Shown here: one piece after another, positions 1-64,000 of the stretch
Layout: every line of letters begins with the position of its first letter
How positions within the stretch are numbered: the first letter of the stretch is position 1
Assembly (NCBI GenBank): GCA_047605445.1
Contig: JASGFP010000002.1
Coordinates: 25,483-89,482, forward strand
Length of the DNA: 64,000 nucleotides
Direction of reading: 5' to 3'
Source of the DNA: Rhodoblastus sp.
GTDB lineage: Bacteria; Pseudomonadota; Alphaproteobacteria; Rhizobiales; Beijerinckiaceae
The notes under the pieces: model-generated
Told to the model about the DNA's origin: nothing
Seen by the model: only the letters and a program-made list of their open reading frames with translations
Databases searched by the model: none
Program-made: the position numbers and the translations under genes

Positions 1-195
1 ATCAATCTAGCCGCTATCTCCGCGCTCAACCGACCTCATGAGCTGAAGCTGCATATACGCGGCGCGCTCAATAACGGCATGTCGGCTGAGGAGATTCGTG
101 AGGTTCTGCTCCAGATCGCGATTTATGCCGGCGTGCCTGCTGCACTGGATTCCTTCCGGATCGCAAAGGAAGTGATCGAGGCTCACCAGAAGTAA
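1..195 (+). CDS. carboxymuconolactone decarboxylase (CMD/AhpD-like) family protein, C-terminal fragment; 5' end lies outside the window
   Basis: Frame +1 is open from nt 1 to TAA at 193-195. It translates to ...HIRGALNNGMSAEEIREVLLQIAIYAGVPAALDSFRIAKEVIEAHQK, which matches the conserved C-terminal helices of CMD-family proteins. Confidence 0.7.
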   Translation: MNLAAISALNRPHELKLHIRGALNNGMSAEEIREVLLQIAIYAGVPAALDSFRIAKEVIEAHQK

Positions 196-307
196 GCCGC
201 GCGCCACAACGGAAAGATCAAGAACAGAGTGTCGACAATCTGCTCTCTTCGGAGCGGAAACGACCTCACGCGTCCACAGTAACAACCACATTCAGGGAGG
301 GAGCATC

Positions 308-1591
308 ATGTCGTCCGACATCACAGCTCAAAGGACGAGCGATCAGGCGATTACGACGTACCAGTGGCTGACGCTTGTCTCGGCTTTTCTCGGCTGGGCG
401 TTCGATTCCATGGATCTCAATCTGTTCACGCTCGTGCTTGTGCCGAGCGTGTCCGAGCTGACTGGCGCCCGCGATCCCGGCGCCATCGCTCACATCGGCG
501 GCATCATCCTGGCCATCAAATTGTTTTGCTGGGGTATCGGCGGCATCATCTTCGGCGTGGTGGCTGATCGCGTGGGCCGCGCCAGGACCATGATCATTAC
601 GATCGTGATCTATGCTGGCTTCACGGGGCTGAGCGGCCTCGCCCAGAGTTGGACACAGCTTGCCATTCTTCAGGGGCTCGCGGGCTTCGGTATTGGCGGC
701 GAGTGGGCGGCTGGCGCCGCGCTTGTGGCCGAGACCTGGCCGGAACGACATCGCGCCCGCGCCATGCAGATCATGCAGATGGCTTTTGGGATAGGCTTTT
801 TCTTTGCGGCGGTCGCCAACCTGTTCCTCGGTCCGATCAGCTGGCGTTGGGTGCTGGCAATGGGCGCTGCGCCGGCGATCGTCAGCCTCGTCATCCGTCA
901 CTTTGTGCCGGAACCGGAGCGGTGGTTGCATGCGCGTGCGAAGGACGAGGCGAGCGGAAACACTGGCGCGCTGGATACGGTCCGCACGATCTTTGGACCG
1001 GAGCTGCGGCGCAACACGATCGTGGGCGTGCTGGTCTCGTCTGCGATGATGATCGGCTGTTGGGGCGGTCTGGCGTTGCTGCCGAACTGGATCAGTCAGC
1101 TTGTGCGTGCGTCCGGCGGCGCGAACGGTGTACAGATCGTCAGCTACGCGTTCATGCTAATGATGGTGGGCGCAACGCTCGGCTATCTCTCGCTGATCTG
1201 GATGACCGAGGCGTGGGGCAGGCGCGGGGCATACTTCGTCTTCTGCCTGGGCGCGCTTGTCTCCTCCGTCTACCTGTTCGGATATGTCACCCAGCTGAAT
1301 GTCCTGATGTGGTTCATGCCGGTATACGGCTACTTCGTCATCGGCGGTTTCGGGACCTTCGCGCTCTATCTGCCGGAGCTCTTTCCGACCCGGGTGCGGG
1401 CGACCGGTCAGGGCTTCTGTTGGAACATGGCGCGGTCGATCACGGCCATAGGTCCGCTTATGGTGGGCACCTTGCTTGCGACTTTCGGATCGTTCCAGGC
1501 CGCGGCCAATGCCACGACGGTAGTCTACGTCATCGGGCTGGTCGCCATCTGGTTCGGCCCGGAAACCAAGGGACGCCCGCTCGAGGACTGA
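308..1591 (+). CDS. MFS transporter
   Basis: 427-aa ORF with GGGAGGGA just upstream of ATG 308. It has about 12 hydrophobic segments and an MFS loop motif GVVADRVGRARTM after TM2. Confidence 0.85.
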   Translation: MSSDITAQRTSDQAITTYQWLTLVSAFLGWAFDSMDLNLFTLVLVPSVSELTGARDPGAIAHIGGIILAIKLFCWGIGGIIFGVVADRVGRARTMIITIVIYAGFTGLSGLAQSWTQLAILQGLAGFGIGGEWAAGAALVAETWPERHRARAMQIMQMAFGIGFFFAAVANLFLGPISWRWVLAMGAAPAIVSLVIRHFVPEPERWLHARAKDEASGNTGALDTVRTIFGPELRRNTIVGVLVSSAMMIGCWGGLALLPNWISQLVRASGGANGVQIVSYAFMLMMVGATLGYLSLIWMTEAWGRRGAYFVFCLGALVSSVYLFGYVTQLNVLMWFMPVYGYFVIGGFGTFALYLPELFPTRVRATGQGFCWNMARSITAIGPLMVGTLLATFGSFQAAANATTVVYVIGLVAIWFGPETKGRPLED

Positions 1592-1655
1592 GCGCCTACA
1601 TGTCAGCGGCGCGCAGGCGCCGCTGATGGAATTTGTAGCTACCAGAGGGCCAACG

Positions 1656-3053
1656 ATGACGGGTCTGGACAACAACGCCAGCGCAATTTCGCGCAACCCC
1701 GCGACCGGAGAGCTAGTTGCGACGTACGCATTTCAGTCTCCCGTGGAGGTCGAGAAGGTGCTGGCGGATAATGCGGACGGCGCCAGAATCTGGCGCGCCA
1801 TGTCGATGAGCGAGCGCGTTGCGACGTATAACCGCCTTGCCGGGTTGCTGCGCGATCGATCGGAGGCTCTGGCCAGCCTGATTACGACCGAGATGGGCAA
1901 GACGATCGGCGCGGCGCGCGCGGAGATCGAAAAATGCGCGGCGACCGTCGAGTGGATTGCGCAGAACGGGCCGGCGATCATTGCCGACGAGCCTGCGCCC
2001 GTCGAAAGCGGCGATAAAGTCTATGTTTCGTACCTGCCGATTGGCACGGTTTTGGGCGTCATGCCCTGGAATTTTCCGGCATGGCAGGTGATCCGCGCGT
2101 CTGCGCCGATAATGCTGTCCGGCAACGGATTTATACTCAAGCACGCGCCGAACGTGATGGGATCGGCCTTGGCGTTGCAGGATGTCTATGAGGCCGCCGG
2201 CGTCCCCAGAGGGGCTTTTGCCAACTTGAACGCGGACAATCACGCAGTACACCGCGTCATCGAAGATCCGCGCATTGCCGCGGTTACATTGACGGGCAGC
2301 ATGCGTGCGGGCTCTGCAGTGGCGGGGGTCGCTGGGAGAGCCCTGAAGAAAAGCCTCCTGGAACTCGGGGGCGCAGACGCTTTTATCGTGCTGGCCGATG
2401 CGAATGTCGATCTTGCCGTCTCGGCCGGTATCGAGGCGCGGTTCCAGAACGCTGGCCAAGTGTGCCTGGCCGCCAAGCGCTTCATTCTGGAGAAGCCAAT
2501 TGCTGAAGAGTTCACCCGCAAGTTCGTGGAGGCGACGAAGCTGTTGAAGGTCGGCGATCCGCGCGACCCCACCACGGCGATAGGTCCGCTGGCGCGCAAT
2601 GATCTGCGCGACGAACTGCATCGGCAAGTGGAAAAGACGATCGCAGCAGGGGCAAAGCTCCTTCTTGGGGGCAGAAAGCTTGAAGGCGTGGGGTCATTCT
2701 ACGAGCCCACTGTCCTCGTCGATGTTGCGCCAGGCATGGCCGCATTCGACGAGGAGACTTTCGGGCCTGTCGCCGCGATCACGGTCGCCGACAACGCCGA
2801 ACATGCGATCACACTCGCCAATGCGAGCGATTATGGCCTCGCCGGCAGTCTTTGGACGAGCGACGTCCAGCGTGCGCAGAATGTCGCGCGTTGTCTCGAA
2901 ACGGGCGGCGTGTTCATCAATGGCTTTTCCGCTTCGAACGCCCGTATTCCCGTCGGCGGGGTAAAAAAGAGCGGCTACGGGCGAGAATTGTCACATTTCG
3001 GCTTGCGCGAATTCACCAACGCTCAGGCGGTCTGGGCAAAGGCTGTCGGCTGA
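1656..3053 (+). CDS. NAD(P)-dependent aldehyde dehydrogenase (succinate-/ketoglutarate-semialdehyde dehydrogenase-like)
   Basis: ORF 1626-3053 carries ALDH motifs: LELGGAD (catalytic Glu), FQNAGQVCLAAKR (catalytic Cys), EETFGPV and an NPATGE N-terminus. Start set at ATG 1656 (AGAGGG upstream); ATG 1626 is an alternative. Confidence 0.85.
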   Translation: MTGLDNNASAISRNPATGELVATYAFQSPVEVEKVLADNADGARIWRAMSMSERVATYNRLAGLLRDRSEALASLITTEMGKTIGAARAEIEKCAATVEWIAQNGPAIIADEPAPVESGDKVYVSYLPIGTVLGVMPWNFPAWQVIRASAPIMLSGNGFILKHAPNVMGSALALQDVYEAAGVPRGAFANLNADNHAVHRVIEDPRIAAVTLTGSMRAGSAVAGVAGRALKKSLLELGGADAFIVLADANVDLAVSAGIEARFQNAGQVCLAAKRFILEKPIAEEFTRKFVEATKLLKVGDPRDPTTAIGPLARNDLRDELHRQVEKTIAAGAKLLLGGRKLEGVGSFYEPTVLVDVAPGMAAFDEETFGPVAAITVADNAEHAITLANASDYGLAGSLWTSDVQRAQNVARCLETGGVFINGFSASNARIPVGGVKKSGYGRELSHFGLREFTNAQAVWAKAVG

Positions 3054-3443
3054 GGCGCTATCCCTCCGTTTCGGGGCGCATCTTAGCGAGCACGATCTGC
3101 ATGTGGCCCTCGATCCCGGAGCCATTCGCCTCCGGCGCATGATCGTTGCTGTCATGGCCGGCGCCGCGAGCGACTCGACGTTCGATCAAGCCTCCGTCGA
3201 AGACGGCCCTGACGGCCGCGGCCATTGCCGCCAGTCCCGGACGGCGTCGATGTCGACAATCCATGCATTGCGGCCGATTTCGCAAAATTCCCTGTTATTT
3301 TCCCTGGCGCCAGGGAATGTCTGCCCCAGACCCGTTCGATCGGCTCGCTCTCAGAGGGGGGCGGCCTCCGGCATTTTGGCTGGGCGCTCAGCGGCTCTAT
3401 CGTGTGGCGAAAGCGCGCCAGTCGCCGCCGCCGGAGGAACGCC

Positions 3444-5177
3444 ATGCCCCGCAAATCGCCCGATCAGCTTCGCTCCGCGCGCTGGTTCGCGCCCGACGAC
3501 CTGCGTTCGTTCGGCCACCGCTCGCGAATGGCCCAGATGGGCTATGCGGCCGAGGAATATCGCGGCAAGCCTGTCATCGCGATCATCAACACCTGGTCGG
3601 ACCTCAACCAGTGCCATGCGCATTTCAAGGAGCGGGTCGAGGACATCAAGCGCGGCGTGCTGCAGGGCGGCGGCTTTCCCGTCGAGTTGCCCGCGATCTC
3701 GCTGTCGGAGAGCAACGTCAAGCCGACGACCATGCTCTACCGGAATTTCCTGGCGATGGAGACGGAAGAGCTGATCCGCTCGCATTCCGTCGACGGCGTC
3801 GTTCTGATGGGCGGCTGCGACAAGACGACGCCCGGCCTGCTGCTCGGCGCCACCAGCGCGGGCGTTCCCGCGATCTTCGCGCCTGCCGGGCCGATGCTGC
3901 GCGGCAACTGGCGCGGGAAGACGCTGGGCTCGGGCTCCGACGCCTGGAAATACTGGGACGAACGGCGCGCCGGCAATATTTCGGACAAGGACTGGGACGA
4001 AATGGAGGCCGGCATCGCGCGCAGCTACGGCGTGTGCATGACGATGGGCACGGCGGCGACCATGACGGCGCTGGCCGACGCGATCGGCATGACCCTGCCC
4101 GGCGCATCGTCCATCCCGGCCGCAGATTCGAACCACATCCGCATGTGCGCGGCGGCGGGACGCCGTATCGTCGACATGGTGTGGGAAGATCTGACGCCCG
4201 ACAAAATCCAGACACGGCAGGCGTTCCTCAACGCCATCGTGGTGGCGATGGCGATGGGCTGCTCGACCAACGCGGTCATCCACATCGTCGCGATGGCGCG
4301 GCGCGCGGGGCACGACATCGGGCTCGACGATTTCGATGCGGCGAGCCGCACGACGCCGGTGATCGCCAATATAAGGCCCTCCGGCGACACCTATCTGATG
4401 GAGGATTTCTACTACGCCGGCGGCCTGCTCGGCATGATGACGCGGCTTGCCGGCAAGCTCGACCTGTCGCAAATCAATGCGAGCGGAGAGACATGGGCGA
4501 CCTCGCTGGAAGGCGCCGCCGTCTACAACGACGACGTCATCCGCAGCATCGACAATCCCATCTACAAGGAGGGCGCGCTTGCGGTGCTGCGCGGCAATCT
4601 CGCGCCGCAGGGCTGCGTCATCAAGCCCTCGGCCGCCGCGCAGCGCTACATGAAGCACACCGGCCCTGCCCTCGTGTTCGACGATTACGCCGACATGAAA
4701 GCCAATATCGATCGCGACGATCTCGACGTGACCGCAGATACGGTTCTCGTGCTCCGCAACGCCGGCCCGCTCGGCGGCCCCGGCATGCCGGAATGGGGCA
4801 TGCTGCCGATCCCGAAGAAGCTGGTGAAGCAGGGCGTGCGCGACATGGTGCGCATTTCCGACGCGCGCATGAGCGGCACGAGCTACGGCGCCTGCATCCT
4901 GCACGTCGCCCCCGAATCCTTCGTCGGCGGTCCGCTGGCGCTGGTGCGGACGGGCGATCCGATCTCTGTGGACGTGCCCGCGCGAAAACTCTCGCTGGAC
5001 GTGCCCGACGACGAACTGGCCCGCCGCCGCGCCGCCCTGCCCGCGCCGAGGCCACGCTACGAGCGCGGCTATGGCTGGATGTTCTCCCGCCACATCAAAC
5101 AGGCCGACGAAGGTTGCGATTTCGATTTTCTCGAGACGAGTTTCGGGGCGCCGGTCGAGGAACCCTCGATCTACTGA
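3444..5177 (+). CDS. IlvD/Edd-family dehydratase, sugar-acid (arabonate/xylonate-type) dehydratase-like, paralogue 1
   Basis: ORF 3225-5177 with start placed at ATG 3444 (GGAGGA at 3434-3439). IlvD/Edd signatures present: MGGCDKTTPG, CMTMGTAATM, RISDARMSGTSYG. Confidence 0.85.
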   Translation: MPRKSPDQLRSARWFAPDDLRSFGHRSRMAQMGYAAEEYRGKPVIAIINTWSDLNQCHAHFKERVEDIKRGVLQGGGFPVELPAISLSESNVKPTTMLYRNFLAMETEELIRSHSVDGVVLMGGCDKTTPGLLLGATSAGVPAIFAPAGPMLRGNWRGKTLGSGSDAWKYWDERRAGNISDKDWDEMEAGIARSYGVCMTMGTAATMTALADAIGMTLPGASSIPAADSNHIRMCAAAGRRIVDMVWEDLTPDKIQTRQAFLNAIVVAMAMGCSTNAVIHIVAMARRAGHDIGLDDFDAASRTTPVIANIRPSGDTYLMEDFYYAGGLLGMMTRLAGKLDLSQINASGETWATSLEGAAVYNDDVIRSIDNPIYKEGALAVLRGNLAPQGCVIKPSAAAQRYMKHTGPALVFDDYADMKANIDRDDLDVTADTVLVLRNAGPLGGPGMPEWGMLPIPKKLVKQGVRDMVRISDARMSGTSYGACILHVAPESFVGGPLALVRTGDPISVDVPARKLSLDVPDDELARRRAALPAPRPRYERGYGWMFSRHIKQADEGCDFDFLETSFGAPVEEPSIY

Positions 5178-5410
5178 CCGCTACGCGGATAGCCGCTTTT
5201 TCCAGGCGGCCCTGCCGGATGTGAGCCCTGCGCGATTCCGCAGCCATGTCGTGGCGCGAGAAAATCCATCTCCACGCATGCCGATGTTTGGCAGGTCTTT
5301 CTCCAAAACCCGGATTGAGACAGGAGGCTCCGGCACGTAGTTCATGCTGCAATGCAAGGGCCGTCCCGTTGCGCCGTTGGGCGCGAGGAGCCCATGACTG
5401 GAGATGCACG

Positions 5411-5752
5411 ATGTCCGCGGCGAGAAGCCAGCCATTGCCGGCGATCCTGTTCGCCAACGACCTGCGCGACGGCGACGTCGTTTTTCTCGGGGCCTACGGG
5501 TGGACCCGCAATCCGGCCGAAGCCTCGATCGCTACGACGCAGGCGGAAGCCGACGCGCTGCTAGAGGCCGGCGAAAGCTATGCCGCACGCAACGAAGTGG
5601 TCGACGTCTATCTTGCTGAAGTCGTGCTCGACGCTCTCGGACGCGCGACTCCGAAGCATTTCCGCGAGCGGTTTCGCACCCAGGGGCCGAGCGTGCGGCG
5701 CGACCTCGGCAAGCAGGCGGAATTTGCGATCCACGAGCAGGCGGCGGAGTAA
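5411..5752 (+). CDS. DUF2849 domain protein (sulfite-reductase-associated)
   Basis: Begins MSAARSQPLPAILFANDLRDGDVVFL and sits directly upstream (4 nt) of cysI. This position and sequence type are typical of DUF2849 in alphaproteobacteria. Start chosen at ATG 5411 inside ORF 5246-5752. Confidence 0.7.
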   Translation: MSAARSQPLPAILFANDLRDGDVVFLGAYGWTRNPAEASIATTQAEADALLEAGESYAARNEVVDVYLAEVVLDALGRATPKHFRERFRTQGPSVRRDLGKQAEFAIHEQAAE

Positions 5753-5755
5753 GCC

Positions 5756-7426
5756 ATGTACGCCTACGACGAATTCGACCAACGTTTCGTGCGCGAGCGC
5801 GTCGCGCAATTCCGCGACCAGGTGTCGCGCCGCCTCTCGGGTTCGCTGACGGAAGAGGAATTCCGTCCGCTGCGCCTGCAGAATGGGCTCTACCTGCAAT
5901 TGCACGCCTACATGCTGCGCATCGCCGTGCCTTACGGAGTGCTCGCGCCCAAGCAATTGCGGCAGCTCGCGCTGATCGCCGACAAGTTCGACAAGGGCTA
6001 CGGCCATTTCACCACGCGCCAGAACCTGCAATTCAACTGGCCCAAGCTGCGCGACGTGCCGGACATTCTCGCGCTGCTGGCCGATGTCGAGATGCATGCG
6101 ATCCAGACGTCCGGCAATTGCATCCGCAACGTCACGTCGGATCAGTTCGCGGGCGTCGCGCGCGACGAGATCGAGGATCCGCGGCCCGTCGGCGAGCTTC
6201 TGCGCCAATGGTCGAGCCTGCATCCGGAATTTTCGTTCCTGCCGCGCAAGTTCAAGATCGCGGTCACGGGCGCGGCAAGCGATCGTGCGGTGCTCAAGTC
6301 GCATGACGTCGGCGTGCGCATCGTGCGCCATCCGCAGACGCAGGAGATCGGTTACGAAATTCTCGCCGGCGGCGGGCTCGGCCGCACGCCCATGGTCGGC
6401 AAGGTTCTGCGCGACTTTCTGCCAAAGGGCCAGTTGCTCGCCTATATCGACGCGATCATGCGCGTCTACAATTCCGAAGGGCGGCGCGACAACAAATACA
6501 AGGCCCGCATCAAGATCCTCGTGCACGAGCTCGGGCTCGAAACGTTCCGCGACAAGGTCGAGGCCGAATTTGCACAGGGACCCGACTGGTCGGCGGAGGA
6601 AAACGACGAGCTTGCGCGCCTCGCGCCCTATTTCAACCAGATCGCCTACGATACCCTTCCCGCCGTCTCGCGCGCGTACGAGGCGGCGAGGCTCTCCAAT
6701 CCGGCTTTTGCAGAATGGGCCGACAACGCCCTGTTCGCCCATCGCGTCCCGGGCTATGCCGCCGTCACCGTCTCGCTCAAGCCGGTCGGCGGCGTGCCCG
6801 GCGACATGACTTCGGACCAGATGCGCGCTTTCGCCGATCTCGCCGAGCGCTATTCGCTCGACGAGCTGCGCGTCACTCATGCGCAGAATCTGGTGCTGCC
6901 GCATGTGAAGCTCGACGATCTTCCCGCTTTGTGGCGCGCGCTCGGCGAACTCGGGCTCGCCACAGCCAATGTCGGTCTCGTCACTGACATCATCGCCTGC
7001 CCCGGCCTCGACTATTGCGCGTTGGCGACTGCGCGCTCCATTCCGGTCGCGCAGGCGATCTCGCAGCGTTTCGGCGACAGCGCGCGCCAACGCGAGATCG
7101 GCCCGCTGCAGATCAAGATTTCCGGCTGCATCAACGCCTGCGGCCACCACCATGTCGGCCATATCGGCATTCTCGGCCTCGAAAAACGGGGGCAGGAATC
7201 CTACCAGGTCACGCTCGGCGGCGACGCCTCCGAGCAGATGGCGGTCGGCGAATTGTTGGGTCCTGGCCTGACGGCCGACGAGGTGCCGGACGCGATCGAA
7301 CGCATAGTTGGCGTCTATCTTGCAAGGCGCAACGACGGCGAAACCTTCATCGAAGCTGTGAAACGGCTCGGCGTCGGCGCCTTCAAGGCCGCATTTCTTG
7401 GCGGAGCGCAAAATGAAGCTGCTTGA
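5756..7426 (+). CDS. cysI: sulfite reductase hemoprotein (siroheme/4Fe-4S, ferredoxin- or NADPH-type)
   Basis: 556-aa ORF with nitrite/sulfite reductase repeats. Cys cluster motifs TDIIACPGLDYCALA and ISGCINACGHHH. Sits in a cys operon context. Confidence 0.9.
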   Translation: MYAYDEFDQRFVRERVAQFRDQVSRRLSGSLTEEEFRPLRLQNGLYLQLHAYMLRIAVPYGVLAPKQLRQLALIADKFDKGYGHFTTRQNLQFNWPKLRDVPDILALLADVEMHAIQTSGNCIRNVTSDQFAGVARDEIEDPRPVGELLRQWSSLHPEFSFLPRKFKIAVTGAASDRAVLKSHDVGVRIVRHPQTQEIGYEILAGGGLGRTPMVGKVLRDFLPKGQLLAYIDAIMRVYNSEGRRDNKYKARIKILVHELGLETFRDKVEAEFAQGPDWSAEENDELARLAPYFNQIAYDTLPAVSRAYEAARLSNPAFAEWADNALFAHRVPGYAAVTVSLKPVGGVPGDMTSDQMRAFADLAERYSLDELRVTHAQNLVLPHVKLDDLPALWRALGELGLATANVGLVTDIIACPGLDYCALATARSIPVAQAISQRFGDSARQREIGPLQIKISGCINACGHHHVGHIGILGLEKRGQESYQVTLGGDASEQMAVGELLGPGLTADEVPDAIERIVGVYLARRNDGETFIEAVKRLGVGAFKAAFLGGAQNEAA

Positions 7427-7922
7427 TCGCGCGGGCTACCGCATCGACGATTTCGCGCGCGACGGAACCCTCGCGGCCACGATCGCGCCGCTCGCCGAGC
7501 TCGACGCCGCGCTGGAGCAACGCGACAACAGGCCCATCGGCGTCGAGATCGCCAACAATACGGAAGTGCAGCGGCTTGCGCCGCTGTTCGACCGTCTCGC
7601 GCTGATCGCGATCGTGTTTCCCTCGTTCGGCGACGGTCGCGGCTTTTCGCTGGCCAAGCGGCTGCGTCGCGCCGGATACACGGGCCGGCTGCGCGCGGTC
7701 GGGCCTCTCATTCCCGATCAGGGCGCTTACGCTTTCGCCTGCGGCTTCGACGAGATCGAACTGCCGGACGCCGTCACCGCGCGTCAGACAGAAGCGCAAT
7801 GGCGAAAGGCGCTCGGCGCTATCAGCGCGACCTATCAACCCGGATATTTCCGGCCGAAAAGCATTCTCGAACGCCGGTTCGAGGCGCGGCGCGGCGCATC
7901 GGAGGAGGCGCGGCATGGGTGA
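7413..7922 (+). CDS. DUF934 domain protein (sulfite-reductase-associated oxidoreductase-like)
   Basis: Begins MKLLDRAGYRIDDF and contains FPSFGDGRGFSLAKRLR. It overlaps the cysI stop and the cysH start, the standard cysI-DUF934-cysH arrangement. Confidence 0.75.
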   Translation: MKLLDRAGYRIDDFARDGTLAATIAPLAELDAALEQRDNRPIGVEIANNTEVQRLAPLFDRLALIAIVFPSFGDGRGFSLAKRLRRAGYTGRLRAVGPLIPDQGAYAFACGFDEIELPDAVTARQTEAQWRKALGAISATYQPGYFRPKSILERRFEARRGASEEARHG

Positions 7923-8667
7923 CGAGGCCGCTTCTCTCGACCATGCATTCGCAGAGCTTAATCCGCTCGCACGCCTCAGACTGCTGCGTGCGCAGGTCGC
8001 CGGGCGCATCATTTTGACGACGAGCTTCGGGATCGAGGATCAGCTTCTCACCGATCTGATCTTCGCCAACGATCTCGATATCGAAGTCGTGACGCTCGAC
8101 ACCGGCCGTCTGTTTCCCGAGACCTACAAGGTCTGGTCCGAGACCGAGATGAAATACGGCCAACGCATCCGCGCTTTCTATCCGGATGCGGCCGCGCTCG
8201 AGGAATTGATCGCCGATCAGGGGATCGACGGCTTCTATTTCGGGGTGTCCATGCGCAAGGCCTGCTGCGGCGTGCGCAAAGTGGCGCCGCTCAATCGCGC
8301 GCTCGCGGGCGCGAGCGCCTGGGTGACGGGCCTGCGCGCCGATCAGTCCGCCAATCGCGCCGCAACCGCTTTCGTCGCGTTCGACACGGGCTTTTCCGTG
8401 CTGAAGGCGAGCCCACTGGCCGACATGTCGCGCGAGGCGATCGTGGCCGAGACGGAACGGCGCGCGATCCCGGTGAATATCCTGCACGCCAAAGGCTTTC
8501 CCTCAATCGGTTGCGCGCCGTGCACACGCGCGATCCTGCCCGGCGAGGACGAGCGCGCCGGCCGCTGGTGGTGGGAACAGGACGACAAGAAGGAATGCGG
8601 ACTGCACGTCGCAACGGACGGCGCCATCGTCCCGCGCGCAGGCGCCCCGATCGGAGACCGCCCGTGA
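7915..8667 (+). CDS. cysH: adenylyl-sulfate (APS)/PAPS reductase, thioredoxin-dependent, Fe-S type
   Basis: 250-aa ORF. The Cys pairs CC ([11 protein letters not shown]) and CxxC (SIGCAPCTR), plus KECGLH, are the cluster-binding signature of assimilatory APS reductases. Confidence 0.9.
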
Positions 8668-9566
8668 GCAAACTGACCCACCTGCAATCTCTCGAGGCGG
8701 AATCGATTTTTATTCTGCGCGAGGTCGCCGCGGCCTGCGAACGGCCTGTCCTGCTCTATTCGATCGGCAAGGATTCGGCGGTGCTGCTGCATCTGGCGAT
8801 GAAGGCCTTTGCGCCCGGCAAGCCGCCCTTCCCGCTGCTGCATGTCGATACGACATGGAAGTTTCGGGAGATGATCGAGTTCCGCGACGCGACCGCAAAG
8901 CGACTCGGCCTCGAACTGATCGTGCATACCAACCAGGAAGGCGTGGCCGCCGGAATCAACCCGATCGATTCCGGCTCCGCCGTCCATACCGATGTGATGA
9001 AGACGCAAGGGCTCAAGCAGGCGCTCGACAAATACGGCTTCGACGCGGCCTTCGGCGGGGCGCGGCGCGACGAGGAGAAGAGCCGCGCCAAGGAGCGCAT
9101 CTTCTCGCTGCGCTCGCCCGACCATCGCTGGGACCCGAAGGCGCAGCGGCCGGAGCCATGGCGCGCCTTCAACACGCGCAAGCGCAAGGGCGAGAGTTTT
9201 CGCGTGTTCCCGCTGTCGAACTGGACCGAGGCGGATGTGTGGGACTATATCGCGCTCGAAAACATCCCCGTCGTTCCGCTCTATTTCGCCAAGCGCCGGC
9301 CGGTGGTCGAGCGCAACGGCGCGCTGATCATGCGCGACGACGAGCGGATGCCGCTGTTGCCGGGCGAAGTCCCGCAGATGAAGCTCGTCCGCTTCCGCAC
9401 GCTGGGCTGCTATCCGCTGACCGGCGCCGTCGAAAGTTCGGCGGCCAGCCTTCCCGAGATCATCGCGGAAATGCGTGCATCGCGCTCCTCCGAACGCCAG
9501 GGCCGCGTCATCGACCATGACGGGGCGAGTTCGATGGAGCTGAAGAAGCAGGAAGGCTATTTCTGA
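8664..9566 (+). CDS. cysD: sulfate adenylyltransferase subunit 2
   Basis: GTG 8664 overlaps the cysH stop (GTGA). The product begins [21 protein letters not shown] and contains [13 protein letters not shown] (PP-loop); about 300 aa. Confidence 0.9.
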
Positions 9567-11197
9567 TGAGGCCGAATTTGAAGCTCGTGGACAGAACGGA
9601 CGAGACGACCGACGTGAACGACGTCGCGACCGTCGCCGCGCCGCAGCGCTCGCTTCTGCGCTTCATCACCTGCGGTTCGGTCGACGACGGCAAGTCGACG
9701 CTGCTCGGCCGCCTGCTGTTCGAGACTGGCTCGGTGTTCGACGATCAGCTCGAGGCGTTGAATCGCGACAGCGCGCGCTTCGGCACGACCGGCGAGGATG
9801 TCGATTTCGCGCTTCTCGTCGACGGCCTGTCGGCGGAGCGCGAACAGGGCATCACCATCGACGTCGCCTATCGCTATTTCCAGACGGGCAACCGCGCCTT
9901 CATCGCCGCCGACACGCCCGGCCACGAACAATATACGCGCAACATGGCGACCGGCGCCTCGACCGCCGACGTCGCGATCATTCTCGTCGACGCGCGCAAG
10001 GGGATCCTGCCGCAGACGCGCCGCCATTCGTATATCGTCTCCATGCTCGGCGTGCGGCGCGTCATCGTCGCCGTCAACAAGATCGATCTCGTCGGCTACG
10101 ACGAGAAGGTCTTCCGCAAGATCGAGGAAGATTACAGCGTGCTGGCGGCGCGCCTCGGCTTCGTCGAGACGGACATCATCCCGGTGTCGGCCCGTTACGG
10201 CGACAATGTCGTTTCGCAATCTCCCAACATGCCCTGGCGCAGGGGACGGACGCTGCTCGAACTGCTCGAGACGATCGAGGCCGCGCCAGCGGGCGATTCC
10301 GAGTTCCGACTGCCCGTGCAATGGGTCAACCGGCCGAACCTCGATTTCCGTGGCTTCTCGGGCACGATCGCCTCGGGAGAAATCTCCGTCGGCGACGCTA
10401 TCGTCGCGCTGCCGCGCGGCAAGACTTCCCGAGTGTCCGGCATTCTGGGGCCCTCGGGTCCGCAGGAGAGCGCCGGCGCGGGTGAAGCGGTCACCGTCAC
10501 GTTGTTCGACGAAATCGACATTTCGCGCGGCGATGTGATCCTCAGCGCCGGGTCGCGCGTGCGTCCGCGCCGCCAGATCGACGCGCGCCTGCTGGCGCTG
10601 ACAGAGACGCCGGTGACGCCGGGCCGCAATTATCTCGTCAAGATCGGAACGGCGGTCGCCGCCGCGCGGATCGTCGCGCTGCACCACGCCATCGACGTCC
10701 ACACTTACGAACCGGCGCCCGCCGCAAACCTGCCGATGAACGGCATCGGACTGGCGACGGTGCGCTTCGAGACCGACATCGTCGCCGCCAATTACGCCGC
10801 CTGCCAGTCGCTCGGCGGATTTCTGGTGATCGACCCGCATACCAACGACACGGTCGCGCTCGGCGTGATCGAGCCGCATGTCGATCACGACGCCGAAGCG
10901 CACGACGCGGGCGAGCACGTCCTCGCCACGCTCGAGAGCATTGGCGTGATCGAGCACGATGCGACGCCGGACGACCTGCGCCGACGCGCGATCGAAATCG
11001 CCGCCGGCGCCGCGCTCACGGGCGTCATCGCATTCGCGATCACATGGCGCTTCTGGCTCTCGCTCGCGGCGGTCGGGGCGGATATAGTGCTGCGGCCAGC
11101 GCTCGGGGTAGCCCTGCGCGGCGTCCGCTCCTGGTTGGCGACGCGGCGCAAAGCCAGAGCCGAGTCCGCGCTGACGACCGACGGCGGCGGCATCTGA
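9566..11197 (+). CDS. cysN: sulfate adenylyltransferase subunit 1 (GTPase) with hydrophobic C-terminal extension
   Basis: The ATG overlaps the cysD stop (TGATG). GTPase motifs GSVDDGKST, DTPGHEQY and NKID are present. The last ~100 aa are not CysC and contain two hydrophobic helices. Confidence 0.9.
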   Translation: MRPNLKLVDRTDETTDVNDVATVAAPQRSLLRFITCGSVDDGKSTLLGRLLFETGSVFDDQLEALNRDSARFGTTGEDVDFALLVDGLSAEREQGITIDVAYRYFQTGNRAFIAADTPGHEQYTRNMATGASTADVAIILVDARKGILPQTRRHSYIVSMLGVRRVIVAVNKIDLVGYDEKVFRKIEEDYSVLAARLGFVETDIIPVSARYGDNVVSQSPNMPWRRGRTLLELLETIEAAPAGDSEFRLPVQWVNRPNLDFRGFSGTIASGEISVGDAIVALPRGKTSRVSGILGPSGPQESAGAGEAVTVTLFDEIDISRGDVILSAGSRVRPRRQIDARLLALTETPVTPGRNYLVKIGTAVAAARIVALHHAIDVHTYEPAPAANLPMNGIGLATVRFETDIVAANYAACQSLGGFLVIDPHTNDTVALGVIEPHVDHDAEAHDAGEHVLATLESIGVIEHDATPDDLRRRAIEIAAGAALTGVIAFAITWRFWLSLAAVGADIVLRPALGVALRGVRSWLATRRKARAESALTTDGGGI

Positions 11198-11224
11198 CGT
11201 GACCCCGGCCGGCGATCCGGAACT

Positions 11225-12001
11225 ATGATGATCGATCCGCTCTATTCGCTGTCGGGCGCCGTCGTCGGCCTGATCGTCGGGCTCACGGGCGTCGGCGGCG
11301 GCTCTCTGATGACGCCGCTGCTCGTTCTGCTGTTCGGCGTGCATCCGGCGACGGCGGTCGGGACCGACCTGCTCTATGCGGCCATCACCAAGGGCGCCGG
11401 CACCTTCGTGCACGGGTCGCGGCGGAACGTGGACTGGCGCGTCGTTCGGCTGCTTGCGGCAGGCAGCGTGCCGGCGGCGACGGCGACTTTGCTGGCCATG
11501 TCCTGGAGCGGAACCGCTTCCGCGCAGGTGACGAAGCTCATCGGCGCCGCGCTCGGCGTGGCGCTGCTGCTGACCGCCCTGTCGATCGTCTTCCGGCCCT
11601 GGCTGCTGAAAGTTCGCGGTGAGCGGCCGCCTATGCCGCAGCGCCAGCTGGACTGGACGACTTTCGCCGTCGGCGTGACGCTCGGCGTGCTGGTGTCGAT
11701 GTCCTCGGTCGGCGCGGGCGCGCTTGGCGTGACCGTCCTTCTGATGCTCTATCCGGCGACGCCCGTTGTTCGCATCATCGGCACGGATATCGCCCATGCA
11801 GTCCCCCTGACCTTCGTCGCCGGCGCGGGCCATTGGCTGATCGGGTCGGTCGACGTGCACATGCTGCTGTCGCTGCTGCTGGGCTCGATCCCGGGAATCG
11901 TCATCGGCAGCCGGCTGGCGCCGCTCGTGCATGAACGATTTCTGCGCATGTTGCTCGCGGCCGTGCTCGCCCTCGTCGGGTTCAAACTGCTGGCGGTCTA
12001 G
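11225..12001 (+). CDS. TauE/SafE-family sulfite/anion exporter-like membrane protein
   Basis: 258 aa with 7-8 TM segments. Repeated G-x-G-G-G motif (LTGVGGGSLMTPLL, SSVGAGALGV) typical of TauE/SafE. Last gene of the cys operon. Confidence 0.8.
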   Translation: MMIDPLYSLSGAVVGLIVGLTGVGGGSLMTPLLVLLFGVHPATAVGTDLLYAAITKGAGTFVHGSRRNVDWRVVRLLAAGSVPAATATLLAMSWSGTASAQVTKLIGAALGVALLLTALSIVFRPWLLKVRGERPPMPQRQLDWTTFAVGVTLGVLVSMSSVGAGALGVTVLLMLYPATPVVRIIGTDIAHAVPLTFVAGAGHWLIGSVDVHMLLSLLLGSIPGIVIGSRLAPLVHERFLRMLLAAVLALVGFKLLAV

Positions 12002-12117
12002 GCGCCCGCGGCCGCACGGCCTGCCTTCTGGCGCTGCCGCTATCCGAAATACCGGCTTCCACATTCGGATCGCGGACTCTAGTCTTGGGGCGAGGCCATC
12101 GGAAGAACGGATGGGGC

Positions 12118-12819
12118 ATGGTCGTTCTCGTCAATTCGGGGCCGCGCGCGCCCGCCATCGACAAGGCTGCCGTACTTCGGCAGCACGAATTGTTTTGCGA
12201 GATCGACAAGGAGTCCTGCGACCAGATCGCGGCTTACGCCAAGGTTCGCGAGTTCCGGCGCGACGCCACGATCTTCTCGAAAGGCGACCCCGGCTTCTGC
12301 CTGTTCGCGGTGGTGCGCGGAAGCGTCCTCGTCACCACCTCGTCCAGCGAAGGCAAATGCGCCGTCCTCAATCAGTTCGACACGGGCGATGTCTTCGGCG
12401 AGATCGCCTTGCTGGACGGCCGCCCGCGCACCGGCGACGCGACGGCGCTCGTCGATTGTTCGTTGCTTGCGCTGGAGCGGCGCGACTTTCTTCCGATCCT
12501 CACGAAGAAGCCGGAGATCGCCATCAAGCTTCTTGAAATTCTATCCGGCCGGCTGCGTCGCACGACTGAGCAGGTCGAGGAGCTGATGTTCATGGATCTG
12601 CGCGGACGCCTGGCGAAGACGCTGCTGCGGCTGACGGACGGCGCTGCGAGCCGGTCCGCCGAATTGTCGCAGAGCGAATTGAGCCAGCGCGTCGGCATGT
12701 CGCGCGAGATGATCAATCGTCAGCTCCAGGTGTGGTCGCGCGACAGCGTCATCGAGCTCGCCCGCCGGCGGCTGACGGTGCTGCGGCCGGACGTGCTGGC
12801 CGAAATCGCGTCCCGCTGA
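12118..12819 (+). CDS. Crp/Fnr-family transcriptional regulator (cNMP-binding domain + HTH)
   Basis: Phosphate-binding-cassette-like FGEIALLDGRPRTGDATA and C-terminal HTH SQSELSQRVGMSREMINRQL with a CRP-type R-E-x-x-x-R recognition helix. No N-terminal Cys cluster, so not FNR-like. The first in-frame ATG is 12118; the ORF opens at TTG 12085. Confidence 0.85.
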   Translation: MVVLVNSGPRAPAIDKAAVLRQHELFCEIDKESCDQIAAYAKVREFRRDATIFSKGDPGFCLFAVVRGSVLVTTSSSEGKCAVLNQFDTGDVFGEIALLDGRPRTGDATALVDCSLLALERRDFLPILTKKPEIAIKLLEILSGRLRRTTEQVEELMFMDLRGRLAKTLLRLTDGAASRSAELSQSELSQRVGMSREMINRQLQVWSRDSVIELARRRLTVLRPDVLAEIASR

Positions 12820-12839
12820 TCCCTCCCCAAGCCGCCGAC

Positions 12840-12855
12840 AGTGAGGCGCCTCACA
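12840..12855. promoter_or_regulatory. candidate CRP-type operator aGTGA-GGCGCC-TCACa
   Basis: Perfect 14-bp palindrome GTGAGGCGCCTCAC at 12841-12854. It lies in the 123-bp gap between the crp-family gene and the giant ORF, about 95 bp upstream of ATG 12943. It matches the TGTGA-N6-TCACA core. Confidence 0.45.
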
Positions 12856-12942
12856 GTTCAGGCGCCGGTTCGCAAGCCAGTATCGGCGCCATGGCGCGCG
12901 CCGTTTCACGAAGCGCGTGAGGCAAGGATACCGGGGGACTGC

Positions 12943-15900
12943 ATGCGCCGCGATTTGACGATGAAGACGGGCGGGCTCGCCGGAACATCCGATTTCCGAG
13001 TGCTCGCCAAGATCAAGAGCGGCTTCGTGCCGGCGCTGGACGCGGTGACCTACAAGACGCGCGTGAAACGTGTTCTTCGCGCGCTGCACATCGGCCGCTC
13101 GGATTCGCATGAGCACGAATTGTTCCGCGTGCTTTCCGATGCGGTGGAGCGCGTCGGCCGCATCCATTCGGTCGGCATCGTCGTGCTCGAACCCGAGGAC
13201 AAGGTGCTGCTGACCGTCACTTTCGACGGCTCGTGGGAGGCGTACGTCCGCGTAATCTGGCAGAAGGTGACGCGCCTGCTCGACCTCGTGTTCTGCAATA
13301 CCGAGGACTACGTCGTCGGCTACGAGAATTCGTATGAGAAATGGGGCGAGTGGCTGAAGGCCCACCAGAGCGAGGCCGCCTTTCTCTACGCGACTCCCAA
13401 CGTGACAGTGGACGACGTCCGCTATCTCAAGATGGCGGAGCGTGTGCACCGGCGCGCGGCCGCCGACGAGGCGCAACTGATCACGACGCGCATCCGCATT
13501 CCCTCCGCCGAGGATATAGCCACGAAATCGATCTTCGAATTCCGGGGCTCGGTTCCGGGCGACCCGACAAGCGCCGGCTTCGAGCAGAAGATGAATGTGG
13601 AAGACGCCGGAAAGGCGCCATTCCGCCACGGGGTGCGCGTGCTCGCCGGCATACACAGGCTGTCCGACGTCTATCTGCCTGATACCCACGACGGCGACAT
13701 TCTGCTGCGCGCCGCGCACGAACTGCTGCCGGAATTCGTGCCGATGGTGAAGGGGGCGACCTATCAGCTCGGCGTCCAGCGCGCCAAGCGCCGCTTCGAA
13801 GAGGCGGTGCTGTGGATTCAGGGCAAGGTGGACGAACCGCCCGTCCGGCAATCGCTGCCGAACCCGATCCCCGACGCGCCGCCGCTCGCCGATCCCGCCA
13901 ACGTGCAGGGCGGCATTTTGACGTCCTATCCCGACATCGACCACGGCTGCATGCTTCTGCTCCAGTTCCAGTCCGCCGCCGCCGTGGCCGCCTTTCTCGG
14001 TGCGCTGCAGACGACGACGGAAGCCGACACGCTCGCAGCCGGCGCGATCGCCGCCAATGTCGGATTCACGGTTGAAGGGCTGAGGATGGCGGGTCTGACC
14101 GACGACGAACTCCGCGAGTTGCCGGAAGAGTTCGTGCAGGGCATGGCGATGCGTGCGGGCATTCTCGGCGATGTCAGGATCAATCACCCGCAGCGCTGGC
14201 GCCTGCCCGCCGCCAACTGGTCCGAAGGGATAGACGCCGGAGAGCCGGACGACGCGCAAGCGGCGCCGCGTATCGATCTCAACGCCGTGCATGCGATCGT
14301 GCAATTGCGGCGGCGCGCGACGCCCGAGAGCACGGACGAGGATACGCCGACCGCCCGCGCTCCGCTGATGGAGGCGATGCAGAAGCTGACGGCGGCGCAC
14401 GAGGGCGTCATTCCGCTATCGCTGCAATGGATGCACCGGCTGCGCAATGCAAACAAAGTGGTTGAAGAGCACTTCGGCTTCACCGAAGGCAATTCGGAGC
14501 CAGTGCTGAAGAAGACGGACGCGGGCCGACGCTACTCCAACCAGATCCATCTCGGCGAGATGCTCTGCGGCTATCCCAATCTCGCCGATTCCTCCGACTT
14601 CTACAGCGGCGCTTCCGCGCGTATGCATCCGTTGCTCAAGGACGGCAGCTTCCTCGCCATACGCAAGCTGCGGCAGGACGTGGACGCCTTCGATACCACA
14701 TTGCAGGGCGCGGTCGCCGCCGTCAGCGCACAGGGATTCAACCTCGGCCGCGAAGATCTGATGGGCAAGATCCTCGGCCGCTGGCCAGCCGACCACGCGA
14801 AATCGGGGCAGCCGCTGGCGATCGTCATCGGCCCTGACCCGCTGTCGAACGATTTTCACTTCGACAAGGATCCGAATGGCGCGACCTGTCCGCTGCACGC
14901 GCATATCCGACGCACCAACCCGCGCTTCACGCAGCCCGAGGGCGGCCAGCGACCGCCGCGCATCGCGCGCCGCGGCATGTCCTACGGACCGCTGCACAAT
15001 CGCGCCGAGACCGACGAGGGGAAGAGGAAGGCAAGTCTGGCGGCCGAACGCGGCCTCGTGTTCATGGCCTACAACGCCAGCCTCGGAGAGCAATTCGAGG
15101 TTATCCAGAGCTGGATCGCGGGCGGAAACAGCGCCGGCAGCCATTCCGGCGTCAGCGACCCGCTTCTCGGCCTCGCGGAGCCGGGCAAGAAACGCTTCTA
15201 CCGTTTCGAACACGAGGGCAAGGTCGTGCACATGCCGCTCGACGGCGAAGACAAGCTGCATGTCGAGCCAAGGCCGTTCGTGCGCCTCGAATGGGGCGCA
15301 TATCTCTTCACGCCGTCGATCAAGGCGCTCGGCCTGCTGAAAGAGCGCGCGGCCGCGCGCGACGCCAAGCCATTGCTGCCGTGGACGGCGGAAGCCGGCG
15401 AGGAGAAGATCGCCGAATTGTTCGCATATGAGCGCGCCAACGGCGCGGAAGCGGCGCTCGACGCATGGAAGGCTGTTCTCGAGGATCCGGACTTCGCGGC
15501 GGACTACACGAGCGCGTCCGTATGGGCGGCCATTCGGGAAAATCACGGCGGCGTGCTGCGCACGCCCTTCGGCGTGCTTGTCGCGGACAAGGACATGGTC
15601 CGCGACGTCTTTGTCGACAGGGACGAAGCCTTGACCATCACGGGCTACCTGCCGCGCATGCACAGGTCGTTCGGCGTGCTCTATCTCGGGCTCGATCCCA
15701 ACCAGGAAGATCAAGCCTACGAAACGTGGTCGCGCGCGTGCAACGCGGCGATCATGGCGATCGATCCGCATCAGGCGTTTCTGGGCGCCCGCGCGGCCGT
15801 GCTCGACGCGCTGCAGACGCTCGCGGATCAGGAAAAGGCGGATGCGCTCTACGATCGAGAGAAACGCTGGGAGTTGACCGTCGAGTCGCGAGAACTGGTC

Positions 15901-17568
15901 GAGCCGCTGCTCGCGCATTTCTGTGAGGAATGGTTCGGCATCACGGAAAAAGGAAAGCATTTCAGGCGGGCCGGCTATCGCTGGGACTGGACGATGGATG
16001 AGCCCGCGAATTATCCGGGCCATTTTCTTTCGCCCTCCCGCTACATTTTCCAGCCGCATCCTGGCCGCAGCGTCGAGCGCTACGGCGCGGCGCACGGCCA
16101 GTCGGTGCGCAGCGCGATGGAGGCGTATCTCACCGCGTTCCGCGACGAGATCACGGCGCAGGTGTCGCGCGCCGTGCTCGACTGCCCCGAAGGCAGGGAC
16201 GACATAGATTTCTGCGCGCAGACGATCGCCGGCGCCATGATGGGCTTCATTCCGACGGTCGAAGGCAATCTGCGCCGCATCCTCAACGAATGGCTGCGCG
16301 ATGGCGTGCTCTGGAAATTGCGCGCACGCTACGCCGGCGCGCCCTCACAGGATTTCACCGCTGCCTGCAACCGGCTGGTGAACGATTTCATTCCCGCCTT
16401 CCAGTTGCGTGCGGTTCCGGAATTGATCTGGCGCACCGCTGTCACGTCCACGTCGATCGGCGCCGGTCCGCACAAGGTCCGCATCAAGCCGGGCGACGTG
16501 ATCGTCGCCGGCGCCGTGTCCGCCACGCAGCAATGTCTGACCGAGGGAAGCGGCGAATATCACCATGCCTTCGGCGGCAACCGGCGTGAGAAGGACCACC
16601 CGACGCATGCCTGTCCGGGCGCCGATCCGGCTGTTGCGCTCATGATCGGGTTCTTCAGCGCGCTGGTCGAATCGCCCCTGCCGTTGCGGCCGGGCCCGGG
16701 ACCGCTGACGATTTCGGCTGACGGCGCTGTGCTTGCGACGCCGGCCGTCCGCAAGCCTGTCGCGGCGCCCCGTCATTTCGTGGCCGCAGCAAGCAGCGAC
16801 GGGACGACGCCAATTCTGGTCATCGGCGATTCCTGGCTTTCGGATACGGCGCCCTACCCTAGCCTGCGCGGCGCGCTGGCCGGGCGCGGCTATGTCGACG
16901 AGTTCGATCAGGATTTCGCCTCGCTGGGCCGCTTCCTGCACGAGATGGCGTCGCCCGGAGCGCTCGATCAGGTCGCGCGCTTCTTCGACAATATCGGGCC
17001 GGGCGAGGCGTCTCCGGCCTGCATCGTGCTCGGCGGGGGTGGCAACGACGTGTGCCAACCCGTCTCGAACGTTCCGCTGACCGCGCTCTACCGCATGACT
17101 CGCGACCGCGGCGGACAAGGCGACGCGCTGATCGAGCAAGAGGTCGGCAAGTTCATCGACGAGGAATTGCATGGCCATCTGGCGACCGTCGTCGGACGGC
17201 TCCAGGAAATGACCGATATCCCGATCGTGGTGCACGCCTACGACCATCCGATTCCGAACGGCAGCGGATTCTGGCTCGGCGGCCCGTGGCTGAAACCGAT
17301 CTTCGATTACAGGTCGATGAACGATCTGCCGACGAATACCGCCGTGATGAAGGCGCTCATCGACCGGCTCAATGGCGCAGTCGCGCGCGTGGCGGCGGCC
17401 AATCCGCAGAAGGTCACGCATGTGAACCTGACCGGCACGCTCGCGAACGACGCGACGCTTTGGTCGAACGAGTTGCATCCCACGCGCGAGGGCTACGCGC
17501 TGCTGGCTGAAAAAATGGCCAAGGCGCTACAGGGGCTCGGCATCGGGCAGCCCGCCGCGCAAACCTGA
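12943..17568 (+). CDS. 1541-aa multidomain fusion: unknown N-terminal module + DyP-type heme peroxidase + P450-like heme-thiolate module + SGNH/GDSL hydrolase
   Basis: Single open frame 12841-17568. DyP motifs: QGGIL, FGFTEGNSEP, GSFLAIRKL, PLHAHIRRTNPR, IARRGMSYG, GLVFMAYNASLGEQFEVIQ, GAYLFTPS. P450-like motifs: AGAMMGFIPTVEG, PELIWR, HHAFGGNRREKDHPTHACPG. SGNH motifs: ILVIGDSW, LGGGGND, NELHPTREGY. Start set at ATG 12943 (GGGGGA upstream); GTG 12841 and ATG 12961 are alternatives. Confidence 0.85.
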   Translation: MRRDLTMKTGGLAGTSDFRVLAKIKSGFVPALDAVTYKTRVKRVLRALHIGRSDSHEHELFRVLSDAVERVGRIHSVGIVVLEPEDKVLLTVTFDGSWEAYVRVIWQKVTRLLDLVFCNTEDYVVGYENSYEKWGEWLKAHQSEAAFLYATPNVTVDDVRYLKMAERVHRRAAADEAQLITTRIRIPSAEDIATKSIFEFRGSVPGDPTSAGFEQKMNVEDAGKAPFRHGVRVLAGIHRLSDVYLPDTHDGDILLRAAHELLPEFVPMVKGATYQLGVQRAKRRFEEAVLWIQGKVDEPPVRQSLPNPIPDAPPLADPANVQGGILTSYPDIDHGCMLLLQFQSAAAVAAFLGALQTTTEADTLAAGAIAANVGFTVEGLRMAGLTDDELRELPEEFVQGMAMRAGILGDVRINHPQRWRLPAANWSEGIDAGEPDDAQAAPRIDLNAVHAIVQLRRRATPESTDEDTPTARAPLMEAMQKLTAAHEGVIPLSLQWMHRLRNANKVVEEHFGFTEGNSEPVLKKTDAGRRYSNQIHLGEMLCGYPNLADSSDFYSGASARMHPLLKDGSFLAIRKLRQDVDAFDTTLQGAVAAVSAQGFNLGREDLMGKILGRWPADHAKSGQPLAIVIGPDPLSNDFHFDKDPNGATCPLHAHIRRTNPRFTQPEGGQRPPRIARRGMSYGPLHNRAETDEGKRKASLAAERGLVFMAYNASLGEQFEVIQSWIAGGNSAGSHSGVSDPLLGLAEPGKKRFYRFEHEGKVVHMPLDGEDKLHVEPRPFVRLEWGAYLFTPSIKALGLLKERAAARDAKPLLPWTAEAGEEKIAELFAYERANGAEAALDAWKAVLEDPDFAADYTSASVWAAIRENHGGVLRTPFGVLVADKDMVRDVFVDRDEALTITGYLPRMHRSFGVLYLGLDPNQEDQAYETWSRACNAAIMAIDPHQAFLGARAAVLDALQTLADQEKADALYDREKRWELTVESRELVEPLLAHFCEEWFGITEKGKHFRRAGYRWDWTMDEPANYPGHFLSPSRYIFQPHPGRSVERYGAAHGQSVRSAMEAYLTAFRDEITAQVSRAVLDCPEGRDDIDFCAQTIAGAMMGFIPTVEGNLRRILNEWLRDGVLWKLRARYAGAPSQDFTAACNRLVNDFIPAFQLRAVPELIWRTAVTSTSIGAGPHKVRIKPGDVIVAGAVSATQQCLTEGSGEYHHAFGGNRREKDHPTHACPGADPAVALMIGFFSALVESPLPLRPGPGPLTISADGAVLATPAVRKPVAAPRHFVAAASSDGTTPILVIGDSWLSDTAPYPSLRGALAGRGYVDEFDQDFASLGRFLHEMASPGALDQVARFFDNIGPGEASPACIVLGGGGNDVCQPVSNVPLTALYRMTRDRGGQGDALIEQEVGKFIDEELHGHLATVVGRLQEMTDIPIVVHAYDHPIPNGSGFWLGGPWLKPIFDYRSMNDLPTNTAVMKALIDRLNGAVARVAAANPQKVTHVNLTGTLANDATLWSNELHPTREGYALLAEKMAKALQGLGIGQPAAQT

Positions 17569-17577
17569 CGAGCGCAC

Positions 17578-20500
17578 TCATCCTGCGGCGGCGAGCCGGT
17601 CTGCGTGCCAGTCCATCCCCATGGCGCGAAGCTGCGCGCGCGCATCGTCTGAGGCGGAAGAGCTTGCGTTCAACGCGGCGGCGGTCGCAGCGTTGAGCGC
17701 CGTCTCGCGCCGTGAGCCGCGCAGGCGCGCCGAAAGAGCAGCGCGATTCATCCAGCGCGCGATGTCGCTCGTACGGCCTTCCCTGGCCGCGATCGAGGCG
17801 AGGGCGCGGCTGATCGCCGCTTCGCCCAGCCGCTCGCCGTTGCGTGCGCGCCGGAGAACATGCGCGGCGTAACGCCTCGCGTTCTCGACATCGCCGATTT
17901 CGGCGCAGGCTTCGACCAGCCAGCTATACTGAACCGACACGAAGAATTTGAAGTCGCGGCCTTCCATCCAGCGGATTGCGTCGTGCAGCAGCCGCAGCGC
18001 ATCCGCATCGCCGGTGCGCCGCCAGCGCGCATAACCCGTCGCAGCGCGCGACGCCGCCAGCAGCAGCAGGCCGCGCATATCCTCGGCGATACGGCCGTTT
18101 TCTATGGCGAGGAGTTCGGCCTCGCGCCATGCGCCACGCCATATCAGAGACACGACCCGCCAATTGCTCATGGAATTGGCGACCGGGTGGCTGGAATCGC
18201 CGAGCAGCAATCGCGCCTGGTCGAAACAGGCGTCGGCGCGGACGAAATCGCCGCGATCCGCGAGAATGCTCGCCTCGCAGGACAGCGCGTAGGCGGAGCC
18301 GATGGCGACGCCGCCGCCGGGGCGCGCCGAGCGCTTTTTGGTGACGACGGCTTCGCCGATCAGCGCCAGCGCTTCGTCGTAGCGCCCGGCGGCTGCGAGG
18401 ATTTGCCCGAGCGTGGCGTCGACCTGCGCGATCAGCCGCGCGTCGCCAGCCTTGCGCGCGAGGTCCGCTGCCTCCCGCGCATGTGCGACGCCTTCCCGGA
18501 ACCGCCCGAACGCGTAGCACATATAGCCGAGCCAATAGGTCGCGCGCGCTTCGGCGTCGAGATCGCCGATCCCGCGCGCCAGTTCGGCGGCGCGTTCGAA
18601 CAGGCTCACGTCGTCGCGCAGCGACAGCGGGTCGAAGATGCTGGCCATGCCGAGCTTGTTGACGACGAGGCACCAGTGCAGATCGCGATCGCGGCCGCGT
18701 TCGGCGAGATTGTCCATCGCATCGAGCGCCGCCTTGTATTGCGTGCGCGCGCGATCCAGCGCGAAAGCGGAGGCGGCCTTGTCGCCGGCCTGTTCCGCGA
18801 AACGCGCGGCGGCGTCCCATTCGCCCGCGCCGAAGCTGTGATAGGCCAGCGCCTCGAACGCGTCATCGGGTTCGGCGCCCGCGCCGCCGGGCGCTTGGGC
18901 CGTCAAAACGCGCCTGTGGAGCGCGCGCCGCGTCGTCAGGCCGATCGATTCGTAGACGGAATCGCGCGTGACGCCGTGCTTGAACCGCAGACCGCCGCTC
19001 GCGGCGTCGATATAGAGGAAATCGGCCTCGGCAAGCGCGCGCAGCGTCGCCTGATCCGGCGCACGGCCACAAGCCGCGATCAGCGAACGATAAGGCGCGA
19101 CATTGCCGACGACCGCGGCCGCACGCACGACGTCGGCCTGATCTTCCGGCAATCGTTGCAATCGCGACGTCACCAGCGCGCCGATCCAGCCGCTGCGGCC
19201 CCGCGAGGCCAGAGCCTGCGACAGCTTCTCGGTCGAGGCGAGATGGCACAATTCCTCGATGTAGAGCGGCACGCCGCCGGCGTAATCGTGAATGCGCGCG
19301 ATCAGGAAGGGATCGGCCTGCGGCAGCCAGCGACGGACGGCGCGCGCCGTTTCCGCGCCATCGAAGGGTCGAAGCTCGACGTGCGGCGCGCCGGCGCCCA
19401 GATCAGCGCCTTCATGCCGCGCGCGGCTGGTCAGAAGGACACGCAGGCGAACATCGGCCTGAAGCAGCGCGGACACCAGCCGGCGCGTGGCGTCATCGGC
19501 CCATTGCCAGTCGTCGACGACCAGGGTTGCGCGCCGCTCGCCGGCGAGCGCCAGAACGAAGGCGCAGAGATCGTCGACCGCTCGGGTCGCTGCTTCGGCC
19601 GGCCGAATGTCGGGGCTCGTCACGAGGAGGCCGCGAATGGAGTCGACGCGCGGCCCCAGCGCAGGGCGCCAGGGTTCGAGCGCCGCGCGCGCGAGACCGA
19701 TCGCTTCCTCCGTCGACTGGCCGTCGCGCAGCCCGATGAAGCCGCGCATCATTTGCAGGAAAGGCTGCAGGATGGCGGCGCCGAGATAGTTCTCGCAGCC
19801 GCCGCGCAGGACGACCCCCTCCTCGCCGTCCAGCGAGGCGAGCACTTCTTCCGCCAATCGCGTCTTGCCGACCCCAGCACCGCCGAGGATCACCATCGCG
19901 CGCGGCGCAGGATCAGGATCGGTCACGAAATCGCGCAGCCGGCGAACGATGTCGCCGCGCCCGATGAAAGGCGTCAATCCGCGGCTCGCCGTCGATTCGA
20001 ATCGATTTGCAGCGGCGCTGCGGCCGAGCACGGTATGCACTGTCAGGTCGGGCCGGCCGCCGGCCTCCGGCGGCGCGCCATGCGTGAAGAAATGAGCGTT
20101 CGGACCGAGCGCGTCGCCGCTGGCCAGAATCTCCCCGGCCTGGGCGCGCTGCGACAGGCGCGCGGCGACATTCGGCACATCGCCGACCAGATCGAAAACG
20201 CCCTTTTCGATGTCGCCCGCGGCAATGAGCGCCATTCCGGCGTGGATGCCGGAATGCATCTGCAAAGGCGTCAGGCGCGGCGGCAGGCCTATCGGACGAA
20301 GCGCTGAAACCCGCTCGTGTATTTCCAGCGCCGCATCCGCCGCGCGGCGGCCGTCGTCCTCCCCGGGCTCCGGATAGCCGAAGATGATCGTCGCGCCGTC
20401 GCCCTGCATGCGTGCGATATGACCGCCGCGACTGACAGCCGCCGTCCGGCAAATCTCGCGAAGCTCATGAAGGAGAACCGAAAATTCCTCAGTCTCCATG

Positions 20501-20598
20501 TCGCGCCCAAGCGTCGTCGAGCCGACGAGATCCGTGAAAAGAATCGTCAGGCGACGCCGCACGGGTGTATTCGGCGCTGAGGGGGCGTGGGGGCTCAT
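17578..20598 (-). CDS. class III adenylate/guanylate cyclase domain + P-loop STAND/AAA ATPase + TPR-like repeats
   Basis: 1006 aa. Cyclase motifs at the N-terminus: LTILFTDLVGST, MQGDGATIIFG, GDVPNVAARL. Walker A at ILGGAGVGKTRLAEE. The C-terminal half is a long Ala/Leu/Arg-rich helical repeat region. No HTH is recognisable. Confidence 0.85.
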   Translation of the reverse strand: MSPHAPSAPNTPVRRRLTILFTDLVGSTTLGRDMETEEFSVLLHELREICRTAAVSRGGHIARMQGDGATIIFGYPEPGEDDGRRAADAALEIHERVSALRPIGLPPRLTPLQMHSGIHAGMALIAAGDIEKGVFDLVGDVPNVAARLSQRAQAGEILASGDALGPNAHFFTHGAPPEAGGRPDLTVHTVLGRSAAANRFESTASRGLTPFIGRGDIVRRLRDFVTDPDPAPRAMVILGGAGVGKTRLAEEVLASLDGEEGVVLRGGCENYLGAAILQPFLQMMRGFIGLRDGQSTEEAIGLARAALEPWRPALGPRVDSIRGLLVTSPDIRPAEAATRAVDDLCAFVLALAGERRATLVVDDWQWADDATRRLVSALLQADVRLRVLLTSRARHEGADLGAGAPHVELRPFDGAETARAVRRWLPQADPFLIARIHDYAGGVPLYIEELCHLASTEKLSQALASRGRSGWIGALVTSRLQRLPEDQADVVRAAAVVGNVAPYRSLIAACGRAPDQATLRALAEADFLYIDAASGGLRFKHGVTRDSVYESIGLTTRRALHRRVLTAQAPGGAGAEPDDAFEALAYHSFGAGEWDAAARFAEQAGDKAASAFALDRARTQYKAALDAMDNLAERGRDRDLHWCLVVNKLGMASIFDPLSLRDDVSLFERAAELARGIGDLDAEARATYWLGYMCYAFGRFREGVAHAREAADLARKAGDARLIAQVDATLGQILAAAGRYDEALALIGEAVVTKKRSARPGGGVAIGSAYALSCEASILADRGDFVRADACFDQARLLLGDSSHPVANSMSNWRVVSLIWRGAWREAELLAIENGRIAEDMRGLLLLAASRAATGYARWRRTGDADALRLLHDAIRWMEGRDFKFFVSVQYSWLVEACAEIGDVENARRYAAHVLRRARNGERLGEAAISRALASIAAREGRTSDIARWMNRAALSARLRGSRRETALNAATAAALNASSSASDDARAQLRAMGMDWHADRLAAAG

Positions 20599-20926
20599 AT
20601 CGTTTGGATCAACTCAGTGGGTCGGACTTTTCATCCCGTCTCCTTCGGAGCCGGCGGCGCGCCGCATCCGTCGAATGCCAATGCTACGCGGCAATTCATC
20701 GGATACCTATCCCTGCCGCAGGAATTACTATAGCGAAAGCGCGCGCTGTTTAGACCACGATCGCGCGTCCGAGCGGGGTCGGCGCCCCGCCGGTTCGTCG
20801 GGCCGTCCGATCCGGAAAATTGACGGCGCCGCCATCATCGTCGTCTATTTCGCCAAACTCACTCTGTCCGCACGCCGCCGCCCGTTCGCCAGCCGGCGCG
20901 CATTCGACCCAACGGGCCGCAGCGCA

Positions 20927-21913
20927 ATGATCGACCGATCGCAACGGATTCTTGTCACCGGCGGACGCGGCTTCATCGGCTCGGCGCTTGTCGCCGCGCT
21001 CGCCCAGGCCGGATTTGCGGTGCGCGCGGGCGTGCGTCGGCCGGCTCTGGCTTTGGATGTCGCCGCCGATCTCGACGACGCTGCGCAGACGCGCGCGGCT
21101 GTCGACGGCGCGGCGCTCGTCGTTCACACGGCCTATGGCGAGCCCGGCGCAATGGCGCGGCAATGCGCCGGCCTGCTCGCGGCGATGACGCAAGCGGGCG
21201 CCGACAGCCTCGTTTATTTCAGCTCGATCGCCGTCTACGGCGCGCGCGAGGGCGCCGTTTTCGAACACGACGCCGCCGTCGGCCCGCTCGACGCCTATGC
21301 ATCGGGTAAAGTGGCCTGCGAAGGCCTCGTCCATGCATGGGCCGGCGATCCCGCCCACGCCGACCGGCGCGCAATCATCGTGCGGCCAGGCGTCGTCTAC
21401 GGCGCCGGCAGCCGCTACTGGATCGACCGGCTCTCCCAGCGCATACGCGCGGGCATGTGGGGCGATCTCGGCGCTTCTGGCGAGGGAACGGCGCCGCTCA
21501 TCCATATCGACGATCTCGCCGACCTCTCGATCCGCGCCGCGCAGCGCCTGACGGGGCCGGGCGGCGACACGCTCCCGCGCGTCGTCGCGCTCAACGCGGT
21601 CGGGCTCGAGACGCCAAGTTGGAACGTCTATTTTCGGGCTCTGGCTGCGGCTGTCGGCGCGCCGGCCCTGCGCCCGCTCGACCCGGCGATACTCGCGCGG
21701 CAGGCGCCGCTCGCGCTCGCCGCCAAGGCGTGGCGACGACTCGGACTGCCGGGGTTCGAAAGGCAGGCGCTAATCCCGACGGGCGGCGAACTCGCCGTGT
21801 ATGCGCGCAAAGCGAATTACGACACCGGCGCCGCGCGCCAGCTACTCGACTTTTCCCCGCGCGTGACAATGGCCGAAGGTCTGCGCCGCTCGATACATCA
21901 AGCGCAAGGCTAA
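20927..21913 (+). CDS. NAD-dependent epimerase/dehydratase (SDR) family protein
   Basis: Begins MIDRSQRILVTGGRGFIGSAL (Rossmann GxxGxxG) and has a YASGK catalytic motif. Start ATG 20927 inside ORF 20498-21913. Confidence 0.8.
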   Translation: MIDRSQRILVTGGRGFIGSALVAALAQAGFAVRAGVRRPALALDVAADLDDAAQTRAAVDGAALVVHTAYGEPGAMARQCAGLLAAMTQAGADSLVYFSSIAVYGAREGAVFEHDAAVGPLDAYASGKVACEGLVHAWAGDPAHADRRAIIVRPGVVYGAGSRYWIDRLSQRIRAGMWGDLGASGEGTAPLIHIDDLADLSIRAAQRLTGPGGDTLPRVVALNAVGLETPSWNVYFRALAAAVGAPALRPLDPAILARQAPLALAAKAWRRLGLPGFERQALIPTGGELAVYARKANYDTGAARQLLDFSPRVTMAEGLRRSIHQAQG

Positions 21914-22084
21914 CGGGACGGGCCGGCCGACAAGGCGGTTCCGACGGGCGAATGGCGAGACATTTTCCGGCGCGTCAGGCCCGGGCGTCGCAAGCATTCT
22001 CGCATGCGAGCCGGCCGCGGCGCGCATTTGCCGTCGCGCGTGGCGGCAGCTTACATTCGCCGCCCGGCGAAAGAGGCGAGGGAC

Positions 22085-22945
22085 ATGGCGGCGACGGTCG
22101 ATATCGAGAAGCTTGCGGCCTGGAAGGGACGCTCGGAAACCGTCGAGGATCTGGCGACGGCCTACCCGATCGCCGCGCTTTCCGCGACGCTCGACCGCGA
22201 CGATTCCAAGCCGAAGGCCGGCGACATCGTGCCCGATCTCTGGCACTGGCTGTATTTCTTGCCTGTGCATCGCCAATCGGAAATTGGTCCCGATGGCCAT
22301 GCCAAACGCGGCGGCTTTCTTCCGCCCGTCGAACTGCCGCGCCGCATGTGGGCGGGCAGCCGCTTCGATTTTCGTGAACCTCTGCGTATCGGCGACACGA
22401 TCCGGCGCACGTCGACCATCGTCGATGTCACGGCGAAAACCGGAGCGACGGGGCAACTCGTATTCGTGCTGGTGCGGCACGAAATTTCCGGCTCCTCCGG
22501 CGGTTCCTTCACTGAAGAGCACGATATCGTCTATCGCGACATGCCCTCGCCCGGCGAAAGGCCGCCGCCGCCGAAGCCCGCGCCGGACGGCGCCGCATGG
22601 TCGCGCGACATTCATCCCGACGAGGTGTTGCTGTTTCGCTATTCGGCGCTGACCTTCAACGGCCACCGCATTCACTACGACCGCCGCTATGTGACGGAGG
22701 TCGAGGGCTATCCGGGCCTGATCGTGCACGGGCCGCTGATCGCGACCCTGCTGGTCGATCTCGCGCGCCGCAACGATCCACGGAAGCTCGCGTCCTTCCG
22801 CTTCCGCGCGATGAGCCCGCTGTTCGACATCGCGCCTTTTTCCGTGCATGGCGCGCCTGCCGCCGACGGAAAATCGGCAAAGCTCTGGGCGCGCAATGCG
22901 CAGGGCGGCCTCGCGATGGAAGCCGACGTCGGCTTTGCCGGCTGA
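22085..22945 (+). CDS. double hot-dog (N-terminal FAS1-like + MaoC-like) enoyl-/acyl-CoA hydratase
   Basis: 286 aa. The C-terminal half has a MaoC-type pattern (FRYSALTFNGHRIHYD, GYPGLIVHGPL). Start ATG 22085 follows GAGGCGAGGG. Confidence 0.7.
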   Translation: MAATVDIEKLAAWKGRSETVEDLATAYPIAALSATLDRDDSKPKAGDIVPDLWHWLYFLPVHRQSEIGPDGHAKRGGFLPPVELPRRMWAGSRFDFREPLRIGDTIRRTSTIVDVTAKTGATGQLVFVLVRHEISGSSGGSFTEEHDIVYRDMPSPGERPPPPKPAPDGAAWSRDIHPDEVLLFRYSALTFNGHRIHYDRRYVTEVEGYPGLIVHGPLIATLLVDLARRNDPRKLASFRFRAMSPLFDIAPFSVHGAPAADGKSAKLWARNAQGGLAMEADVGFAG

Positions 22946-22955
22946 TATCCGACAC

Positions 22956-23780
22956 ATGGATAACGACATGACCGACCTGCACCCGCTCGATCTCGCGACA
23001 CGACTCGAGCGCGACGGAAATATCCTGCGCGGCGCGACGACGCCGGCCTATGCCAACATGGCCGGGCCGTTCGGCGGCGTGACGGCCGCCGCTCTGCTCA
23101 ACGCCGTGATGATCGACGAGCGGCGCCTTGCCGCTCCGATCGCGCTCACGGTCAATTTCTGCGGCGCCATCGCCGATGGCGCGTTCGAGATTTCGACGCG
23201 GCTCATACGCGGCGGCAAGAACACGCAGCACTGGTCGGTCGAACTCACCCAGAACGGCGCGACCGCCGCGACGGCGAGCATCGTCTGCGGCGTGCGCCGC
23301 CCGACATGGACGCATCTGCCGACCGCCGCGCCCAGGGCGCCTGCCTTCGCCGATGTGAAACCGCCGGATATTCCGCGCCCCATTTCCTGGGTGCAACGCT
23401 ACGACATGCGTTTCATCGACGGCGATCTCGGCAAATTCCCGCGCAGCGATGGATTGTTGCGCCCGGCGCGCTCCCTCGTCTGGCTGCAGGACGCGCCGGC
23501 GCGCCCGCTCGACTTTCTCTCTCTCGCCGCGCTCTCGGACACTTTTCTCGTGCGCATCATGGTGGTGCGCGGCACGTTCCAGCCGATGGCGACGGTGTCG
23601 ATGACGACTTATTTCCACGTGGGCGGCGATGAATTGGCGCGTCTCGGCGCAGCGCCTGTACTGGGCGACGCCAATGCCGACGTGTTCCACGATTGCTTCG
23701 CCGACCAGACCTGCGCATTGTGGAGCGAAGACGGCAGGTTGCTGGCCAACGGCGTGCAGGTCACCTGGTACAAGGAATGA
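22956..23780 (+). CDS. acyl-CoA thioesterase (TesB-like double hot-dog)
   Basis: About 274 aa. N-terminal NMAGPFGGVTAAALL resembles the thioesterase II family. It lies 10 nt after the hydratase gene and 4 nt before the dehydratase gene. ATG 22968 is an alternative start. Confidence 0.65.
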   Translation: MDNDMTDLHPLDLATRLERDGNILRGATTPAYANMAGPFGGVTAAALLNAVMIDERRLAAPIALTVNFCGAIADGAFEISTRLIRGGKNTQHWSVELTQNGATAATASIVCGVRRPTWTHLPTAAPRAPAFADVKPPDIPRPISWVQRYDMRFIDGDLGKFPRSDGLLRPARSLVWLQDAPARPLDFLSLAALSDTFLVRIMVVRGTFQPMATVSMTTYFHVGGDELARLGAAPVLGDANADVFHDCFADQTCALWSEDGRLLANGVQVTWYKE

Positions 23781-23784
23781 CGCC

Positions 23785-25491
23785 ATGACCACCGGCATGC
23801 GCAAGAGCCTCGCCAATTACGGCGACGCGGACTTTTCGCTCTTTCTGCGCAAGGCCTTCATCAAGGCGCTGGGCTATACGGACGAGGCGCTGTCGCGCCC
23901 CATCGTCGGCATCGTCGATACGCATTCCGGCTACAACGCCTGCCACGCCAATGCGCCCGATCTGATCGCGGCGACGAGCCGCGGCGTGATGCTGGCGGGC
24001 GGCATACCCGTACCCTTCCCGGTGATCTCGATCCAGGAGAGCTTTTCCAATCCGACCTCGATGTATCTGCGCAATCTCATGGCGATGGATACGGAAGAGA
24101 TGATCCGCGCGCAGCCGATGGATTCCGTGATCCTGATCGGCGGCTGCGACAAGACCGTGCCCGCGCTGCTGATGGGCGCGGCGAGCGCCGACGTTCCCGC
24201 AATCATGCTCGTCACTGGCCCGATGCTGGCTGGTTCCTTTCGCGGCGAACGTATCGGCGCCTGCACGGACTGCCGGCGCTTCTGGGCGCGTTTTCGCGCG
24301 GGCGAAATCGACGCCGAGACGGTCGAAGCCGCCAACTCGGAACTCGCGCCCACCGTGGGCACATGTTCCGTCATGGGCACGGCGTCGACTATGGCGCTCG
24401 CTGTGGAAGCGCTCGGCATGATGCTGCCGGGCGCGGCGTCTGCGCCTGCCGTCTCCGCCGAGCGGCGCAGGCTTGCGGAACAGACCGGCGCGCGCGCTGT
24501 CGCGATCGCCGCCGAGAAGGTCAAGCCATCGCAGATCATGACGCCGGCCGCCTTCACGAATGCGCTACGGGTGGTGCTCGCGGCCGGCGGGTCGACCAAC
24601 GCCATCATTCATCTGACAGCAATGGCGGGACGACTCGGCATCGGCGTCGATCTGGAGAAATTCGATGCGCTTGGCGGCCAGACGCCCGTGCTCGTCGACA
24701 TGAAGCCGACCGGCGCGCATTACCTCGAAGACCTGCACAAGGCCGGCGGTTGCGCGACGGTGCTGCGCGAAATCCGCGACCAGCTGACGCTCGACTGCAT
24801 GACCATTGCAGGCAGGACGCTCGGCGAGACGATCGACGCTGCGCCGTCATGGCCGCAGGATGTCGTTCGTCCGCGCTCCAATCCCATTCATTCGGGCGGC
24901 AGCATCGCGGTGCTGCGCGGCAATCTGGCGCCGGACGGCGCCATCATCAAACAATCGGCCGCGACCGCCGCGCTGCTGCAGCACGAAGGCCGCGCGTTGG
25001 TGTTCGACTCGCTCGCCGATCTAGCCGCACGGCTCGACGACCCCGCGCTCGACGTGCGCGCCGACGACGTGCTCGTGCTGCGCAACGCCGGACCCAAGGG
25101 CGCGCCGGGCATGCCGGAGGCCGGCTACATTCCGATCCCGAAAAAGCTCGCGAGCGCCGGCGTGAAGGACATGGTGCGCATTTCCGATGCGCGCATGAGC
25201 GGCACGGCCTTCGGCTCGATCGTTCTGCACATCGCGCCGGAATCCGCCGATGGCGGGCCGCTGGCGCTGGTGCAGAACGGCGACCGCATTCGGCTGGATA
25301 CGGCGGGACGGCGGATCGACCTGCTCGTCGGCGACGAGGAACTCGCGACACGTCGCGCGGCGCTGCCGCCGCTGCCGGGCGGCGAGGGCAAGCGCGGCTA
25401 CGAGAAGCTTTACTTCGAGACGGTGACGCAGGCGGGACAGGGCTGCGATTTCGATTTCTGCATTCCCGAGATCGTGCGGACGATTCCGTGA
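23785..25491 (+). CDS. IlvD/Edd-family dehydratase, paralogue 2
   Basis: ORF 23629-25491 with start ATG 23785. Motifs IGGCDKTVPA, CSVMGTASTM and RISDARMSGTAFG. Collinear similarity to the 3444-5177 product. Confidence 0.85.
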   Translation: MTTGMRKSLANYGDADFSLFLRKAFIKALGYTDEALSRPIVGIVDTHSGYNACHANAPDLIAATSRGVMLAGGIPVPFPVISIQESFSNPTSMYLRNLMAMDTEEMIRAQPMDSVILIGGCDKTVPALLMGAASADVPAIMLVTGPMLAGSFRGERIGACTDCRRFWARFRAGEIDAETVEAANSELAPTVGTCSVMGTASTMALAVEALGMMLPGAASAPAVSAERRRLAEQTGARAVAIAAEKVKPSQIMTPAAFTNALRVVLAAGGSTNAIIHLTAMAGRLGIGVDLEKFDALGGQTPVLVDMKPTGAHYLEDLHKAGGCATVLREIRDQLTLDCMTIAGRTLGETIDAAPSWPQDVVRPRSNPIHSGGSIAVLRGNLAPDGAIIKQSAATAALLQHEGRALVFDSLADLAARLDDPALDVRADDVLVLRNAGPKGAPGMPEAGYIPIPKKLASAGVKDMVRISDARMSGTAFGSIVLHIAPESADGGPLALVQNGDRIRLDTAGRRIDLLVGDEELATRRAALPPLPGGEGKRGYEKLYFETVTQAGQGCDFDFCIPEIVRTIP

Positions 25492-25528
25492 TGCTTTCCT
25501 CTCCTGCAAGCAGGAGAAGGAGGGCGCG

Positions 25529-26458
25529 TCACACCGCCGCGCGCTCGTCCACGCGCGCCAAACGCTGCAGCAGGTAATCCACTTCCGCCTTCGCGGTCGC
25601 GGTCAGTCCTGCGCCGGGTTTGCGCTGCGCGTCGTGCGTGAGAATTCCGCGCTTCATCAGAGCATATTTGCGCACGGCCAGCCCTGCGCCCGGCTGCTGC
25701 TCGTAGCGCAGCAGCGGCAGATGCGCGTCGAATAGATCGTGCGCGCGGTCGCGCTCGCCGGCCTTCGAGAAGCGAACGACATCGATCAGCATTTCAGGAA
25801 AGGCGTAGCCGGTATTGGAGCCGTCAGCGCCGCGCTCCATCTCGAAATCGAGGAACAGGCCGCCGTTGGCGACGAGGATCGACAGCGGCTTCAGCGCGCC
25901 TTCCGCCTGCCATTTGCGCAGGGTGGAAATCTTCTCGAGCCCCGGCCAATCCTCCGCCTTGAGCATCACGCAATTGGCGTTGTCGGTCGCGATGCGGCGG
26001 ATGACGCCGGGCGTCATGACGACGCTGGTGATGAGCGGATAGTCCTGCACGACGAAGGGCGCATCCGCTCCGATGGCGTCGGCGGCCTGCGCGTAATAGG
26101 TCACGATCTGGTCGTCGGTGCGCAGGGCGCTCGGCGGCGCAATCATGACGCCGGCCGCGCCCGCCTCCATCGCCTCGCGGGCGAGCGCGCGCATGGCGGC
26201 GAAGCCCGGCGCGGAGACGCCGACGACGATCGGCTTGCCGGCCATGATCGCGACCGCACGCTTGACGATGGCAAGCGATTCCTGCGGCTCGAGCTTCGGC
26301 GCCTCGCCCATGATGCCGAGCACGGTGACGCCATCGGAGCCGATGCGCGCATAGAAGTCGAAGAGGCGGTCGACGCTCGCCCAGTCGATCGCGCCGTCAG
26401 GCGAAAACGGAGTCGGGGCGATGGGGAAGACGCCTGATGCGGCGGGCGTAAGTCTCAT
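25529..26458 (-). CDS. DapA/DHDPS-family class I aldolase or 2-keto-3-deoxy-sugar-acid dehydratase
   Basis: 309 aa beginning MRLTPAASGVFPIAPTPFSPDGAIDW, with GVTVLGIMGE and VMLKAED (Schiff-base Lys region). The start overlaps the upstream stop (ATGA). The longer ORF 25529-27334 is an out-of-frame read-through artefact. Confidence 0.8.
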   Translation of the reverse strand: MRLTPAASGVFPIAPTPFSPDGAIDWASVDRLFDFYARIGSDGVTVLGIMGEAPKLEPQESLAIVKRAVAIMAGKPIVVGVSAPGFAAMRALAREAMEAGAAGVMIAPPSALRTDDQIVTYYAQAADAIGADAPFVVQDYPLITSVVMTPGVIRRIATDNANCVMLKAEDWPGLEKISTLRKWQAEGALKPLSILVANGGLFLDFEMERGADGSNTGYAFPEMLIDVVRFSKAGERDRAHDLFDAHLPLLRYEQQPGAGLAVRKYALMKRGILTHDAQRKPGAGLTATAKAEVDYLLQRLARVDERAAV

Positions 26459-27156
26459 TTCTTCTTCCACGCCTCGTAGCGCGCCTTGGTCGCTTCGTTC
26501 ATCGGATAAAGACCCGGCAGTTTCTCGCCGCGGCCGACCTCCTCCATGATCCAGCCTTCCATCCGCTCCTGCTCCGGCGCGGTGGCCAGCACATGGTCGA
26601 GCACGGCTTGCGGGATCAACACGCAGCCGTCGTCGTCGGCGACGATCACGTCGTCGGGGAAGACCGCAACGCCGCCACAGCCGATCGGCTCCGCCCAGTT
26701 CACGAATGTCAGGCCCGTCACCGAGGACGGGGCGGCCACGCCCGCGCACCAGATCGGCAGGTTGGTGGACAGAACGCCGGCGAGATCGCGGACGACGCCG
26801 TCCGTCACCATGGCGGTCACGTTCCGCTTGGCCATACGGGCGCAGAGAATATCGCCGAAGACGCCGGCGTCCTGCACGCCCATGGCGTCGATGACCGTAA
26901 TCACGCCCTCTGGCATCGCCTCGATGGCGGAGCGGGTCGAAATCGGATTGCCCCAGGATTCGGGCGTCGCCAGATCCTCGCGAGCCGGGACGAAGCGCAG
27001 GGTGAAGGCCGGCCCGACGAGGCGCGGCTGCCCCGTCCGGATCGGCTTTGCGCCGCGAATCCAGACGTTGCGCAGGCCCTTTTTCAGCAGGACCGTCGTG
27101 ATCGTGGCAGTCGAAACGGTCTTCAACGTGGCGATTGCCTGGGCGTCGAGCGACAT
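26455..27156 (-). CDS. RraA-family protein (HMG/CHA aldolase / oxaloacetate decarboxylase-like)
   Basis: 233 aa. Begins TATITTVLLKKGLRNVWI, then VGPAFTLRFVP and FGDILCARM, resembling the RraA/demethylmenaquinone methyltransferase-like family. Confidence 0.75.
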   Translation of the reverse strand: MSLDAQAIATLKTVSTATITTVLLKKGLRNVWIRGAKPIRTGQPRLVGPAFTLRFVPAREDLATPESWGNPISTRSAIEAMPEGVITVIDAMGVQDAGVFGDILCARMAKRNVTAMVTDGVVRDLAGVLSTNLPIWCAGVAAPSSVTGLTFVNWAEPIGCGGVAVFPDDVIVADDDGCVLIPQAVLDHVLATAPEQERMEGWIMEEVGRGEKLPGLYPMNEATKARYEAWKKK

Positions 27157-27348
27157 GGGGGCTCCTTGCGGTCTCGGTCAAAGCCGACGTAGCATGCCAG
27201 CGCGCAGGACAAAACAGCAGCGGACACATGCCGGAATTGCAAAGCATTTTTGCACCGCAAAGGGTTGCGGTGGGGCGAGCGCTCTGGCATTGAACGCGCG
27301 CGCCTTTCGCGCCCGCATCCCTCAGCCAAAACATTCAGCAAAGGCCCA

Positions 27349-27792
27349 ATGCGCTCTTTCAACGGATCACGCTTTCAGGATCGCCAGACCGCCGCCGCAG
27401 ACGCCCGTAAGGCTCTCATCGACAAGTTCCAGAACCGCCCCGGCGCAGACGACCCGGCGGTTCAGGCGCGCGCCGCCGAGCGGCAGGCCATTGTCGAGGC
27501 CCGCAAAATCCGCGAAGCCGAAAAGGCCGAACGCAGGGCCAAGGAAGAAGCCGAGCGCGCCGTCCAGCGCGCCCGCGAGGAGGCAGAGCGCCTGGCCCGC
27601 GAGGCCGAGGAGGCCCGCCTGCGCGAACAGGAGCGGGTGCGCCTCGAGGCCGAAGAAGCCAAGAAGCGCGAGGAAGACGCCCAGCTCAAGGCGATGATGG
27701 AGGCCGAGAAGAAGGCCGAGCGCGACGCCCGATACGCCGCCCGCAAGGCCCGCAAGGCCGAGCGCCGGACCATGCTCGAGCGCATGTGGTAA
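27349..27792 (+). CDS. conserved highly charged coiled-coil protein (DUF6481-like, from memory)
   Basis: 147 aa beginning MRSFNGSRFQDRQTAAADARKALIDKF, followed by a long E/R/A/K-rich helix. GC3-rich frame, and a terminator follows. Confidence 0.6.
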   Translation: MRSFNGSRFQDRQTAAADARKALIDKFQNRPGADDPAVQARAAERQAIVEARKIREAEKAERRAKEEAERAVQRAREEAERLAREAEEARLREQERVRLEAEEAKKREEDAQLKAMMEAEKKAERDARYAARKARKAERRTMLERMW

Positions 27793-27815
27793 GCGGCTTT
27801 ACGCCGCTTTTGCTT
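27792..27815 (+). terminator. rho-independent terminator
   Basis: AGCGGC-TTTAC-GCCGCT stem-loop (27792-27808) followed by TTTGCTTCTT, immediately after the stop at 27790-27792. Confidence 0.55.
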
Positions 27816-27993
27816 CTTGCCCGATTTTCTGCGGCTCGCGGTTCGTCTCCGCGAGCTTTTCGCGCAGGAGCGCGACGTTGCAGTCGGGCGCATGCGCCGC
27901 ATTCCAGGCGACAGCGTCCAGACGCGGACGGGCCGGCGGGTGCGACAGGGCGTCTGGCGTACGGCGGTTCTGATGCAATTCGGGCCGGATCAT
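27799..27993 (-). CDS. small hypothetical protein (64 aa)
   Basis: GGAGG lies 8 nt upstream of ATG 27993. G/C third-position bias holds throughout (MIRPELHQNRRTPDALSHPP...). No recognisable motif. Confidence 0.45.
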   Translation of the reverse strand: MIRPELHQNRRTPDALSHPPARPRLDAVAWNAAHAPDCNVALLREKLAETNREPQKIGQEAKAA

Positions 27994-28218
27994 CGCAAAG
28001 TCCTCCAACCGGCGCATGAAAGCGCGCCTGGACGGACCGCGAGGTTAAAATCGCAAGCTCGCGCCGGGCTTTGGCCATTCGCGATGAACGGCGCGCTGCG
28101 CAAATAGCTGCAATTCGATCGATCGGCTTGCCCGCGCGCGCGACGACGTTGATCCTGCGCAACGCGGGGGCGCTGCGACGCGCCTATGCAAAGGGCGGAT
28201 TGACCGAGGAGAATTGCC

Positions 28219-29040
28219 GTGAAGGACATCATGGTCGTCATGGAGCGCGCGGCGGACGCCGAGGCGCTTGCGACATTCACACACAGCCTGACGGAAGCGA
28301 TGGACTCCCATGCGACCGTCGTCGGCGTCATCCAGCAATTGCCGCCGGCGCCCGCCTTCATGGGCGAATTCCCGTATGAGCTGGTGCAAAGCGCGCTGGA
28401 AGCAGGCAACCGTGAAATCTCGGAGGGGTATGCACGCTTCGAGAAGGCGGCCACCCGGCCCGGCGCGTGCGAGCTCGCCAAGATCGAGCCCGCCCCCGGC
28501 AATGCGCCGAGCGCCGTCGCCCGCCTCGCCCGCAATTTCGATCTCACGATCGGCGTGCAGCCGTCCGGCGCCGACCAGAGCGCCAGCAGCGCGCTTCTCG
28601 AAGGCGTTCTCTTCCACTCGGGCCGTCCGCTGCTGATCCTGCCCTATATCCACCGCGGTCCGGCGAAACTCGGCCGCGTGATCGTCGCCTGGGACGGCGG
28701 CGCGACCGCCGCGCGCGCAGTGTCCTGCGCCATGCCGCTGCTCAAGCGCGCGGGACGGGTCGAGATCGTGACCATGGTCAACGGCAAACGCTCGACCAGC
28801 GACCTGCCGGGGTTCGACATCACCCGCAATCTCGCGCGCCACGGCATCAACGCCGAATTGAAGACCCTGCCGAAGGGCGACGACGTCGGTTCGCTGATTC
28901 TGTCCTACGCGGCGGACGAGAACGCCGACATGCTCGTCATGGGCGGCTACGGCCATTCGCGCCTGCGCGAATTCGTGCTGGGCGGCGCGACACGCACCAT
29001 TCTCGGCTCGATGACGCTGCCGGTGTTCATGGCGCACTAA
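28219..29040 (+). CDS. universal stress protein (tandem UspA domains)
   Basis: 273 aa, GTG start. The C-terminal motif DMLVMGGYGHSRLREFVLGGATR is the Usp ATP-binding signature. Confidence 0.8.
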   Translation: MKDIMVVMERAADAEALATFTHSLTEAMDSHATVVGVIQQLPPAPAFMGEFPYELVQSALEAGNREISEGYARFEKAATRPGACELAKIEPAPGNAPSAVARLARNFDLTIGVQPSGADQSASSALLEGVLFHSGRPLLILPYIHRGPAKLGRVIVAWDGGATAARAVSCAMPLLKRAGRVEIVTMVNGKRSTSDLPGFDITRNLARHGINAELKTLPKGDDVGSLILSYAADENADMLVMGGYGHSRLREFVLGGATRTILGSMTLPVFMAH

Positions 29041-29046
29041 AGCATA

Positions 29047-29146
29047 GCGCTGTCATCCCGGACGGCCGCAGGCCAATACGGGATGACAGCGCGTGACATG
29101 CTGGTCTGTATCCCGGCTCTCCGTTTCGCTACGGTCGGGATGACAG
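29047..29146. repeat. REP-like tandem palindromes (GCGCTGTCATCCCG family)
   Basis: Perfect 14-bp inverted repeat GCGCTGTCATCCCG (29047-29060) / CGGGATGACAGCGC (29079-29092). A second, imperfect pair is CTGTATCCCGG (29106-29116) / CGGGATGACAG (29136-29146). The element sits between convergent genes. Confidence 0.7.
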
Positions 29147-29152
29147 TTCAGG

Positions 29153-29944
29153 CTACGACTCGAAAACATCCCCGCCGTAATCCGCCTCGAGCGGAATCTT
29201 CAGCTTCACGCCCTTGTCGTCGCGGCGAAGCACTTCCGGTTGCACAGTAACTATTTTCCGCGTGCGCGCCGCTTCGATGGCCGACGCTGCCTCGTTCTGG
29301 CGGCCGAGCATTTCGACGTTCAGCCGCGTGGCGAAGATGATCGTGTATTTGCCTGTCTTCGCGTCCGCCAGCGCGCGGGCGGGATTGATCCAGATGGAAT
29401 CGACGGATTCCGATCCGTCATGCACGGCAAGCTGGTCTTCCGGCGCGGCCGCGATGAAGAAATGCGTGTCGAAGCGCTTGGGCAGCGGTGTCGGCGTAAT
29501 CCAGTGCGCAAACGGCGTCAGCTGGTCGAGCGCCAGCTCCAGATTCTCGGCGGCGATCAGTTCGCCGAATGTCTTGCCCTTGGCGTTCTGCGTGATCTCC
29601 GCGACGCGCGCGCCGGAGACGAGCGCGCTCGAGCCGCGCGGGCGCGCGAGCAGGACGCCGCATTCCTCGAAGGTCTCGCGCACGGCGGCGACGCGAAAGG
29701 CGCGCGCCTTGTCGTCGAGCCCGTGGTCGCCGCCGCAGCAGGCGTGATCGGCGGCGATCGAAAAATCCTCCTTGTCGATGCTGCCGCCCGGAAAGACGAG
29801 CGCGCCGGAGGCGAAGTCGATCTGGTGGTGGCGTACGACCATGAACACTTCCATGCCATCTGCGCTGTCGCGCACCAGCAGCACGGTCGATGCGAGGCGC
29901 GGCGTCGCGACTTCCTTCGACGACGACGGTTCCATTGCAAGCAT
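29153..29944 (-). CDS. NUDIX hydrolase
   Basis: Nudix box GGSIDKEDF...AAVRETFEECGVLLA. Start taken at ATG 29944 (MLAMEPSS); ATG 29935 is an alternative. Confidence 0.8.
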   Translation of the reverse strand: MLAMEPSSSKEVATPRLASTVLLVRDSADGMEVFMVVRHHQIDFASGALVFPGGSIDKEDFSIAADHACCGGDHGLDDKARAFRVAAVRETFEECGVLLARPRGSSALVSGARVAEITQNAKGKTFGELIAAENLELALDQLTPFAHWITPTPLPKRFDTHFFIAAAPEDQLAVHDGSESVDSIWINPARALADAKTGKYTIIFATRLNVEMLGRQNEAASAIEAARTRKIVTVQPEVLRRDDKGVKLKIPLEADYGGDVFES

Positions 29945-29964
29945 TGCCAAACTCCCTGACGCCT

Positions 29965-30975
29965 TCAGGCGACCTGCGTGATCGTATTGCGGATGATTCC
30001 GATGCCCTCGATCTCCGTCTCCATGACGTCGCCGGGCTTGAGATATTCCGGGGGCTTGCGCGCATTGCCGACGCCGGGCGGCGTGCCGGTCGCAATGACA
30101 TCGCCGGGCTCGAGCGTGAGACCGAGCGACAGTTCGGCGATGATACGCGGGATCTTGAAATACATTTGCGTTGTCTTCGCGTCCTGCTTCACCACGCCGT
30201 TCACGCGCGTCTGCAGATGAAGCTTGTCGGGATCGAGCGCGTCTGCGGTGACGATCCACGGGCCCATCGGGCCGTGGCCATCAAGGCTCTTGCCCTTGAA
30301 CCATTGGCCGCCGTGCTTCTTGGCCTGCACGTCGCGCGCGGTCGTGTCGTTCATGACCGAATAGCCGAACACGTGGTTCATCGCCTCGGCTTCCTTGATG
30401 TTGCGGCCGCCCTTGCCGATGACGACCGCCAGTTCGCCCTCCCAGTCGATCAGCGTCGACACCGCGGGATCGAAGGGAATGGGATCGAACGGCCCGTTCA
30501 TCGAATGCGAGGCCTTGGAGAAGAAGACGGGATGTTCGGGATAGTTTTGCTGCGCGGTCTTCTGCGCCGTCTCGCTCTCGTTGAAGTGTTCGAGATAATT
30601 CCAGCCGACCGCGAAAATGTTGCGCGGCGGACGCGGGATGGGCGAATGCAGGCTGACATCGGCGAGCGCCAGCGTCGCGCCGGGCTTGGCGGCGACGGCG
30701 CGGACCTGGGCAAGCGCAGGAGCGCCGGCGGCGATCAGCGCGATCATGCTCGAGGGATCGAAGTCGAGCGCGACGCCCGCCTTCTTCGCATCGACGAGAT
30801 CGACGACCTTTTCGCCAGCGATGACGACGCCCGCGCGCATGCCCGGCTGCCCCTTGCGCTCGAAACTGACGAGCCGCAAACCGCCCTCGCCCGCCGCTTG
30901 CGCGGATTTGACCCCGGCGGCCACAGCCGCGCCGGCGGTCGCGAGCATGAACGCCCGCCGCGATGTCTCAACCAT
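29965..30975 (-). CDS. fumarylacetoacetate hydrolase (FAH) family protein with Tat-type signal peptide
   Basis: 336 aa. The N-terminus MVETSRRAFMLATAGAAVAAGVKSAQAAG carries a twin-arginine motif. The FAH core includes DWEGELAVVIGKGG and TGTPPGVG. Confidence 0.8.
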   Translation of the reverse strand: MVETSRRAFMLATAGAAVAAGVKSAQAAGEGGLRLVSFERKGQPGMRAGVVIAGEKVVDLVDAKKAGVALDFDPSSMIALIAAGAPALAQVRAVAAKPGATLALADVSLHSPIPRPPRNIFAVGWNYLEHFNESETAQKTAQQNYPEHPVFFSKASHSMNGPFDPIPFDPAVSTLIDWEGELAVVIGKGGRNIKEAEAMNHVFGYSVMNDTTARDVQAKKHGGQWFKGKSLDGHGPMGPWIVTADALDPDKLHLQTRVNGVVKQDAKTTQMYFKIPRIIAELSLGLTLEPGDVIATGTPPGVGNARKPPEYLKPGDVMETEIEGIGIIRNTITQVA

Positions 30976-30994
30976 GTTTCCTCCGAAGCTTTTA

Positions 30995-31110
30995 TTACTT
31001 GGAATCGCTGCAGGCGCTCAGGCCCGGCAGGTTGAATTTCACCGGATCGCCGCAGCGGTCGCAGCCGCCCGTCGTCAGGGCCAAAGCCAGCGCCGCGGCA
31101 ATGAACAGAA
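30995..31110 (-). CDS. possible 38-aa Cys-rich mini-lipoprotein
   Basis: TTG start after GGGGAGCAGGGG. Product is LRAFLFIAAALALALTTGGCDRCGDPVKFNLPGLSACSDSK, a signal-like helix followed by a loose lipobox. The frame is GC3-rich. Start and reality are uncertain. Confidence 0.35.
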
Positions 31111-31203
31111 ACGCACGCAACCCCTGCTCCCCAACTCCAGCGGGCCGTTCCGCCGGCCCGTCGCGCCATTTTCGGACGCGCCCGGCGTCGGCGCAACCCC
31201 GGC

Positions 31204-32988
31204 TCACGCGCAGCTGGCGCCGCCGAAAACGCAGAATGTCGCGCAATGGGCGTGGCTCAAAGCGACGGGGCGGCGCGCGGCGGCCAGGGTCGCGCCCATC
31301 TCGAAGGCCCGGTCATAGGGCACAAGCGTGCAGGCGACGACGGCGGGCGCCTCCGCGCCCTTGCGCCTGATCGCCATACGCGCGCCCGCGCACATCAGGT
31401 CGCGCCGGGGTTTTCCCGCCTCCCGCAGCGCTTTCTCCGTCACGCGCACGGGCGCGGCCGCGGCGTCCATTTCCGGAAACAGCACGAGCGCCGCCGGATC
31501 GCGCGCGTCGAGCGGCAATCCGCGGTCCGCGAAGAGGCGCGCGTAGCCGGCCCGCACGATCGCCTCGGGCTCGCCGGAATAGAGACGACCGGCGACCGTG
31601 ACTGCAAATTTTTCGCGCGCGAGCCATGCAAGGCCGTCAAGCGTTGGCGCAAAGCTGTTCGAGCCGCGCTCGAGCTCGTGCAGTTCGCGGCTGTAGTGAT
31701 CGAGCGAGACGCGGAGCGCCAGTCGCGCGCCATGCTTCTCACGCAGCGCGAGCAGCGCCGCCGCGCTTCGTCGCATGGGCTTCATGGCGTTGGTGAGCAC
31801 GAGCGCGTCGTGGCCGCGCGCGAGAACATCTTCCAGCATCTGCGGAAGATCGCGATTGAGAAACGGCTCGCCGCCCGTAAATCCTACGGTCCGCGTCCCG
31901 AGTTTATCGCGCGCGATCTCGTCGAGAAATGTCGAGACGTCGTGCGCAGACATATAGGCGAGTTCGTCGTTGCGCGGCGTCGATTCCATGAAACAGGCGG
32001 CGCAGGCGAGATTGCAGATCGAGCCGGTGTTGATCCACAAGGTCTCGAGCGCGGAAAGCTCCACATGCGCCAGCGCGCCGCGGCTCACGTCGGCGTGCGG
32101 GATTTCGCCGGCGGCAGACGGCCAGTTGACCGCGCTCCCCGCAAAGACGAGCCGCGCCGGTTCGAGTCTGCGGCCTTGCGCGGCGGCTTCGGCCGGCGCG
32201 AGCGCATCGCAATTCGGCCAGAGCCCGTCGACCAGCGTGCGCGCATATTCGGCGGCCAGACCCGCGCGGGTCATGGCGGCGGCTGCCGCGGCATGATCGT
32301 AGGCCAGCGCGCGATGTTCGATGACGAGCGTTCCGGGCGTGTCGCCGGCCGAAACCAGACTGAACCAGACGCGCGGATCGCCTTCGTTGGCGGGCATGCC
32401 GAGCGCACCCGCATTGTGCCAGAGCCGGCTGCCGATGGACTGGGTGAACGGCAGCCCGCTATGGCCGGCGAAAATGGCGTCGACGCCCAGCAGATCGAGG
32501 TCGTGCGCCTTCACGCGTTCTGGAGTGGAGGCGTAGACGAAACGGTTCTGCTGCGTCGCCGCGCCATGTACGACTGCGATACGCAGACCGTTGAGCACGA
32601 TGTCGAGCCGCTCGGGCGCTGCGCCCAGAAACGCGCGGCGCGGCCCGTCGAGTTCGCGCATCGCATGGGCGAACCAGTCCATCGACAACCTGTCGCATTC
32701 GCCGCCGGGCGCAAAACCGCAGCCGCAATCGGCCGCATCGGCCGCGATCTGGTCTTCGCAATTGCCGCGAATGAATCGCATGCCTGTCTCGCGGAAGCGG
32801 TCGACCACGCGGCGGGCATCGGCGCAATAGGCGACGAGATCGCCGGTCGAGATCATGTTTTCTGGCGGAACGCCCAACTTTCCAGCCTCGGCCAGCAGGG
32901 CGTCCAACGCGTGCAGATTCGAGTAAGGGCCGCCGAAGACGATGACGGGACCGGCGAGAGCGAGCGGGCTTTGCGGGCGGACATTCAT
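31204..32988 (-). CDS. metallophosphoesterase (YfcE-like) - radical SAM fusion protein with Cys-rich C-terminal tail
   Basis: 594 aa from ATG 32988. MPE motifs: VFGGPYSNLHAL, STGDLVAY, IRGNCED, VVHG, AGHSG. Radical-SAM CxxxCxxC is CNLACAAC (nt 31993-32016) and the SAM-binding motif is GFTGGEPF. The tail reads HAHCATFCVFGGASCA. Confidence 0.8.
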   Translation of the reverse strand: MNVRPQSPLALAGPVIVFGGPYSNLHALDALLAEAGKLGVPPENMISTGDLVAYCADARRVVDRFRETGMRFIRGNCEDQIAADAADCGCGFAPGGECDRLSMDWFAHAMRELDGPRRAFLGAAPERLDIVLNGLRIAVVHGAATQQNRFVYASTPERVKAHDLDLLGVDAIFAGHSGLPFTQSIGSRLWHNAGALGMPANEGDPRVWFSLVSAGDTPGTLVIEHRALAYDHAAAAAAMTRAGLAAEYARTLVDGLWPNCDALAPAEAAAQGRRLEPARLVFAGSAVNWPSAAGEIPHADVSRGALAHVELSALETLWINTGSICNLACAACFMESTPRNDELAYMSAHDVSTFLDEIARDKLGTRTVGFTGGEPFLNRDLPQMLEDVLARGHDALVLTNAMKPMRRSAAALLALREKHGARLALRVSLDHYSRELHELERGSNSFAPTLDGLAWLAREKFAVTVAGRLYSGEPEAIVRAGYARLFADRGLPLDARDPAALVLFPEMDAAAAPVRVTEKALREAGKPRRDLMCAGARMAIRRKGAEAPAVVACTLVPYDRAFEMGATLAAARRPVALSHAHCATFCVFGGASCA

Positions 32989-33162
32989 CCCGCATTTTTC
33001 CGCGATACAGCGTCGCGCGCCAAGACCGGCGCGCGCCGATTCACGGCCATTTGATCGCCGTACCGCAACCCGATTCCGCGCCGTTGCGAAACGTGGCGAA
33101 AATGCGAAGATCGGTTCAGTTGCGTTCGTTGCGGCGATTCGACCTTCCGCCCGGGGACAGAC

Positions 33163-33561
33163 ATGCGTCTGGACGATACGAACGATGTGCGACAGGACGT
33201 GCTCGACTGGAGCGAGCCTGTCGTCGGCGATTGCCTGTTTGAGGCCTACGACGCCTGCTTCGGCGGCAAGGACGACTGGAGCCGGCCGATGTCGCGCCAG
33301 CATGCCCGCGTCTGGCGGCTCATCATCAGCGGCGAGAAGCGCAAGGCCGCGGAAGCGCGCCGCGATCTGCTGCGGCTTGCGCGCACCTGCAGGATGGGCG
33401 GCGAGGCGATCGACGCCATCGACCGGCTGGTGCTCGACGAATTGCTGGACGTGATGGCCGCGCGGTTCCGCGGCTCCTCGTGCGACACGCGAAGCTACGG
33501 GCGCCTGCTGATAGAAGCCTCGGCCACTCTGGTCGAGACGCGTATCGCCTCTGCCGCCTGA
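33163..33561 (+). CDS. hypothetical protein (132 aa)
   Basis: GC3-rich open frame, divergent from the rSAM fusion gene. No motif recognised. Confidence 0.5.
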   Translation: MRLDDTNDVRQDVLDWSEPVVGDCLFEAYDACFGGKDDWSRPMSRQHARVWRLIISGEKRKAAEARRDLLRLARTCRMGGEAIDAIDRLVLDELLDVMAARFRGSSCDTRSYGRLLIEASATLVETRIASAA

Positions 33562-33657
33562 GCAGGCGGCGATTGCTCTTGCCGGCCCAGTCTATAGTTT
33601 AGCTCCAAACCCTGGAGCGATTTGCAGGTCGGGCATGCGGTTTCGGATTTGGCGGGC

Positions 33658-35172
33658 ATGACGGCGCCGGTCGACGTTTTCGTCATCGGCGGCGGGATCA
33701 ACGGTTGCGGGATCGCGCGCGACGCCGTGGGACGCGGCTACAGCGTCATGCTCGCGGAAATGAACGACCTCGCTTCCGGCACGTCGTCCAAGGCGACCAA
33801 GCTGATCCACGGCGGGCTGCGCTATCTCGAGTATTACGAGTTCCGGCTGGTGCGCGAGGCGCTGAGCGAGCGCGAAATCGTCTGGCGCAACGCCCCGCAT
33901 ATCGTCCATCCGCTGCGGTTCGTGCTGCCCTATGCCAAGGGGCTGCGGCCGGCATGGATGCTGCGCACCGGCCTGTTCATCTACGATCATCTGGGCGGCC
34001 GGGAGGCCCTGCCCGCGACCGCAACCGTCGATCTCGCCGCCGGCGCGGCAGGGCAGCCGCTCAAGCCGCTTTTTTCCAAAGGATTCGAGTATTCGGACTG
34101 CTGGGTGGACGACGCCCGGCTCGTGGTTCTTAACGCGCGCGACGCCGCCGATCGCGGCGCGATCGTCCGCACACGTTGTGACGTCGTCAGCGCGACCGCT
34201 GAAAACGGGCTTTGGCGCGTGCGGATGCGCGATGCGCGCAGCGACGAAGAAAGCGAAGCGACCGCGCGGCTCGTCGTTAACGCCGCAGGCCCCTGGGTCG
34301 ACCGCGTGCTGCAGGGTCCGCTGGCGCACAGGGCGCCGCACAATGTGCGGCTCGTGCAAGGCAGCCACATCGTCGTGCCGCGCCTCTACGAGCACGACCG
34401 CTGCTACATTTTCCAGAACGCGGATGGGCGCATCGTCTTCGCCATTCCCTACGAGGACGATTTCACGCTGATCGGCACGACGGACCGCGACTACGCGGGC
34501 GATCCCGCGGAGGTCGCGATCACGAACGAGGAGATCGTCTATCTCTGCGCCGCGGCCAACGAATATTTCCGGCACGAGATCACGCCGGCCGATGTCGTAT
34601 GGGCCTATTCGGGCGTGCGTCCGCTCTACGACGATCACGCCAGCGCCGCCCAGGAAGCGACGCGCGACTATGTGCTGCAAGACGAAACGATCGACGGCGC
34701 GCCGCTCATAAGCATATTCGGCGGCAAGATCACGACCTACCGGCGGCTGGCGGAAGCCGTGCTCGACAAGATCGGCGCCCGGATCGGCGCGCGCGGCGCG
34801 CCCTGGACCGTAAACGCCCCCCTGCCCGGCGGCGAATTCGAAGGCGGCGATCTCGTCGCCTTCACGCGCGATCTCATGCAGCGCAAGCCGTTCCTGCCCG
34901 CGCCGCTCGCGCAGCGGCTCGCACGCTCCTATGGCACCCGCGCGCTCGATCTGCTGGGCGAAGCGCGCGCGCTCGACGATCTTGGCCGCGATTTCGGCGC
35001 GGGGCTGACGGCGGCCGAAATCGACTATCTCGCCGCGCGCGAATGGGCCGAGACCGCAGACGACATCTTGTGGCGGCGCACGAAGCTCGGCCTGCACGGC
35101 GCTGCCGACGGTGCGCAGCAGATCGAGGCCTATCTCGCCACACGAAGCGAACACGCCGCGAGGAACGCATGA
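33658..35172 (+). CDS. glpD: aerobic glycerol-3-phosphate dehydrogenase (FAD)
   Basis: Begins [22 protein letters not shown] (FAD fold) and contains [16 protein letters not shown]. The first in-frame ATG is 33658 (the ORF opens at TTG 33622). The stop overlaps the glpK start. Confidence 0.9.
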
Positions 35173-36653
35173 CCGGATATGTCGGCGCCATCGACCAGGG
35201 CACGACGAGCTCGCGTTTCATCGTGTTCGACCGCGCCGGCGACATTGTCGCGCTGGACCAGAAGGAACATACGCAAATCTATCCCCGGCCCGGCTGGGTG
35301 GAGCACGACGCCGCCGAAATATGGCGCAACACGCAGGACGTAATCGCCGGCGCGCTGGCGAAAGCAGGCCTCACGCCGCGCGACCTCGTTTCCGTCGGCA
35401 TTACCAACCAGCGCGAGACAAGCGTGTTGTGGGACCGCGCGACAGGCGCGCCGGTTCACAACGCGCTGGTGTGGATGGATACGCGCACCGATGCGCTCGT
35501 GACCGCCTTCGAGCGCGACGGCGGGAAAGATCGCCTGCGCGAAAAAACCGGACTGCCGCTCACCACCTATTTCTCGGGTCTCAAGCTGCGCTGGCTGCTC
35601 GACCACGTCGAAGGCGCGCGCGAGAAAGCCGCGCGCGGCGAATGGCTGTTCGGCAATGTCGACACGTGGCTGGCGTGGAACCTGAGCGGCGGCTTGCACG
35701 TCACCGACGTCACCAACGCCTCGCGCACGCAATTGATGAATCTCGCGACGCTGGACTGGGACGACGAGATTCTGGCGCTGTTCGACATTCCGCGCGCATG
35801 TCTGCCCGCGATCCATTCGTCGAGCGAAGTCTACGGCGCCTGCAAGGGCGCTCTCGCGGACGTTCGGCTCGCCGGCATTCTCGGGGACCAGCAGGCGGCG
35901 CTGTTCGGACAGGCGTGCCTTGCGCCGGGACAGGCGAAGAACACCTACGGCACCGGCTGTTTCATGCTGATGAACACCGGGGAGAAGCCGTTTCCCTCGA
36001 CCTGCGGATTGCTGACGACGCTTGGCTACAAGCTCGGCGACAAGCCCGCCGTCTACGCGCTGGAGGGCTCCATCGCCATCGCCGGCGCGCTGGTGCAATG
36101 GCTGCGCGACAATCTCGGCATCGTGCGGAGCGCGCCGGAAATCGAAGCGCTGGCGAAGAGCGTCGACGACAATGGCGATGTCTATTTCGTCCCTGCTTTC
36201 TCGGGGCTCTACGCGCCGCACTGGAAAGAATCCGCACGCGGGATCATCGCCGGCCTGACGCGCTACGCCAACAAGGGGCATATCGCGCGCGCCGCGCTGG
36301 AGGCGACCGCCTATCAGACGCGCGAGGTGCTGGACGCGATGGTGGCCGATTCCGGCGTGGCCATTTCCGAACTGCGCGTCGACGGCGGCATGGTCGTCAA
36401 CGAATTGCTGATGCAGTTTCAGGCCGACATGCTCGGCGCGCCGGTCGTGCGTCCCAAGGTGATCGAAACGACCGCGCTGGGCGCGGCTTATGCAGCGGGA
36501 CTTGCGACCGGTTACTGGGCCTCGACCGACGACATCGCCGCCAACTGGCGCGCGGACAAGACCTGGCGGCCGGCGATGGAGCCGCGTCGCCGGGATGCGC
36601 TCTATTCCAAATGGAGCAAGGCCGTCGCGCGGTCGATGGATTGGGTCGGCTAA
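35169..36653 (+). CDS. glpK: glycerol kinase
   Basis: Begins [21 protein letters not shown] and contains [13 protein letters not shown] and GCFMLMNTG. There is an ATGA overlap with glpD. Confidence 0.92.
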
Positions 36654-36654
36654 C

Positions 36655-37461
36655 ATGCGCATCGACCTGCTGCTCACGGCCTTGCTTTTCGCGGTGCTGC
36701 TGTTTGCGGCGGCAATAGGTTTTGCGGCGCAGCGGCGCGTGCATCCGCGCCACATATCGCGCGAGACATTCGACAGCATCCGGCTGCAGATGGGCATGCT
36801 CATCACGTTTACGGCGCTGGTGCTCGGCCTGCTGACCTCTTCGGCGAAGGAACGCTACGACGGCTTCAGCAAGCTGCTCAGCGACTATTCGGCCGATCTG
36901 ATCGAACTCGATCATCGCCTGCGCGTCTACGGCCCGGACGCCGATGCGATCCGCTCGAAACTGCGGGCCTATACTGCAGCCGCCATCGCCGACACCTGGC
37001 CCGGCGAACCGCGTCCCTCCGGGACCTATCCTGCGGTGACACATGCGCCAGGGGCGCAGGGGGTGGAATCTCCGACGCTCGGCGCGCTTCTCGCCGAAGT
37101 GGATCTCGGCGTGCAGCGTCTCGCGCCGCAGGACGAATTTCATCGCAGGATTGCCGACCGCCTGAGCAATCGCGCCGCCGACACGATCCAGACCCGGTGG
37201 CGGCTGGTGCTGTCGGCGCCCTCGACCCTGCCTTGGCCCTTCCTGCTCATCCTGACGGCGTGGCTCGCTACGATCTTCGGAATTTTCGCGCTGACCTCGC
37301 CGCGCGACGAATTGGTCTATGTCGTCATTGTCCTCTCGGCGCTGGCGATCGCCTCGCCGCTCTATCTCATCCTCGACTACAGCGGCGCGCTGACGGGCGC
37401 GCTCGACCTGCCGAGCGCCTCCATGCGCGCGGCTCTGGAACACATGGACCGCGCGCAATAA
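36655..37461 (+). CDS. membrane protein (DUF4239-like, from memory)
   Basis: 268 aa with one N-terminal TM helix and two C-terminal TM helices around a soluble helical core. ATG 36655 comes 2 nt after the glpK stop. Confidence 0.65.
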   Translation: MRIDLLLTALLFAVLLFAAAIGFAAQRRVHPRHISRETFDSIRLQMGMLITFTALVLGLLTSSAKERYDGFSKLLSDYSADLIELDHRLRVYGPDADAIRSKLRAYTAAAIADTWPGEPRPSGTYPAVTHAPGAQGVESPTLGALLAEVDLGVQRLAPQDEFHRRIADRLSNRAADTIQTRWRLVLSAPSTLPWPFLLILTAWLATIFGIFALTSPRDELVYVVIVLSALAIASPLYLILDYSGALTGALDLPSASMRAALEHMDRAQ

Positions 37462-37592
37462 CGCGCCCACCGCAGTTAACCACGCCAACTTTCCGGATCG
37501 ATCCTTGCGGGAACGCGGCAACGGCGCTCCGCGTCGTTGCATTATGCGCCGTTTCGGTTCGTGACCGGCGCGAAACGAGACAGGAGTTGTGT

Positions 37593-38249
37593 ATGCGTTC
37601 CATTTCGATGCTGAGTCTCGCGGCGGCTGCCGCTTGCGCCGCGCTCGTCGCGTCGTCGGCGGCCGAAGCGGGCCATCGCGGCGGCTTCCGCGGCCCGGCC
37701 ATGCATGGCGGCCCGGCCTTCCATCACCCGGGCATGGCCCATCGCGGGTTCGCTCGCCCGGCGTTCGCGCATCGCGGCTGGGGCGGCGGCTATCGCCACG
37801 CCCACTACGGCTGGCGCGGCCGTGGCGTCGGCTACGCCGCCGGCGCGGCGATTGCGGCGACCGCCGGCTATGCCGCGGCCAGCAGCTACGGCGGCGGCTA
37901 CGCCTATGGCGGCGACGTCGGCTATGCGGCGCCCGCTCCGGCCTATGGCTATGCCCAGCCGGGCTACGGCTACGCCCAGCCGGCCGGCTCCTGGTCGAAG
38001 ACCTACCTCGTTCCGCGCACCGTGATGCAGCCGGTCGTGCGCACGCATGTCGTGCCGGTCACGACCTACCGCACGGTGCAGAGCACGGCCTATGTGCCGA
38101 CCACGGTCTACAACCGCGTGACCAAGACCTGCTCCTGCACGATCAACGGCGTGACGCAGGAAGTGCCGTGCGAAGGCGGCTATGCCGGCGGCGGCTACGG
38201 CCACGGCGTCAGCTACAACCGCCCGGGCCTGTTCACCTCCGGCTGGTGA
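37593..38249 (+). CDS. secreted Gly/Tyr/His/Ala-rich low-complexity protein
   Basis: AGGAG lies 7 nt upstream of ATG 37593. Signal peptide MRSISMLSLAAAAACAALVASSAAEA. It is followed by an HRG/H-rich stretch, GY repeats (YGYAQPG x2) and a Thr/Val-rich C-terminal part with 3 Cys. Confidence 0.7.
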   Translation: MRSISMLSLAAAAACAALVASSAAEAGHRGGFRGPAMHGGPAFHHPGMAHRGFARPAFAHRGWGGGYRHAHYGWRGRGVGYAAGAAIAATAGYAAASSYGGGYAYGGDVGYAAPAPAYGYAQPGYGYAQPAGSWSKTYLVPRTVMQPVVRTHVVPVTTYRTVQSTAYVPTTVYNRVTKTCSCTINGVTQEVPCEGGYAGGGYGHGVSYNRPGLFTSGW

Positions 38250-38361
38250 TGACGCCGCCGGGAATGCCGGCCGGAGGCCGGCGGTCCCGGCGCGCCCTTG
38301 CGACCGGATGTGTCACCGACGAAACTACCGGGCGAAATCTCTCGCCCGGCGGTTCTGTTTC

Positions 38362-39066
38362 ATGATCGACCTGCATTATTGGCCGACGCCCAACGGCCAC
38401 AAGATCACGATGTTTCTGGAAGAAGCCGGCCTCGCCTATACGATACGGCCGGTCAACATCGTCGCGGGCGACCAGTTCAAGCCGGACTTTCTGAAGATCG
38501 CGCCCAACAACCGGATGCCGGCGATCGTCGACCACATGCCCGCCGACGGCGGCGCGCCCTTGTCGGTGTTCGAATCCGGCGCGATCCTCGTCTATCTCGC
38601 GGAGAAGACCGGGCGATTCCTGTCGAGCGATCTGCGCAAGCGCAACGCGACGCTGGAGTGGCTGTTCTGGCAGGTCGGCGGGCTAGGGCCGATGGCCGGG
38701 CAGAACCACCATTTCGCGCTCTACGCGCCCGAGAAGATTCCCTACGCCGTCAACCGCTACGTCAAGGAGACAAACCGGCTCTACGGCGTGCTCGACAAGC
38801 GGCTTGCCGATCACGAGTTCCTGGCCGGCGATTATTCCATCGCCGACATGGCTTCGTATCCGTGGATCGCGCCGCACAAGCGGCAGAGCCAGAGCCTCGA
38901 CGATTTCCCGAATCTCAAGCGCTGGTTCGAGGCGATCACGGCGCGGCCGGGCACACAGCGCGCTTACGAGGCGGGCAAGGCGCTGCAGATGCGCAGGCCC
39001 GAGGAACTGACGGCCGAAGAGAAAAGCATGTTGTTCACGCAGGATTCCTCGGTCGTCAGACGGTGA
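38362..39066 (+). CDS. yfcG: Nu-class glutathione S-transferase / GSH-dependent disulfide reductase (YfcG-like)
   Basis: MIDLHYWPTPNGHKITMFLEEAGL...NNRMPAIVDH...FESGAILVYLAEKTG...LFWQVGGLGPMAGQNHHF closely parallels E. coli YfcG as I remember it. Confidence 0.85.
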   Translation: MIDLHYWPTPNGHKITMFLEEAGLAYTIRPVNIVAGDQFKPDFLKIAPNNRMPAIVDHMPADGGAPLSVFESGAILVYLAEKTGRFLSSDLRKRNATLEWLFWQVGGLGPMAGQNHHFALYAPEKIPYAVNRYVKETNRLYGVLDKRLADHEFLAGDYSIADMASYPWIAPHKRQSQSLDDFPNLKRWFEAITARPGTQRAYEAGKALQMRRPEELTAEEKSMLFTQDSSVVRR

Positions 39067-39072
39067 CGCTGA

Positions 39073-40482
39073 TCAGCCCTGCGCGCCCGCCGGACGCCGG
39101 CGGCGCCAGCGGTTCTTCGCGCCCTCGGGCTTTGCGCCCTGCGGCTTCTGCCCCTGCGGTTTGGCGCCGTGCGGCCTCGCAGCCGCCGGTCCGTCGCTGC
39201 GGGCGGAAGCGGGGCGATGGGCGGCGCGCTGCTCGGCGTGCGGACGCTGGGCTTGCGCCTGCGGCTTGCCCTGAGCGCGACGCGGAGGCGGACCCCGGCG
39301 CTTGGCGGGGGCAGCTTCCTCCGCCGGATCGGGGCGCGCATTCGGGTCGCGCTTGTCTTCGGTCGGTATCTGCTGGCGCGTCGTCTTCTCAATTGCGCGC
39401 AGCAGCGGACGCTCGGCATTGTCGCAGAGCGAGATCGCCACCCCCTCCGCCCCGGCGCGCGCCGTGCGGCCGATACGATGGACGTAGGTCTCCGGCACTT
39501 CCGGCAGTTCGAAATTGACGACATGCGTCACGCCGTCGACGTCGATGCCGCGCGCGGCGATGTCGGTGGCGACCAGAACGCGCGTCTTGCCCGCCTTGAA
39601 ATCGCCGAGCGTGCGCTGGCGATGGCCCTGGCTCTTGTTGCCATGGATGGCGCCCGAGGCGATCCCGGTTTCATCCAGAATTTTCGCCACGCGGTCGGCC
39701 CCGCGCTTGGTGCGCGTGAAGACCAGCGCCCGCTTGACGTCGGCACCCTTCAGGATGCTCACCAGCAGATCGCGCTTGCTCTTGGCGTCGACCAGATAGG
39801 CGCGCTGCGCGATGCGCTCGGCGGTGGTCGCCACCGGCGTCACTTCCACGCGAGTCGGATTATGCAGCATTTCCGCCGCGAGTTTCGCGATCTCGTTCGG
39901 CATGGTCGCCGAGAACAGAAGCGTCTGGCGCGCCTTCGGCAGTTTGGCGACGATGCGGCGGATCGGGATGATGAAACCGAGATCGAGCATGTGGTCGGCT
40001 TCGTCGAGCACGAAGACCTCGACGCCGTCGAGGCGCAGGCGGCGGCTCTCCATATGGTCGATGAGACGGCCGGGCGTCGCGACCAGCACGTCCAGACCGC
40101 GCGAGATCGCCTGGATCTGCGGGCCCATCGACACGCCGCCGACGACGACGGCGACGTTCAACCGCGCATGGCGGCCATAGGCCCGGAACGAATCGCCGAT
40201 CTGCACAGCGAGTTCGCGTGTCGGGGCGAGAATCAGCGCGCGGACCCCGCCCGGCGCCGGGCGGCGCGGGTTGGCGATAAGGCGCTGGATGATCGGCACG
40301 GCGAAGGCGCAGGTCTTGCCGGTGCCGGTCTGGGCGATGCCGAGAAGGTCGCGGCCCTCGAGCAGCGGCGGAATGGCGCGGGCCTGGATGGGGGTGGGGG
40401 TGGAATAGCCCTCGTCGCGAAGTGCGCGAAGGATGGTCTCGGCGACGCCGAGGCCTGCAAAGTCGGTCATATTGGCTTTCAT
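39073..40482 (-). CDS. rhlE: DEAD-box ATP-dependent RNA helicase
   Basis: Q-motif GYSTPTPIQ, AQTGTGKT, DEAD (VLDEADHM), SAT and HRIGRTARAG, plus an Arg/Pro/Gly/Lys-rich basic tail. Confidence 0.92.
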   Translation of the reverse strand: MKANMTDFAGLGVAETILRALRDEGYSTPTPIQARAIPPLLEGRDLLGIAQTGTGKTCAFAVPIIQRLIANPRRPAPGGVRALILAPTRELAVQIGDSFRAYGRHARLNVAVVVGGVSMGPQIQAISRGLDVLVATPGRLIDHMESRRLRLDGVEVFVLDEADHMLDLGFIIPIRRIVAKLPKARQTLLFSATMPNEIAKLAAEMLHNPTRVEVTPVATTAERIAQRAYLVDAKSKRDLLVSILKGADVKRALVFTRTKRGADRVAKILDETGIASGAIHGNKSQGHRQRTLGDFKAGKTRVLVATDIAARGIDVDGVTHVVNFELPEVPETYVHRIGRTARAGAEGVAISLCDNAERPLLRAIEKTTRQQIPTEDKRDPNARPDPAEEAAPAKRRGPPPRRAQGKPQAQAQRPHAEQRAAHRPASARSDGPAAARPHGAKPQGQKPQGAKPEGAKNRWRRRRPAGAQG

Positions 40483-40865
40483 ATCGCGGACGACGCTTCA
40501 GCGCGGATGATCGCAGCGAAGTCCGATTGTGGCGCGCCCCCGCGTAAATGGGCCGCGAAAAGTCATCCGATGCGCTCGACGGTGCGCCGCCTCTCGAGGC
40601 GGCCTACGCGACCGGAGCGCTGTTGCTGCGATGCAGCGCAGGTGACATAGGCTATGCGCTGCTCCGCGTCAATGGATGCGCGGCCGCATCGCCCACGGAC
40701 TGCAGCGGACACAAAACGGGCGCCGCGCAGGATTGCATACAAAGTGTGCAAAAAGCCGCCATCTGAGGCGAAAGTACCTTGTTTTTGCCTTGCCAGACAC
40801 GCTGACCAGCGCGATCATACCGCAATGCAACATTGCAAAAGCGACTGCGAATACAGGGGATTGCT

Positions 40866-41087
40866 ATGAAAGCAGGCCAACGCGTTCGTGTCAGATCCGC
40901 CTCTCCGATCGCCAAGCGCGACGACCTGCCGCCGAACGCGGTCGGAACCGTGCTCTGCTGCTACCAGGTTCGCGCCCGCAGCGGGTCGCCCGACCGGGTC
41001 GACGTCAAATTCTCCGAGACATCCGTGATGTGGGGAGTTGCGGCGAACGAATTCGAGGAAGTCGAGGACGGTCGCCATTTCGCATGA
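40866..41087 (+). CDS. small hypothetical protein (73 aa)
   Basis: AGGGGA lies 7 nt upstream of ATG 40866 and the frame is GC3-rich (MKAGQRVRVRSASPIAKRDDLPPNAVGTVL...). No motif recognised. Confidence 0.5.
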   Translation: MKAGQRVRVRSASPIAKRDDLPPNAVGTVLCCYQVRARSGSPDRVDVKFSETSVMWGVAANEFEEVEDGRHFA

Positions 41088-41177
41088 GCGATCCGTCCAC
41101 AGGCCCGCAAATTCCGGTTTCGTCCTCACCGGGCATGTTCTAGACAAGCGGCGACCGAAACGAGCCGGACGCCGCCA

Positions 41178-41888
41178 ATGACCCAGCCGCTCTCCCCCGC
41201 CGCCTTCGAAAAGAAACTTTTCGCGCAGGAAACCGCGAAAATGCTGCTGGAAGTGAAGGCGGTTCTGTTCAATCCGGACCAGCCCTTCATCTTCACGTCC
41301 GGATGGGCCAGTCCGGTCTACACCGACATGCGCAAGATCATCTCCTACCCGCGGCTGCGCAACCGCATCCTCGACTTCGCGGTGACGACGATCGAGCGCG
41401 ACATCGGCTACGAAGCGCTGGACGTGATCGCCGGCGGCGAGACGGCCGGCATTCCCTATGCCGCCTGGATGGCCGACCGGCTGGCGCTGCCGATGCAGTA
41501 TATTCGCAAGAAGCCGAAGGGGTTCGGCCGCAACGCGCAGATCGAGGGCGACCTGCATGACAACGGCCGCGCGCTGCTGGTGGAGGATCTGGCCACCGAC
41601 GGCCGGTCCAAGGTGAATTTCTGCAATGCGCTGCGCGAGGCCGGCCAGCGCTGCGACCACGCCTTCGTCTTCTTCTTCTACGACATTTTCCCCAGCGCCC
41701 GCGAAGATCTCGCCAAGCTCGGCATCAAGCTGCACGCGCTGTGCACCTGGTGGGACGTGCTGGAAGCTGCGCGCGCGGGCAATTACCTCGAACCCGCAAA
41801 ACTCGCGGAAGTCGAGAAGTTCCTGCACAAGCCCGCCGAATGGTCGGCGGCCCACGGCGGGATTTCGGAATTCAAGGCTGCGGGCTGA
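41178..41888 (+). CDS. pyrE: orotate phosphoribosyltransferase
   Basis: PRPP-binding motif ALLVEDLATDGRS and the pattern FTSGWASPVYTDMRK typical of PyrE. Confidence 0.88.
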   Translation: MTQPLSPAAFEKKLFAQETAKMLLEVKAVLFNPDQPFIFTSGWASPVYTDMRKIISYPRLRNRILDFAVTTIERDIGYEALDVIAGGETAGIPYAAWMADRLALPMQYIRKKPKGFGRNAQIEGDLHDNGRALLVEDLATDGRSKVNFCNALREAGQRCDHAFVFFFYDIFPSAREDLAKLGIKLHALCTWWDVLEAARAGNYLEPAKLAEVEKFLHKPAEWSAAHGGISEFKAAG

Positions 41889-41894
41889 GCAGTC

Positions 41895-43493
41895 TCACGG
41901 CGCGTTCCAGCATGCTGTGTCCATGACCAACGTCTGTGGCGGCCGGGGGCCGCCGACGGGCGTCTTCCATGACCTGTCCACCAATTGCGGGCCTGCCGCG
42001 CCAAACAGGCGCCGGAGCGTCGCGTCCAGAGGCGCGATATAATTGGTCTGCAGCGTCGCGCGACGCGACGCGTCGCCGACGTCCATGACGGTGCAGGCGT
42101 TGATCGGATAGGTTTTGGAACTCAGCGATCGCCAGATCTCGTAGGCGCCGGACGAGGCCGCGACGACGACGAGCGCAGTTCCCGCCAGTTGCGCGCCGCG
42201 CATCGGCGCGCCCCAGCCGCAAAGCGTATAGCCGAAGACGAAGGCGAGGATCGTCAGCGATGCGATCGAACCGCGCATCACGCTGTCGTTGTACTCGCCG
42301 AAACTGACAAATGGCAGAAAGACCAGCAGCGCGACATTGAGCCAGTAGAGGCCGCGCCATTCGGCGGGAATGCGCTCACGAAGATAATAGACCACGCCGA
42401 CAGAGCCGAGTTGTACGGGCAGGAAGGCAAAATAGGTCGGCCAGAAATCGGGATCGCCGACGATCGTCGGGCGCGGGATTGTGTCGGATGCCGCCGTCAT
42501 GTAGGCCGCCACCGGCAGGCAAGCGAGCGCGGCGGGAATTGCGATCCAGGTTCGACGGCTCGCGAAAGTCCCGCGCGGATCGACCGCGGCGAAGTAGAGA
42601 AGGCCCGGAACCGCCGGCATGATCGCCAGCGGCGACCAGAACATCATGAGGGCCACGCCCGCGCCGACGGTCGCCGTATCGACTTCGCGCCGCGCGCGCA
42701 GCAGCAGCAGGATCGCGGTCAGCCAACCGGCCAGCGCGTGGTTCGGCACCCAGAAAAACTGTGTGATCGACCCCGTATATTGCAGCAGAGGCGTCCAGGA
42801 ATCGATCGTGTCGCTGCCGGGAAACAGCTTTTCGAGATCGCCGCTCGACAGCCAGGCGACAAGCCGGACGAGGCCCGCCACGCCGGCGAAACCGATGACG
42901 ACGGCAAGGTTCTTCCAGCCGCGCCCGAGAGCAAGCAACAGGTAGAAGACAACCGCCAGGATTGATGCATTCTGCGCGAGCATCCCGGCGTGGGCGGCGT
43001 GAAGTCCCGCGATGCGACCGATGAGCGCGGGGACGACGTACATGCCGAGCGGCGCGCGCAGCATCATGTCCGTTTCGTTGATCCGGTAGCCGGCGGTCAG
43101 GCCGCCGCGCACGAGGTCCGAGAGTACGGCGTCACGGAGATACCAGTCGGTCGAGGGACGGAATATGTGCGTCTCACCCCCGAGAATCAGCAGGACCGCA
43201 GCGAGCGCGGCGCAAGCTGCGAACCGACGGACGTCAATTCTCGCCCGGAGAAATGCGCCGCCCCCGAAGAGAACGCCGCGAGCGACAACGAACACGCAGC
43301 CGATCACGCCTGCCGCGAGCAGCAGGGAATATGGCGCGCGCATCGACGTGGCGAAAAGCGCGGATGGCGCGGCCATTGCGACGAAGGCGACCGCGAGCGC
43401 CGCGCCCGCCGTCGGCGCGGCGCGCATCCCGACGATCGCGCCTGGCCGAGCTTCAGGCGCCGACGGCGCGGCGATAGTCGGCGCCATTGTCAC
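41895..43493 (-). CDS. polytopic integral membrane protein (possible O-antigen polymerase / GT-C-like)
   Basis: 532-aa ORF with more than 12 hydrophobic segments, directly downstream of the rfbG-like gene. The true start may be ATG 43427, which would remove the 41-nt overlap. Confidence 0.6.
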   Translation of the reverse strand: MTMAPTIAAPSAPEARPGAIVGMRAAPTAGAALAVAFVAMAAPSALFATSMRAPYSLLLAAGVIGCVFVVARGVLFGGGAFLRARIDVRRFAACAALAAVLLILGGETHIFRPSTDWYLRDAVLSDLVRGGLTAGYRINETDMMLRAPLGMYVVPALIGRIAGLHAAHAGMLAQNASILAVVFYLLLALGRGWKNLAVVIGFAGVAGLVRLVAWLSSGDLEKLFPGSDTIDSWTPLLQYTGSITQFFWVPNHALAGWLTAILLLLRARREVDTATVGAGVALMMFWSPLAIMPAVPGLLYFAAVDPRGTFASRRTWIAIPAALACLPVAAYMTAASDTIPRPTIVGDPDFWPTYFAFLPVQLGSVGVVYYLRERIPAEWRGLYWLNVALLVFLPFVSFGEYNDSVMRGSIASLTILAFVFGYTLCGWGAPMRGAQLAGTALVVVAASSGAYEIWRSLSSKTYPINACTVMDVGDASRRATLQTNYIAPLDATLRRLFGAAGPQLVDRSWKTPVGGPRPPQTLVMDTACWNAP

Positions 43494-44349
43494 CTGACGA
43501 TTTCACGAACGGCGACGTCAGCCGAACGCGCCGGCCGAGATAGGCGTCGACGCAATCGAGCGCGACCGCGCGCATGTCGCGGCGGGCTTCAAAGGCTTCG
43601 CGCCAATCGGTCATCCAATGAGTGGCCTCGCGCGCATCCAGCAGCGGCGAGAATCCGATCGCTTCGGGCCGCGCTGCGTGCGTATCGGACGAAAAAGACC
43701 ACGCGCGCGCCAGGCCCTCGCCTTCGCAGGCCGCGCGTTCGGCAAGCAGCAGCACGCCGTAGAGCGCATCGAGCACATGCATGGGCGAAGCTTCGCCGAA
43801 GCGCGTCAGCGGCGCGCCGCGCTCGGCCGCGAAATCGCCGCCGCCGATCGGGTCGGGGCAATGCAGCGAGACGATGTGGACGTCGGATTTCGCCGTCAGG
43901 TCGAGCCAGTCGAGCGAGACATAGGCGGCTTCGGGAGAAACGAAGACAGCCGCCTGCACGGAAGGCGCGTTCAGCACGGCTTCGAGAACTTCCGGTCCAC
44001 CGGTCTTCTTCAGGCGCTCGACCGCGCGCGCCGATATGGGCGCGCCATCGCGCGGCGGCCGGCTCGCCAGATGGATGACGATATCGGGATCGGCGGCGCG
44101 CAAGGCGCCGTCCAGCATCGCTGCATCGCAGATGTCGCCGCGCACATCGCAGAGATTGTCGCCGGCGCGGGCGAGTTCGTAGAGCGAGGGGTCGGTGGCG
44201 GGCGCGAGGCCATAGCCTGTCACGCGGGCGCATAGGCGCTCCAGCATCAACGAGAGCCACGCGCCCTTGAAGCCCGTGTGGCCGGTGAGGAAAACGCGGC
44301 GGTCGCGCCAGAACGAGGAATCGATCACTTCAATCTCCAGAGGCCGCAC
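43453..44349 (-). CDS. CDP-glucose 4,6-dehydratase (RfbG)-like protein lacking the catalytic Y-x3-K segment; possible pseudoenzyme or pseudogene
   Basis: The N-terminus FWRDRRVFLTGHTGFKGAWLSL and the later IGGGDF and MHVLDAL blocks match RfbG. About 40 aa, including the S...YxxxK region, are missing between VSPEAAY and CPDPIGGGDF. Confidence 0.6.
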   Translation of the reverse strand: MRPLEIEVIDSSFWRDRRVFLTGHTGFKGAWLSLMLERLCARVTGYGLAPATDPSLYELARAGDNLCDVRGDICDAAMLDGALRAADPDIVIHLASRPPRDGAPISARAVERLKKTGGPEVLEAVLNAPSVQAAVFVSPEAAYVSLDWLDLTAKSDVHIVSLHCPDPIGGGDFAAERGAPLTRFGEASPMHVLDALYGVLLLAERAACEGEGLARAWSFSSDTHAARPEAIGFSPLLDAREATHWMTDWREAFEARRDMRAVALDCVDAYLGRRVRLTSPFVKSSGDNGADYRRAVGA

Positions 44350-44574
44350 AGAGAGCGCTGCGACATGCGCCCGTCTTGCGTCAGAATTTCTTCACCGGAA
44401 TGACAGCGGAAATGGGACGGCGCATATTGCGCCGATGCAATGCGAACATTCATCGCTTCACCCTTGTCCGCAGCTTGCGGAATCCATGAAGCCCTCGGCG
44501 CCGGTTTTTCAGCCGGCCGATCTGCAATCCTAGCAACGCGCCCGTTAGGAAATCGTTAAGATGCGTTTAAATCT

Positions 44575-45231
44575 TTAGAGAAACGGATTGGTCTGCCGTT
44601 CCTGGCCGATCACGCCCATCGGCCCGTGGCCCGGCAGGAAGGCCGTGTCGTCGCCGAGCGGATAGAGCTTTTCCTCGATCGAGCGGATCAGCGTCGCATG
44701 ATCGCCGCCGGGCAAGTCGGTGCGGCCGACCGAGCCGCGGAACAGCACGTCGCCGACGATAGCGAAGCCCTGAACATCCTTGTGGGCCTCGTCGCGCTTC
44801 CAGGCGAAGACCACGCTGCCCGGCGAATGGCCGGGGCAATGGAACACATCGAAATTCAAGTCGCCGATCGTGACGCTATCGCCCTCCGCCAGCCAGCGCT
44901 CGGGATGGACGGCTTCCGCCGGCGGGAACCCGTAGCCCTTGGCGATCTGCGGCAATTGCTCGAGCAATTGACGATCCGCCGTATGCGGCCCCTCGATCTT
45001 CACGCCGGTCTTGCGGGCGAGTTCGGTCGCCGCCCCGATATGGTCGATATGGCCGTGCGTGAGCAGGATTTTTTCGAGCGTCGCGCCGGTCTGGGCGAGC
45101 GCGGCCTCGATGCGCGGCAGATCGCCGCCGGGGTCGATTACGGCGGCCTTGTTGGTCTTCGAGCAGACGACGATCGAGCAATTCTGCTCGAAGGGAGTCA
45201 CGGGCACGATGGCGAGCTTGAAGGGGTGCAT
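44575..45231 (-). CDS. MBL-fold metallo-hydrolase (glyoxalase II-like)
   Basis: THGHIDHIG (HxHxDH) and CPGHSPGS. Start at ATG 45231 (MHPFKLAIVPV). Confidence 0.8.
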   Translation of the reverse strand: MHPFKLAIVPVTPFEQNCSIVVCSKTNKAAVIDPGGDLPRIEAALAQTGATLEKILLTHGHIDHIGAATELARKTGVKIEGPHTADRQLLEQLPQIAKGYGFPPAEAVHPERWLAEGDSVTIGDLNFDVFHCPGHSPGSVVFAWKRDEAHKDVQGFAIVGDVLFRGSVGRTDLPGGDHATLIRSIEEKLYPLGDDTAFLPGHGPMGVIGQERQTNPFL

Positions 45232-45285
45232 GACACGGTTCCGATTTGCCCCGCGCCATAGCATCCGGAGGCCGCCGCGTCACGC

Positions 45286-46140
45286 TCACTCTGCGCTGGC
45301 GCGGGCGGCCGCGATGTAGAGTTCGCGCAGGCGCTTCGTCGCATCGCCCGGCCTGCCCTGCCCGATTGCGCGGCCGTCGAGCTTCACCACCGGCATGACG
45401 AACGCGGTCGCGCTGGTGAAGAAGCATTCCGCCGCCCCATAGGCTTCCTCGATGGCGAAGGGGCGCTCGACAAGTTTCATGCTGCGTTCGCCGGCAAGCG
45501 CGAGCACGGCTTTTCGCGTGCAGCCAGGCAGCACCGCGTTCGACAGCGGCCGCGTGACGATTTCGCCCGCCGCCGTGACGATGAAAGCCGAGGACGAGGC
45601 GCCCTCCGTCACGAAACCGCTCTCGACCATGAAGGCTTCGGCTGCGCCCGCCTTGCGCGCGGCCTGCTTGGCCAGAACCTGCGCGAGCAGCGCAATCGAC
45701 TTGATGTCGCGCCGCGCCCAGCGCAGGTCCGGAACGGAAATCGCCGCGACGCCGGTTTCCGCGGCCGGCGCGCCGACTATGCGCTTTTCCTGCGTGAAAG
45801 CGACGAAGGTGGGCGCAGCCTTCTCGGGAAAGGCGAAATCGCGGTCGGCCGCGCCGCGCGTCACCTGCATGTAGATCAGCCCCTCGCCCAGATCGTTGCG
45901 CGCGACCAGTTCGCGCTGCACGGCGACAATCTCGTCGCGCGACAACGGGCAGCATAGTTCGATTTCGCCGAGCGAGCGGTCGAGGCGCGCCAGATGCGCC
46001 GAATTGTCGACGAGCCTGCCGTCGAGAACGGCGCAGACCTCGTAGATGCCGTCGGCGAGCAGAAAGCCGCGATCGAAGACGGAGACACGCGCCTGCTCGC
46101 TTGTGACATAAGAGCCGTCGACAAAAACGATCCTGTTCAA
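45286..46140 (-). CDS. D-amino-acid (class IV) aminotransferase
   Basis: Begins NRIVFVDGSYVTSEQARVSVFDRGFLLADGIYEV and contains YMQVTRGAADRDF. TTG start at 46140 preceded by AGGACGG. The longer ORF to 46671 has no supporting similarity. Confidence 0.8.
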   Translation of the reverse strand: MNRIVFVDGSYVTSEQARVSVFDRGFLLADGIYEVCAVLDGRLVDNSAHLARLDRSLGEIELCCPLSRDEIVAVQRELVARNDLGEGLIYMQVTRGAADRDFAFPEKAAPTFVAFTQEKRIVGAPAAETGVAAISVPDLRWARRDIKSIALLAQVLAKQAARKAGAAEAFMVESGFVTEGASSSAFIVTAAGEIVTRPLSNAVLPGCTRKAVLALAGERSMKLVERPFAIEEAYGAAECFFTSATAFVMPVVKLDGRAIGQGRPGDATKRLRELYIAAARASAE

Positions 46141-46176
46141 ATTCCGTCCTCGCCCATGCGTGTTCCGCGCCTCGAC

Positions 46177-46827
46177 ATGCCCGCCGCCTTCGCGCACCAT
46201 CGGCGCAAAACGGAGGACGCCTTGATCGAATTCTTCTTCGACTGTTCGAGCCCGTGGACCTATCTCGCCTTCCATAACATCCCGTCGCTCGCGGCGGAAT
46301 TCGGCGAGGAGATCGTCTGGAAGCCCATTCTGGTCGGCGGCGTCTTCAACGCCGTCAATCCCAGCGTCTATGCGTCGCGCGAGACCCCGGTTCCGGCCAA
46401 GGCGCGCTACATGCTGAAGGATCTGGGCGACTGGGCGCGGCTTTCCGGCCTTTCGGTCAAGATGCCGCCGAGCGTGTTTCCCGTGAACAGCGTAAAGGCG
46501 ATGCGCGGCTGTATCTGGCTGATGCCGCAAGGCAAGATGGTGGAGTTCGCGACCCGGACCTTCGAGGCCTATTGGGGTCGCGACGAGGACATTTCCAAGG
46601 ACGATGTGCTGGCCCGCATCTGCGCGAGTGCGGGCGTCGACCCCGAGGCGTTCTCCGAGGGCATAGCGCAAGCGGCCGTCAAGGACGCCTTGCGCGCCAA
46701 TACCGACGAGTTGATCGCGCGCGGCGGCTTCGGCTCGCCGACGATGTTCCTCGACAAGAGCGACATGTATTTCGGCAACGACCGCGGCCCGCTCATCCGT
46801 GCGGCGCTGGAGCGCAAGCGGGCGTGA
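46177..46827 (+). CDS. 2-hydroxychromene-2-carboxylate isomerase / DsbA-like family protein
   Basis: IEFFFDCSSPWTYLAF, KARYMLKDL and GGFGSPTMFL match the HCCA-isomerase family. The start is ambiguous (ATG 46156 or 46177). Confidence 0.75.
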   Translation: MPAAFAHHRRKTEDALIEFFFDCSSPWTYLAFHNIPSLAAEFGEEIVWKPILVGGVFNAVNPSVYASRETPVPAKARYMLKDLGDWARLSGLSVKMPPSVFPVNSVKAMRGCIWLMPQGKMVEFATRTFEAYWGRDEDISKDDVLARICASAGVDPEAFSEGIAQAAVKDALRANTDELIARGGFGSPTMFLDKSDMYFGNDRGPLIRAALERKRA

Positions 46828-46879
46828 ACCCCGCCGGCCGCCGATTTGACCGGGCGCCGCAAACTTGTATCAAGGCGCC

Positions 46880-47887
46880 ATGCGCTTCTTCGTGACGGGT
46901 TCGGCCGGATTCATCGGCTTTCATCTGTGCCGGCGGCTCCTCGCCGACGGGCATTTCGTCGACGGTTTCGACGCGATGACGCCCTATTACGATCCGGCGC
47001 TGAAGGCGCGCCGGCTCGCGCTGCTGGCCAACACCAACGGCTTCCGCAATACGATCGGCGCTCTCGAGGACATGGGGGCGCTGCAAGCCGCCTACGAAGC
47101 CGCAAAGCCCGATGTCGTCGTGCATCTCGCCGCGCAGGCGGGGGTGCGCTATAGCCTCGAAAATCCGCGCGCCTATGTCGATTCCAATCTGGTCGGCACG
47201 TTCAACCTCATGGAATGCGCCCGCGTTGCAGCGCCCGGCCATCTGCTGATGGCCTCGACCAGTTCGGTCTATGGCGAGAGCTTCGACGTTCCGTTTTTCG
47301 AGACGAACCAGACGGATCGGCCGATCACGCTCTATGCCGCGACCAAGAAGTCGACGGAGCTGATGGCGCATTCCTACGCCCATCTGTGGAATTTGCCGAC
47401 GACCATGTTCCGCTTCTTCACGGTCTACGGACCGTGGGGGCGCCCCGACATGGCGCCGCAGAAATTTCTCGAAGCGATCGACGCGGGGCGGCCGATCGAC
47501 GTCTACAACCACGGCGAGATGCAGCGCGACTTCACCTATATCGACGATCTCGTCGAGGCGATCGTGCGGCTCGTCTCGCGCGCGCCGGTCGCCGGCGAGA
47601 CGATTGGCGACACGGACACGATCTCGCCCGTCGCGCCGTTTCGCGTGGTCAATATCGGGCGTGGCGCGCCCGTGCAGCTGATGGATTTCATCGCCGCGCT
47701 GGAGCAGGCGGCCGGCAGGAAGGCCGAGCGCCATTTCATGCCGATGCAGAAGGGCGACGTGCCGATCACCTTCGCCAATTGCGACCTGCTGGAGGCGCTC
47801 ACGGGCTATCGGCCCTCGACGGGCATCGACGTCGGCGTTCCGGCGCTGGTCGACTGGTTCCGCGCCTATAATGCGGGCCAGGCGTAG
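46880..47887 (+). CDS. UDP-glucuronate 4-epimerase-type SDR
   Basis: Begins [16 protein letters not shown], with [20 protein letters not shown] (YxxxK) and [16 protein letters not shown], all typical of UDP-GlcA 4-epimerases. Confidence 0.8.
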
Positions 47888-47954
47888 CCGCCGCCTTGTG
47901 CCGAAAGGCCGTCTCTTGTAGGCAAACGGCAGGTTCGCAAGGGGTTTTCGGCTG

Positions 47955-49007
47955 ATGCGCGTATTGATGACCGGCGGCGCCGGCTTCATCGGCTCCGCAG
48001 TCGCCCGCAGGTTCATGGCTGCGGAAGGCGGCGATCTGCTCGTATTCGACAAGCTGACCTATGCCGGCCATCTCGCCTCGCTCGCGCCGGTTTCCGGACA
48101 TCCACGCTTTTCCTTCGTGCGTGGCGACATTTGCGACCGCGCGGCGGTGCGCGCGACGTTCGAGGATTTTTCTCCCGACGTCGTCCTGCATCTGGCGGCC
48201 GAGAGCCATGTCGACCGCTCCATCGACGGCCCGGCCGCGTTCATCCAAACGAATATCGTGGGAACCTTCACGATGCTGGAGGAAGCAACGCGGCACTGGC
48301 GCGCTTTGCCGCCGGCGCGGCGCGAGGCTTTCCGCTTCGTGCACGTCTCGACAGACGAAGTGTTCGGGTCGCTCCGCGAAGAAGGCCTGTTTCGCGAAGA
48401 CACGGCCTATGCGCCGAACTCGCCCTACGCGGCCTCGAAGGCCGGCGCCGACCATCTCGCGCGAGCCTGGGGCAAGACCTACGGCCTGCCCGCCATCGTC
48501 ACAAACTGCTCGAACAATTACGGGCCCTGCCAGCACCCGGAAAAACTCATTCCACTCGCCATTCTCAACGCGCTGGACGGCGCCGCCCTGCCCGTCTACG
48601 GCGCGGGCGAGAACCGACGCGACTGGCTGTTCGTGGACGACCACGCCGCCGCGCTCTTGCGCGTCGCCGAGGCCGGCGTTCCCGGCGAGACCTACAATGT
48701 CGGCGGGCGCAGCGAGATGCGCAACATCGATGTCGTCGGCATGATCTGCGACATTCTGCAGGACATCCGTCCGCACGAGCGCGGGCACTACCGCGATCTC
48801 ATCGCCTTCGTGAAGGACCGCCCGGGCCACGACATGCGCTATGCGATCGACTGCGGCAAGATCGAACGCGAGCTTGGCTGGCGGCCCGCCGAATCCTTCG
48901 CCACCGGCCTGCGCAAGACGGTCGCGTGGTACATCGAAAATCCCGAATGGCGGCAGGCGATCCGCGACAGCGGATACCGTGGCGAACGCCTCGGCCTGAT
49001 CGCCTGA
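47955..49007 (+). CDS. rfbB: dTDP-glucose 4,6-dehydratase
   Basis: Begins [16 protein letters not shown], with [26 protein letters not shown] and [17 protein letters not shown]. Confidence 0.92.
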
Positions 49008-49015
49008 GGCGAACC

Positions 49016-49570
49016 ATGCGCGTGGACGATTCCGCAATCCCTGATGTGAAGATCGTGACGCCGAAGAAGCACGGCGATGCGCGCGGATTTTTCTCGGAAG
49101 TCTACAAGGACGAGGACTGGCGCGCGGCCGGCCTCGATTTCCGCTTCGTGCAGGACAACCATTCGTTTTCCGCGCAGGCCGGCGTGCTGCGCGGCCTCCA
49201 TTTCCAGATCGAACCGGCTGCGCAGGCCAAGCTCGTGCGCGTCGCGCGGGGCCGCATTCTCGACGTCGCGGTCGACATCCGCCGATCTTCGCCGACCTTC
49301 GGCCGTCATGTCGCGGTCGAACTGTCGCGCGAGAACTGGCTGCAATTGCTCGTGCCGCCAGGCTTCGCGCATGGCTTCCTGACGCTCGAGCCAGACACGG
49401 ACGTTCTCTACAAGACGACCGCGCCCTATTCCGCGGCCCATGATTTCGGGCTCGCGTGGGACGATCCGGACCTCGCCATCGACTGGCCGACGCCGCCAGA
49501 CGGCCCGATCCTGTCGGAACGCGACGGCAAATGGCCGCGCCTGCGCGACCTGACACAGGGTTTTGCATGA
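49016..49570 (+). CDS. rfbC: dTDP-4-dehydrorhamnose 3,5-epimerase
   Basis: GDARGFFSE, LRGLHFQ, QAKLVRVARGRILDVAVDIR and GFAHGF. 184 aa. Confidence 0.92.
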   Translation: MRVDDSAIPDVKIVTPKKHGDARGFFSEVYKDEDWRAAGLDFRFVQDNHSFSAQAGVLRGLHFQIEPAAQAKLVRVARGRILDVAVDIRRSSPTFGRHVAVELSRENWLQLLVPPGFAHGFLTLEPDTDVLYKTTAPYSAAHDFGLAWDDPDLAIDWPTPPDGPILSERDGKWPRLRDLTQGFA

Positions 49571-50460
49571 CCCTCAAGCTCGCCGTCACGGGATTGACCG
49601 GTCAGGTAGTGAGCGCGCTGATCGAGCGCGCGCCGCGCGACATCGAGATCATCGCGCTCGGTCGGCCGCAGCTCGACCTGTCGATGCGCAGCGCCGTTCT
49701 CGGCACGCTGCGTTCTGCGCGCTGCGACGCCATCGTCAATGCTGCCGCCTATACGGCGGTCGACCGCGCCGAGAGCGAACCGGACGTTGCGATGCGCGTC
49801 AACGGCGAGGGCGCCGGTTTCGTTGCGGAGATCGCCGCCGAACTCGGCGCGCCGCTGGTGCATCTGTCGACCGATTGCGTTTTCGACGGCGCACTGGGCA
49901 GGCCCTACCGCGAAACCGACGCGCCCGGTCCGATCAGCGCCTATGGCCGCTCGAAGCTCGCCGGAGAGGCCCGGATCGCGGCCATCCATCCCGACCACGC
50001 GATCTTGCGGACATCGTGGGTCTACAGCCCGTTTGGCGAAAATTTCGTCAAGACGATGCTGCGGCTCGCGGCGACGCAGGACAAGGTTCGCGTCGTGGCC
50101 GATCGTATCGGCTCTCCGACGAGCGCGCTCGATCTCGCGGACGCCATCGTGGCGGTCGCCCGGCGCCTGCGCGTCGATCGGGCGCTGGAACTGCGCGGCG
50201 TGTTCCACATGACAGGCTCCGGCGAAGCGAGCTGGGCCGATTTCGCCTGCGCCATCTTTGCCGAGGCTCAGGCGCTTGGCCACGCGCCCGTTTCAGTCGA
50301 GCGCATCGCGGGCGTGGATTATCCGACCGCCGCGCGCCGTCCGGCGAATTCGCGGCTCGACAACGCCAAGCTGGCGGCGGTCTACGGCCTGGCCTTGCCC
50401 GACTGGCGCAAATCGACCAAGGAATGCGTGGTGCGCCTGCTCATGCCGGGCGCTGCCTGA
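49567..50460 (+). CDS. rfbD: dTDP-4-dehydrorhamnose reductase
   Basis: ATGA overlap with rfbC. NAAAYTAVDRAESE, STDCVFDG, YGRSKLAGE and RTSWVYS. Confidence 0.9.
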   Translation: MTLKLAVTGLTGQVVSALIERAPRDIEIIALGRPQLDLSMRSAVLGTLRSARCDAIVNAAAYTAVDRAESEPDVAMRVNGEGAGFVAEIAAELGAPLVHLSTDCVFDGALGRPYRETDAPGPISAYGRSKLAGEARIAAIHPDHAILRTSWVYSPFGENFVKTMLRLAATQDKVRVVADRIGSPTSALDLADAIVAVARRLRVDRALELRGVFHMTGSGEASWADFACAIFAEAQALGHAPVSVERIAGVDYPTAARRPANSRLDNAKLAAVYGLALPDWRKSTKECVVRLLMPGAA

Positions 50461-50469
50461 GGACGGGAC

Positions 50470-51339
50470 ATGCGGGGCATCATTCTGGCAGGCGGACAGG
50501 GCACGCGGCTGCACCCGATGACGCTCGCCATGTCGAAGCAGCTTCTGCCCGTCTACGACAAGCCGATGATCTATTATCCGCTCAGCGTCGCCATGCTCGC
50601 GGGCATTCGCGAAATCCTCATCATCACGACGCCGGACGATGCGCCGGCGTTCAAGCGTCTGCTCGGGACTGGCGCGCAATGGGGCCTGTCGCTGAGCTAC
50701 GCTTCGCAGCCGACGCCCGGAGGGCTGGCGCAATCCTACGTCATTGGCGCGGAATTCGTGGAGGGACACGCCTCGGCGCTGGTGCTCGGCGACAATATTT
50801 TTCACGGCCACGGCCTGACGGAACTGCTCGCAGCGGCGCGCGGCCGCACGCACGGCGCGACCGTTTTCGCGTATCACGTCAGCGATCCCGAGAGATACGG
50901 CGTCGTCTCGTTCGACGCGGATGGCCGCGCGCGAACCATCGAGGAGAAGCCCGCCAAACCGAAGTCCAGTTACGCCGTGACCGGGCTCTATTTCTACGAC
51001 CGACGCGCCCCCGAATTCGCTGCAGCGCTCGCGCCGTCGGCGCGTGGCGAACTCGAGATCACCGATCTCAACCGGATGTATCTCGAACGCGGCGAGCTCA
51101 CGGTCGAACGTCTGGGCCGCGGATTCACATGGCTCGACACAGGCACCCCCACCTCGCTGGTGGAGGCCTCCGAATATGTCCGCGCCATCGAGCAGCGGCA
51201 GGGACAGCGCATCGCGTGCCTCGAAGAAATCGCCTTCGACGCCGGCTGGATCGACGCGGCGGAGCTTGCCGCAGCCGCTCGGCGCTTCGAGAAGAGCGAT
51301 TACGGGCGCTACTTGCTGCAGCTTCTCGGCGAGGCCTGA
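50470..51339 (+). CDS. rfbA: glucose-1-phosphate thymidylyltransferase
   Basis: Begins [18 protein letters not shown], with [17 protein letters not shown] and LGDNIFHG. Confidence 0.93.
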
Positions 51340-51350
51340 ACCCCGCGCCG

Positions 51351-51992
51351 TCACATCAGGTCATGCCGCCAGGAGACGCCTGAGCGGATCACACGCGCGG
51401 GAACCCCGGCCGCAAGGCTTTGCGCAGGAATGTCGCCCGTCACCACCGCCCGCGCGCCGACGATGCTGTCGGCGCCGATGCTGACGCCCTTCAGGATCAG
51501 CGCGCCTTCGCCCACCCAGACGTGCTCGGCCAGCCTGATGTCGCCAGCCGGATTGATGCGGCGGCCCGTGGCGGCGTCCACGATCGAATGCATGTCGCTG
51601 ATCGTGAAGTCCGATTGGCCGATCAGGCAATCCCGGCCGAACGAAATGGCGCCCGCCTCATGCATCAGCAGGCGCACCCGGCCGTTGAAGCCCGATCTGG
51701 CGCCGATCGTCACGAGATTGCCGCCGGCCGCGAAAATTTCGAGATGGCCGAGAATGCAATTGTCGCCGATCTCGACGTGAACATTGGGCCCGATGCGCAG
51801 GCGAAGCGTCGCCGAAACGCAGCGGCGTCCGAAGGTCACGGAGCTGTTGGCGCCCTCGAAGCGGATTTCGCCGGCGAGACCGGCCGTATCGCCGCGCACT
51901 TTGCTGCTGCCGGACTGGCCGACGACCGAGAGGACCATGTGATGCGCTACCCCGTGCCGGTCCGCTTTTTCACCTGAGGCCGGATTGGTCAA
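51351..51992 (-). CDS. hexapeptide-repeat (LbH) acetyl/acyltransferase
   Basis: Repeated [LIV]-G-x4 hexapeptide pattern (IGDNCILG, IGARSGFNG, VGEGALILKGVSIGADSIVGARAVV). ATG 51938 is an alternative start. Confidence 0.75.
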   Translation of the reverse strand: MTNPASGEKADRHGVAHHMVLSVVGQSGSSKVRGDTAGLAGEIRFEGANSSVTFGRRCVSATLRLRIGPNVHVEIGDNCILGHLEIFAAGGNLVTIGARSGFNGRVRLLMHEAGAISFGRDCLIGQSDFTISDMHSIVDAATGRRINPAGDIRLAEHVWVGEGALILKGVSIGADSIVGARAVVTGDIPAQSLAAGVPARVIRSGVSWRHDLM

Positions 51993-52117
51993 GCAAAAGA
52001 CGGCCGCCCGGCAGGCGGGAAATTGTGCGTTGCGGCCATTGCATGTTATCTGCCGCCACGCCCGGGCGGGCTCCCCGGAGCCCGCAGCCGAAACGCCGAA
52101 CCGACAGGAGCGCCCCG

Positions 52118-53035
52118 ATGCAGATCATGATTACCGGAGGTTGCGGCTTCGTCGGGGTGAACCTCGCCCGCAAGCTCGTCGGCCGCCCGGGCGTGCGCGT
52201 GCGCGTGTTCGACAACGAATCGCTCGGCAAGCGCGAACATCTCGAAGGCGTCGAATGCGAGTTCATTCACGGCGATATCCGCGATCGCGCCGCGCTCGAC
52301 GCGGCGTTGAAGGGCGTGGATACGGTGGTGCATCTGGCCGCCGACACGCGGGTGATGGATTCGATCGCCGACCCCGTGTTCAACTTCAAGGCGAATGTCG
52401 AAGGCTCGCTCAACCTGCTGGAGGCGATGCGCGCCGCCAAGGTCGGGCGGCTCGTCAACGCCTCGACCGGCGGCGCAATCATCGGCGCGGCTATCGGCGC
52501 GGTGAACGAGAAAATGGTCGCCGCGCCCATGTCGCCCTATGGCGCCTCGAAACTGGCGGTCGAGGGCTATTGCTCGGCCTATAGCGAAAGCTATGGCGTC
52601 CGCTCTGTTTCCCTGCGCTTCTCGAACGTGTTCGGCCCGCAATCCTACCACAAGGGCAGCGTCGTCGCCGCTTTCCTGAAGCAGATCCTGCAGGGCAAGC
52701 CGCTGATCGTCTACGGCGACGGCAGCCAGGTGCGCGATTATGTATTCGTCGGCGATCTCTGCGAGGGCATTCTGCGCGGCATCGAGTCGGACGTGACGGG
52801 CCCGGTGCAGCTCGGCTCCGGCATCGGCCTGACACTGAACGATCTCATCGCCGAAATGCGCGAGGTCGTCGCGCCGCGCACGTTCGAGGTCGACTACCGC
52901 CCATTCCGCGCCGGGGAAGTGCACACGACCTTCTGCGACATAACGAAAGCGCGCGAGGTGCTGGGCTTCGATCCGCGCACCAGCCTGCGCGACGGGTTGC
53001 GCCAGACCTGGGAGTGGTTCAACCGCCGCGGATAG
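52118..53035 (+). CDS. NAD-dependent sugar epimerase/dehydratase (UDP-hexose 4-epimerase-like)
   Basis: AGGAG upstream of ATG 52118. Begins MQIMITGGCGFVGVNL and has YGASKLAVE (YxxxK). Confidence 0.8.
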   Translation: MQIMITGGCGFVGVNLARKLVGRPGVRVRVFDNESLGKREHLEGVECEFIHGDIRDRAALDAALKGVDTVVHLAADTRVMDSIADPVFNFKANVEGSLNLLEAMRAAKVGRLVNASTGGAIIGAAIGAVNEKMVAAPMSPYGASKLAVEGYCSAYSESYGVRSVSLRFSNVFGPQSYHKGSVVAAFLKQILQGKPLIVYGDGSQVRDYVFVGDLCEGILRGIESDVTGPVQLGSGIGLTLNDLIAEMREVVAPRTFEVDYRPFRAGEVHTTFCDITKAREVLGFDPRTSLRDGLRQTWEWFNRRG

Positions 53036-53042
53036 GAGCCCC

Positions 53043-54524
53043 ATGCCGCTCGCCAAGCTCGGGGCGACATTATCCCGCGTCCCCGGCCTGTTTCTTACCT
53101 TCGTGCTGGAGCGCACCCTGTTCCTGCGCGCTGAGGTTCTCCAGCGCGCGGCCGACGCGCTGCTCGCCCGACGGCGCGCCGAGGTCGCGCCCGTATTCGA
53201 GCCGGCCTTCTATCTCGGCCAGATCGGCCATCCGGTCCGCCGCTTGCGCGCCGCTCGGGCGCCCCTGCTCCATTATCTGCTGATCGGCTGGCGTGAGCAG
53301 CGTTCGCCGACGCCCGATTTCGACGCCGTCCATGCGCGCAGAAGGCTGGCGACGCCGTTCTGGCGCGACGCCTATTCGGACTGGCTCAGGCTCCCTCCCC
53401 CGCGTCCGCCGCGAAGCGAGTTCGAGGAAGCGCATCCCGACGTCGCGGCGCCCGGCGCCGACGCTCCGATCGCGCTTGTATTCAACCATGCGCGCGGCGG
53501 CGGTTCGACCCGCTTTCTCGGCATCTACGAAAACGGGATAATCGCGCGTGGCGTGTGGCCCGTCCGATTGCGTCGACTCACCGGGCGCAGGGCCATTCTG
53601 GTCAGCCCGCTGCCGGGCGGGCGCAGCGTCGTCGCGGATGCTTCCGAGAGTCTCGACACTGTCGCGCACCAGATGCGCGGGCGCGAGATCGACCACATTC
53701 TCGTCAACCACACAGTCGACCACCCGGACGGACTGATCGAATGGATTCCCGCGCTCGCCCGCGATTTCGGCGCGCCCTACGACGTCTTTCTCCATGATTA
53801 TTTCACCGTCTGCCCGCGGATCAATCTGATCGACGACGAGAACAGGTTCTGCGACGTCGCGCCCGTCGAGCGCTGCATGACCTGCGTCGCCAGCGCCGGC
53901 AGCGACGCCGAGGGGGCCGATGTCGGCGGCTGGCGCGAACGGCACATACGATTTCTGGCAGGCGCGCGGCGCGTCATGGCGCCCTCGCAGGATGCGCGGC
54001 GCCGGCTCGAACCGCTGGTCGGCCGCGCGCTGGATGTGATGGAGCCGGAAGACGAGGCGCGTCCGCCTCCGCCGCCCGCGCGGCCACGTTCCGGCCCACC
54101 ACGAATTGTTTCGATCGGCGCGTTGTCGCAGGCCAAGGGGGCCTCGGTCCTCGAAGCGCTGGCGCAGTCGAACGCCGCCCTGCAATCGCCGCTCTCCCTC
54201 GCGCTTATAGGGCCCGCCATCAATGCCGCGCGTCTGCGTCGCGCAGGCGTCGATGTGACGGGCGTCTATCTCGAAGACGATCTCGACGCGCTGATCCGCG
54301 CGCAGGCGCCCGACGCCTTCTTCTTTCCTGCAATCTGGCCCGAGACGTGGTCCTTCACACTCACGCGCGCGCTAGAAACCGGCTTGCCGGCGATCGTCTT
54401 CGACATAGGCGCGCCGGCGGAGCGGTTGCGGCGGCTCGGCCGGGAAGACTGGATTCTGCCGCTCGACATGGTCGGGCGCCCACAGGCGACGATCGAGGCC
54501 CTCGCGCAAATCGCGCGCGGCTGA
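53043..54524 (+). CDS. glycosyltransferase (GT-B, GT4-like C-terminal half) with about 130-aa N-terminal extension
   Basis: 493 aa. The N-terminus has the FEPAFYL...PLLHYLLIGWREQRSPTPDFD module common in polysaccharide GTs. The C-terminus (IGALSQAKGASVLEAL...FPAIWPETWSFTLTRALETGLPAIVFDIGA) resembles the GT-B sugar-donor domain. Confidence 0.65.
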   Translation: MPLAKLGATLSRVPGLFLTFVLERTLFLRAEVLQRAADALLARRRAEVAPVFEPAFYLGQIGHPVRRLRAARAPLLHYLLIGWREQRSPTPDFDAVHARRRLATPFWRDAYSDWLRLPPPRPPRSEFEEAHPDVAAPGADAPIALVFNHARGGGSTRFLGIYENGIIARGVWPVRLRRLTGRRAILVSPLPGGRSVVADASESLDTVAHQMRGREIDHILVNHTVDHPDGLIEWIPALARDFGAPYDVFLHDYFTVCPRINLIDDENRFCDVAPVERCMTCVASAGSDAEGADVGGWRERHIRFLAGARRVMAPSQDARRRLEPLVGRALDVMEPEDEARPPPPPARPRSGPPRIVSIGALSQAKGASVLEALAQSNAALQSPLSLALIGPAINAARLRRAGVDVTGVYLEDDLDALIRAQAPDAFFFPAIWPETWSFTLTRALETGLPAIVFDIGAPAERLRRLGREDWILPLDMVGRPQATIEALAQIARG

Positions 54525-54531
54525 CAGGTTT

Positions 54532-56328
54532 TCAGAATTCGAGCATCGCGGCTTGCGCGAGCCGCGCCAGGATCGCGCCATCGTAAGCCTCGCCGAAATG
54601 ATCGAAAACGAGTCGCCGCGGGCTGCGCCTGTCGAACTTCTGCCAGACCGGCGCGGCGTCGACGGGGCGGCGGCGATAGCGGTAGGCGGGCTTTTGCAGC
54701 ACGCCGATCCGCAGGCCCGCCGCCTGCGCGCGCGCCAGCAGCAGCCAGTCGGGCGAGGGATAGGGCGCGCCGAGTTCGAGATAGCCGCCGAGCGCCTGCA
54801 AGGTTTCGCGGCGGAAGGCCATGCAGGTGTCGCCGAAAGCGTTGAAGAACAGGCCTGCGCTGCGGGCGTGGCCGATGAACGAGAGATGCGGGCCGTCCGC
54901 TCCGTCATCGTCGAACATGGCGAGATTGCTGACGACGACGTCGAATGCGCCGGACGCGCAGGCGCGCCGCATGCGCGCGAGGCCGTGCGGCGTGAACATG
55001 TTGTCATCATCGAGAAAGACGACGAAGTCGTTACGCGCCGCTCGGATGGCGTGGTTGTAGGCCTCGGGCAAGGGTTGGCCGACGTCCGTGCGAACGATCC
55101 TCGCGACGCCCTCGTTCTCGAGGCGCGCGATCAACGCATGCGATTGCGGCAGGCGGCTCGCATTGTCGACGATGATCGTCTCGACATCGCTCGCCGCGGC
55201 TTCGTCCCGAAAACTGGCCAGAGCCGTTTCGAGCAGGTCAGGCCGGTCGAAATGAAGCATGCAGAGGCTGATCGACGGCAAGGCCGGCGTTGTGGCGACA
55301 GGCGTCGGCGCGCCGATCGCCGCGAGCGCTTCGCTCCAGCCGTCCTTTGCGGGATCGGAACTGCCGCCAGTATCTCGGTCGCCGAGCGCTTTCTCGATAG
55401 ACGCGCTCCAGCCCTGCGAACCGCCGCGCAGCGGCGCGACGACGACGTTCGGCGCCGCCACGAGCCAGTCGGGCAGTTCGAGTTCGTCCCGCCCCCCGAC
55501 GACAAAGATCCTGTTCCGCTGCGCAACGAGTTGCGCGGCCTGCGCGTCGGAACGAACCTCGATCACGCGGTGCGGGAAAGTCCAGCGCCGCGTGCGCAGA
55601 TCGAGCCAGCGCGCGCCCTCGACCGAAGCAGGATCGCCCGCGCACGTGACGAAAGCGACTTCGCCGATCGTCGACGAATCGCGCTTCCACAGCCGCTCCA
55701 CCGTCTCGACGAAGGCGAAGAGGCCGAAGCGCTGGGCGAGCGGACCGACGAAGGCCACACGCGCGGCCTCTGGCGGGAGCGATTGCCGTTCGGGCGTCGA
55801 CTGCGGCGACGCGACAAGCGAGGCTGGCGGCGTCCGCGCGCCGGGCAATTCCGCGAGCGCAAGCAATTGGCGGGAGGAAGCGATCAGATGGTCGGCATGG
55901 TCGAGGCAGACGCGCTCCATGGCGTCGGCCACGAGATGTCGGAGGGATTCGTCTGCGGAGAAGTCGCAATCGAGGATGAAGTCGCGCGCGGCGCCATCGC
56001 ACCAGAGTGCGACCTTGAGCGCAAACGGCAATTCCCCGCAGGCGCGCGCCATGAGAATTCCATGCGCTATTCCGCCACGCAACGGACAGACGACCAGATC
56101 GGCAGGCGCAGACAAGGCCGCAAGCGCGCGCGCCGACGCGATCAGCGGCGCGACATCGCCCTCCCGCTCAGCGCCGGCGACAATCGTCGGCCCCGGCGCG
56201 CGGACCGACACGGTCAGCAGCCGCGTCTCGTGACCGAGGGACGCGAGGCGTTCGGCGACCGGCGCGAACCGGTTCGCCACGCGCGGCCAGGACTCATCGC
56301 CATCCCGGTCGATGAAGGCGATCCGCAT
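54532..56328 (-). CDS. two-module glycosyltransferase (N-terminal GT-B-like + C-terminal GT2)
   Basis: 598 aa. The C-terminal GT2 signature is ISLCMLHFDRPDLLETAL...IIVDNAS...FLDDDNMF (the DxD). Confidence 0.7.
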   Translation of the reverse strand: MRIAFIDRDGDESWPRVANRFAPVAERLASLGHETRLLTVSVRAPGPTIVAGAEREGDVAPLIASARALAALSAPADLVVCPLRGGIAHGILMARACGELPFALKVALWCDGAARDFILDCDFSADESLRHLVADAMERVCLDHADHLIASSRQLLALAELPGARTPPASLVASPQSTPERQSLPPEAARVAFVGPLAQRFGLFAFVETVERLWKRDSSTIGEVAFVTCAGDPASVEGARWLDLRTRRWTFPHRVIEVRSDAQAAQLVAQRNRIFVVGGRDELELPDWLVAAPNVVVAPLRGGSQGWSASIEKALGDRDTGGSSDPAKDGWSEALAAIGAPTPVATTPALPSISLCMLHFDRPDLLETALASFRDEAAASDVETIIVDNASRLPQSHALIARLENEGVARIVRTDVGQPLPEAYNHAIRAARNDFVVFLDDDNMFTPHGLARMRRACASGAFDVVVSNLAMFDDDGADGPHLSFIGHARSAGLFFNAFGDTCMAFRRETLQALGGYLELGAPYPSPDWLLLARAQAAGLRIGVLQKPAYRYRRRPVDAAPVWQKFDRRSPRRLVFDHFGEAYDGAILARLAQAAMLEF

Positions 56329-56765
56329 CAGTTTCGCTCCGCGCCCATTGCGGCGGCAGGGCCAGCGCCTCGCGCCGACGACCGCGACAGGTCGATATCT
56401 GCGCCGGAAATCTCGATGGCGAAATCGGCGGCTTCAAGCCGCACCAGCCCTTGCGGCAGACGGGCGACGGACAATGAGAAGCCGCAATAGCCGTCGGATT
56501 GTTGGTAGGCGCGATCGACATCGACGCGATAGAGGTCGGCCAATGTGCTCGCGACCGGAGCGCCGTCAACCCTGGCTACGATCGACAGTCGGCGTCGCGG
56601 CGACAGTGTCGAGAAAGCCCAGCCCGAAATGCGGCCGTCCGACACGGCGTCGACCCAGCCGATCACATGCGAATCCGGATAGCGCGGCGGCGGTTGTTCG
56701 TCTCCGCGCGACCCGATGAGTCCGATGCGGCGAAGAAGGCCGACGAAACGCGTCCGAACGATCAA
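56328..56765 (-). CDS. hypothetical protein, glycan-cluster associated
   Basis: The stop overlaps the downstream GT start by 1 nt. It contains the VIGWVDAVSDGRISGWAF module seen at the N-termini of some polysaccharide-modifying enzymes. The start is uncertain: TTG 56765 is proposed, and ATG 56864 would overlap the divergent gene. Confidence 0.45.
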   Translation of the reverse strand: MIVRTRFVGLLRRIGLIGSRGDEQPPPRYPDSHVIGWVDAVSDGRISGWAFSTLSPRRRLSIVARVDGAPVASTLADLYRVDVDRAYQQSDGYCGFSLSVARLPQGLVRLEAADFAIEISGADIDLSRSSARGAGPAAAMGAERN

Positions 56766-56912
56766 ACCAGAACGCCTCTCCGTTTGCGCATGCGGCGCGG
56801 CCGGAAACTTGCCACCGCCCCTCCTGCATGCTGTATGCGCCCTATCCGGATGATCGGCGGCCACGAGCGCAACTCATATCATCGGCCCGGCCGGCGCAAG
56901 CCTGGAAACAGC

Positions 56913-58007
56913 GTGTCGACAAACGTCCTCATCGAAATTTCCGGACATGGCTTCGGCCACCTCATGCAGATCATGCCGGTGGCTGCGGCGCTGCAGAAGC
57001 GCCTCCCGGACTTCGAGATTTCGGTTCGCTCCAGCCTTGCGCCCGAACGCCTCCGGCACGAGGTCGCGAAGTTCGGACGCTTTCAAGTCCATTGCGACGC
57101 GGCGCCGGATTTTCATCCGCGCATGAGGAATTCCTATTCGGTCGATACCGGCGCGACGATCGAGGCCTGCCGAGGCGCCTTCGACGCGTTCGAAACCCTG
57201 GTCGCCGCCGAGCAGCATTTTCTGGACCGCGGCGGGTTCGATCTCGTCGTGTCCGACATTTCCCCTCTTCCGCTTGCCGCGGCGCAACGGTCGGGCGTTC
57301 CCAACGTCGCGCTGTGCTCGCTGGACTGGGCGGCGACGCTGGCCTTCATTCCCGATCTCGCGGCTCCGCTTCAGGACGTGATCGAGCGGCTGCGGGGCAT
57401 TTACAACGAGTGCGACCTGTTCCTTCGGCCGGCGCCGCATATCGGATGCGCGGGCGCGTCGAATTGCCGGCCCCTCGGCCATATCGCGCGCATCGGAGCC
57501 AACCGGCGCGGAGAGATCGGCGCGGCGTTCGGCATAGATCCGGACGCACGCCTCGTGATGGTTTCGAGCGGCGGCATGGACGGATTTCCATTCGCCATCG
57601 ACATTCCGAAACGCGCCGGCCTGTTCTGGGTTCTGCCGGACGGCCTCGGCGCGCCGGCTGCGGATCGCCAGCCGGTCTCAGCCCTCGCGCGATGGGCCTA
57701 TATCGACATCCTCGCCTCGCTGGACGTTCTAGTCGCCAAACCCGGCTACGGGTTGATCGTCGAGGCGGTCGCCAACGGCGTTCCGGTCGCCTCGCTCGAA
57801 CGCAACGGCTGGGTCGATGTCGCCTCTCTGGAAGCGTGGGGCGGCGAACACGGCGCGCTGTGTCGCATCGGCATGGCCGATATCCGAACGGGCGCATGGG
57901 CCGCGGACGTCGAGCGGCTTGCGTGGGGAGTGCGCCCGAAGCCTTATCCACCGACCGGCGCCGAAGAGGCGGTCGAGCGTATCGCTTCCCTGCTCCAGCC
58001 GGCCTGA
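56913..58007 (+). CDS. GT-B glycosyltransferase (MurG/GT28-like)
   Basis: The N-terminus VLIEISGHGFGHLMQ is a Gly-rich GT-B loop, and the C-terminus has VLVAKPGYGLIVEAVANGVPV. Start is GTG 56913 or ATG 56850. Confidence 0.55.
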   Translation: MSTNVLIEISGHGFGHLMQIMPVAAALQKRLPDFEISVRSSLAPERLRHEVAKFGRFQVHCDAAPDFHPRMRNSYSVDTGATIEACRGAFDAFETLVAAEQHFLDRGGFDLVVSDISPLPLAAAQRSGVPNVALCSLDWAATLAFIPDLAAPLQDVIERLRGIYNECDLFLRPAPHIGCAGASNCRPLGHIARIGANRRGEIGAAFGIDPDARLVMVSSGGMDGFPFAIDIPKRAGLFWVLPDGLGAPAADRQPVSALARWAYIDILASLDVLVAKPGYGLIVEAVANGVPVASLERNGWVDVASLEAWGGEHGALCRIGMADIRTGAWAADVERLAWGVRPKPYPPTGAEEAVERIASLLQPA

Positions 58008-58009
58008 TC

Positions 58010-59107
58010 TCACGCCGTCTCGATCGGCAGGCCAAGCGATGCCGCCACATCGCGAAGCGCGTGCGGCGCTGCGGCGTCCCGCGCGAAGCGCAGGCGCGAA
58101 ACGCCGAGGCGGACCAGTTGCTGGCGAATGCTCGCCGGCGGCTCGTCCGCCACGAATGGCCGCAGATTCGGCAAGGGCGCGCCGGAGGCGAAGGCAAGCC
58201 GCCACCGCTTGCGTCCGTCGCGCCGAAGATGAAGCGCCGCCGTCTCGTCGGCGCCGGCGGCATCGCCCACGATCAGGAGACCGCCCCCTGAACCGCGCGC
58301 GCGCCGCGCGTCGATCTCGGCGCGGAGCGGCGCGAGCGGACTGCGGCGCAGGAAGTCGCCGACCATGCCCGGATAGTGCGGGTGAAGTTCGCGCAACAGG
58401 TCCTGCGCCCGCGCCGCGAGGCTTTCGCGCTCGCCCTTGAACGAGGAGGCGCCGCGATGCCAGGAAAAGACATTGCAGGCGGCGACATTCTTCCAGCCGC
58501 GCGCGAGCGCCCGCATGCAGAAGTCGTTTTCCTCGCCGTAGCCCCGGCCGAAGCGCGCGGCGTCGAAAGGCCCGACCTGCGCGAGGCAGGCGCGCCTGAT
58601 CGTCATGCAGAAGCCGACCGCCGTAGGTATCTCTACGGGGTCGGCGTCGATACGCGCACAGATTTCGTCGATCTCGCGCCAGTCCGTTTCGAGCGCGTCG
58701 GCATTGTCGACGCAATCGAGAGGGTAGCTCAGGATGGTCGCCGCATTCGACATGGGCGTGATCGTGCCGACGGCGGGGTCCTCACGCAGGATTCGCGACA
58801 GCCGGTCCAGCCAGTCGCCGAAGACGATCGCGTCGGAATTGAGCAGGACCACGTCGCGGTCGGGATGCATCGCCATGCCGCGATTGACCGTGCCGGAGAA
58901 GCCGAGATTTCCGGAATTGCGGACGATTTCGACCTTGGGGTGGGTCGCCAGATCGCCGGCGAACGCCGTGAAATTTTCCGGAGAGGCGTCGTCGATGACG
59001 ATCAGGCGGAAGTCCGCAAGATTTTGCGCGGCGAGCACGCTTTCCATCGCAGCGCGTGCATCGTGAAAGGCGCCATAGACCGGTACAATGATGTCGAACG
59101 GTTTCAC
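58010..59107 (-). CDS. family 2 glycosyltransferase (rhamnosyltransferase-like)
   Basis: GTG start. Begins MKPFDIIVPVYGAFHDARAAMESVLA, with LIVIDDASPE and LLNSDAIVF (DxD-like). Confidence 0.8.
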   Translation of the reverse strand: MKPFDIIVPVYGAFHDARAAMESVLAAQNLADFRLIVIDDASPENFTAFAGDLATHPKVEIVRNSGNLGFSGTVNRGMAMHPDRDVVLLNSDAIVFGDWLDRLSRILREDPAVGTITPMSNAATILSYPLDCVDNADALETDWREIDEICARIDADPVEIPTAVGFCMTIRRACLAQVGPFDAARFGRGYGEENDFCMRALARGWKNVAACNVFSWHRGASSFKGERESLAARAQDLLRELHPHYPGMVGDFLRRSPLAPLRAEIDARRARGSGGGLLIVGDAAGADETAALHLRRDGRKRWRLAFASGAPLPNLRPFVADEPPASIRQQLVRLGVSRLRFARDAAAPHALRDVAASLGLPIETA

Positions 59108-59122
59108 GACAACAACATTCTC

Positions 59123-59153
59123 AAAAAAAACGCCGGCGCCAAAGCGCCGGCGT
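59123..59153 (-). terminator. rho-independent terminator downstream of sqdB
   Basis: On the minus strand: ACGCCGGCGC-TTTG-GCGCCGGCGT (10-bp GC stem) followed by T8. It lies 29 nt after the sqdB stop. Confidence 0.85.
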
Positions 59154-59181
59154 CCTGTTCAGCGGACGTCGGGCCAATCTG

Positions 59182-60432
59182 TCAGCTTGGCTGGACATTC
59201 CAGTAGGAGACGCACGGAATTTTCGTCTTGTCCGCGCGATGCGCGAAGCGGCGCGCAATCTCCTGAACTTCGGTCATGAGGCCGTCGGCCAGCGTCGTCG
59301 GGTTGAGACCCAGCGCCAGGAACTGGCCGTTCTCGACCCGAAGCTCGTTTTCAGCGGCTTCGTTGCGGGGATTGTCGACCAGCTTGAACTGCGCGCCGGT
59401 CATCGCCGAGATGCGCTCGGCCAGATCGATCAGACGATGCGTTTCCGTCATCTGGTTGAGGATGCGCACGCGCTCATGGTTGGCCGGCGGGCTCTCGAGC
59501 GCGATCTGGATGCAGCGCACCGTGTCGCTGATATGGATGAACGCGCGGGTCTGGCCGCCGGTGCCGTGCACCGTCATCGGATATTCGAGCGCGGCCTGCA
59601 TGAGGAAGCGGTTTAGAACGGTGCCGTAGTCGCCATCGTAGTCGAAGCGATTGATGAGCCGCTCGTCGAGGCGGGTTTCCGCCGTCTGCGTCCCCCACAC
59701 GATGCCCTGATGCAGGTCGGTGACGCGCGTGCCGTGGTTCTTCGCGTAGAACTGGAAGAACAACTGATCCTGCGACTTGGTCATGTGGTAGATGCTGCCC
59801 GGATTGGTCGGGTACAGGATCTCGAGCGGCCTGCGCTCGCCTTCCACCGTCACCTCGATCGGCAGATAGCCCTCGGGAATCTTCAGGCCGGCCGTGCCGT
59901 AGCCGTAGACGCCCATCGTTCCCAGGTGGATGAGATGGCAGTCGGGAACCACTTCCGTGATGGCGCAGAGCACGTCATGGGTCGCAGTGAGGTTATTGCG
60001 GACCGTGTAGCGCTTTTCGGTGTGCGACTTCATCGAATAGGGCGCGGCGCGCTGTTCGGCGAAGTGAACGATTGCCTTGGGGCGCTTGGCGGCCAGAAGC
60101 GCCTTGAGCTCCTCGTAATCCTCGCCGAGCGTAAGATTGACGAAGCCGATCGTCTTGCCGGTGGCTTCCTTCCAGGCGTCCAGCCGATGCTGGATCGTTG
60201 CGATCGGGGTCAGGGAATCGACGCCAAGATCAATGTCGATCTTGCGGCGCGAAAGGTTGTCGACGATCGTAACGTCGTAGCCGAGTTTCGAAAGGCGGAG
60301 GGCGGTCGGCCATCCGCAGAACCCGTCGCCACCGAGAACCAGCACGTTCTCCGATTTCGAATCTGATCCGTTCTTCACTGAGCTTCCTATCGCCGATTGA
60401 TTAGGGGCGCCATTGCTGACGGGACGCGCCAC
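59182..60432 (-). CDS. sqdB: UDP-sulfoquinovose synthase
   Basis: VLVLGGDGFCGWPTALRLS, IVDNLSRRKIDIDLGVDSLTPI, HFAEQRAAPYSM, HLGTMGVYGY, PGSIYHMTKSQD, TDLHQGIVWGT, NRFDYDGDYGTVLNRF and GGQTRAFIHI. This string of SqdB-specific blocks goes well beyond the generic SDR motifs. Confidence 0.88.
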   Translation of the reverse strand: MARPVSNGAPNQSAIGSSVKNGSDSKSENVLVLGGDGFCGWPTALRLSKLGYDVTIVDNLSRRKIDIDLGVDSLTPIATIQHRLDAWKEATGKTIGFVNLTLGEDYEELKALLAAKRPKAIVHFAEQRAAPYSMKSHTEKRYTVRNNLTATHDVLCAITEVVPDCHLIHLGTMGVYGYGTAGLKIPEGYLPIEVTVEGERRPLEILYPTNPGSIYHMTKSQDQLFFQFYAKNHGTRVTDLHQGIVWGTQTAETRLDERLINRFDYDGDYGTVLNRFLMQAALEYPMTVHGTGGQTRAFIHISDTVRCIQIALESPPANHERVRILNQMTETHRLIDLAERISAMTGAQFKLVDNPRNEAAENELRVENGQFLALGLNPTTLADGLMTEVQEIARRFAHRADKTKIPCVSYWNVQPS

Positions 60433-60942
60433 TCCATACTGACGTAGCGTGCGCGCTGCAAGACTTACCTAAGTCAGCTTTAGCATAGACTGCGTTTCGG
60501 CGGGCGCTTGGCGGATCCGGCAGCCCGAGGGTCTCGTCCGGCGCGACTCGCCTCGGCTCGCGCTTCCGCGTTCAACAGAACCCCAACGCCACCACGACGC
60601 AAGCTCATGAAATGGCTGCATAATATTGGGATCGGTAAACGAAAGCGCCCGCGGGCGCGCCGGAGGCCCGGATTGGGCCTCCTTCCTTCGCCGCGGTCTC
60701 GTCAGTGCCGGCGTCGCGGCGGATTTCTTTGCAGCGAAAGAATGGCTCAACTTGAGCAATATTGGTCAGGCGGCGCCCAAGTTCTGAAAAACCCGCTGAA
60801 ATATATGGGTTTTCGTCACCTGGATTTGGCAAAACGCATGACTGACATTGCGAAACCAGCAAGCCGTGGAGGCCGCCGCTCGATCTCATTTCCGTTCGCC
60901 GTGCGGCAGGGTAAGTAGGGTGCTTCCAGAGAGGGGAAGGAT

Positions 60943-62232
60943 TTGGAAGTTCGCGCCGCGCTCTACGACGTGACCCGGCTTTCGGGCCGCCTTTTTAGCC
61001 CGACGCCCGGCGGAATCGACAGGATGGACTTCGCGTATGCGAAACATTTTCTCTCGAAACCCGGCGCGGCGGCTGTCGGCATCTCCCTGCGCGGCCCGGC
61101 TCTGTTCGATTCACGGGTATCGGACGCCATCCTCGCCAAGATGCGTTCGCAATGGGCGCCGCCGGAAGGTCCGAACGCCGCTGGCGCGGGACGGTTCGAG
61201 ACGCTCCGCAAGATCGAGACCTGGCTGATGGAGGGGGCCCCCCGGAACCGCCAATCGAAGATTCAGCGCATTTCGGCCCACCGGCCGAAGGGAAACCTGC
61301 AGGGGGCGCTGTCGGCCTACGCCGGCCTTGCGTTGCAGGGGCGGTCGTTGATCCGGAGGGCGCCCGAAAATTCGGTCTATCTCAATGTGAGCCAGTTCCC
61401 GCTCTGGAGCGGCGCCTACACCGGCTGGCTCGACGCGCGCCCGGATGTCCGGTGCGTCACGATGATTCACGACGTCCTGCCTTTGCAATATCCCGAGTTC
61501 TTTCCCGAGCACGAGAAGGAGCGGCATGAGAAGCGCCTTTCCCTCCTCGCGCGCCGGGGCAGCGGCGTGATCGTCTCGACTGCGGCTGTCCGGGAGGAAC
61601 TCGCGGCCCGGCTCGCCGCGCTCGGGCGGCGCGACATGCCGATACAGGTCGCTCATTTGCCGATCGACGAGGCTTTTGCGGCGGCGATCGAGCCCGGGGG
61701 CGCCATTGCCGGCAACATTCCTTATTTCGTGGCGTGCGGGACGATAGAGCCGCGCAAGAACCACCTTATGCTGCTGCAATTGTGGCGGGAAATGATCGCC
61801 GATGACGCTGACGCCGCGCCCCGGCTGATCATCGTCGGCAAGCGCGGCTGGGACAACGAAACCGTCTTTCGCATCCTCGATCGGTCGGTCGCGCTGTCGG
61901 GCCACGTGCTCGAGGTCAACGGCCTGTCGACTCTGGAGTTGCGCTGCCTTCTCGCCGGGGCGCGCGCGCTGCTGGCGCCTTCGCTGGCGGAGGGCTTCGG
62001 GCTGCCGATTTCTGAGGCGCGCGCCGCCGGCGCGCCGGTGATCGCCTCCGACATCCCCGTCTTCCGAGAGATAGGGGGAACGGACACCATCTACCGGCAT
62101 CCGCTCGACCTGCCGGACTGGAGGCAGGCGGTTGAACAGGCCACGCGCACGCGCGCCCCGATGCCCGTCTCCAGCGGAATCGACCAAGCGGCCTATTTCA
62201 AAACCGTTGAAGCGTTCGTCATGTCGCTCTAG
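60943..62232 (+). CDS. family 4 (GT-B) glycosyltransferase
   Basis: YDVTRL...GGIDRMDFAYA at the N-terminus, and EPRKNHLMLL...PSLAEGFGLPISEARAAGAPVIASD (the EX7E region). A TTG start at 60943 is implied by N-terminal conservation. Confidence 0.75.
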   Translation: MEVRAALYDVTRLSGRLFSPTPGGIDRMDFAYAKHFLSKPGAAAVGISLRGPALFDSRVSDAILAKMRSQWAPPEGPNAAGAGRFETLRKIETWLMEGAPRNRQSKIQRISAHRPKGNLQGALSAYAGLALQGRSLIRRAPENSVYLNVSQFPLWSGAYTGWLDARPDVRCVTMIHDVLPLQYPEFFPEHEKERHEKRLSLLARRGSGVIVSTAAVREELAARLAALGRRDMPIQVAHLPIDEAFAAAIEPGGAIAGNIPYFVACGTIEPRKNHLMLLQLWREMIADDADAAPRLIIVGKRGWDNETVFRILDRSVALSGHVLEVNGLSTLELRCLLAGARALLAPSLAEGFGLPISEARAAGAPVIASDIPVFREIGGTDTIYRHPLDLPDWRQAVEQATRTRAPMPVSSGIDQAAYFKTVEAFVMSL

Positions 62233-62414
62233 CTGAGAGCAAAGCGTTGTAATGGCAAAGATCAAGTAACCATTTTGCAACATCACCCGGCGAAGTGAGC
62301 CTTCCAGGGGGGCAATCCATTTTTTTGGCGCTTTTCTGCCGCAAATCAGGAACTAGTTTACTCGTCTGGAATTAGGCACAACGCAGTTCCCCCATGAGCG
62401 AAAAGGTTCCCGGT

Positions 62415-63113
62415 ATGAAAAAGCTTCTTCTGGCCGCAACTTGCTTCAGCACCGTCCTTTCGGGCGCTGCTCTGGCGGCCGATCTTCCGTCGCGCAAGGC
62501 GCCTCCGGCCGTTTACGCGCCCGTTCCGGTGTTCAGCTGGACCGGCTTCTATGTCGGCGCGAACGTCGGCTACGGCTGGATGGACGCGTTCAACAAGGGC
62601 GTCGTCTTCGCGCCGTTCGGCCTCGCGGATCCGCATGGCGGCATCGTCGGCGGCGCCCAGATCGGCTACAACTGGCAGGTTTCGCCGATGTTCGTGGTCG
62701 GCGTCGAGACCGACTTCCAGGGCTCGAGCGTCGGCGGCGGCATCACCGCCCGCAAGACCCCCTGGTTCGGCACCGTGCGCGGTCGCCTCGGCGTGACGCC
62801 GTTCGGCGCGCCCGTCATGCTGTATGCCACGGGCGGCTTCGCCTATGGCCGCCTCAACATCGGCCCGAACTTCCCCACGGGCGTGAGCGTCGGCAAGGTC
62901 GCGACGGGCTGGACGGCCGGCGCGGGCGTGGAATACGCCTTCACCCCGAACTGGTCGGTCAAGGGCGAGTACCTGTTCACCAACATCGGCGCGAACTATC
63001 CGCTCGGCGTGTTCGGTTCGGACATCACGCAGCGCGTGCACGACCACACCGTGCGCGTCGGCCTGAACTATCGCTTCGGTTGGGGCGGTGGCCCGGTCGT
63101 CGCCAAGTACTGA
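62415..63113 (+). CDS. outer-membrane beta-barrel protein (Omp25/Omp31/RopB family)
   Basis: Signal peptide MKKLLLAATCFSTVLSGAALA. Mature N-terminus ADLPSRKAPP...FSWTGFYVGANVGYGW, and a C-terminal VRVGLNYRF beta-signal. Confidence 0.88.
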   Translation: MKKLLLAATCFSTVLSGAALAADLPSRKAPPAVYAPVPVFSWTGFYVGANVGYGWMDAFNKGVVFAPFGLADPHGGIVGGAQIGYNWQVSPMFVVGVETDFQGSSVGGGITARKTPWFGTVRGRLGVTPFGAPVMLYATGGFAYGRLNIGPNFPTGVSVGKVATGWTAGAGVEYAFTPNWSVKGEYLFTNIGANYPLGVFGSDITQRVHDHTVRVGLNYRFGWGGGPVVAKY

Positions 63114-63134
63114 GCTGTCTCAGCACAGCAATGG

Positions 63135-63165
63135 AAAGGGCCCGCTTGTCGGGCCCTTTTTCTTT
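63135..63165. terminator. bidirectional rho-independent terminator
   Basis: GGGCCCG-CTTGT-CGGGCCC stem-loop flanked by AAA on the left and TTTTTCTTT on the right. It sits between the convergent porin and transketolase genes. Confidence 0.8.
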
Positions 63166-63169
63166 GTGG

Positions 63170-64000
63170 CTACAGCCAACCCTTGATCGCGCCGGCCATG
63201 CAAGCCGACGAAAGCCCGTAGCGGTCGTGCAGGGTCGGCAAGGCGCCGGCGTCGAGGAAGGCGTCGGGCAGCGCGATCTGCCTGAAGGCGGCGGGATGAA
63301 CGCCGCCCCGCAGCAACGCGCCCGCCACGGCCTCGCCGAGGCCGCCGATGAGCGTGTGGTTCTCGGCGACGATGACCGGGCGCCCGGTCCTTGCCGCCGC
63401 CTTCAGGATCGTCGCCTCGTCCAGCGGCTTGATCGTGGGAACATGCAGCACGGCGACGGACAGCTTGTCTTTTTCCAGAAGCGCCGCCGCCTCCAGCGCG
63501 CGCATGGTCATCAGGCCAGTCGAAACGACCAGCGCATCTGCGCCCTCGCGAATCGTCTTGGCTTTGCCGAGTTCGAACGTGTAGCCATATTCGTTCAGCA
63601 CGAGCGGTACGTTCCCGCGCAGCAACCGCATGTAAACCGGCCCCTTGTGAGCCGCGATGGCCGGCACGGCCTGTTCGATCTCATGCGCATCGCAAGGGTC
63701 GATCACGGTGAGGTTCGGCATCCCGCGGAAAATCGCGAGATCTTCCGTCGCCTGATGGCTGGGCCCATAACCGGTGGTCAGACCGGGCAGCGCGCAGCAG
63801 ATTTTCACGTCGAGATTTTCTTCCGCGATCGCCAGGCAGATGAAATCGTAGGCGCGGCGCGAGGCGAAGACGGCGTAGGTCGTCGCCCAGGCCTGGAACC
63901 CTTCGCGCGCAAACCCGGCCGAAGCCATCATCAGCAACTGCTCGGCCATGCCCATCTGGTAGAAGCGGTCGGGATGCTTCTGCGCGAATATGTGCAGGTC
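63170..64000 (-). CDS. transketolase family protein, pyrimidine-binding/C-terminal subunit (5' end outside window)
   Basis: GMAEQLLMMASAGFA, ALPGLTTGYGPSHQATEDLAIFRGMPNLTVIDPCD and VAENHTLIGGLG. The ORF is still open at the window edge. Confidence 0.85.
   Translation of the reverse strand, partial: DLHIFAQKHPDRFYQMGMAEQLLMMASAGFAREGFQAWATTYAVFASRRAYDFICLAIAEENLDVKICCALPGLTTGYGPSHQATEDLAIFRGMPNLTVIDPCDAHEIEQAVPAIAAHKGPVYMRLLRGNVPLVLNEYGYTFELGKAKTIREGADALVVSTGLMTMRALEAAALLEKDKLSVAVLHVPTIKPLDEATILKAAARTGRPVIVAENHTLIGGLGEAVAGALLRGGVHPAAFRQIALPDAFLDAGALPTLHDRYGLSSACMAGAIKGWL

Follow-up and report, generated by a model that had tools for sequence, protein, structure and literature searches.

Does the succession of a crp-family gene, a giant gene for a multidomain enzyme and a convergent nucleotide cyclase gene in a 64-kb stretch of Rhodoblastus sp. 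DNA (hereafter, the window) reflect a functional module or simple adjacency? The earlier note proposed, from gene order, a three-part module consisting of a cyclase, a cNMP receptor and a single large effector enzyme. Comparison with about 60 other genomes turns this adjacency-only inference into a strong case for such a module: the co-conservation of the genes, a conserved operator-like box and the residue complement of the regulator support the view that the three genes are not neighbors by chance but belong to a single control circuit, conserved and not described before.

Gene content of the locus

The order crp, giant gene, cyclase gene was confirmed, and every element described previously was found at its reported position in the window. 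The crp-family gene (12118..12819, plus strand) encodes a protein of 233 aa; the start was assigned to the ATG at 12118 because the product is the same in length and sequence as database protein P0121. A cysDN/tauE-type operon precedes crp on the same strand. The giant gene follows at 12943..17568, also on the plus strand. The mechanically delimited open reading frame begins with a GTG at 12841; the real start is the ATG at 12943, which yields a protein of 1541 aa that is identical to P0001 and with which all homologs align from residue 1. The cyclase gene (17578..20598, minus strand) converges on the giant gene, and the two stop codons (TGA at 17566-17568; TCA on the plus strand at 17578-17580) are, as claimed, 9 nt apart; no terminator was found in this spacer (17569..17577).

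Searches against Pfam, NCBIfam and PDB profiles, together with AlphaFold/Foldseek structure comparison (models with pLDDT of 89 and 77), identify the giant protein as a fusion of three enzymes. An N-terminal region with a fold without assignment is followed by a class C/D DyP peroxidase (about aa 330-800; PDB profile search E 6e-42; Foldseek match to the DyP 8re3, TM 0.80), a cytochrome-P450-fold domain that holds the invariant loop FGGNRR..HPTHACPG (about aa 815-1265; Foldseek probability 1.0, TM up to 0.70), and an SGNH/GDSL hydrolase (about aa 1290-1541).

The convergent 1006-aa protein likewise agrees with its initial description as a class III cyclase fused to a STAND ATPase and helical repeats. 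Alignment with CyaB (3r5g) and CyaC (1wc0) and a Pfam match to Guanylate_cyc (residues 16-162, E 2.5e-10) define the cyclase domain (aa 14-165, nt 20104-20559, minus strand); an AAA_16 P-loop NTPase (aa 210-383, nt 19450-19971, minus strand; E 9e-23) comes next, and helical/TPR repeats, matched by TPR_12 at a sub-threshold level, extend to the C-terminus. Among 41 cyclase orthologs, the two metal Asp residues (D23 and D67), N143, the Walker A Lys (K245) and the Walker B Asp-Asp pair (D362-D363) are present in all, and the substrate Asp (D136) in 40, a pattern of retention that argues for a catalytically active enzyme. The purine-specifying Lys is replaced by Arg (R63, 38 of 41), which leaves the cNMP specificity uncertain, and the transition-state residue 147 is Arg in 11 orthologs and His in 27, so that cyclase activity may be weak or altered in many of them.

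The regulator and its candidate operator

Assignment of the upstream gene to the Crp family, with a cNMP phosphate-binding cassette, is borne out by Pfam matches to cNMP_binding (E 1.5e-20) and HTH_Crp_2 (E 7.8e-12) and by the presence of the motif FGEIALLDGRPRT; the cassette itself reads FGEIALLDGRPRTGDATA and lies in the cNMP-binding domain. The closest solved structures are those of Sinorhizobium meliloti Clr (7pza, E 5e-29) and Mycobacterium tuberculosis CRP (3d0s), and comparison with Clr shows that the cassette corresponds to G85/E86/R95/S96. The C-terminal HTH contains the recognition helix SREMINR, which conforms to the CAP-type R-E-x3-R pattern, its R-E-M-I-N-R corresponding to R180-E181...R185 with which CAP reads TGTGA (residue roles are from PMC10127613 and PMC10187061). 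The regulator carries the residues expected for cNMP binding and for TGTGA reading, and the predicted recognition helix fits the box found nearby.

This box is the CRP-type palindrome that had been reported in the 123-nt gap between crp and the giant gene: AGTGAGGCGCCTCACA (AGTGA-GGCGCC-TCACA, 12840..12855), located 21 nt past the crp stop, with its center ~95 nt before the giant ATG. It is the only match to TGTGA-N6-TCACA with at most one mismatch in the window. Taken alone, this match lacks significance, since chance would give 0.63 per window and at least one occurred in 47 of 100 shuffles; it is the position in the gap combined with conservation across loci that takes the box well outside chance expectation. 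Related loci totaling 1.08 Mb contain 30 matches with at most one mismatch, of which 23 lie in the stretch of 250 nt before the giant gene, a stretch that makes up 1.2% of the sequence. In nearly all of the alphaproteobacterial loci compared, the box is kept in front of the giant gene. The 10 loci of the Rhodoblastus clade share invariant half-sites around a spacer that varies. In the alignments, the upstream DNA is otherwise diverged (38-40% mean column identity), such that the box stands out as a conserved island. A perfect TGTGA-N6-TCACA occupies the same position in the metagenome locus L055, where all three genes are present, and in 9 loci without a crp within 10 kb.

A search for a canonical -35/-10 promoter upstream of the giant gene yielded none. 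In most alphaproteobacterial loci, a -10-like NANNNT hexamer is found 20-22 nt past the box; in the window, this hexamer is CAGTAT (12878-12883), part of the conserved block TCGCAAGCCAGTATCGG (12870..12886, plus strand; alignments A2 and A3). Because CAGTAT begins 22 nt past the box, the center of the box would lie near -42, the arrangement seen in CRP-dependent promoters of class II. Neither crp nor the cyclase gene of the window is preceded by such a box, and hence a feedback loop is not visible in the sequence.

Conservation across genomes

Linkage of the cyclase to the giant gene is near-universal. A cyclase ortholog is convergent with and adjacent to the giant gene in 46 of the 48 loci with adequate flanks, which span Alpha- and Betaproteobacteria (among them Rhodoblastus, Bradyrhizobium, Rhodoferax, Polaromonas, Ideonella and Ramlibacter); of the two exceptions, L043 has the cyclase gene upstream, in the same orientation as the giant gene, and L040 lacks it. 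Two metagenome loci, L055 and L056, provide further cases of the pair, and all three look-ups that started from cyclase homologs led to a giant gene next door. The cyclase orthologs are 40-85% identical over the full length, and the identity to the window proteins covaries between the cyclase and the giant protein (r = 0.96). The median stop-to-stop spacing in the 46 loci is 8 nt, with the gene ends overlapping in 17.

The distribution of crp is patchier. Four alphaproteobacterial lineages have it beside the pair, namely, the Rhodoblastus clade, L045, L055 and L056; their outer flanks differ, and the tree of the giant protein places them on distinct branches. No crp was found within 10 kb of the pair in about 28 loci of the Bradyrhizobium type, where the box is nevertheless retained; presumably, a crp encoded elsewhere uses it in such lineages. 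In Burkholderiales, a different cNMP-type Crp paralog with the cassette kept is encoded near the pair, at varying positions, in 8 loci, about half of the total; the Burkholderiales loci show no recognizable box upstream of the giant gene, and the gene for a separate LuxR-HTH protein lies close by. Co-conservation of the triad, set beforehand as the test of the module, is strongest for the cyclase-giant pair and, in Alphaproteobacteria, for the box; an adjacent crp is shared by some lineages, and the three genes do not occur as a strict unit throughout.

The proposed circuit and its alternatives

The locus probably represents a cyclic-nucleotide circuit that is complete in itself and serves a single target gene, that of the giant enzyme. 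In such a circuit, a cytoplasmic STAND-type protein would sense a ligand through its C-terminal TPR/helical domain, and nucleotide-dependent oligomerization of the STAND module would join the N-terminal class III cyclase domains as active dimers producing a cNMP, most likely cAMP, although the specificity is uncertain. The cNMP would bind the Clr/CRP-like regulator, whose gene immediately precedes the giant gene, and the regulator dimer, seated on the TGTGA-N6-TCACA-type box near -42 of an activator-dependent promoter, would turn on the DyP-P450-SGNH enzyme. We infer that the neighboring cyclase is the cNMP source for the adjacent Crp, that the giant gene is the target, that the regulator acts as an activator at a class II-type promoter, and that the signal is a ligand of the TPR/helical domain. 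The cNMP seen by Crp need not be that of the neighboring cyclase because each organism has many cyclases and Crp paralogs.

This multiplicity is compatible with an alternative that we consider possible, if rather doubtful, namely, that the cyclase-STAND-TPR protein and the giant enzyme are coupled through the proteins themselves or through a metabolite, with Crp and the box following the general cNMP pool. The cyclase protein would then sense the substrate or product of the giant enzyme, or scaffold or regulate it, being weakly catalytic or having its output elsewhere, and the cluster would be functional without a linear pathway from cyclase through Crp to the giant gene. Persistence of the pair without an adjacent crp in Bradyrhizobium and without the box in Burkholderiales fits this possibility, with the pair as the conserved core and Crp as facultative, as does the His at the transition-state position in 27 of the 41 orthologs, but the near-complete retention of both metal Asp residues, Asn143 and Asp136 would be unexpected for a non-catalytic domain. 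Moreover, cNMP-type regulators from two different Crp subfamilies are found beside the pair in two proteobacterial classes, and the subfamily of the window regulator pairs with other cyclases elsewhere: its paralogs adjoin other cyclase genes, with a box just past the crp stop.

That the three genes are unrelated neighbors, the palindrome being a chance match or a crp terminator and crp controlling the upstream sulfate-assimilation genes or distant targets, appears highly improbable. Such a reading would draw support from the chance expectation of the box in a single window, its location a mere 21 nt past the crp stop and the placement of crp downstream of the same-strand cysDN/tauE-type operon; however, synteny with the sulfate-assimilation genes is limited to the Rhodoblastus clade, L045, L055 and L056 keep crp, giant gene and cyclase together within different flanks, the box is conserved without an upstream crp and contains no detectable terminator-like site, and the cyclase-giant linkage extends to nearly all loci. 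Equally little credence can be given to a Pycsar- or Avs-like system for phage defense or conflict, in which a STAND/TPR sensor-cyclase would produce a cyclic nucleotide on infection and so activate the giant protein as a toxic lipase/peroxidase: against the weak, domain-level PADLOC matches (PycC to the cyclase domain, E 3.6e-11; PycTIR to the cNMP-binding domain, E 1.5e-9) and the STAND and TPR architecture common among defense proteins, the cNMP-binding protein is a DNA-binding Crp and not an effector of the TIR or transmembrane kind, the giant protein has neither a PADLOC match nor a cNMP-binding domain, the neighborhoods consist of ordinary metabolic and transport genes rather than defense islands, and the pair is apparently co-inherited across whole genera.

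Relationship to known systems

The proposed cyclic-nucleotide circuit shares with Escherichia coli CAP the TGTGA-N6-TCACA operator, the R-E-x3-R helix and the G-E...R-[ST] cAMP contacts, and with class II CAP promoters the box centered about 42 nt before the inferred start without a -35 element. CAP, however, is global and is fed by a class I cyclase, whereas the window regulator is local, encoded beside a class III STAND cyclase, and remote from CAP in sequence (94 bits with the NCBIfam CRP model, against a cut-off of 266).

The substrate-specifying residues of M. tuberculosis Rv0386 are non-canonical, as they are in the window cyclase, and we are aware of no conserved partner enzyme described for the Rv0386 family. 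Rv0386-type cyclases combine a class III cyclase, an ATPase, TPRs and a LuxR HTH, and the window protein resembles them in its N-terminal class III cyclase, P-loop STAND-type ATPase and helical/TPR repeats (PMC2447327). It differs in lacking the C-terminal LuxR/GerE HTH, the DNA-binding output being a separate cNMP-dependent Crp. The cyclase, AAA and TPR regions (residues 14-964) also align with TIGR03903, the TOMM system kinase/cyclase fusion protein (E 9e-59), but the score of 199 bits is far under the 706-bit cut-off, the window protein has no N-terminal kinase domain, and no TOMM genes were found near the window cyclase.

In the S. meliloti cascade, CyaD1/CyaD2/CyaK produce cAMP, which acts through Clr on smc02178; as is proposed for the window, an alphaproteobacterial Crp-like cNMP receptor takes its signal from class III cyclases and acts on a target gene without an assigned function (PMC10127613, PMC5498481, PMC4222275). 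The two systems differ in the recognition helix and operator (R-P-K-V-N-R reading HGTYHC-N4-GRWACA in Clr; R-E-M-I-N-R and the CAP-type TGTGA-N6-TCACA in the window) and in the cyclases, those of the Clr cascade being CHASE2 membrane receptors and that of the window a soluble STAND-TPR protein. Furthermore, Clr has many targets, whereas the 64-kb window contains a single box (at most one mismatch), which precedes a single conserved target, and the pairing of cyclase and target is constant in two classes of proteobacteria.

Linkage of the giant and cyclase genes

The arrangement described in the earlier note, namely a Crp-family regulator gene (crp, 12118-12819) with a cNMP cassette on the same strand upstream of the giant gene, a convergent downstream gene for a 1006-aa cyclase with a P-loop STAND ATPase and helical repeats, and a CRP-type palindrome in the gap between crp and the giant gene, was recovered in every part, and its reading as a three-part module of cyclase, Crp and enzyme is backed by a co-conservation test, sequence comparison and structure prediction. 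A search with a profile of the giant protein identified 54 loci on contigs drawn from one genome per species; these come from Rhodoblastus and Methylobacteriaceae MAGs, many Bradyrhizobium species, other Alphaproteobacteria, and Burkholderiales (Rhodoferax, Polaromonas, Methylibium, Ideonella, Ramlibacter and Pseudaquabacterium). The presence of the cyclase gene was scored by tblastn because the GC3-based gene caller missed it in several loci. A full-length ortholog of the cyclase-STAND-TPR protein (40-85% identity) is encoded directly downstream of the giant gene, in convergent orientation, in 46 of the 54 loci. Six of the other eight lie at contig ends, the contig terminating within the giant gene or at most 1.4 kb beyond it (L012, L015, L027, L046, L052 and L053); at the locus L043, the cyclase gene is upstream on the same strand, and at L040, no cyclase was detected within the 10 kb downstream flank.

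The identities of the cyclase and the giant protein to their counterparts in the window co-vary across the loci (r = 0.96), and neighbors outside the pair differ from lineage to lineage. The convergent cyclase gene also remains next to the genes for the approximately 1270-aa Bradyrhizobium forms of the giant protein, which lack the GDSL domain. The search from the cyclase side gave the same picture: the giant gene was adjacent in all three homologs on long contigs, those of Bradyrhizobium sp. I71, Piscinibacter sp. HJYY11 and an ENA metagenome contig (L059), where it was called as fragments. Taken together, the co-occurrence data imply that the pair is a two-gene cassette inherited together, and on this comparative evidence the two genes are very probably linked in function.

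In the window, the giant gene (plus strand) ends at 17568 and the cyclase gene (minus strand) at 17578, so that the stop codons are 9 nt apart; no terminator was found between them. Over the 46 loci, the median stop-to-stop spacing is 8 nt, with values between -55 and +50 in 39 and overlapping (negative) spacing in 17. Such convergent transcription may couple expression of the two genes negatively.

L040 is the sole locus with ample flank that lacks a cyclase gene. Its match to the giant protein (10001-13269) is truncated, reaching residue ~1117 in two pieces, and a box with one mismatch lies at -159; this giant gene looks like a decaying copy.

Domain architecture of the giant protein

The 1541-aa product is identical to the database protein P0001 from a Rhodoblastus sp. 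MAG. The start codon is ATG 12943, not the mechanically called GTG 12841, and the protein aligns with all its homologs from residue 1. No fold could be assigned to the first ~330 residues. They are followed by a DyP peroxidase domain of class C/D (residues ~330-800; PDB profile search E 6e-42), the model of which (pLDDT 77) matches 8re3 in Foldseek at TM 0.80. The HAHIRR motif, the proximal His feature, is invariant, and the distal motif FGFTEGNSEP carries Glu in the window as opposed to Asp in the family consensus (GXXDG type). Residues 800-1260 produced no Pfam or PDB sequence match, and the fold of this region was found by structure prediction alone: residues ~815-1265 are modeled with pLDDT 89 as a cytochrome P450 fold (Foldseek probability 1.0; best TM up to 0.70, to P450BioI, CYP199A4 and CYP134A1). 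The residues F1210, G1211, G1212, R1214, H1222, C1224, P1225 and G1226 are invariant, and the resulting loop, FGG.R....H.CPG, sits at the position of the P450 Cys-ligand motif (FxxGxxxCxG); heme binding by this predicted P450-fold domain is putative. The acid-alcohol pair typical of the I-helix is missing from the corresponding region, AGAMMGFIPT. An SGNH/GDSL hydrolase domain (Pfam 36.9 bits, cut-off 32.9) forms the C-terminal end. Speculatively, a lipase combined with two heme domains could oxidize the lipids it releases.

In many species of Bradyrhizobium, the giant protein is the ~1270-aa form, which ends after the P450-fold domain (loci L017, L018, L020-L022, L024, L031, L039, L042 and L047; proteins P0058-P0082).

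The cyclase-STAND-TPR protein

The 1006-aa product of 17578-20598 consists of a class III cyclase domain (residues 16-162), an AAA_16 domain (210-383) and putative helical/TPR repeats. The cyclase domain (Pfam Guanylate_cyc 40.7 bits, cut-off 21.9) aligns with Pseudomonas aeruginosa CyaB (3r5g, E 1e-12) and Spirulina CyaC (1wc0). Among 41 orthologs over which residue conservation was counted, the metal-binding aspartates D23 and D67 and the transition-state asparagine N143 are each present in all 41, and the substrate aspartate D136 in 40. The purine-specifying position, normally Lys, is R63 (Arg in 38 of 41), so that the pair Arg63/Asp136 matches neither the canonical Lys/Asp (ATP) nor the Glu/Cys-type (GTP) specificity pair. 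The transition-state position 147 is more variable (His in 27 orthologs, Arg in 11, Asn in two and Gln in one); the window protein, its clade and three loci of Burkholderiales keep Arg. This putative catalytic domain looks to be under selection as an enzyme, although neither its product nor its rate can be predicted. The STAND P-loop NTPase (AAA_16 82 bits, cut-off 32.6) retains the Walker A Lys K245 (GGAGVGKT) and the Walker B pair D362-D363 (LVVDDW) in 41 of 41 orthologs. TPR_12 scores 24.8 bits in the window protein, under the cut-off of 30.1; orthologs have precomputed TPR_12, TPR_MalT and TPR_2 matches.

The Crp-family regulator and its distribution

The crp gene (ATG 12118 to 12819, plus strand) encodes a 233-aa protein, identical to the database protein P0121, with an N-terminal cNMP-binding beta-barrel domain (Pfam cNMP_binding 73 bits, cut-off 27.5, E 1.5e-20) and a C-terminal winged HTH (HTH_Crp_2 45 bits, cut-off 27). 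Its best solved relatives are Sinorhizobium meliloti Clr, a Crp-like regulator (7pza, E 5e-29), and Mycobacterium tuberculosis CRP. Its score of 94 bits (cut-off 266) leaves it outside the CAP equivalog family (E. coli CRP; NCBIfam PRK11753), and we classify it as a CRP-like paralog rather than a CAP ortholog. In CAP, the contacts with the cyclic phosphate are G71, E72, R82 and S83. The phosphate-binding cassette of the regulator, FGEIALLDGRPRTGDATA, aligns with FGEMALLDGQPRSADATA of Clr, in which G85, E86, R95 and S96 bind the cyclic phosphate (PMC10127613); the G, E and R are kept and T stands for S. These features place the regulator in the cNMP-responsive CRP-type branch of the CRP/FNR superfamily, with predicted cNMP binding. 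Its recognition helix, SREMINR, has the R-E-x-x-x-R pattern of CAP, where R180, E181 and R185 (R180-E181-x3-R185) read TGTGA (PMC10187061); the Clr helix is R-P-K-V-N-R and the motif it reads is HGTYHC-N4-GRWACA (PMC10127613). Because both the helix of the regulator and the box upstream of the giant gene are of the CAP type, the parts match each other, and this predicted fit is a line of support independent of synteny.

Co-conservation of the triad, which the earlier note had proposed as its test, supports the module, with the cyclase-giant pair convergent in 46 of 54 loci and adjacency of crp more restricted. In every Rhodoblastus-clade locus with an upstream flank, crp lies directly upstream on the same strand (68-90% identity). 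It also adjoins the giant gene, upstream and on the same strand, in L045 (55% identity) and in the metagenome loci L055 (product P0138, assigned by contig-length match, 65% identity to the window regulator) and L056. The outer flanks of L055 and L056 differ, and in a neighbor-joining tree of giant proteins, the two are on separate branches, the neighbors being the Bradyrhizobium group for L055 and the Rhodoblastus clade for L056. No Crp-like ORF was detected within 10 kb in ~28 Bradyrhizobium-type loci. The simplest reading is that the triad is ancestral in Alphaproteobacteria and that crp adjacency was later lost in Bradyrhizobium-type lineages.

In Burkholderiales, a different Crp paralog (26-32% identity) is encoded near the pair in L025, L026, L033, L034, L037, L048, L052 and L058, on the upstream side of the giant gene or else past the cyclase gene, and often beside a small LuxR/GerE-HTH protein. 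These paralogs keep the cassette FGE..L..D...RSA and, in most cases, the R-E-x3-R helix. Hence, cNMP-type regulators of two subfamilies have been recruited beside this gene pair in two bacterial classes. The small LuxR/GerE-HTH protein is encoded upstream of crp in L026, L034, L048 and L052, and together with the Crp paralog beyond the cyclase gene in L025, L033 and L037, as well as in L058 (17251-18671).

Immediately preceding crp, and transcribed in the same direction, is a sulfate-assimilation set (5756-12001) with genes for a sulfite/nitrite reductase, a DUF934 protein, a CysD-like protein of the PAPS-reductase family, a CysN-like GTPase and a TauE/SafE exporter. Its synteny does not extend beyond the Rhodoblastus clade, which rules out crp as a part of that operon.

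Paralogs from the subfamily of the window crp (56-57% identity) adjoin other cyclase genes in L060 (7001-14651), L061 and L062 (7001-10204). In L060 and L061, the neighbor encodes a 1067-aa cyclase-AAA_16 protein and is followed by convergent genes for an FAD-oxidoreductase, a radical-SAM protein and a 1166-aa ferritin-like protein; in L062, its product is a cyclase-TPR protein of 615 aa. In L060 (7743) and L062 (7811, perfect), the crp stop codon is directly followed by a box of the CRP type. These loci suggest a wider family of crp-cyclase cassettes.

Putative operator and promoter of the giant gene

The palindrome AGTGAGGCGCCTCACA (AGTGA-N6-TCACA, 12840-12855) is the sole match to TGTGA-N6-TCACA with at most one mismatch in the 64-kb window, a frequency that, within a single window, is not beyond chance (0.63 matches expected). 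Of 30 such matches across the 54 loci (1.08 Mb), 23 fall in the 250 nt that precede the giant gene. Here, the box is a conserved island surrounded by diverged DNA: the Rhodoblastus-clade loci share unchanged half-sites, AGTGA and TCACA, around a variable spacer (GGCGCC, GCCGCC, GCCGTC, TGCGCC, GACGCC, CGCGTC and TCCGCC). Perfect TGTGAA....TTCACA boxes occur at -92 to -109 in nine loci without an adjacent crp, and a perfect box at -101 in L055, where crp is adjacent; many Bradyrhizobium loci have one or two degenerate copies, for example, TGTGGGCCAGTTCATA and TGTGAGCCAGATTACA. No conserved CRP-like box was detected in the upstream regions of Burkholderiales, either by alignment or by scans for relaxed half-sites separated by 4-8 nt. 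In most alphaproteobacterial loci, the box is followed by an NANNNT hexamer (CAGTAT, CAGAAT, CAGAGT, CACAGT or AATAGT) that starts 20-22 nt after it, most commonly, and in the window, 22 nt. This spacing puts the box center ~30 nt before the hexamer start and at about -42 from a putative transcription start near 12890, a geometry from which we infer a CRP-dependent promoter of class II. Scans ahead of the giant and cyclase genes in the window detected no canonical sigma-70 promoter, and the lack of a -35/-10 consensus match is consistent with this geometry.

The palindrome was also considered as a terminator of crp; this was ruled out, since there is no terminator-like site there and the box is kept in loci where no upstream gene ends. 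For a riboswitch or other known RNA, whether in the leader or in the intergenic gaps, a search of 11900-21100 gave no Rfam match at E <= 0.1. Autoregulatory boxes were not found upstream of crp or of the cyclase gene in the window, even with three mismatches. The triad locus L056 has a perfect box, TGTGATCCGTCTCACA (422-437), ~380 nt upstream of crp, which has no equivalent in the window and may serve autoregulation.

A distal CRP-like box (~-214 to -246) is present in L009, L010, L012, L013, L017, L020, L021, L024, L027, L031, L036 and L047, accompanied in L010, L013, L020, L021, L027 and L031 by a proximal one (~-90 to -104). A separate hexamer lies ~22 nt past each of these boxes, an arrangement suggestive of duplicated or tandem promoters.

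Proposed circuit and alternative readings

In the circuit that we propose, the STAND-TPR protein would sense a ligand, oligomerization would activate the cyclase dimer, the resulting cNMP would load Crp, and Crp would switch on the giant gene by way of the -42 box. Control of the giant gene by a Crp-family protein through the box is likely; that the neighboring cyclase supplies the cNMP to this Crp is an assignment we favor slightly.

The main alternative to that assignment couples the cyclase protein to the giant enzyme at the level of protein or metabolite, with Crp following the general cNMP pool; the cluster would still be functional. The persistence of the pair in loci without crp or the box, His147 in many cyclase orthologs and the many cyclases in these genomes all speak for this reading; we consider it less likely than the circuit. 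A Pycsar/Avs-type defense system is highly improbable: the PADLOC matches (PycC, PycTIR) are weak, generic and at domain level, the cNMP-binding protein bears a Crp HTH, and the giant protein has no PADLOC match; Pycsar membership in the strict sense is ruled out because no TIR or transmembrane effector is joined to the cNMP-binding domain. Equally improbable, against the co-conservation of the pair, is chance adjacency of the three genes.

The circuit can be extended to a closed sensor-enzyme unit, a reading that we regard as doubtful as a whole. The TPR region would sense a lipid-derived product or substrate of the giant enzyme, such as a fatty-acid hydroperoxide or an oxylipin-like compound, and the signal would pass through a cNMP, possibly a non-canonical one given the Arg/Asp specificity pair, to Crp and enzyme synthesis; the overlapping convergent 3' ends would act as a built-in brake by transcriptional interference. 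More broadly, cassettes of Crp, STAND-cyclase and large oxidative enzymes would form a general, as yet undescribed class of metabolite-gated cNMP systems, with L060 and its radical-SAM, FAD and ferritin-like neighbors as a second example. If such a class exists, it could explain the dozens of cyclases in rhizobia and related soil bacteria.

Relation to known systems

The genomes of soil Alpha- and Betaproteobacteria contain class III cyclase genes by the dozen, along with numerous crp paralogs; to our knowledge, a signal, receptor or target is known for almost none of these. A STAND-type cyclase tied one-to-one to a single conserved target, with a matching Crp and a matching operator, makes the role of the cyclase directly testable. 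The giant protein itself represents an undescribed enzyme type with a wide distribution in Bradyrhizobium, Rhodoblastus and many Burkholderiales, and the circuit would offer a route to the condition under which it is expressed and hence to its function. A literature search found no relevant description of a DyP/GDSL/P450 fusion or of a crp-giant-cyclase cassette.

In its working scheme, the proposed circuit resembles the cyclase-Clr-smc02178 cascade of S. meliloti as well as CAP acting at class II promoters. In architecture, the cyclase is similar to the mycobacterial Rv0386 type, in which, however, a LuxR/GerE HTH is fused to the protein; no GerE or HTH match was found in the 1006-aa protein, and in the Burkholderiales loci, the LuxR-HTH is a separate small protein rather than a fused domain. 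The window cyclase lacks a kinase domain and, at 199 bits (cut-off 706), falls outside the TOMM kinase/cyclase family. What appears to be new, as judged from sequence comparison, is a predicted soluble STAND-type cyclase placed tail-to-tail with one putative multi-heme/lipase giant gene in two proteobacterial classes, along with a matching local Crp and a predicted promoter architecture kept across the alphaproteobacterial members.

The flanking region also contains two paralogous ILVD_EDD (dihydroxy-acid/6-phosphogluconate dehydratase) genes, at 3438-5177 and 23782-25491, both on the plus strand and ~20 kb apart.

Follow-up and report, generated by a model that had tools for sequence, protein, structure and literature searches.

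A DyP-type peroxidase, a highly divergent P450-fold domain and usually a lipase are joined in one chain in a widely conserved bacterial enzyme family

A real and widely conserved bacterial giant enzyme is described here, in which a DyP-type heme peroxidase, a highly divergent P450-fold domain and usually a lipase are carried on a single polypeptide chain. The representative studied is encoded in a stretch of 64,000 nucleotides from Rhodoblastus sp. (the whole of which is called the window) by a four-module open reading frame at 12943..17568 on the plus strand, and its 1541 amino acids comprise a family-specific module 1, a DyP, a P450 fold and an SGNH hydrolase. The enzyme and its cyclic nucleotide (cNMP) related neighbour genes are a strong candidate for a new pathway of lipid oxidation or lipid signalling in bacteria. 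Our reading, which is a tentative one, is that of a cytoplasmic, reductase-independent diheme enzyme, which acts on a lipid-ester-derived substrate and stands under dedicated cNMP-Crp control. No description of a DyP-P450 fusion was found in the literature searched.

The reading frame proposed in the initial annotation is borne out: it has 1541 codons without any internal stop, from the ATG at 12943 to the TGA at 17566-17568. The longest possible ORF starts with a GTG at 12841, and the ATG at 12943 is favoured since the family consensus opens with MRRDL. As had been noted, neither a transmembrane segment nor a signal peptide could be detected in the 1541-aa protein, therefore the enzyme is taken to be cytoplasmic. 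The motifs quoted in the initial annotation were all found at their residues, the codons named for His654 (14902-14904), Cys1224 (16612-16614) and Ser1297 (16831-16833) are right, and the architecture, i.e. an unnamed module, a complete DyP, a P450-like module and an SGNH hydrolase in one cytoplasmic polypeptide, is supported. A frame-fusing assembly error, about which a worry had been expressed, or a chance ORF merging separate genes had to be considered, as the window derives from a MAG (the protein is 100% identical to P0001, named 'MAG: ... Rhodoblastus sp.') and many long spurious ORFs are expected from GC-rich DNA. This explanation has a vanishingly small probability and is already refuted by the homologues, the intact loci and the number of clusters: the same single unbroken ORF is present at 48 independent related loci, isolate and complete genomes among them (B. 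xenonodulans CP089391, B. cajani and P. sakaiensis 201-F6, for instance), 873 clusters (at 50% identity) were obtained in an exhaustive search for the family, the catalytic residues are invariant, and the rare frame breaks fall within modules, never at module boundaries.

The size of the family also contradicts the earlier treatment of the fusion as a singular oddity. The domain architecture was surveyed in 268 family proteins, and residue conservation was counted over 49 aligned family sequences (over 36-38 for the SGNH positions). The module 1-DyP-P450 core is invariant and the lipase is accessory: a C-terminal SGNH domain is present in 141/268 proteins and a lipase domain is absent in 89/268, hence the lipase is no integral part of a 'self-contained' enzyme as had been supposed. 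The family occurs in bacteria of the soil and the rhizosphere (Bradyrhizobium, Variovorax, Piscinibacter sakaiensis), its divergence tracks taxonomy, and the Bradyrhizobium loci lie in stable metabolic neighbourhoods and not in defence islands; one copy is located on a mobilizable plasmid with adjoining transposases.

In the Rhodoblastus protein the lipase is module 4 (aa 1285-1541; 16795..17565, plus strand), and the claim of an SGNH/GDSL hydrolase is substantiated by its score with Pfam Lipase_GDSL_2 (PF13472; 36.9 bits at a cut-off of 32.9, E 3.4e-10 when scanned alone) and by the conserved Ser1297 (GDSW, 38/38), Asn1368 (GGND, 35/37) and His1512 (ELHP, 36/36); the block V acid is shifted, with N-E-L-H in place of DxxH. 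Two of the 268 proteins, P0233 and P0246, have an N-terminal patatin fused to the same core (Pfam Patatin, E 2.5e-16 and 7.9e-17), in which the motifs DGGGVRG, GNSSG and DGG are intact. Lipolytic domains of two unrelated folds are thus joined to one core, at its C-terminus (SGNH) or at its N-terminus (patatin). The exchange of the SGNH domain for a patatin phospholipase points to a lipid-derived substrate, and it gives independent support from other branches of the family to the earlier inference of a de-esterified lipid. SGNH and patatin domains also cleave non-lipid esters, which counts against a lipid substrate. One third of the family is without a lipase domain, and this counts against it as well.

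Module 2 (aa 313-803; 13879..15351, plus strand) is a complete DyP-type heme peroxidase according to its Pfam, TIGR01413 and PDB matches. The families considered were Pfam PF20628/PF21105 and TIGR01413: with Dyp_perox_C (PF20628) the score of 27.0 bits is above the curated threshold of 20, and with TIGR01413 an E-value of 6.8e-20 was obtained at 71.6 bits, below the cut-off of 100.5. DyPs in the PDB (8re3, 4g2c, 7anv) were matched over aa 320-423 and 510-801 with E-values down to 7.4e-24. The proximal His654, Arg676 and Arg677 are each present in 49/49 family sequences, and AHIRRxNPR aligns to SHIRRMNPR of 8re3. The Pfam score, the PDB matches and the three invariant residues bear out what had been claimed of this module; of the quoted motif FGFTEGNSEP it can be said that it is in place as the GxxDG motif, but with Glu instead of Asp (GFTEG). 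The distal acid is Glu515, and the family has Asp in 36 and Glu in 13 sequences at this position, which from the alignment would seem to be a conservative change. Module 2 is closest to the C/D-type (class V) DyPs (Amycolatopsis DyP2 4g2c, 8re3 and fungal members), with which it aligns over both ferredoxin-like halves and shares the proximal His and the distal Arg, with an acid at the GxxD/EG position. The known DyPs are separate proteins some 300-500 aa long, or else are encapsulin cargo or Tat substrates. Module 2, by contrast, is embedded within a chain of 1541 aa, in which the distal Asp is replaced by Glu. DyPs are bona fide peroxide-consuming peroxidases. To our knowledge they still have no generally accepted physiological substrate, and we know of no DyP that dioxygenates fatty acids, which counts against our tentative reading.

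Module 3 (aa 804-1270; 15352..16752, plus strand) is, according to AF2, Foldseek and alignment, a highly divergent cytochrome-P450-fold domain. Its AF2 model (pLDDT 92.4, pTM 0.89) had 1407 PDB matches at E<=1e-3 in the Foldseek search, and the best 50 of them are all P450s, with a probability of 1.00 and TM (target) values up to 0.71; the helix and strand order of the model agrees with I-J-K-beta-K'-meander-Cys loop-L. Module 3 as modelled is a P450 fold. On the level of sequence no Pfam match was found for aa 802-1286 even at E<=10, the P450 family PF00067 included, and phmmer gave no P450 match in the PDB; the family profile of the module had 18 weak, sub-threshold PDB matches (E 0.2-1.5), 16 of which are P450s, and in two of these weak P450 alignments its HaCPG stands opposite to HHCLG (4z5q) and HFCPG (6vxv). 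The putative thiolate ligand Cys1224 lies inside an invariant H1222-x-C1224-P1225-G1226 (49/49), and in the AF2 model a helix begins 3 residues past it; F1210, P1104 and T1105 are each conserved in 49/49 sequences. The P450 assignment had originally been derived only from motifs; it is now confirmed by the fold (Foldseek) and by the alignment of the invariant Cys to the P450 heme ligand, while the length of 390 aa had to be corrected to about 470 aa. PELIWR, which had been taken for a P450 motif, is not the ExxR motif: the K-helix equivalent is (M/F)1153-Q-L-R1156, with Arg in 48/49 and with Met in 37 and Phe in 11 sequences at the Glu position, in a register that was set by the E-x-L-R-x-x-P pattern and not by structural superposition. 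The profile-HMM check of each module thus recovered the DyP and the SGNH domain with Pfam and left the P450 without a Pfam match.

The details of this domain are unusual for a P450. The I-helix reads A-G-x-x-x-G-F-x-P-T, with the invariant Pro1104 before Thr1105, and the (A/G)Gx(D/E)T acid-alcohol pair is absent from module 3 in the 49-sequence alignment, in agreement with what is expected of P450s in which O2 activation by external electrons plays no part. The Cys pocket contains a 7-residue insertion between FGG and HxCPG, where the bacterial form is FGxGxHxCxG. Given the missing Pfam match, the loss of Glu from ExxR and this insertion in the pocket, heme-thiolate chemistry cannot be taken for granted in module 3. 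CYP74 AOS/HPL, CYP5A1, CYP8A1 and the CYP152 peroxygenases share the P450 fold and the Cys ligand with module 3, they need no reductase, and they lack the canonical acid-alcohol pair of the I-helix just as module 3 does. CYP152 has Arg-Pro at the acid-alcohol position, compared to the invariant Pro-Thr of the present family, and neither for this Arg nor for the I-helix Asn of CYP74/CYP8A can a counterpart be assigned in module 3. Furthermore no sequence similarity to any CYP family is detectable, which is to be seen together with the lost ExxR Glu and the insertion. In self-sufficient CYP fusions the partners retain the 'HxC' of the bacterial FGxGxHxCxG pocket (PMC13049297).

Module 1 (aa 1-312; 12943..13878, plus strand) is a family-specific domain that always stands N-terminal to the DyP. 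It is rich in invariant Arg and Asp residues, and its model shows a helical bundle after a ferredoxin-like beta-alpha-beta-beta-alpha unit (AF2 pLDDT 73.9, pTM 0.71). Neither Pfam nor NCBIfam gave a match, its profile matched nothing in the PDB, and no similarity to the other modules of the same protein was seen. The fold-search check, which was successful in relating module 3 to the P450s, yielded no PDB match for the module 1 model at E<=1e-3 (Foldseek).

The earlier account of the genetic context was incomplete, as it had missed a Crp/Fnr regulator, a CRP operator and a cyclase-STAND partner. Directly upstream of the enzyme gene and on the same strand there is a Crp/Fnr-family transcription factor gene (12085..12819, plus strand, provisional start) with Pfam cNMP_binding (E 1.5e-20) and HTH_Crp_2 (E 7.8e-12) domains, the best NCBIfam match of which is CRP (E 6.8e-27, below cut-off). 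An orthologous or analogous gene adjoins the enzyme gene in at least 6 distant clades; it is seen in the Rhodoblastus/Methylobacteriaceae clade, at locus L036, in Rhodoferax, Polaromonas, Methylibium, Piscinibacter sakaiensis and Acetobacteraceae and on a Sphingopyxis plasmid. A candidate palindromic CRP-type operator, AGTGAGGCGCCTCACA (12840..12855, no strand assigned), is situated about 90 bp upstream of the ATG; it has one mismatch to TGTGA-N6-TCACA, and nowhere else in the 64-kb window is there a site with <=1 mismatch. Between -90 and -135 such sites are found at 40/56 loci with <=2 mismatches (background 4.0%) and at 24/56 loci with <=1 mismatch (background 1.0%), the enrichment upstream of the enzyme gene is 10- to 40-fold, and perfect sites are present at 9 loci without an adjacent crp gene. 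The Alphaproteobacteria have conserved the predicted operator, which lies some 100 bp upstream of their enzyme gene. At the Burkholderiales loci no CRP-consensus operator was found, which counts against our tentative reading.

On the other side the enzyme gene faces a convergent partner (17578..20598, minus strand), the stop codon of which is 9 nt from that of the enzyme. It codes for a 1006-aa protein composed of a class III cyclase (Pfam Guanylate_cyc, E 2.5e-10), an AAA_16 (STAND-type) ATPase (E 9.2e-23) and a TPR sensor (TPR_12; TPR_MalT-type matches in the sensor region), and the catalytic Asp, Asp, Asn and Arg of the cyclase are kept in the alignment to CyaB and CyaC. The partner is present at 51/53 informative loci, always in convergent orientation, and it also accompanies the patatin variant and the copy on the Sphingopyxis plasmid. 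A convergent orientation is unusual for a regulator-target pair, which again counts against our reading. The divergence of the partner tracks that of the enzyme with r=0.97, a value equally expected from plain vertical inheritance of neighbouring genes. Neither a conserved ferredoxin/reductase gene nor conserved transporter, ring-cleavage or biosynthetic genes accompany the enzyme gene in the examined neighbourhoods.

According to the reading that we tentatively prefer, the lipase domain, or a separate lipase where the domain is absent, would free a fatty acyl or lyso-lipid substrate. The DyP domain might make, prime or consume a (hydro)peroxide, and the P450-fold domain might work by peroxide/hydroperoxide chemistry, like CYP74, CYP5A1/8A1 and the CYP halves of the fungal DOX-CYP fusions, which is suggested by the lack of a reductase domain, of a conserved redox-partner gene and of the acid-alcohol pair. 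The two hemes could jointly turn a fatty acid into an oxygenated, oxylipin-like product. The STAND-TPR cyclase would sense a cue, possibly the substrate or the product, and would then make cAMP or cGMP, upon which the Crp-type factor could bind 12840-12855 and activate the enzyme gene.

A more far-reaching version of this scheme, which we regard as unlikely on the whole, is that the trio constitutes a lipid-to-cyclic-nucleotide signalling circuit, a self-contained autoinducing loop running through DyP, P450, STAND cyclase and Crp. Here the DyP would have been recruited as a fatty-acid (hydro)peroxide-forming enzyme. A peroxidase fold would then have been taken up for this task three times independently, the two earlier cases being COX/Ppo and the di-heme CcP homologues of Pseudomonas. 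The DyP would feed a self-sufficient, extremely divergent P450 making a specific oxylipin. The co-inherited STAND-TPR cyclase would be the receptor for this oxylipin or its precursor, with cAMP or cGMP as output, and through the Crp-type factor the nucleotide might act on the conserved operator; an additional allosteric effect by way of the Arg/Asp-rich module 1 would be possible.

The same domain evidence could also be explained by repair or detoxification of lipid peroxides, where the lipase would cut peroxidised acyl chains out of membrane lipids, the hemes would act on the hydroperoxides by reduction or rearrangement to yield harmless waste in place of a signal, and the STAND cyclase would sense oxidative or membrane stress and induce the enzyme through cNMP-Crp. 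The peroxide consumption of DyPs, the annotation of all the closest PDB relatives as peroxidases, the cytoplasmic location and a stress-type inducible control by a dedicated sensor would fit this proposal, which still appears rather unlikely: detoxification does not usually involve anything as elaborate as a dedicated cyclase-STAND sensor co-inherited across classes, the reductant that a peroxidase requires is not supplied by the conserved gene set, and two different heme centres would be superfluous for mere hydroperoxide reduction. The enzyme might instead act on a non-lipid ester (a plant or lignin aromatic ester, or a secondary metabolite), which would be de-acylated by the esterase, oxygenated or demethylated by the P450 and oxidised at a phenol by the DyP. 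We consider this fairly improbable: the swap to a patatin-like phospholipase favours acyl-lipid substrates, the protein is cytoplasmic without a secretion signal, no conserved transporter, ring-cleavage or biosynthetic genes lie alongside, and a conventional monooxygenase P450 would have no redox partner, against which it can be set that the best-known substrates of DyPs are dyes, phenolics and lignin-model compounds (as the PDB names attest), that the SGNH hydrolases include many carbohydrate and aromatic esterases, and that the hosts live in soil and rhizosphere.

Finally, the enzyme and its partner might be a conflict or abortive-infection pair, in which the STAND-TPR protein would respond to an invader with a cyclic nucleotide, and module 1 would be a novel sensor of this nucleotide, switching on the lipase and the hemes for the destruction of membrane lipids. 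Defence systems indeed often contain STAND NTPases with TPR sensors, and cNMP cyclases as well, the cyclase domain of the partner matches Pycsar PycC models (E 3.6e-11), the genes are tightly coupled, module 1, which matches no known domain, is rich in invariant Arg and Asp, and the plasmid-borne copy is mobilizable and lies beside transposases. Nevertheless the PycC models are matched through a generic cyclase domain, no PADLOC match was obtained with the large protein, the divergence of the family follows taxonomy with Bradyrhizobium loci in stable metabolic surroundings, and the Crp-type factor with its conserved operator indicates transcriptional and not allosteric control; the catalogue of STAND conflict systems (PMC7159879) has no peroxidase, P450, patatin or SGNH effector. 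Such a role is considered very unlikely.

Among the known oxylipin systems, the fungal DOX-CYP enzymes (Ppo/linoleate diol synthases, 8-/9-allene oxide synthases, epoxy alcohol synthases) resemble the present enzyme as predicted, with two hemes on one polypeptide and a His-ligated peroxidase-type domain followed by a Cys-ligated, reductase-free P450; their substrate is a free fatty acid and their product an oxylipin signal. In their P450 half the 'HxC' of the Cys pocket is retained, and the conventional proton-relay pair is lacking (PMC13049297). In contrast to them, the enzyme here has a bacterial host, a P450 half invisible to Pfam, an extra N-terminal module and a lipase domain, and the dimeric alpha+beta barrel fold of its DyP is unrelated to the peroxidase-cyclooxygenase fold of DOX. 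Membership in the DOX-CYP (Ppo/LDS) family was rejected, as the peroxidase domain is a DyP and the 1541-aa protein has no match to Pfam An_peroxidase; the relation is one of analogy at most. In P. aeruginosa the oleate-diol synthase, composed of the 10S-DOX PA2077 and the 7,10-DS PA2078, produces fatty-acid hydroperoxides and diols as oxylipin quorum signals (PMC4496055, PMC6377657, PMC5155153), which is a bacterial precedent for the recruitment of peroxidase-family enzymes to this end, in a two-step logic of two heme enzymes with a dedicated regulator. Unlike the enzyme here, PA2077 and PA2078 are two separate, unfused periplasmic di-heme cytochrome c peroxidase homologues with CXXCH, neither DyP nor P450, and they have no lipase and no cyclase-STAND partner. 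In corals and cyanobacteria, fusions of a catalase-related allene oxide synthase with a lipoxygenase combine an oxygenating domain and a hydroperoxide-converting heme domain and make oxylipins (PMC5617202), with a non-heme-iron lipoxygenase and a catalase-fold heme domain and no DyP, P450 or lipase.

With its hundreds of clusters the present family places a DyP in a defined genetic context, in which it is combined with a lipase and a putative thiolate-heme domain and accompanied by a predicted cNMP sensor and regulator of its own; this context offers a concrete, testable route to a native DyP function. The family extends the P450 fold into sequence space missed by profile databases, it provides a ready-made candidate for a reductase-free two-heme biocatalyst, and its hosts are agriculturally and environmentally important (Bradyrhizobium, Variovorax, Rhodoblastus and the PET-degrading Piscinibacter/Ideonella sakaiensis). 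If the signalling role were true, it would be the second bacterial oxylipin communication system, and a class of STAND cyclases that is so far orphan would gain a ligand.

The regulatory genes have their own relatives. Pycsar membership was rejected, as the cNMP-binding domain sits in the Crp-type factor and not in the effector, and the large protein is without a PADLOC match. The order cyclase-AAA_16-TPR of the partner is the same as in the mycobacterial Rv0386-type proteins and in the cyclase part of the TIGR03903 TOMM kinase/cyclase fusions, from which it differs in having no LuxR HTH and no kinase domain. In Sinorhizobium meliloti cyclases and the Crp-like regulator Clr drive a target gene of undefined role (PMC4222275), a precedent for cyclases and a Crp-like regulator acting with a target gene. 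Unlike in the Rv0386-type and rhizobial circuits, the partner here goes with one particular enzyme gene, their tail-to-tail order is conserved, and the candidate operator, in contrast to the rhizobial Clr circuits, is of the CRP consensus type.

The 1541-residue enzyme stands at the centre of a large, uncharacterised and co-inherited three-gene system around a new, putatively diheme architecture, in which it is accompanied by a Crp/Fnr-type regulator and a convergent nucleotide cyclase. Translation of the window gave one stop-free frame from the ATG at 12943 to the TGA at 17566-17568, as the initial annotation had described it, and every motif quoted there was found at its given position. A GTG at 12841 could provide a longer start, nevertheless ATG 12943 is the likely start codon since the family consensus begins with MRRDL (consensus MRRDLTIKT). 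The GC content of the window is about 65%, with many spurious ORFs in the other frames.

The database search recovered a protein of a Rhodoblastus sp. MAG that matches the ORF with 100% identity, and more than 100 full-length relatives with identities down to 44%; the public labels of the family proteins are only 'Dyp-type peroxidase', 'GDSL-type esterase/lipase', 'EfeB' or 'hypothetical'. Frame breaks occurred in seven related loci, always within modules; six of these are in MAG assemblies named 'MFD' or 'np1-np2' and the seventh, L059, is a decayed copy, and we read these breaks as indel errors or decay. Natural split versions of the enzyme were absent among the loci surveyed. The possibility of an assembly artefact was refuted. 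The fusion itself stands as first observed and its interpretation was supported in part, while the view of it as a one-off curiosity had to be abandoned.

Module 2 (residues 313-803) proved to be a complete DyP: Pfam Dyp_perox_C scored above threshold, TIGR01413 gave E 7e-20 with a score under its own cut-off, and DyPs of the PDB could be aligned across both halves. These structures are of the C/D type (8re3, DyP2 4g2c, the ancestral D-type 7anv and fungal DyPs; E down to 7e-24). In 49 sequences of about 35-100% identity the proximal His654 does not vary, nor do Arg676/Arg677. As the distal acid of the GxxDG motif 36 of them have Asp and the other 13 Glu, the enzyme of the window being one of the 13 (GFTEG, codon 515 at 14485-14487). 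When the profile of each module was compared with the others by hhalign, no match was obtained (best probability 1%), and an internal duplication was rejected; module 1, which showed no similarity to the other modules, is thus not a detectable extra DyP half. Module 1 (residues 1-312) had no profile match in Pfam or NCBIfam, its own profile found nothing informative in the PDB (prefoldin, E 0.24), and Foldseek against the PDB gave no significant fold, the best E being 0.11, with partial ferredoxin-like matches to a subdomain of HMG-CoA reductase and to ABM proteins. Its AF2 model, with a moderate pLDDT of 74, shows a ferredoxin-like unit at the N-terminus followed by a helical bundle.

Neither a TM segment nor a signal peptide was detected in the enzyme. 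The conserved Met-Arg-Arg at its N-terminus (12943-12951, residues 1-3) resembles the beginning of a twin-arginine motif. Tat export was considered and set aside as unlikely, because the first 60 residues contain no hydrophobic h-region (maximum KD 0.86) and AF2 predicts residues 15-24 as a beta-strand.

Module 3 (residues 804-1270) could be assigned only through fold search and profile register, since the sequence-level searches failed: it had no Pfam match even at E<=10, and phmmer found nothing in the PDB. The AlphaFold2 model, built from 68 family sequences (pLDDT 92.4, pTM 0.89), matched 1407 PDB chains in Foldseek at E<=1e-3, and the best 50 were all cytochromes P450, with TM values reaching 0.71 at a probability of 1.00. 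When 26 module-3 sequences were combined into a profile, it gave 18 sub-threshold PDB matches, 16 of them P450s, along a common C-terminal stretch, and in both P450 alignments printed the invariant H-x-C-P-G lies over the heme-ligand motif (HHCLG/HFCPG). In the model a long helix (the L helix) begins three residues past the Cys, and upstream of it a 33-residue helix (the I helix), J, K, the beta-sheet and K' follow each other in canonical order. Because the fold search, the register of HxCPG and the order of helices agree, the motif-based P450 call was correct for both fold and ligand; the module is about 470 residues long instead of the 390 or so first estimated.

The domain shares the fold and the Cys ligand of cytochromes P450 but departs from them in sequence profile, ExxR and acid-alcohol pair. 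The acid-alcohol pair of the I helix is replaced by an invariant G-F-x-P-T, the Glu of ExxR by Met or Phe, and seven residues are inserted in the Cys pocket between FGG and HxCPG. BioI, BM3 and other fatty-acid P450s were among the top Foldseek matches; this ranking was not counted toward the substrate since the E-values are indistinguishable.

Module 4 (residues 1285-1541) was confirmed by Pfam, above threshold, as an SGNH hydrolase, with Ser1297 and His1512 invariant and Asn1368 present in 35 of 37 sequences. Scanning one genome per species, we detected the enzyme at 56 loci. The alphaproteobacterial ones belong to Rhodoblastus, Methylobacteriaceae, many species of Bradyrhizobium and Acetobacteraceae, and those of Burkholderiales to Rhodoferax, Polaromonas, Methylibium, Ideonella, a plasmid of Variovorax sp. 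WS11 and Piscinibacter sakaiensis 201-F6. At 48 of the loci the enzyme is encoded by a single unbroken ORF, 1271-1637 aa long. When modules 1 and 3 were searched jointly and exhaustively with HMMER, 873 clusters at 50% identity were returned, 425 of them at E<=1e-30. Among 268 family proteins, 141 have the order module 1-DyP-P450-SGNH, 89 consist of module 1-DyP-P450 without a lipase, and two carry an N-terminal patatin-like phospholipase in place of the SGNH domain (Pfam E about 1e-16, catalytic motifs intact); the remainder are apparent fragments. Judged from domain composition, the conserved unit of the family is module 1-DyP-P450, which has acquired a predicted lipolytic domain either at the C-terminus or, with an unrelated fold, at the N-terminus. 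Such an arrangement typically indicates a core that acts on the product released by the lipase.

The partner gene (17578-20598, reverse strand) lies tail to tail with the enzyme gene and encodes a protein of about 1000 aa in which a class III nucleotide cyclase is combined with a STAND-type ATPase (AAA_16) and TPR repeats. In the window only 9 nt, with no terminator, separate the two stop codons (17566-17580), and elsewhere the two ORFs overlap by 4-46 nt (L001, 12763-12788; L004, 11664-11677; L005, 11797-11800; L063, 10383-10428), so the two transcripts must overlap at their 3' ends; coupling by antisense or transcriptional interference is possible. Of 53 distinct loci in which enough DNA was available downstream, 51 have the partner, always convergent. 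The exceptions are L059 (8149-8934), where the decayed enzyme gene is a module 3 fragment without SGNH and partner, and L020 (5155-6513), a short MAG contig in which an intact enzyme gene is followed by an unrelated convergent ORF of 399 aa. Even the patatin variant has the partner, at about 35% identity, and the identities of partner and enzyme co-vary (r=0.97, n=52). In sequence alignment the cyclase retains both metal-binding Asp residues and the transition-state Asn and Arg. Alignment to CyaC/CyaB places Arg (aRMQGD) at the adenine-specifying Lys position and Asp (FDLVGD) at the second specificity position (residues about 55-62 and 128-136), and with these residues the product might be cAMP, cGMP or another nucleotide.

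The third member, a Crp/Fnr-type regulator with a cNMP-binding domain and HTH (12085-12819, forward strand), is situated directly upstream of the enzyme gene. The same arrangement was found in the Rhodoblastus/Methylobacteriaceae clade, in locus L036, in Rhodoferax, Polaromonas, Methylibium and P. sakaiensis and in an Acetobacteraceae MAG; in Sphingopyxis the Crp/Fnr gene adjoins the partner. Between the two genes a putative CRP-type operator, AGTGAGGCGCCTCACA (12840-12855), deviates from the CRP consensus by one mismatch and is the sole site within <=1 mismatch in the 64 kb. With <=2 mismatches allowed, 40 of the 56 loci have an equivalent site 90-135 bp ahead of the start codon, against a background of 4%; with <=1 mismatch, 24 do, against a background of 1%. 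Nine loci without an adjacent crp gene have a perfect TGTGA-N6-TCACA upstream of the enzyme. That the enzyme gene is under cNMP-Crp control is accordingly probable. The Burkholderiales loci have neither a CRP-consensus site nor a common palindrome, and a shared operator was rejected for them. Promoter and terminator consensus scans of 12780-12960 found nothing.

According to the model that we propose, the enzyme would work in the cytoplasm on a lipid-derived acyl compound; a lipid-derived substrate is somewhat favoured. The P450-fold domain might use a hydroperoxide or peroxide, as do the self-sufficient CYPs partnering fungal dioxygenases, because the enzyme has neither a reductase domain nor the proton-relay pair and the neighbourhoods examined contain no conserved redox-partner gene; those CYPs keep an 'HxC' pocket (PMC13049297), and so does the enzyme family. 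The DyP could supply, prime or consume the (hydro)peroxide. The STAND-TPR cyclase may respond to a cue, for which substrate and product are plausible candidates, by making cAMP or cGMP; through the Crp-type factor this nucleotide would activate the enzyme promoter. As a whole, a diheme lipid-oxidising enzyme under dedicated cNMP-Crp control can be put forward tentatively. The oxylipin chemistry suggested in the initial annotation, of the kind catalysed by Ppo synthases, is doubtful, and a self-contained oxylipin-to-cNMP signalling loop with the DyP recruited as a fatty-acid oxygenase is unlikely.

A DyP that consumes hydroperoxide would also suit an enzyme of lipid-hydroperoxide repair, which we likewise regard as improbable. 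An SGNH domain could also serve a non-lipid ester pathway, a still weaker candidate beside the patatin-like phospholipase found on the same core. The STAND-type partner recalls defence-type systems, in which module 1 would sense the nucleotide; PADLOC did not match the enzyme, its matches to the partner and Crp were to generic domains only, a paper on STAND conflict systems names no peroxidase, P450, patatin or SGNH effector (PMC7159879), and this very improbable assignment of the trio was rejected.

As a proposed diheme lipid-oxidising enzyme, it has its closest functional analogues in the diheme DOX-CYP fusions of fungi, in the AOS-LOX fusions of corals and in the oleate-diol synthase of Pseudomonas aeruginosa, which is linked to oxylipin quorum sensing, but the enzyme is a member of none of these: its peroxidase half is a DyP and has neither the peroxidase-cyclooxygenase fold nor the CcP fold. 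Cyclase-AAA-TPR proteins of the mycobacterial and TOMM types resemble the partner, and the cyclase-Crp-target circuit has a rhizobial precedent in Clr. No description of a DyP-P450 fusion or of the trio was found in the literature searched. It should be emphasized that peroxidase-P450 diheme fusions and cNMP-Crp regulons are already known; their combination, the folds and their coupling in the trio are new.

The remaining neighbours of the trio vary between loci. In the window and in close relatives a sulfate-assimilation cluster lies upstream (5756-12001, forward strand), here comprising a sulfite reductase hemoprotein (NIR_SIR, 5756-7426), cysH-like (7915-8667) and cysD-like (8511-9566) PAPS_reduct genes, a cysN-type GTPase (9566-11197) and a TauE/SafE sulfite exporter (11225-12001). 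Since it also lies ahead of the trio in the Methylobacteriaceae MAG L006, whereas the Bradyrhizobium and Burkholderiales loci lack it there, the cluster probably reflects lineage synteny outside the system. Beyond the partner, an NAD-dependent epimerase/dehydratase-family gene (20498-21913) and an ilvD-type dihydroxy-acid dehydratase gene (23629-25491), both on the forward strand, are ordinary housekeeping genes unlinked to the system.

The system can travel on plasmids, as indicated by a copy on the mobilizable plasmid pDB-1 of Sphingopyxis sp. DBS4 (L063, 4978-14071), beside mercury-resistance genes. There a Tn3-family transposase abuts a truncated enzyme gene (809 aa, the C-terminal half of the DyP and the P450 fold), and both the cyclase-AAA-TPR partner (27% identity) and the Crp/Fnr gene are intact. 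The Variovorax sp. WS11 copy is also plasmid-borne. Single loci showed further neighbours: a separate patatin/DUF3734 gene about 5 kb upstream of the enzyme in L004 (1085-2266) and a TIR_2-domain gene about 6.5 kb upstream in L005 (1-337), neither conserved in other loci. In one locus only, the Alphaproteobacteria MAG L024, a YmdB-like metallophosphoesterase (4540-5361, Pfam E 3e-101) directly precedes the enzyme; 2',3'-cyclic nucleotide phosphodiesterase activity has been reported for this family, and a tie to cyclic-nucleotide turnover is possible.
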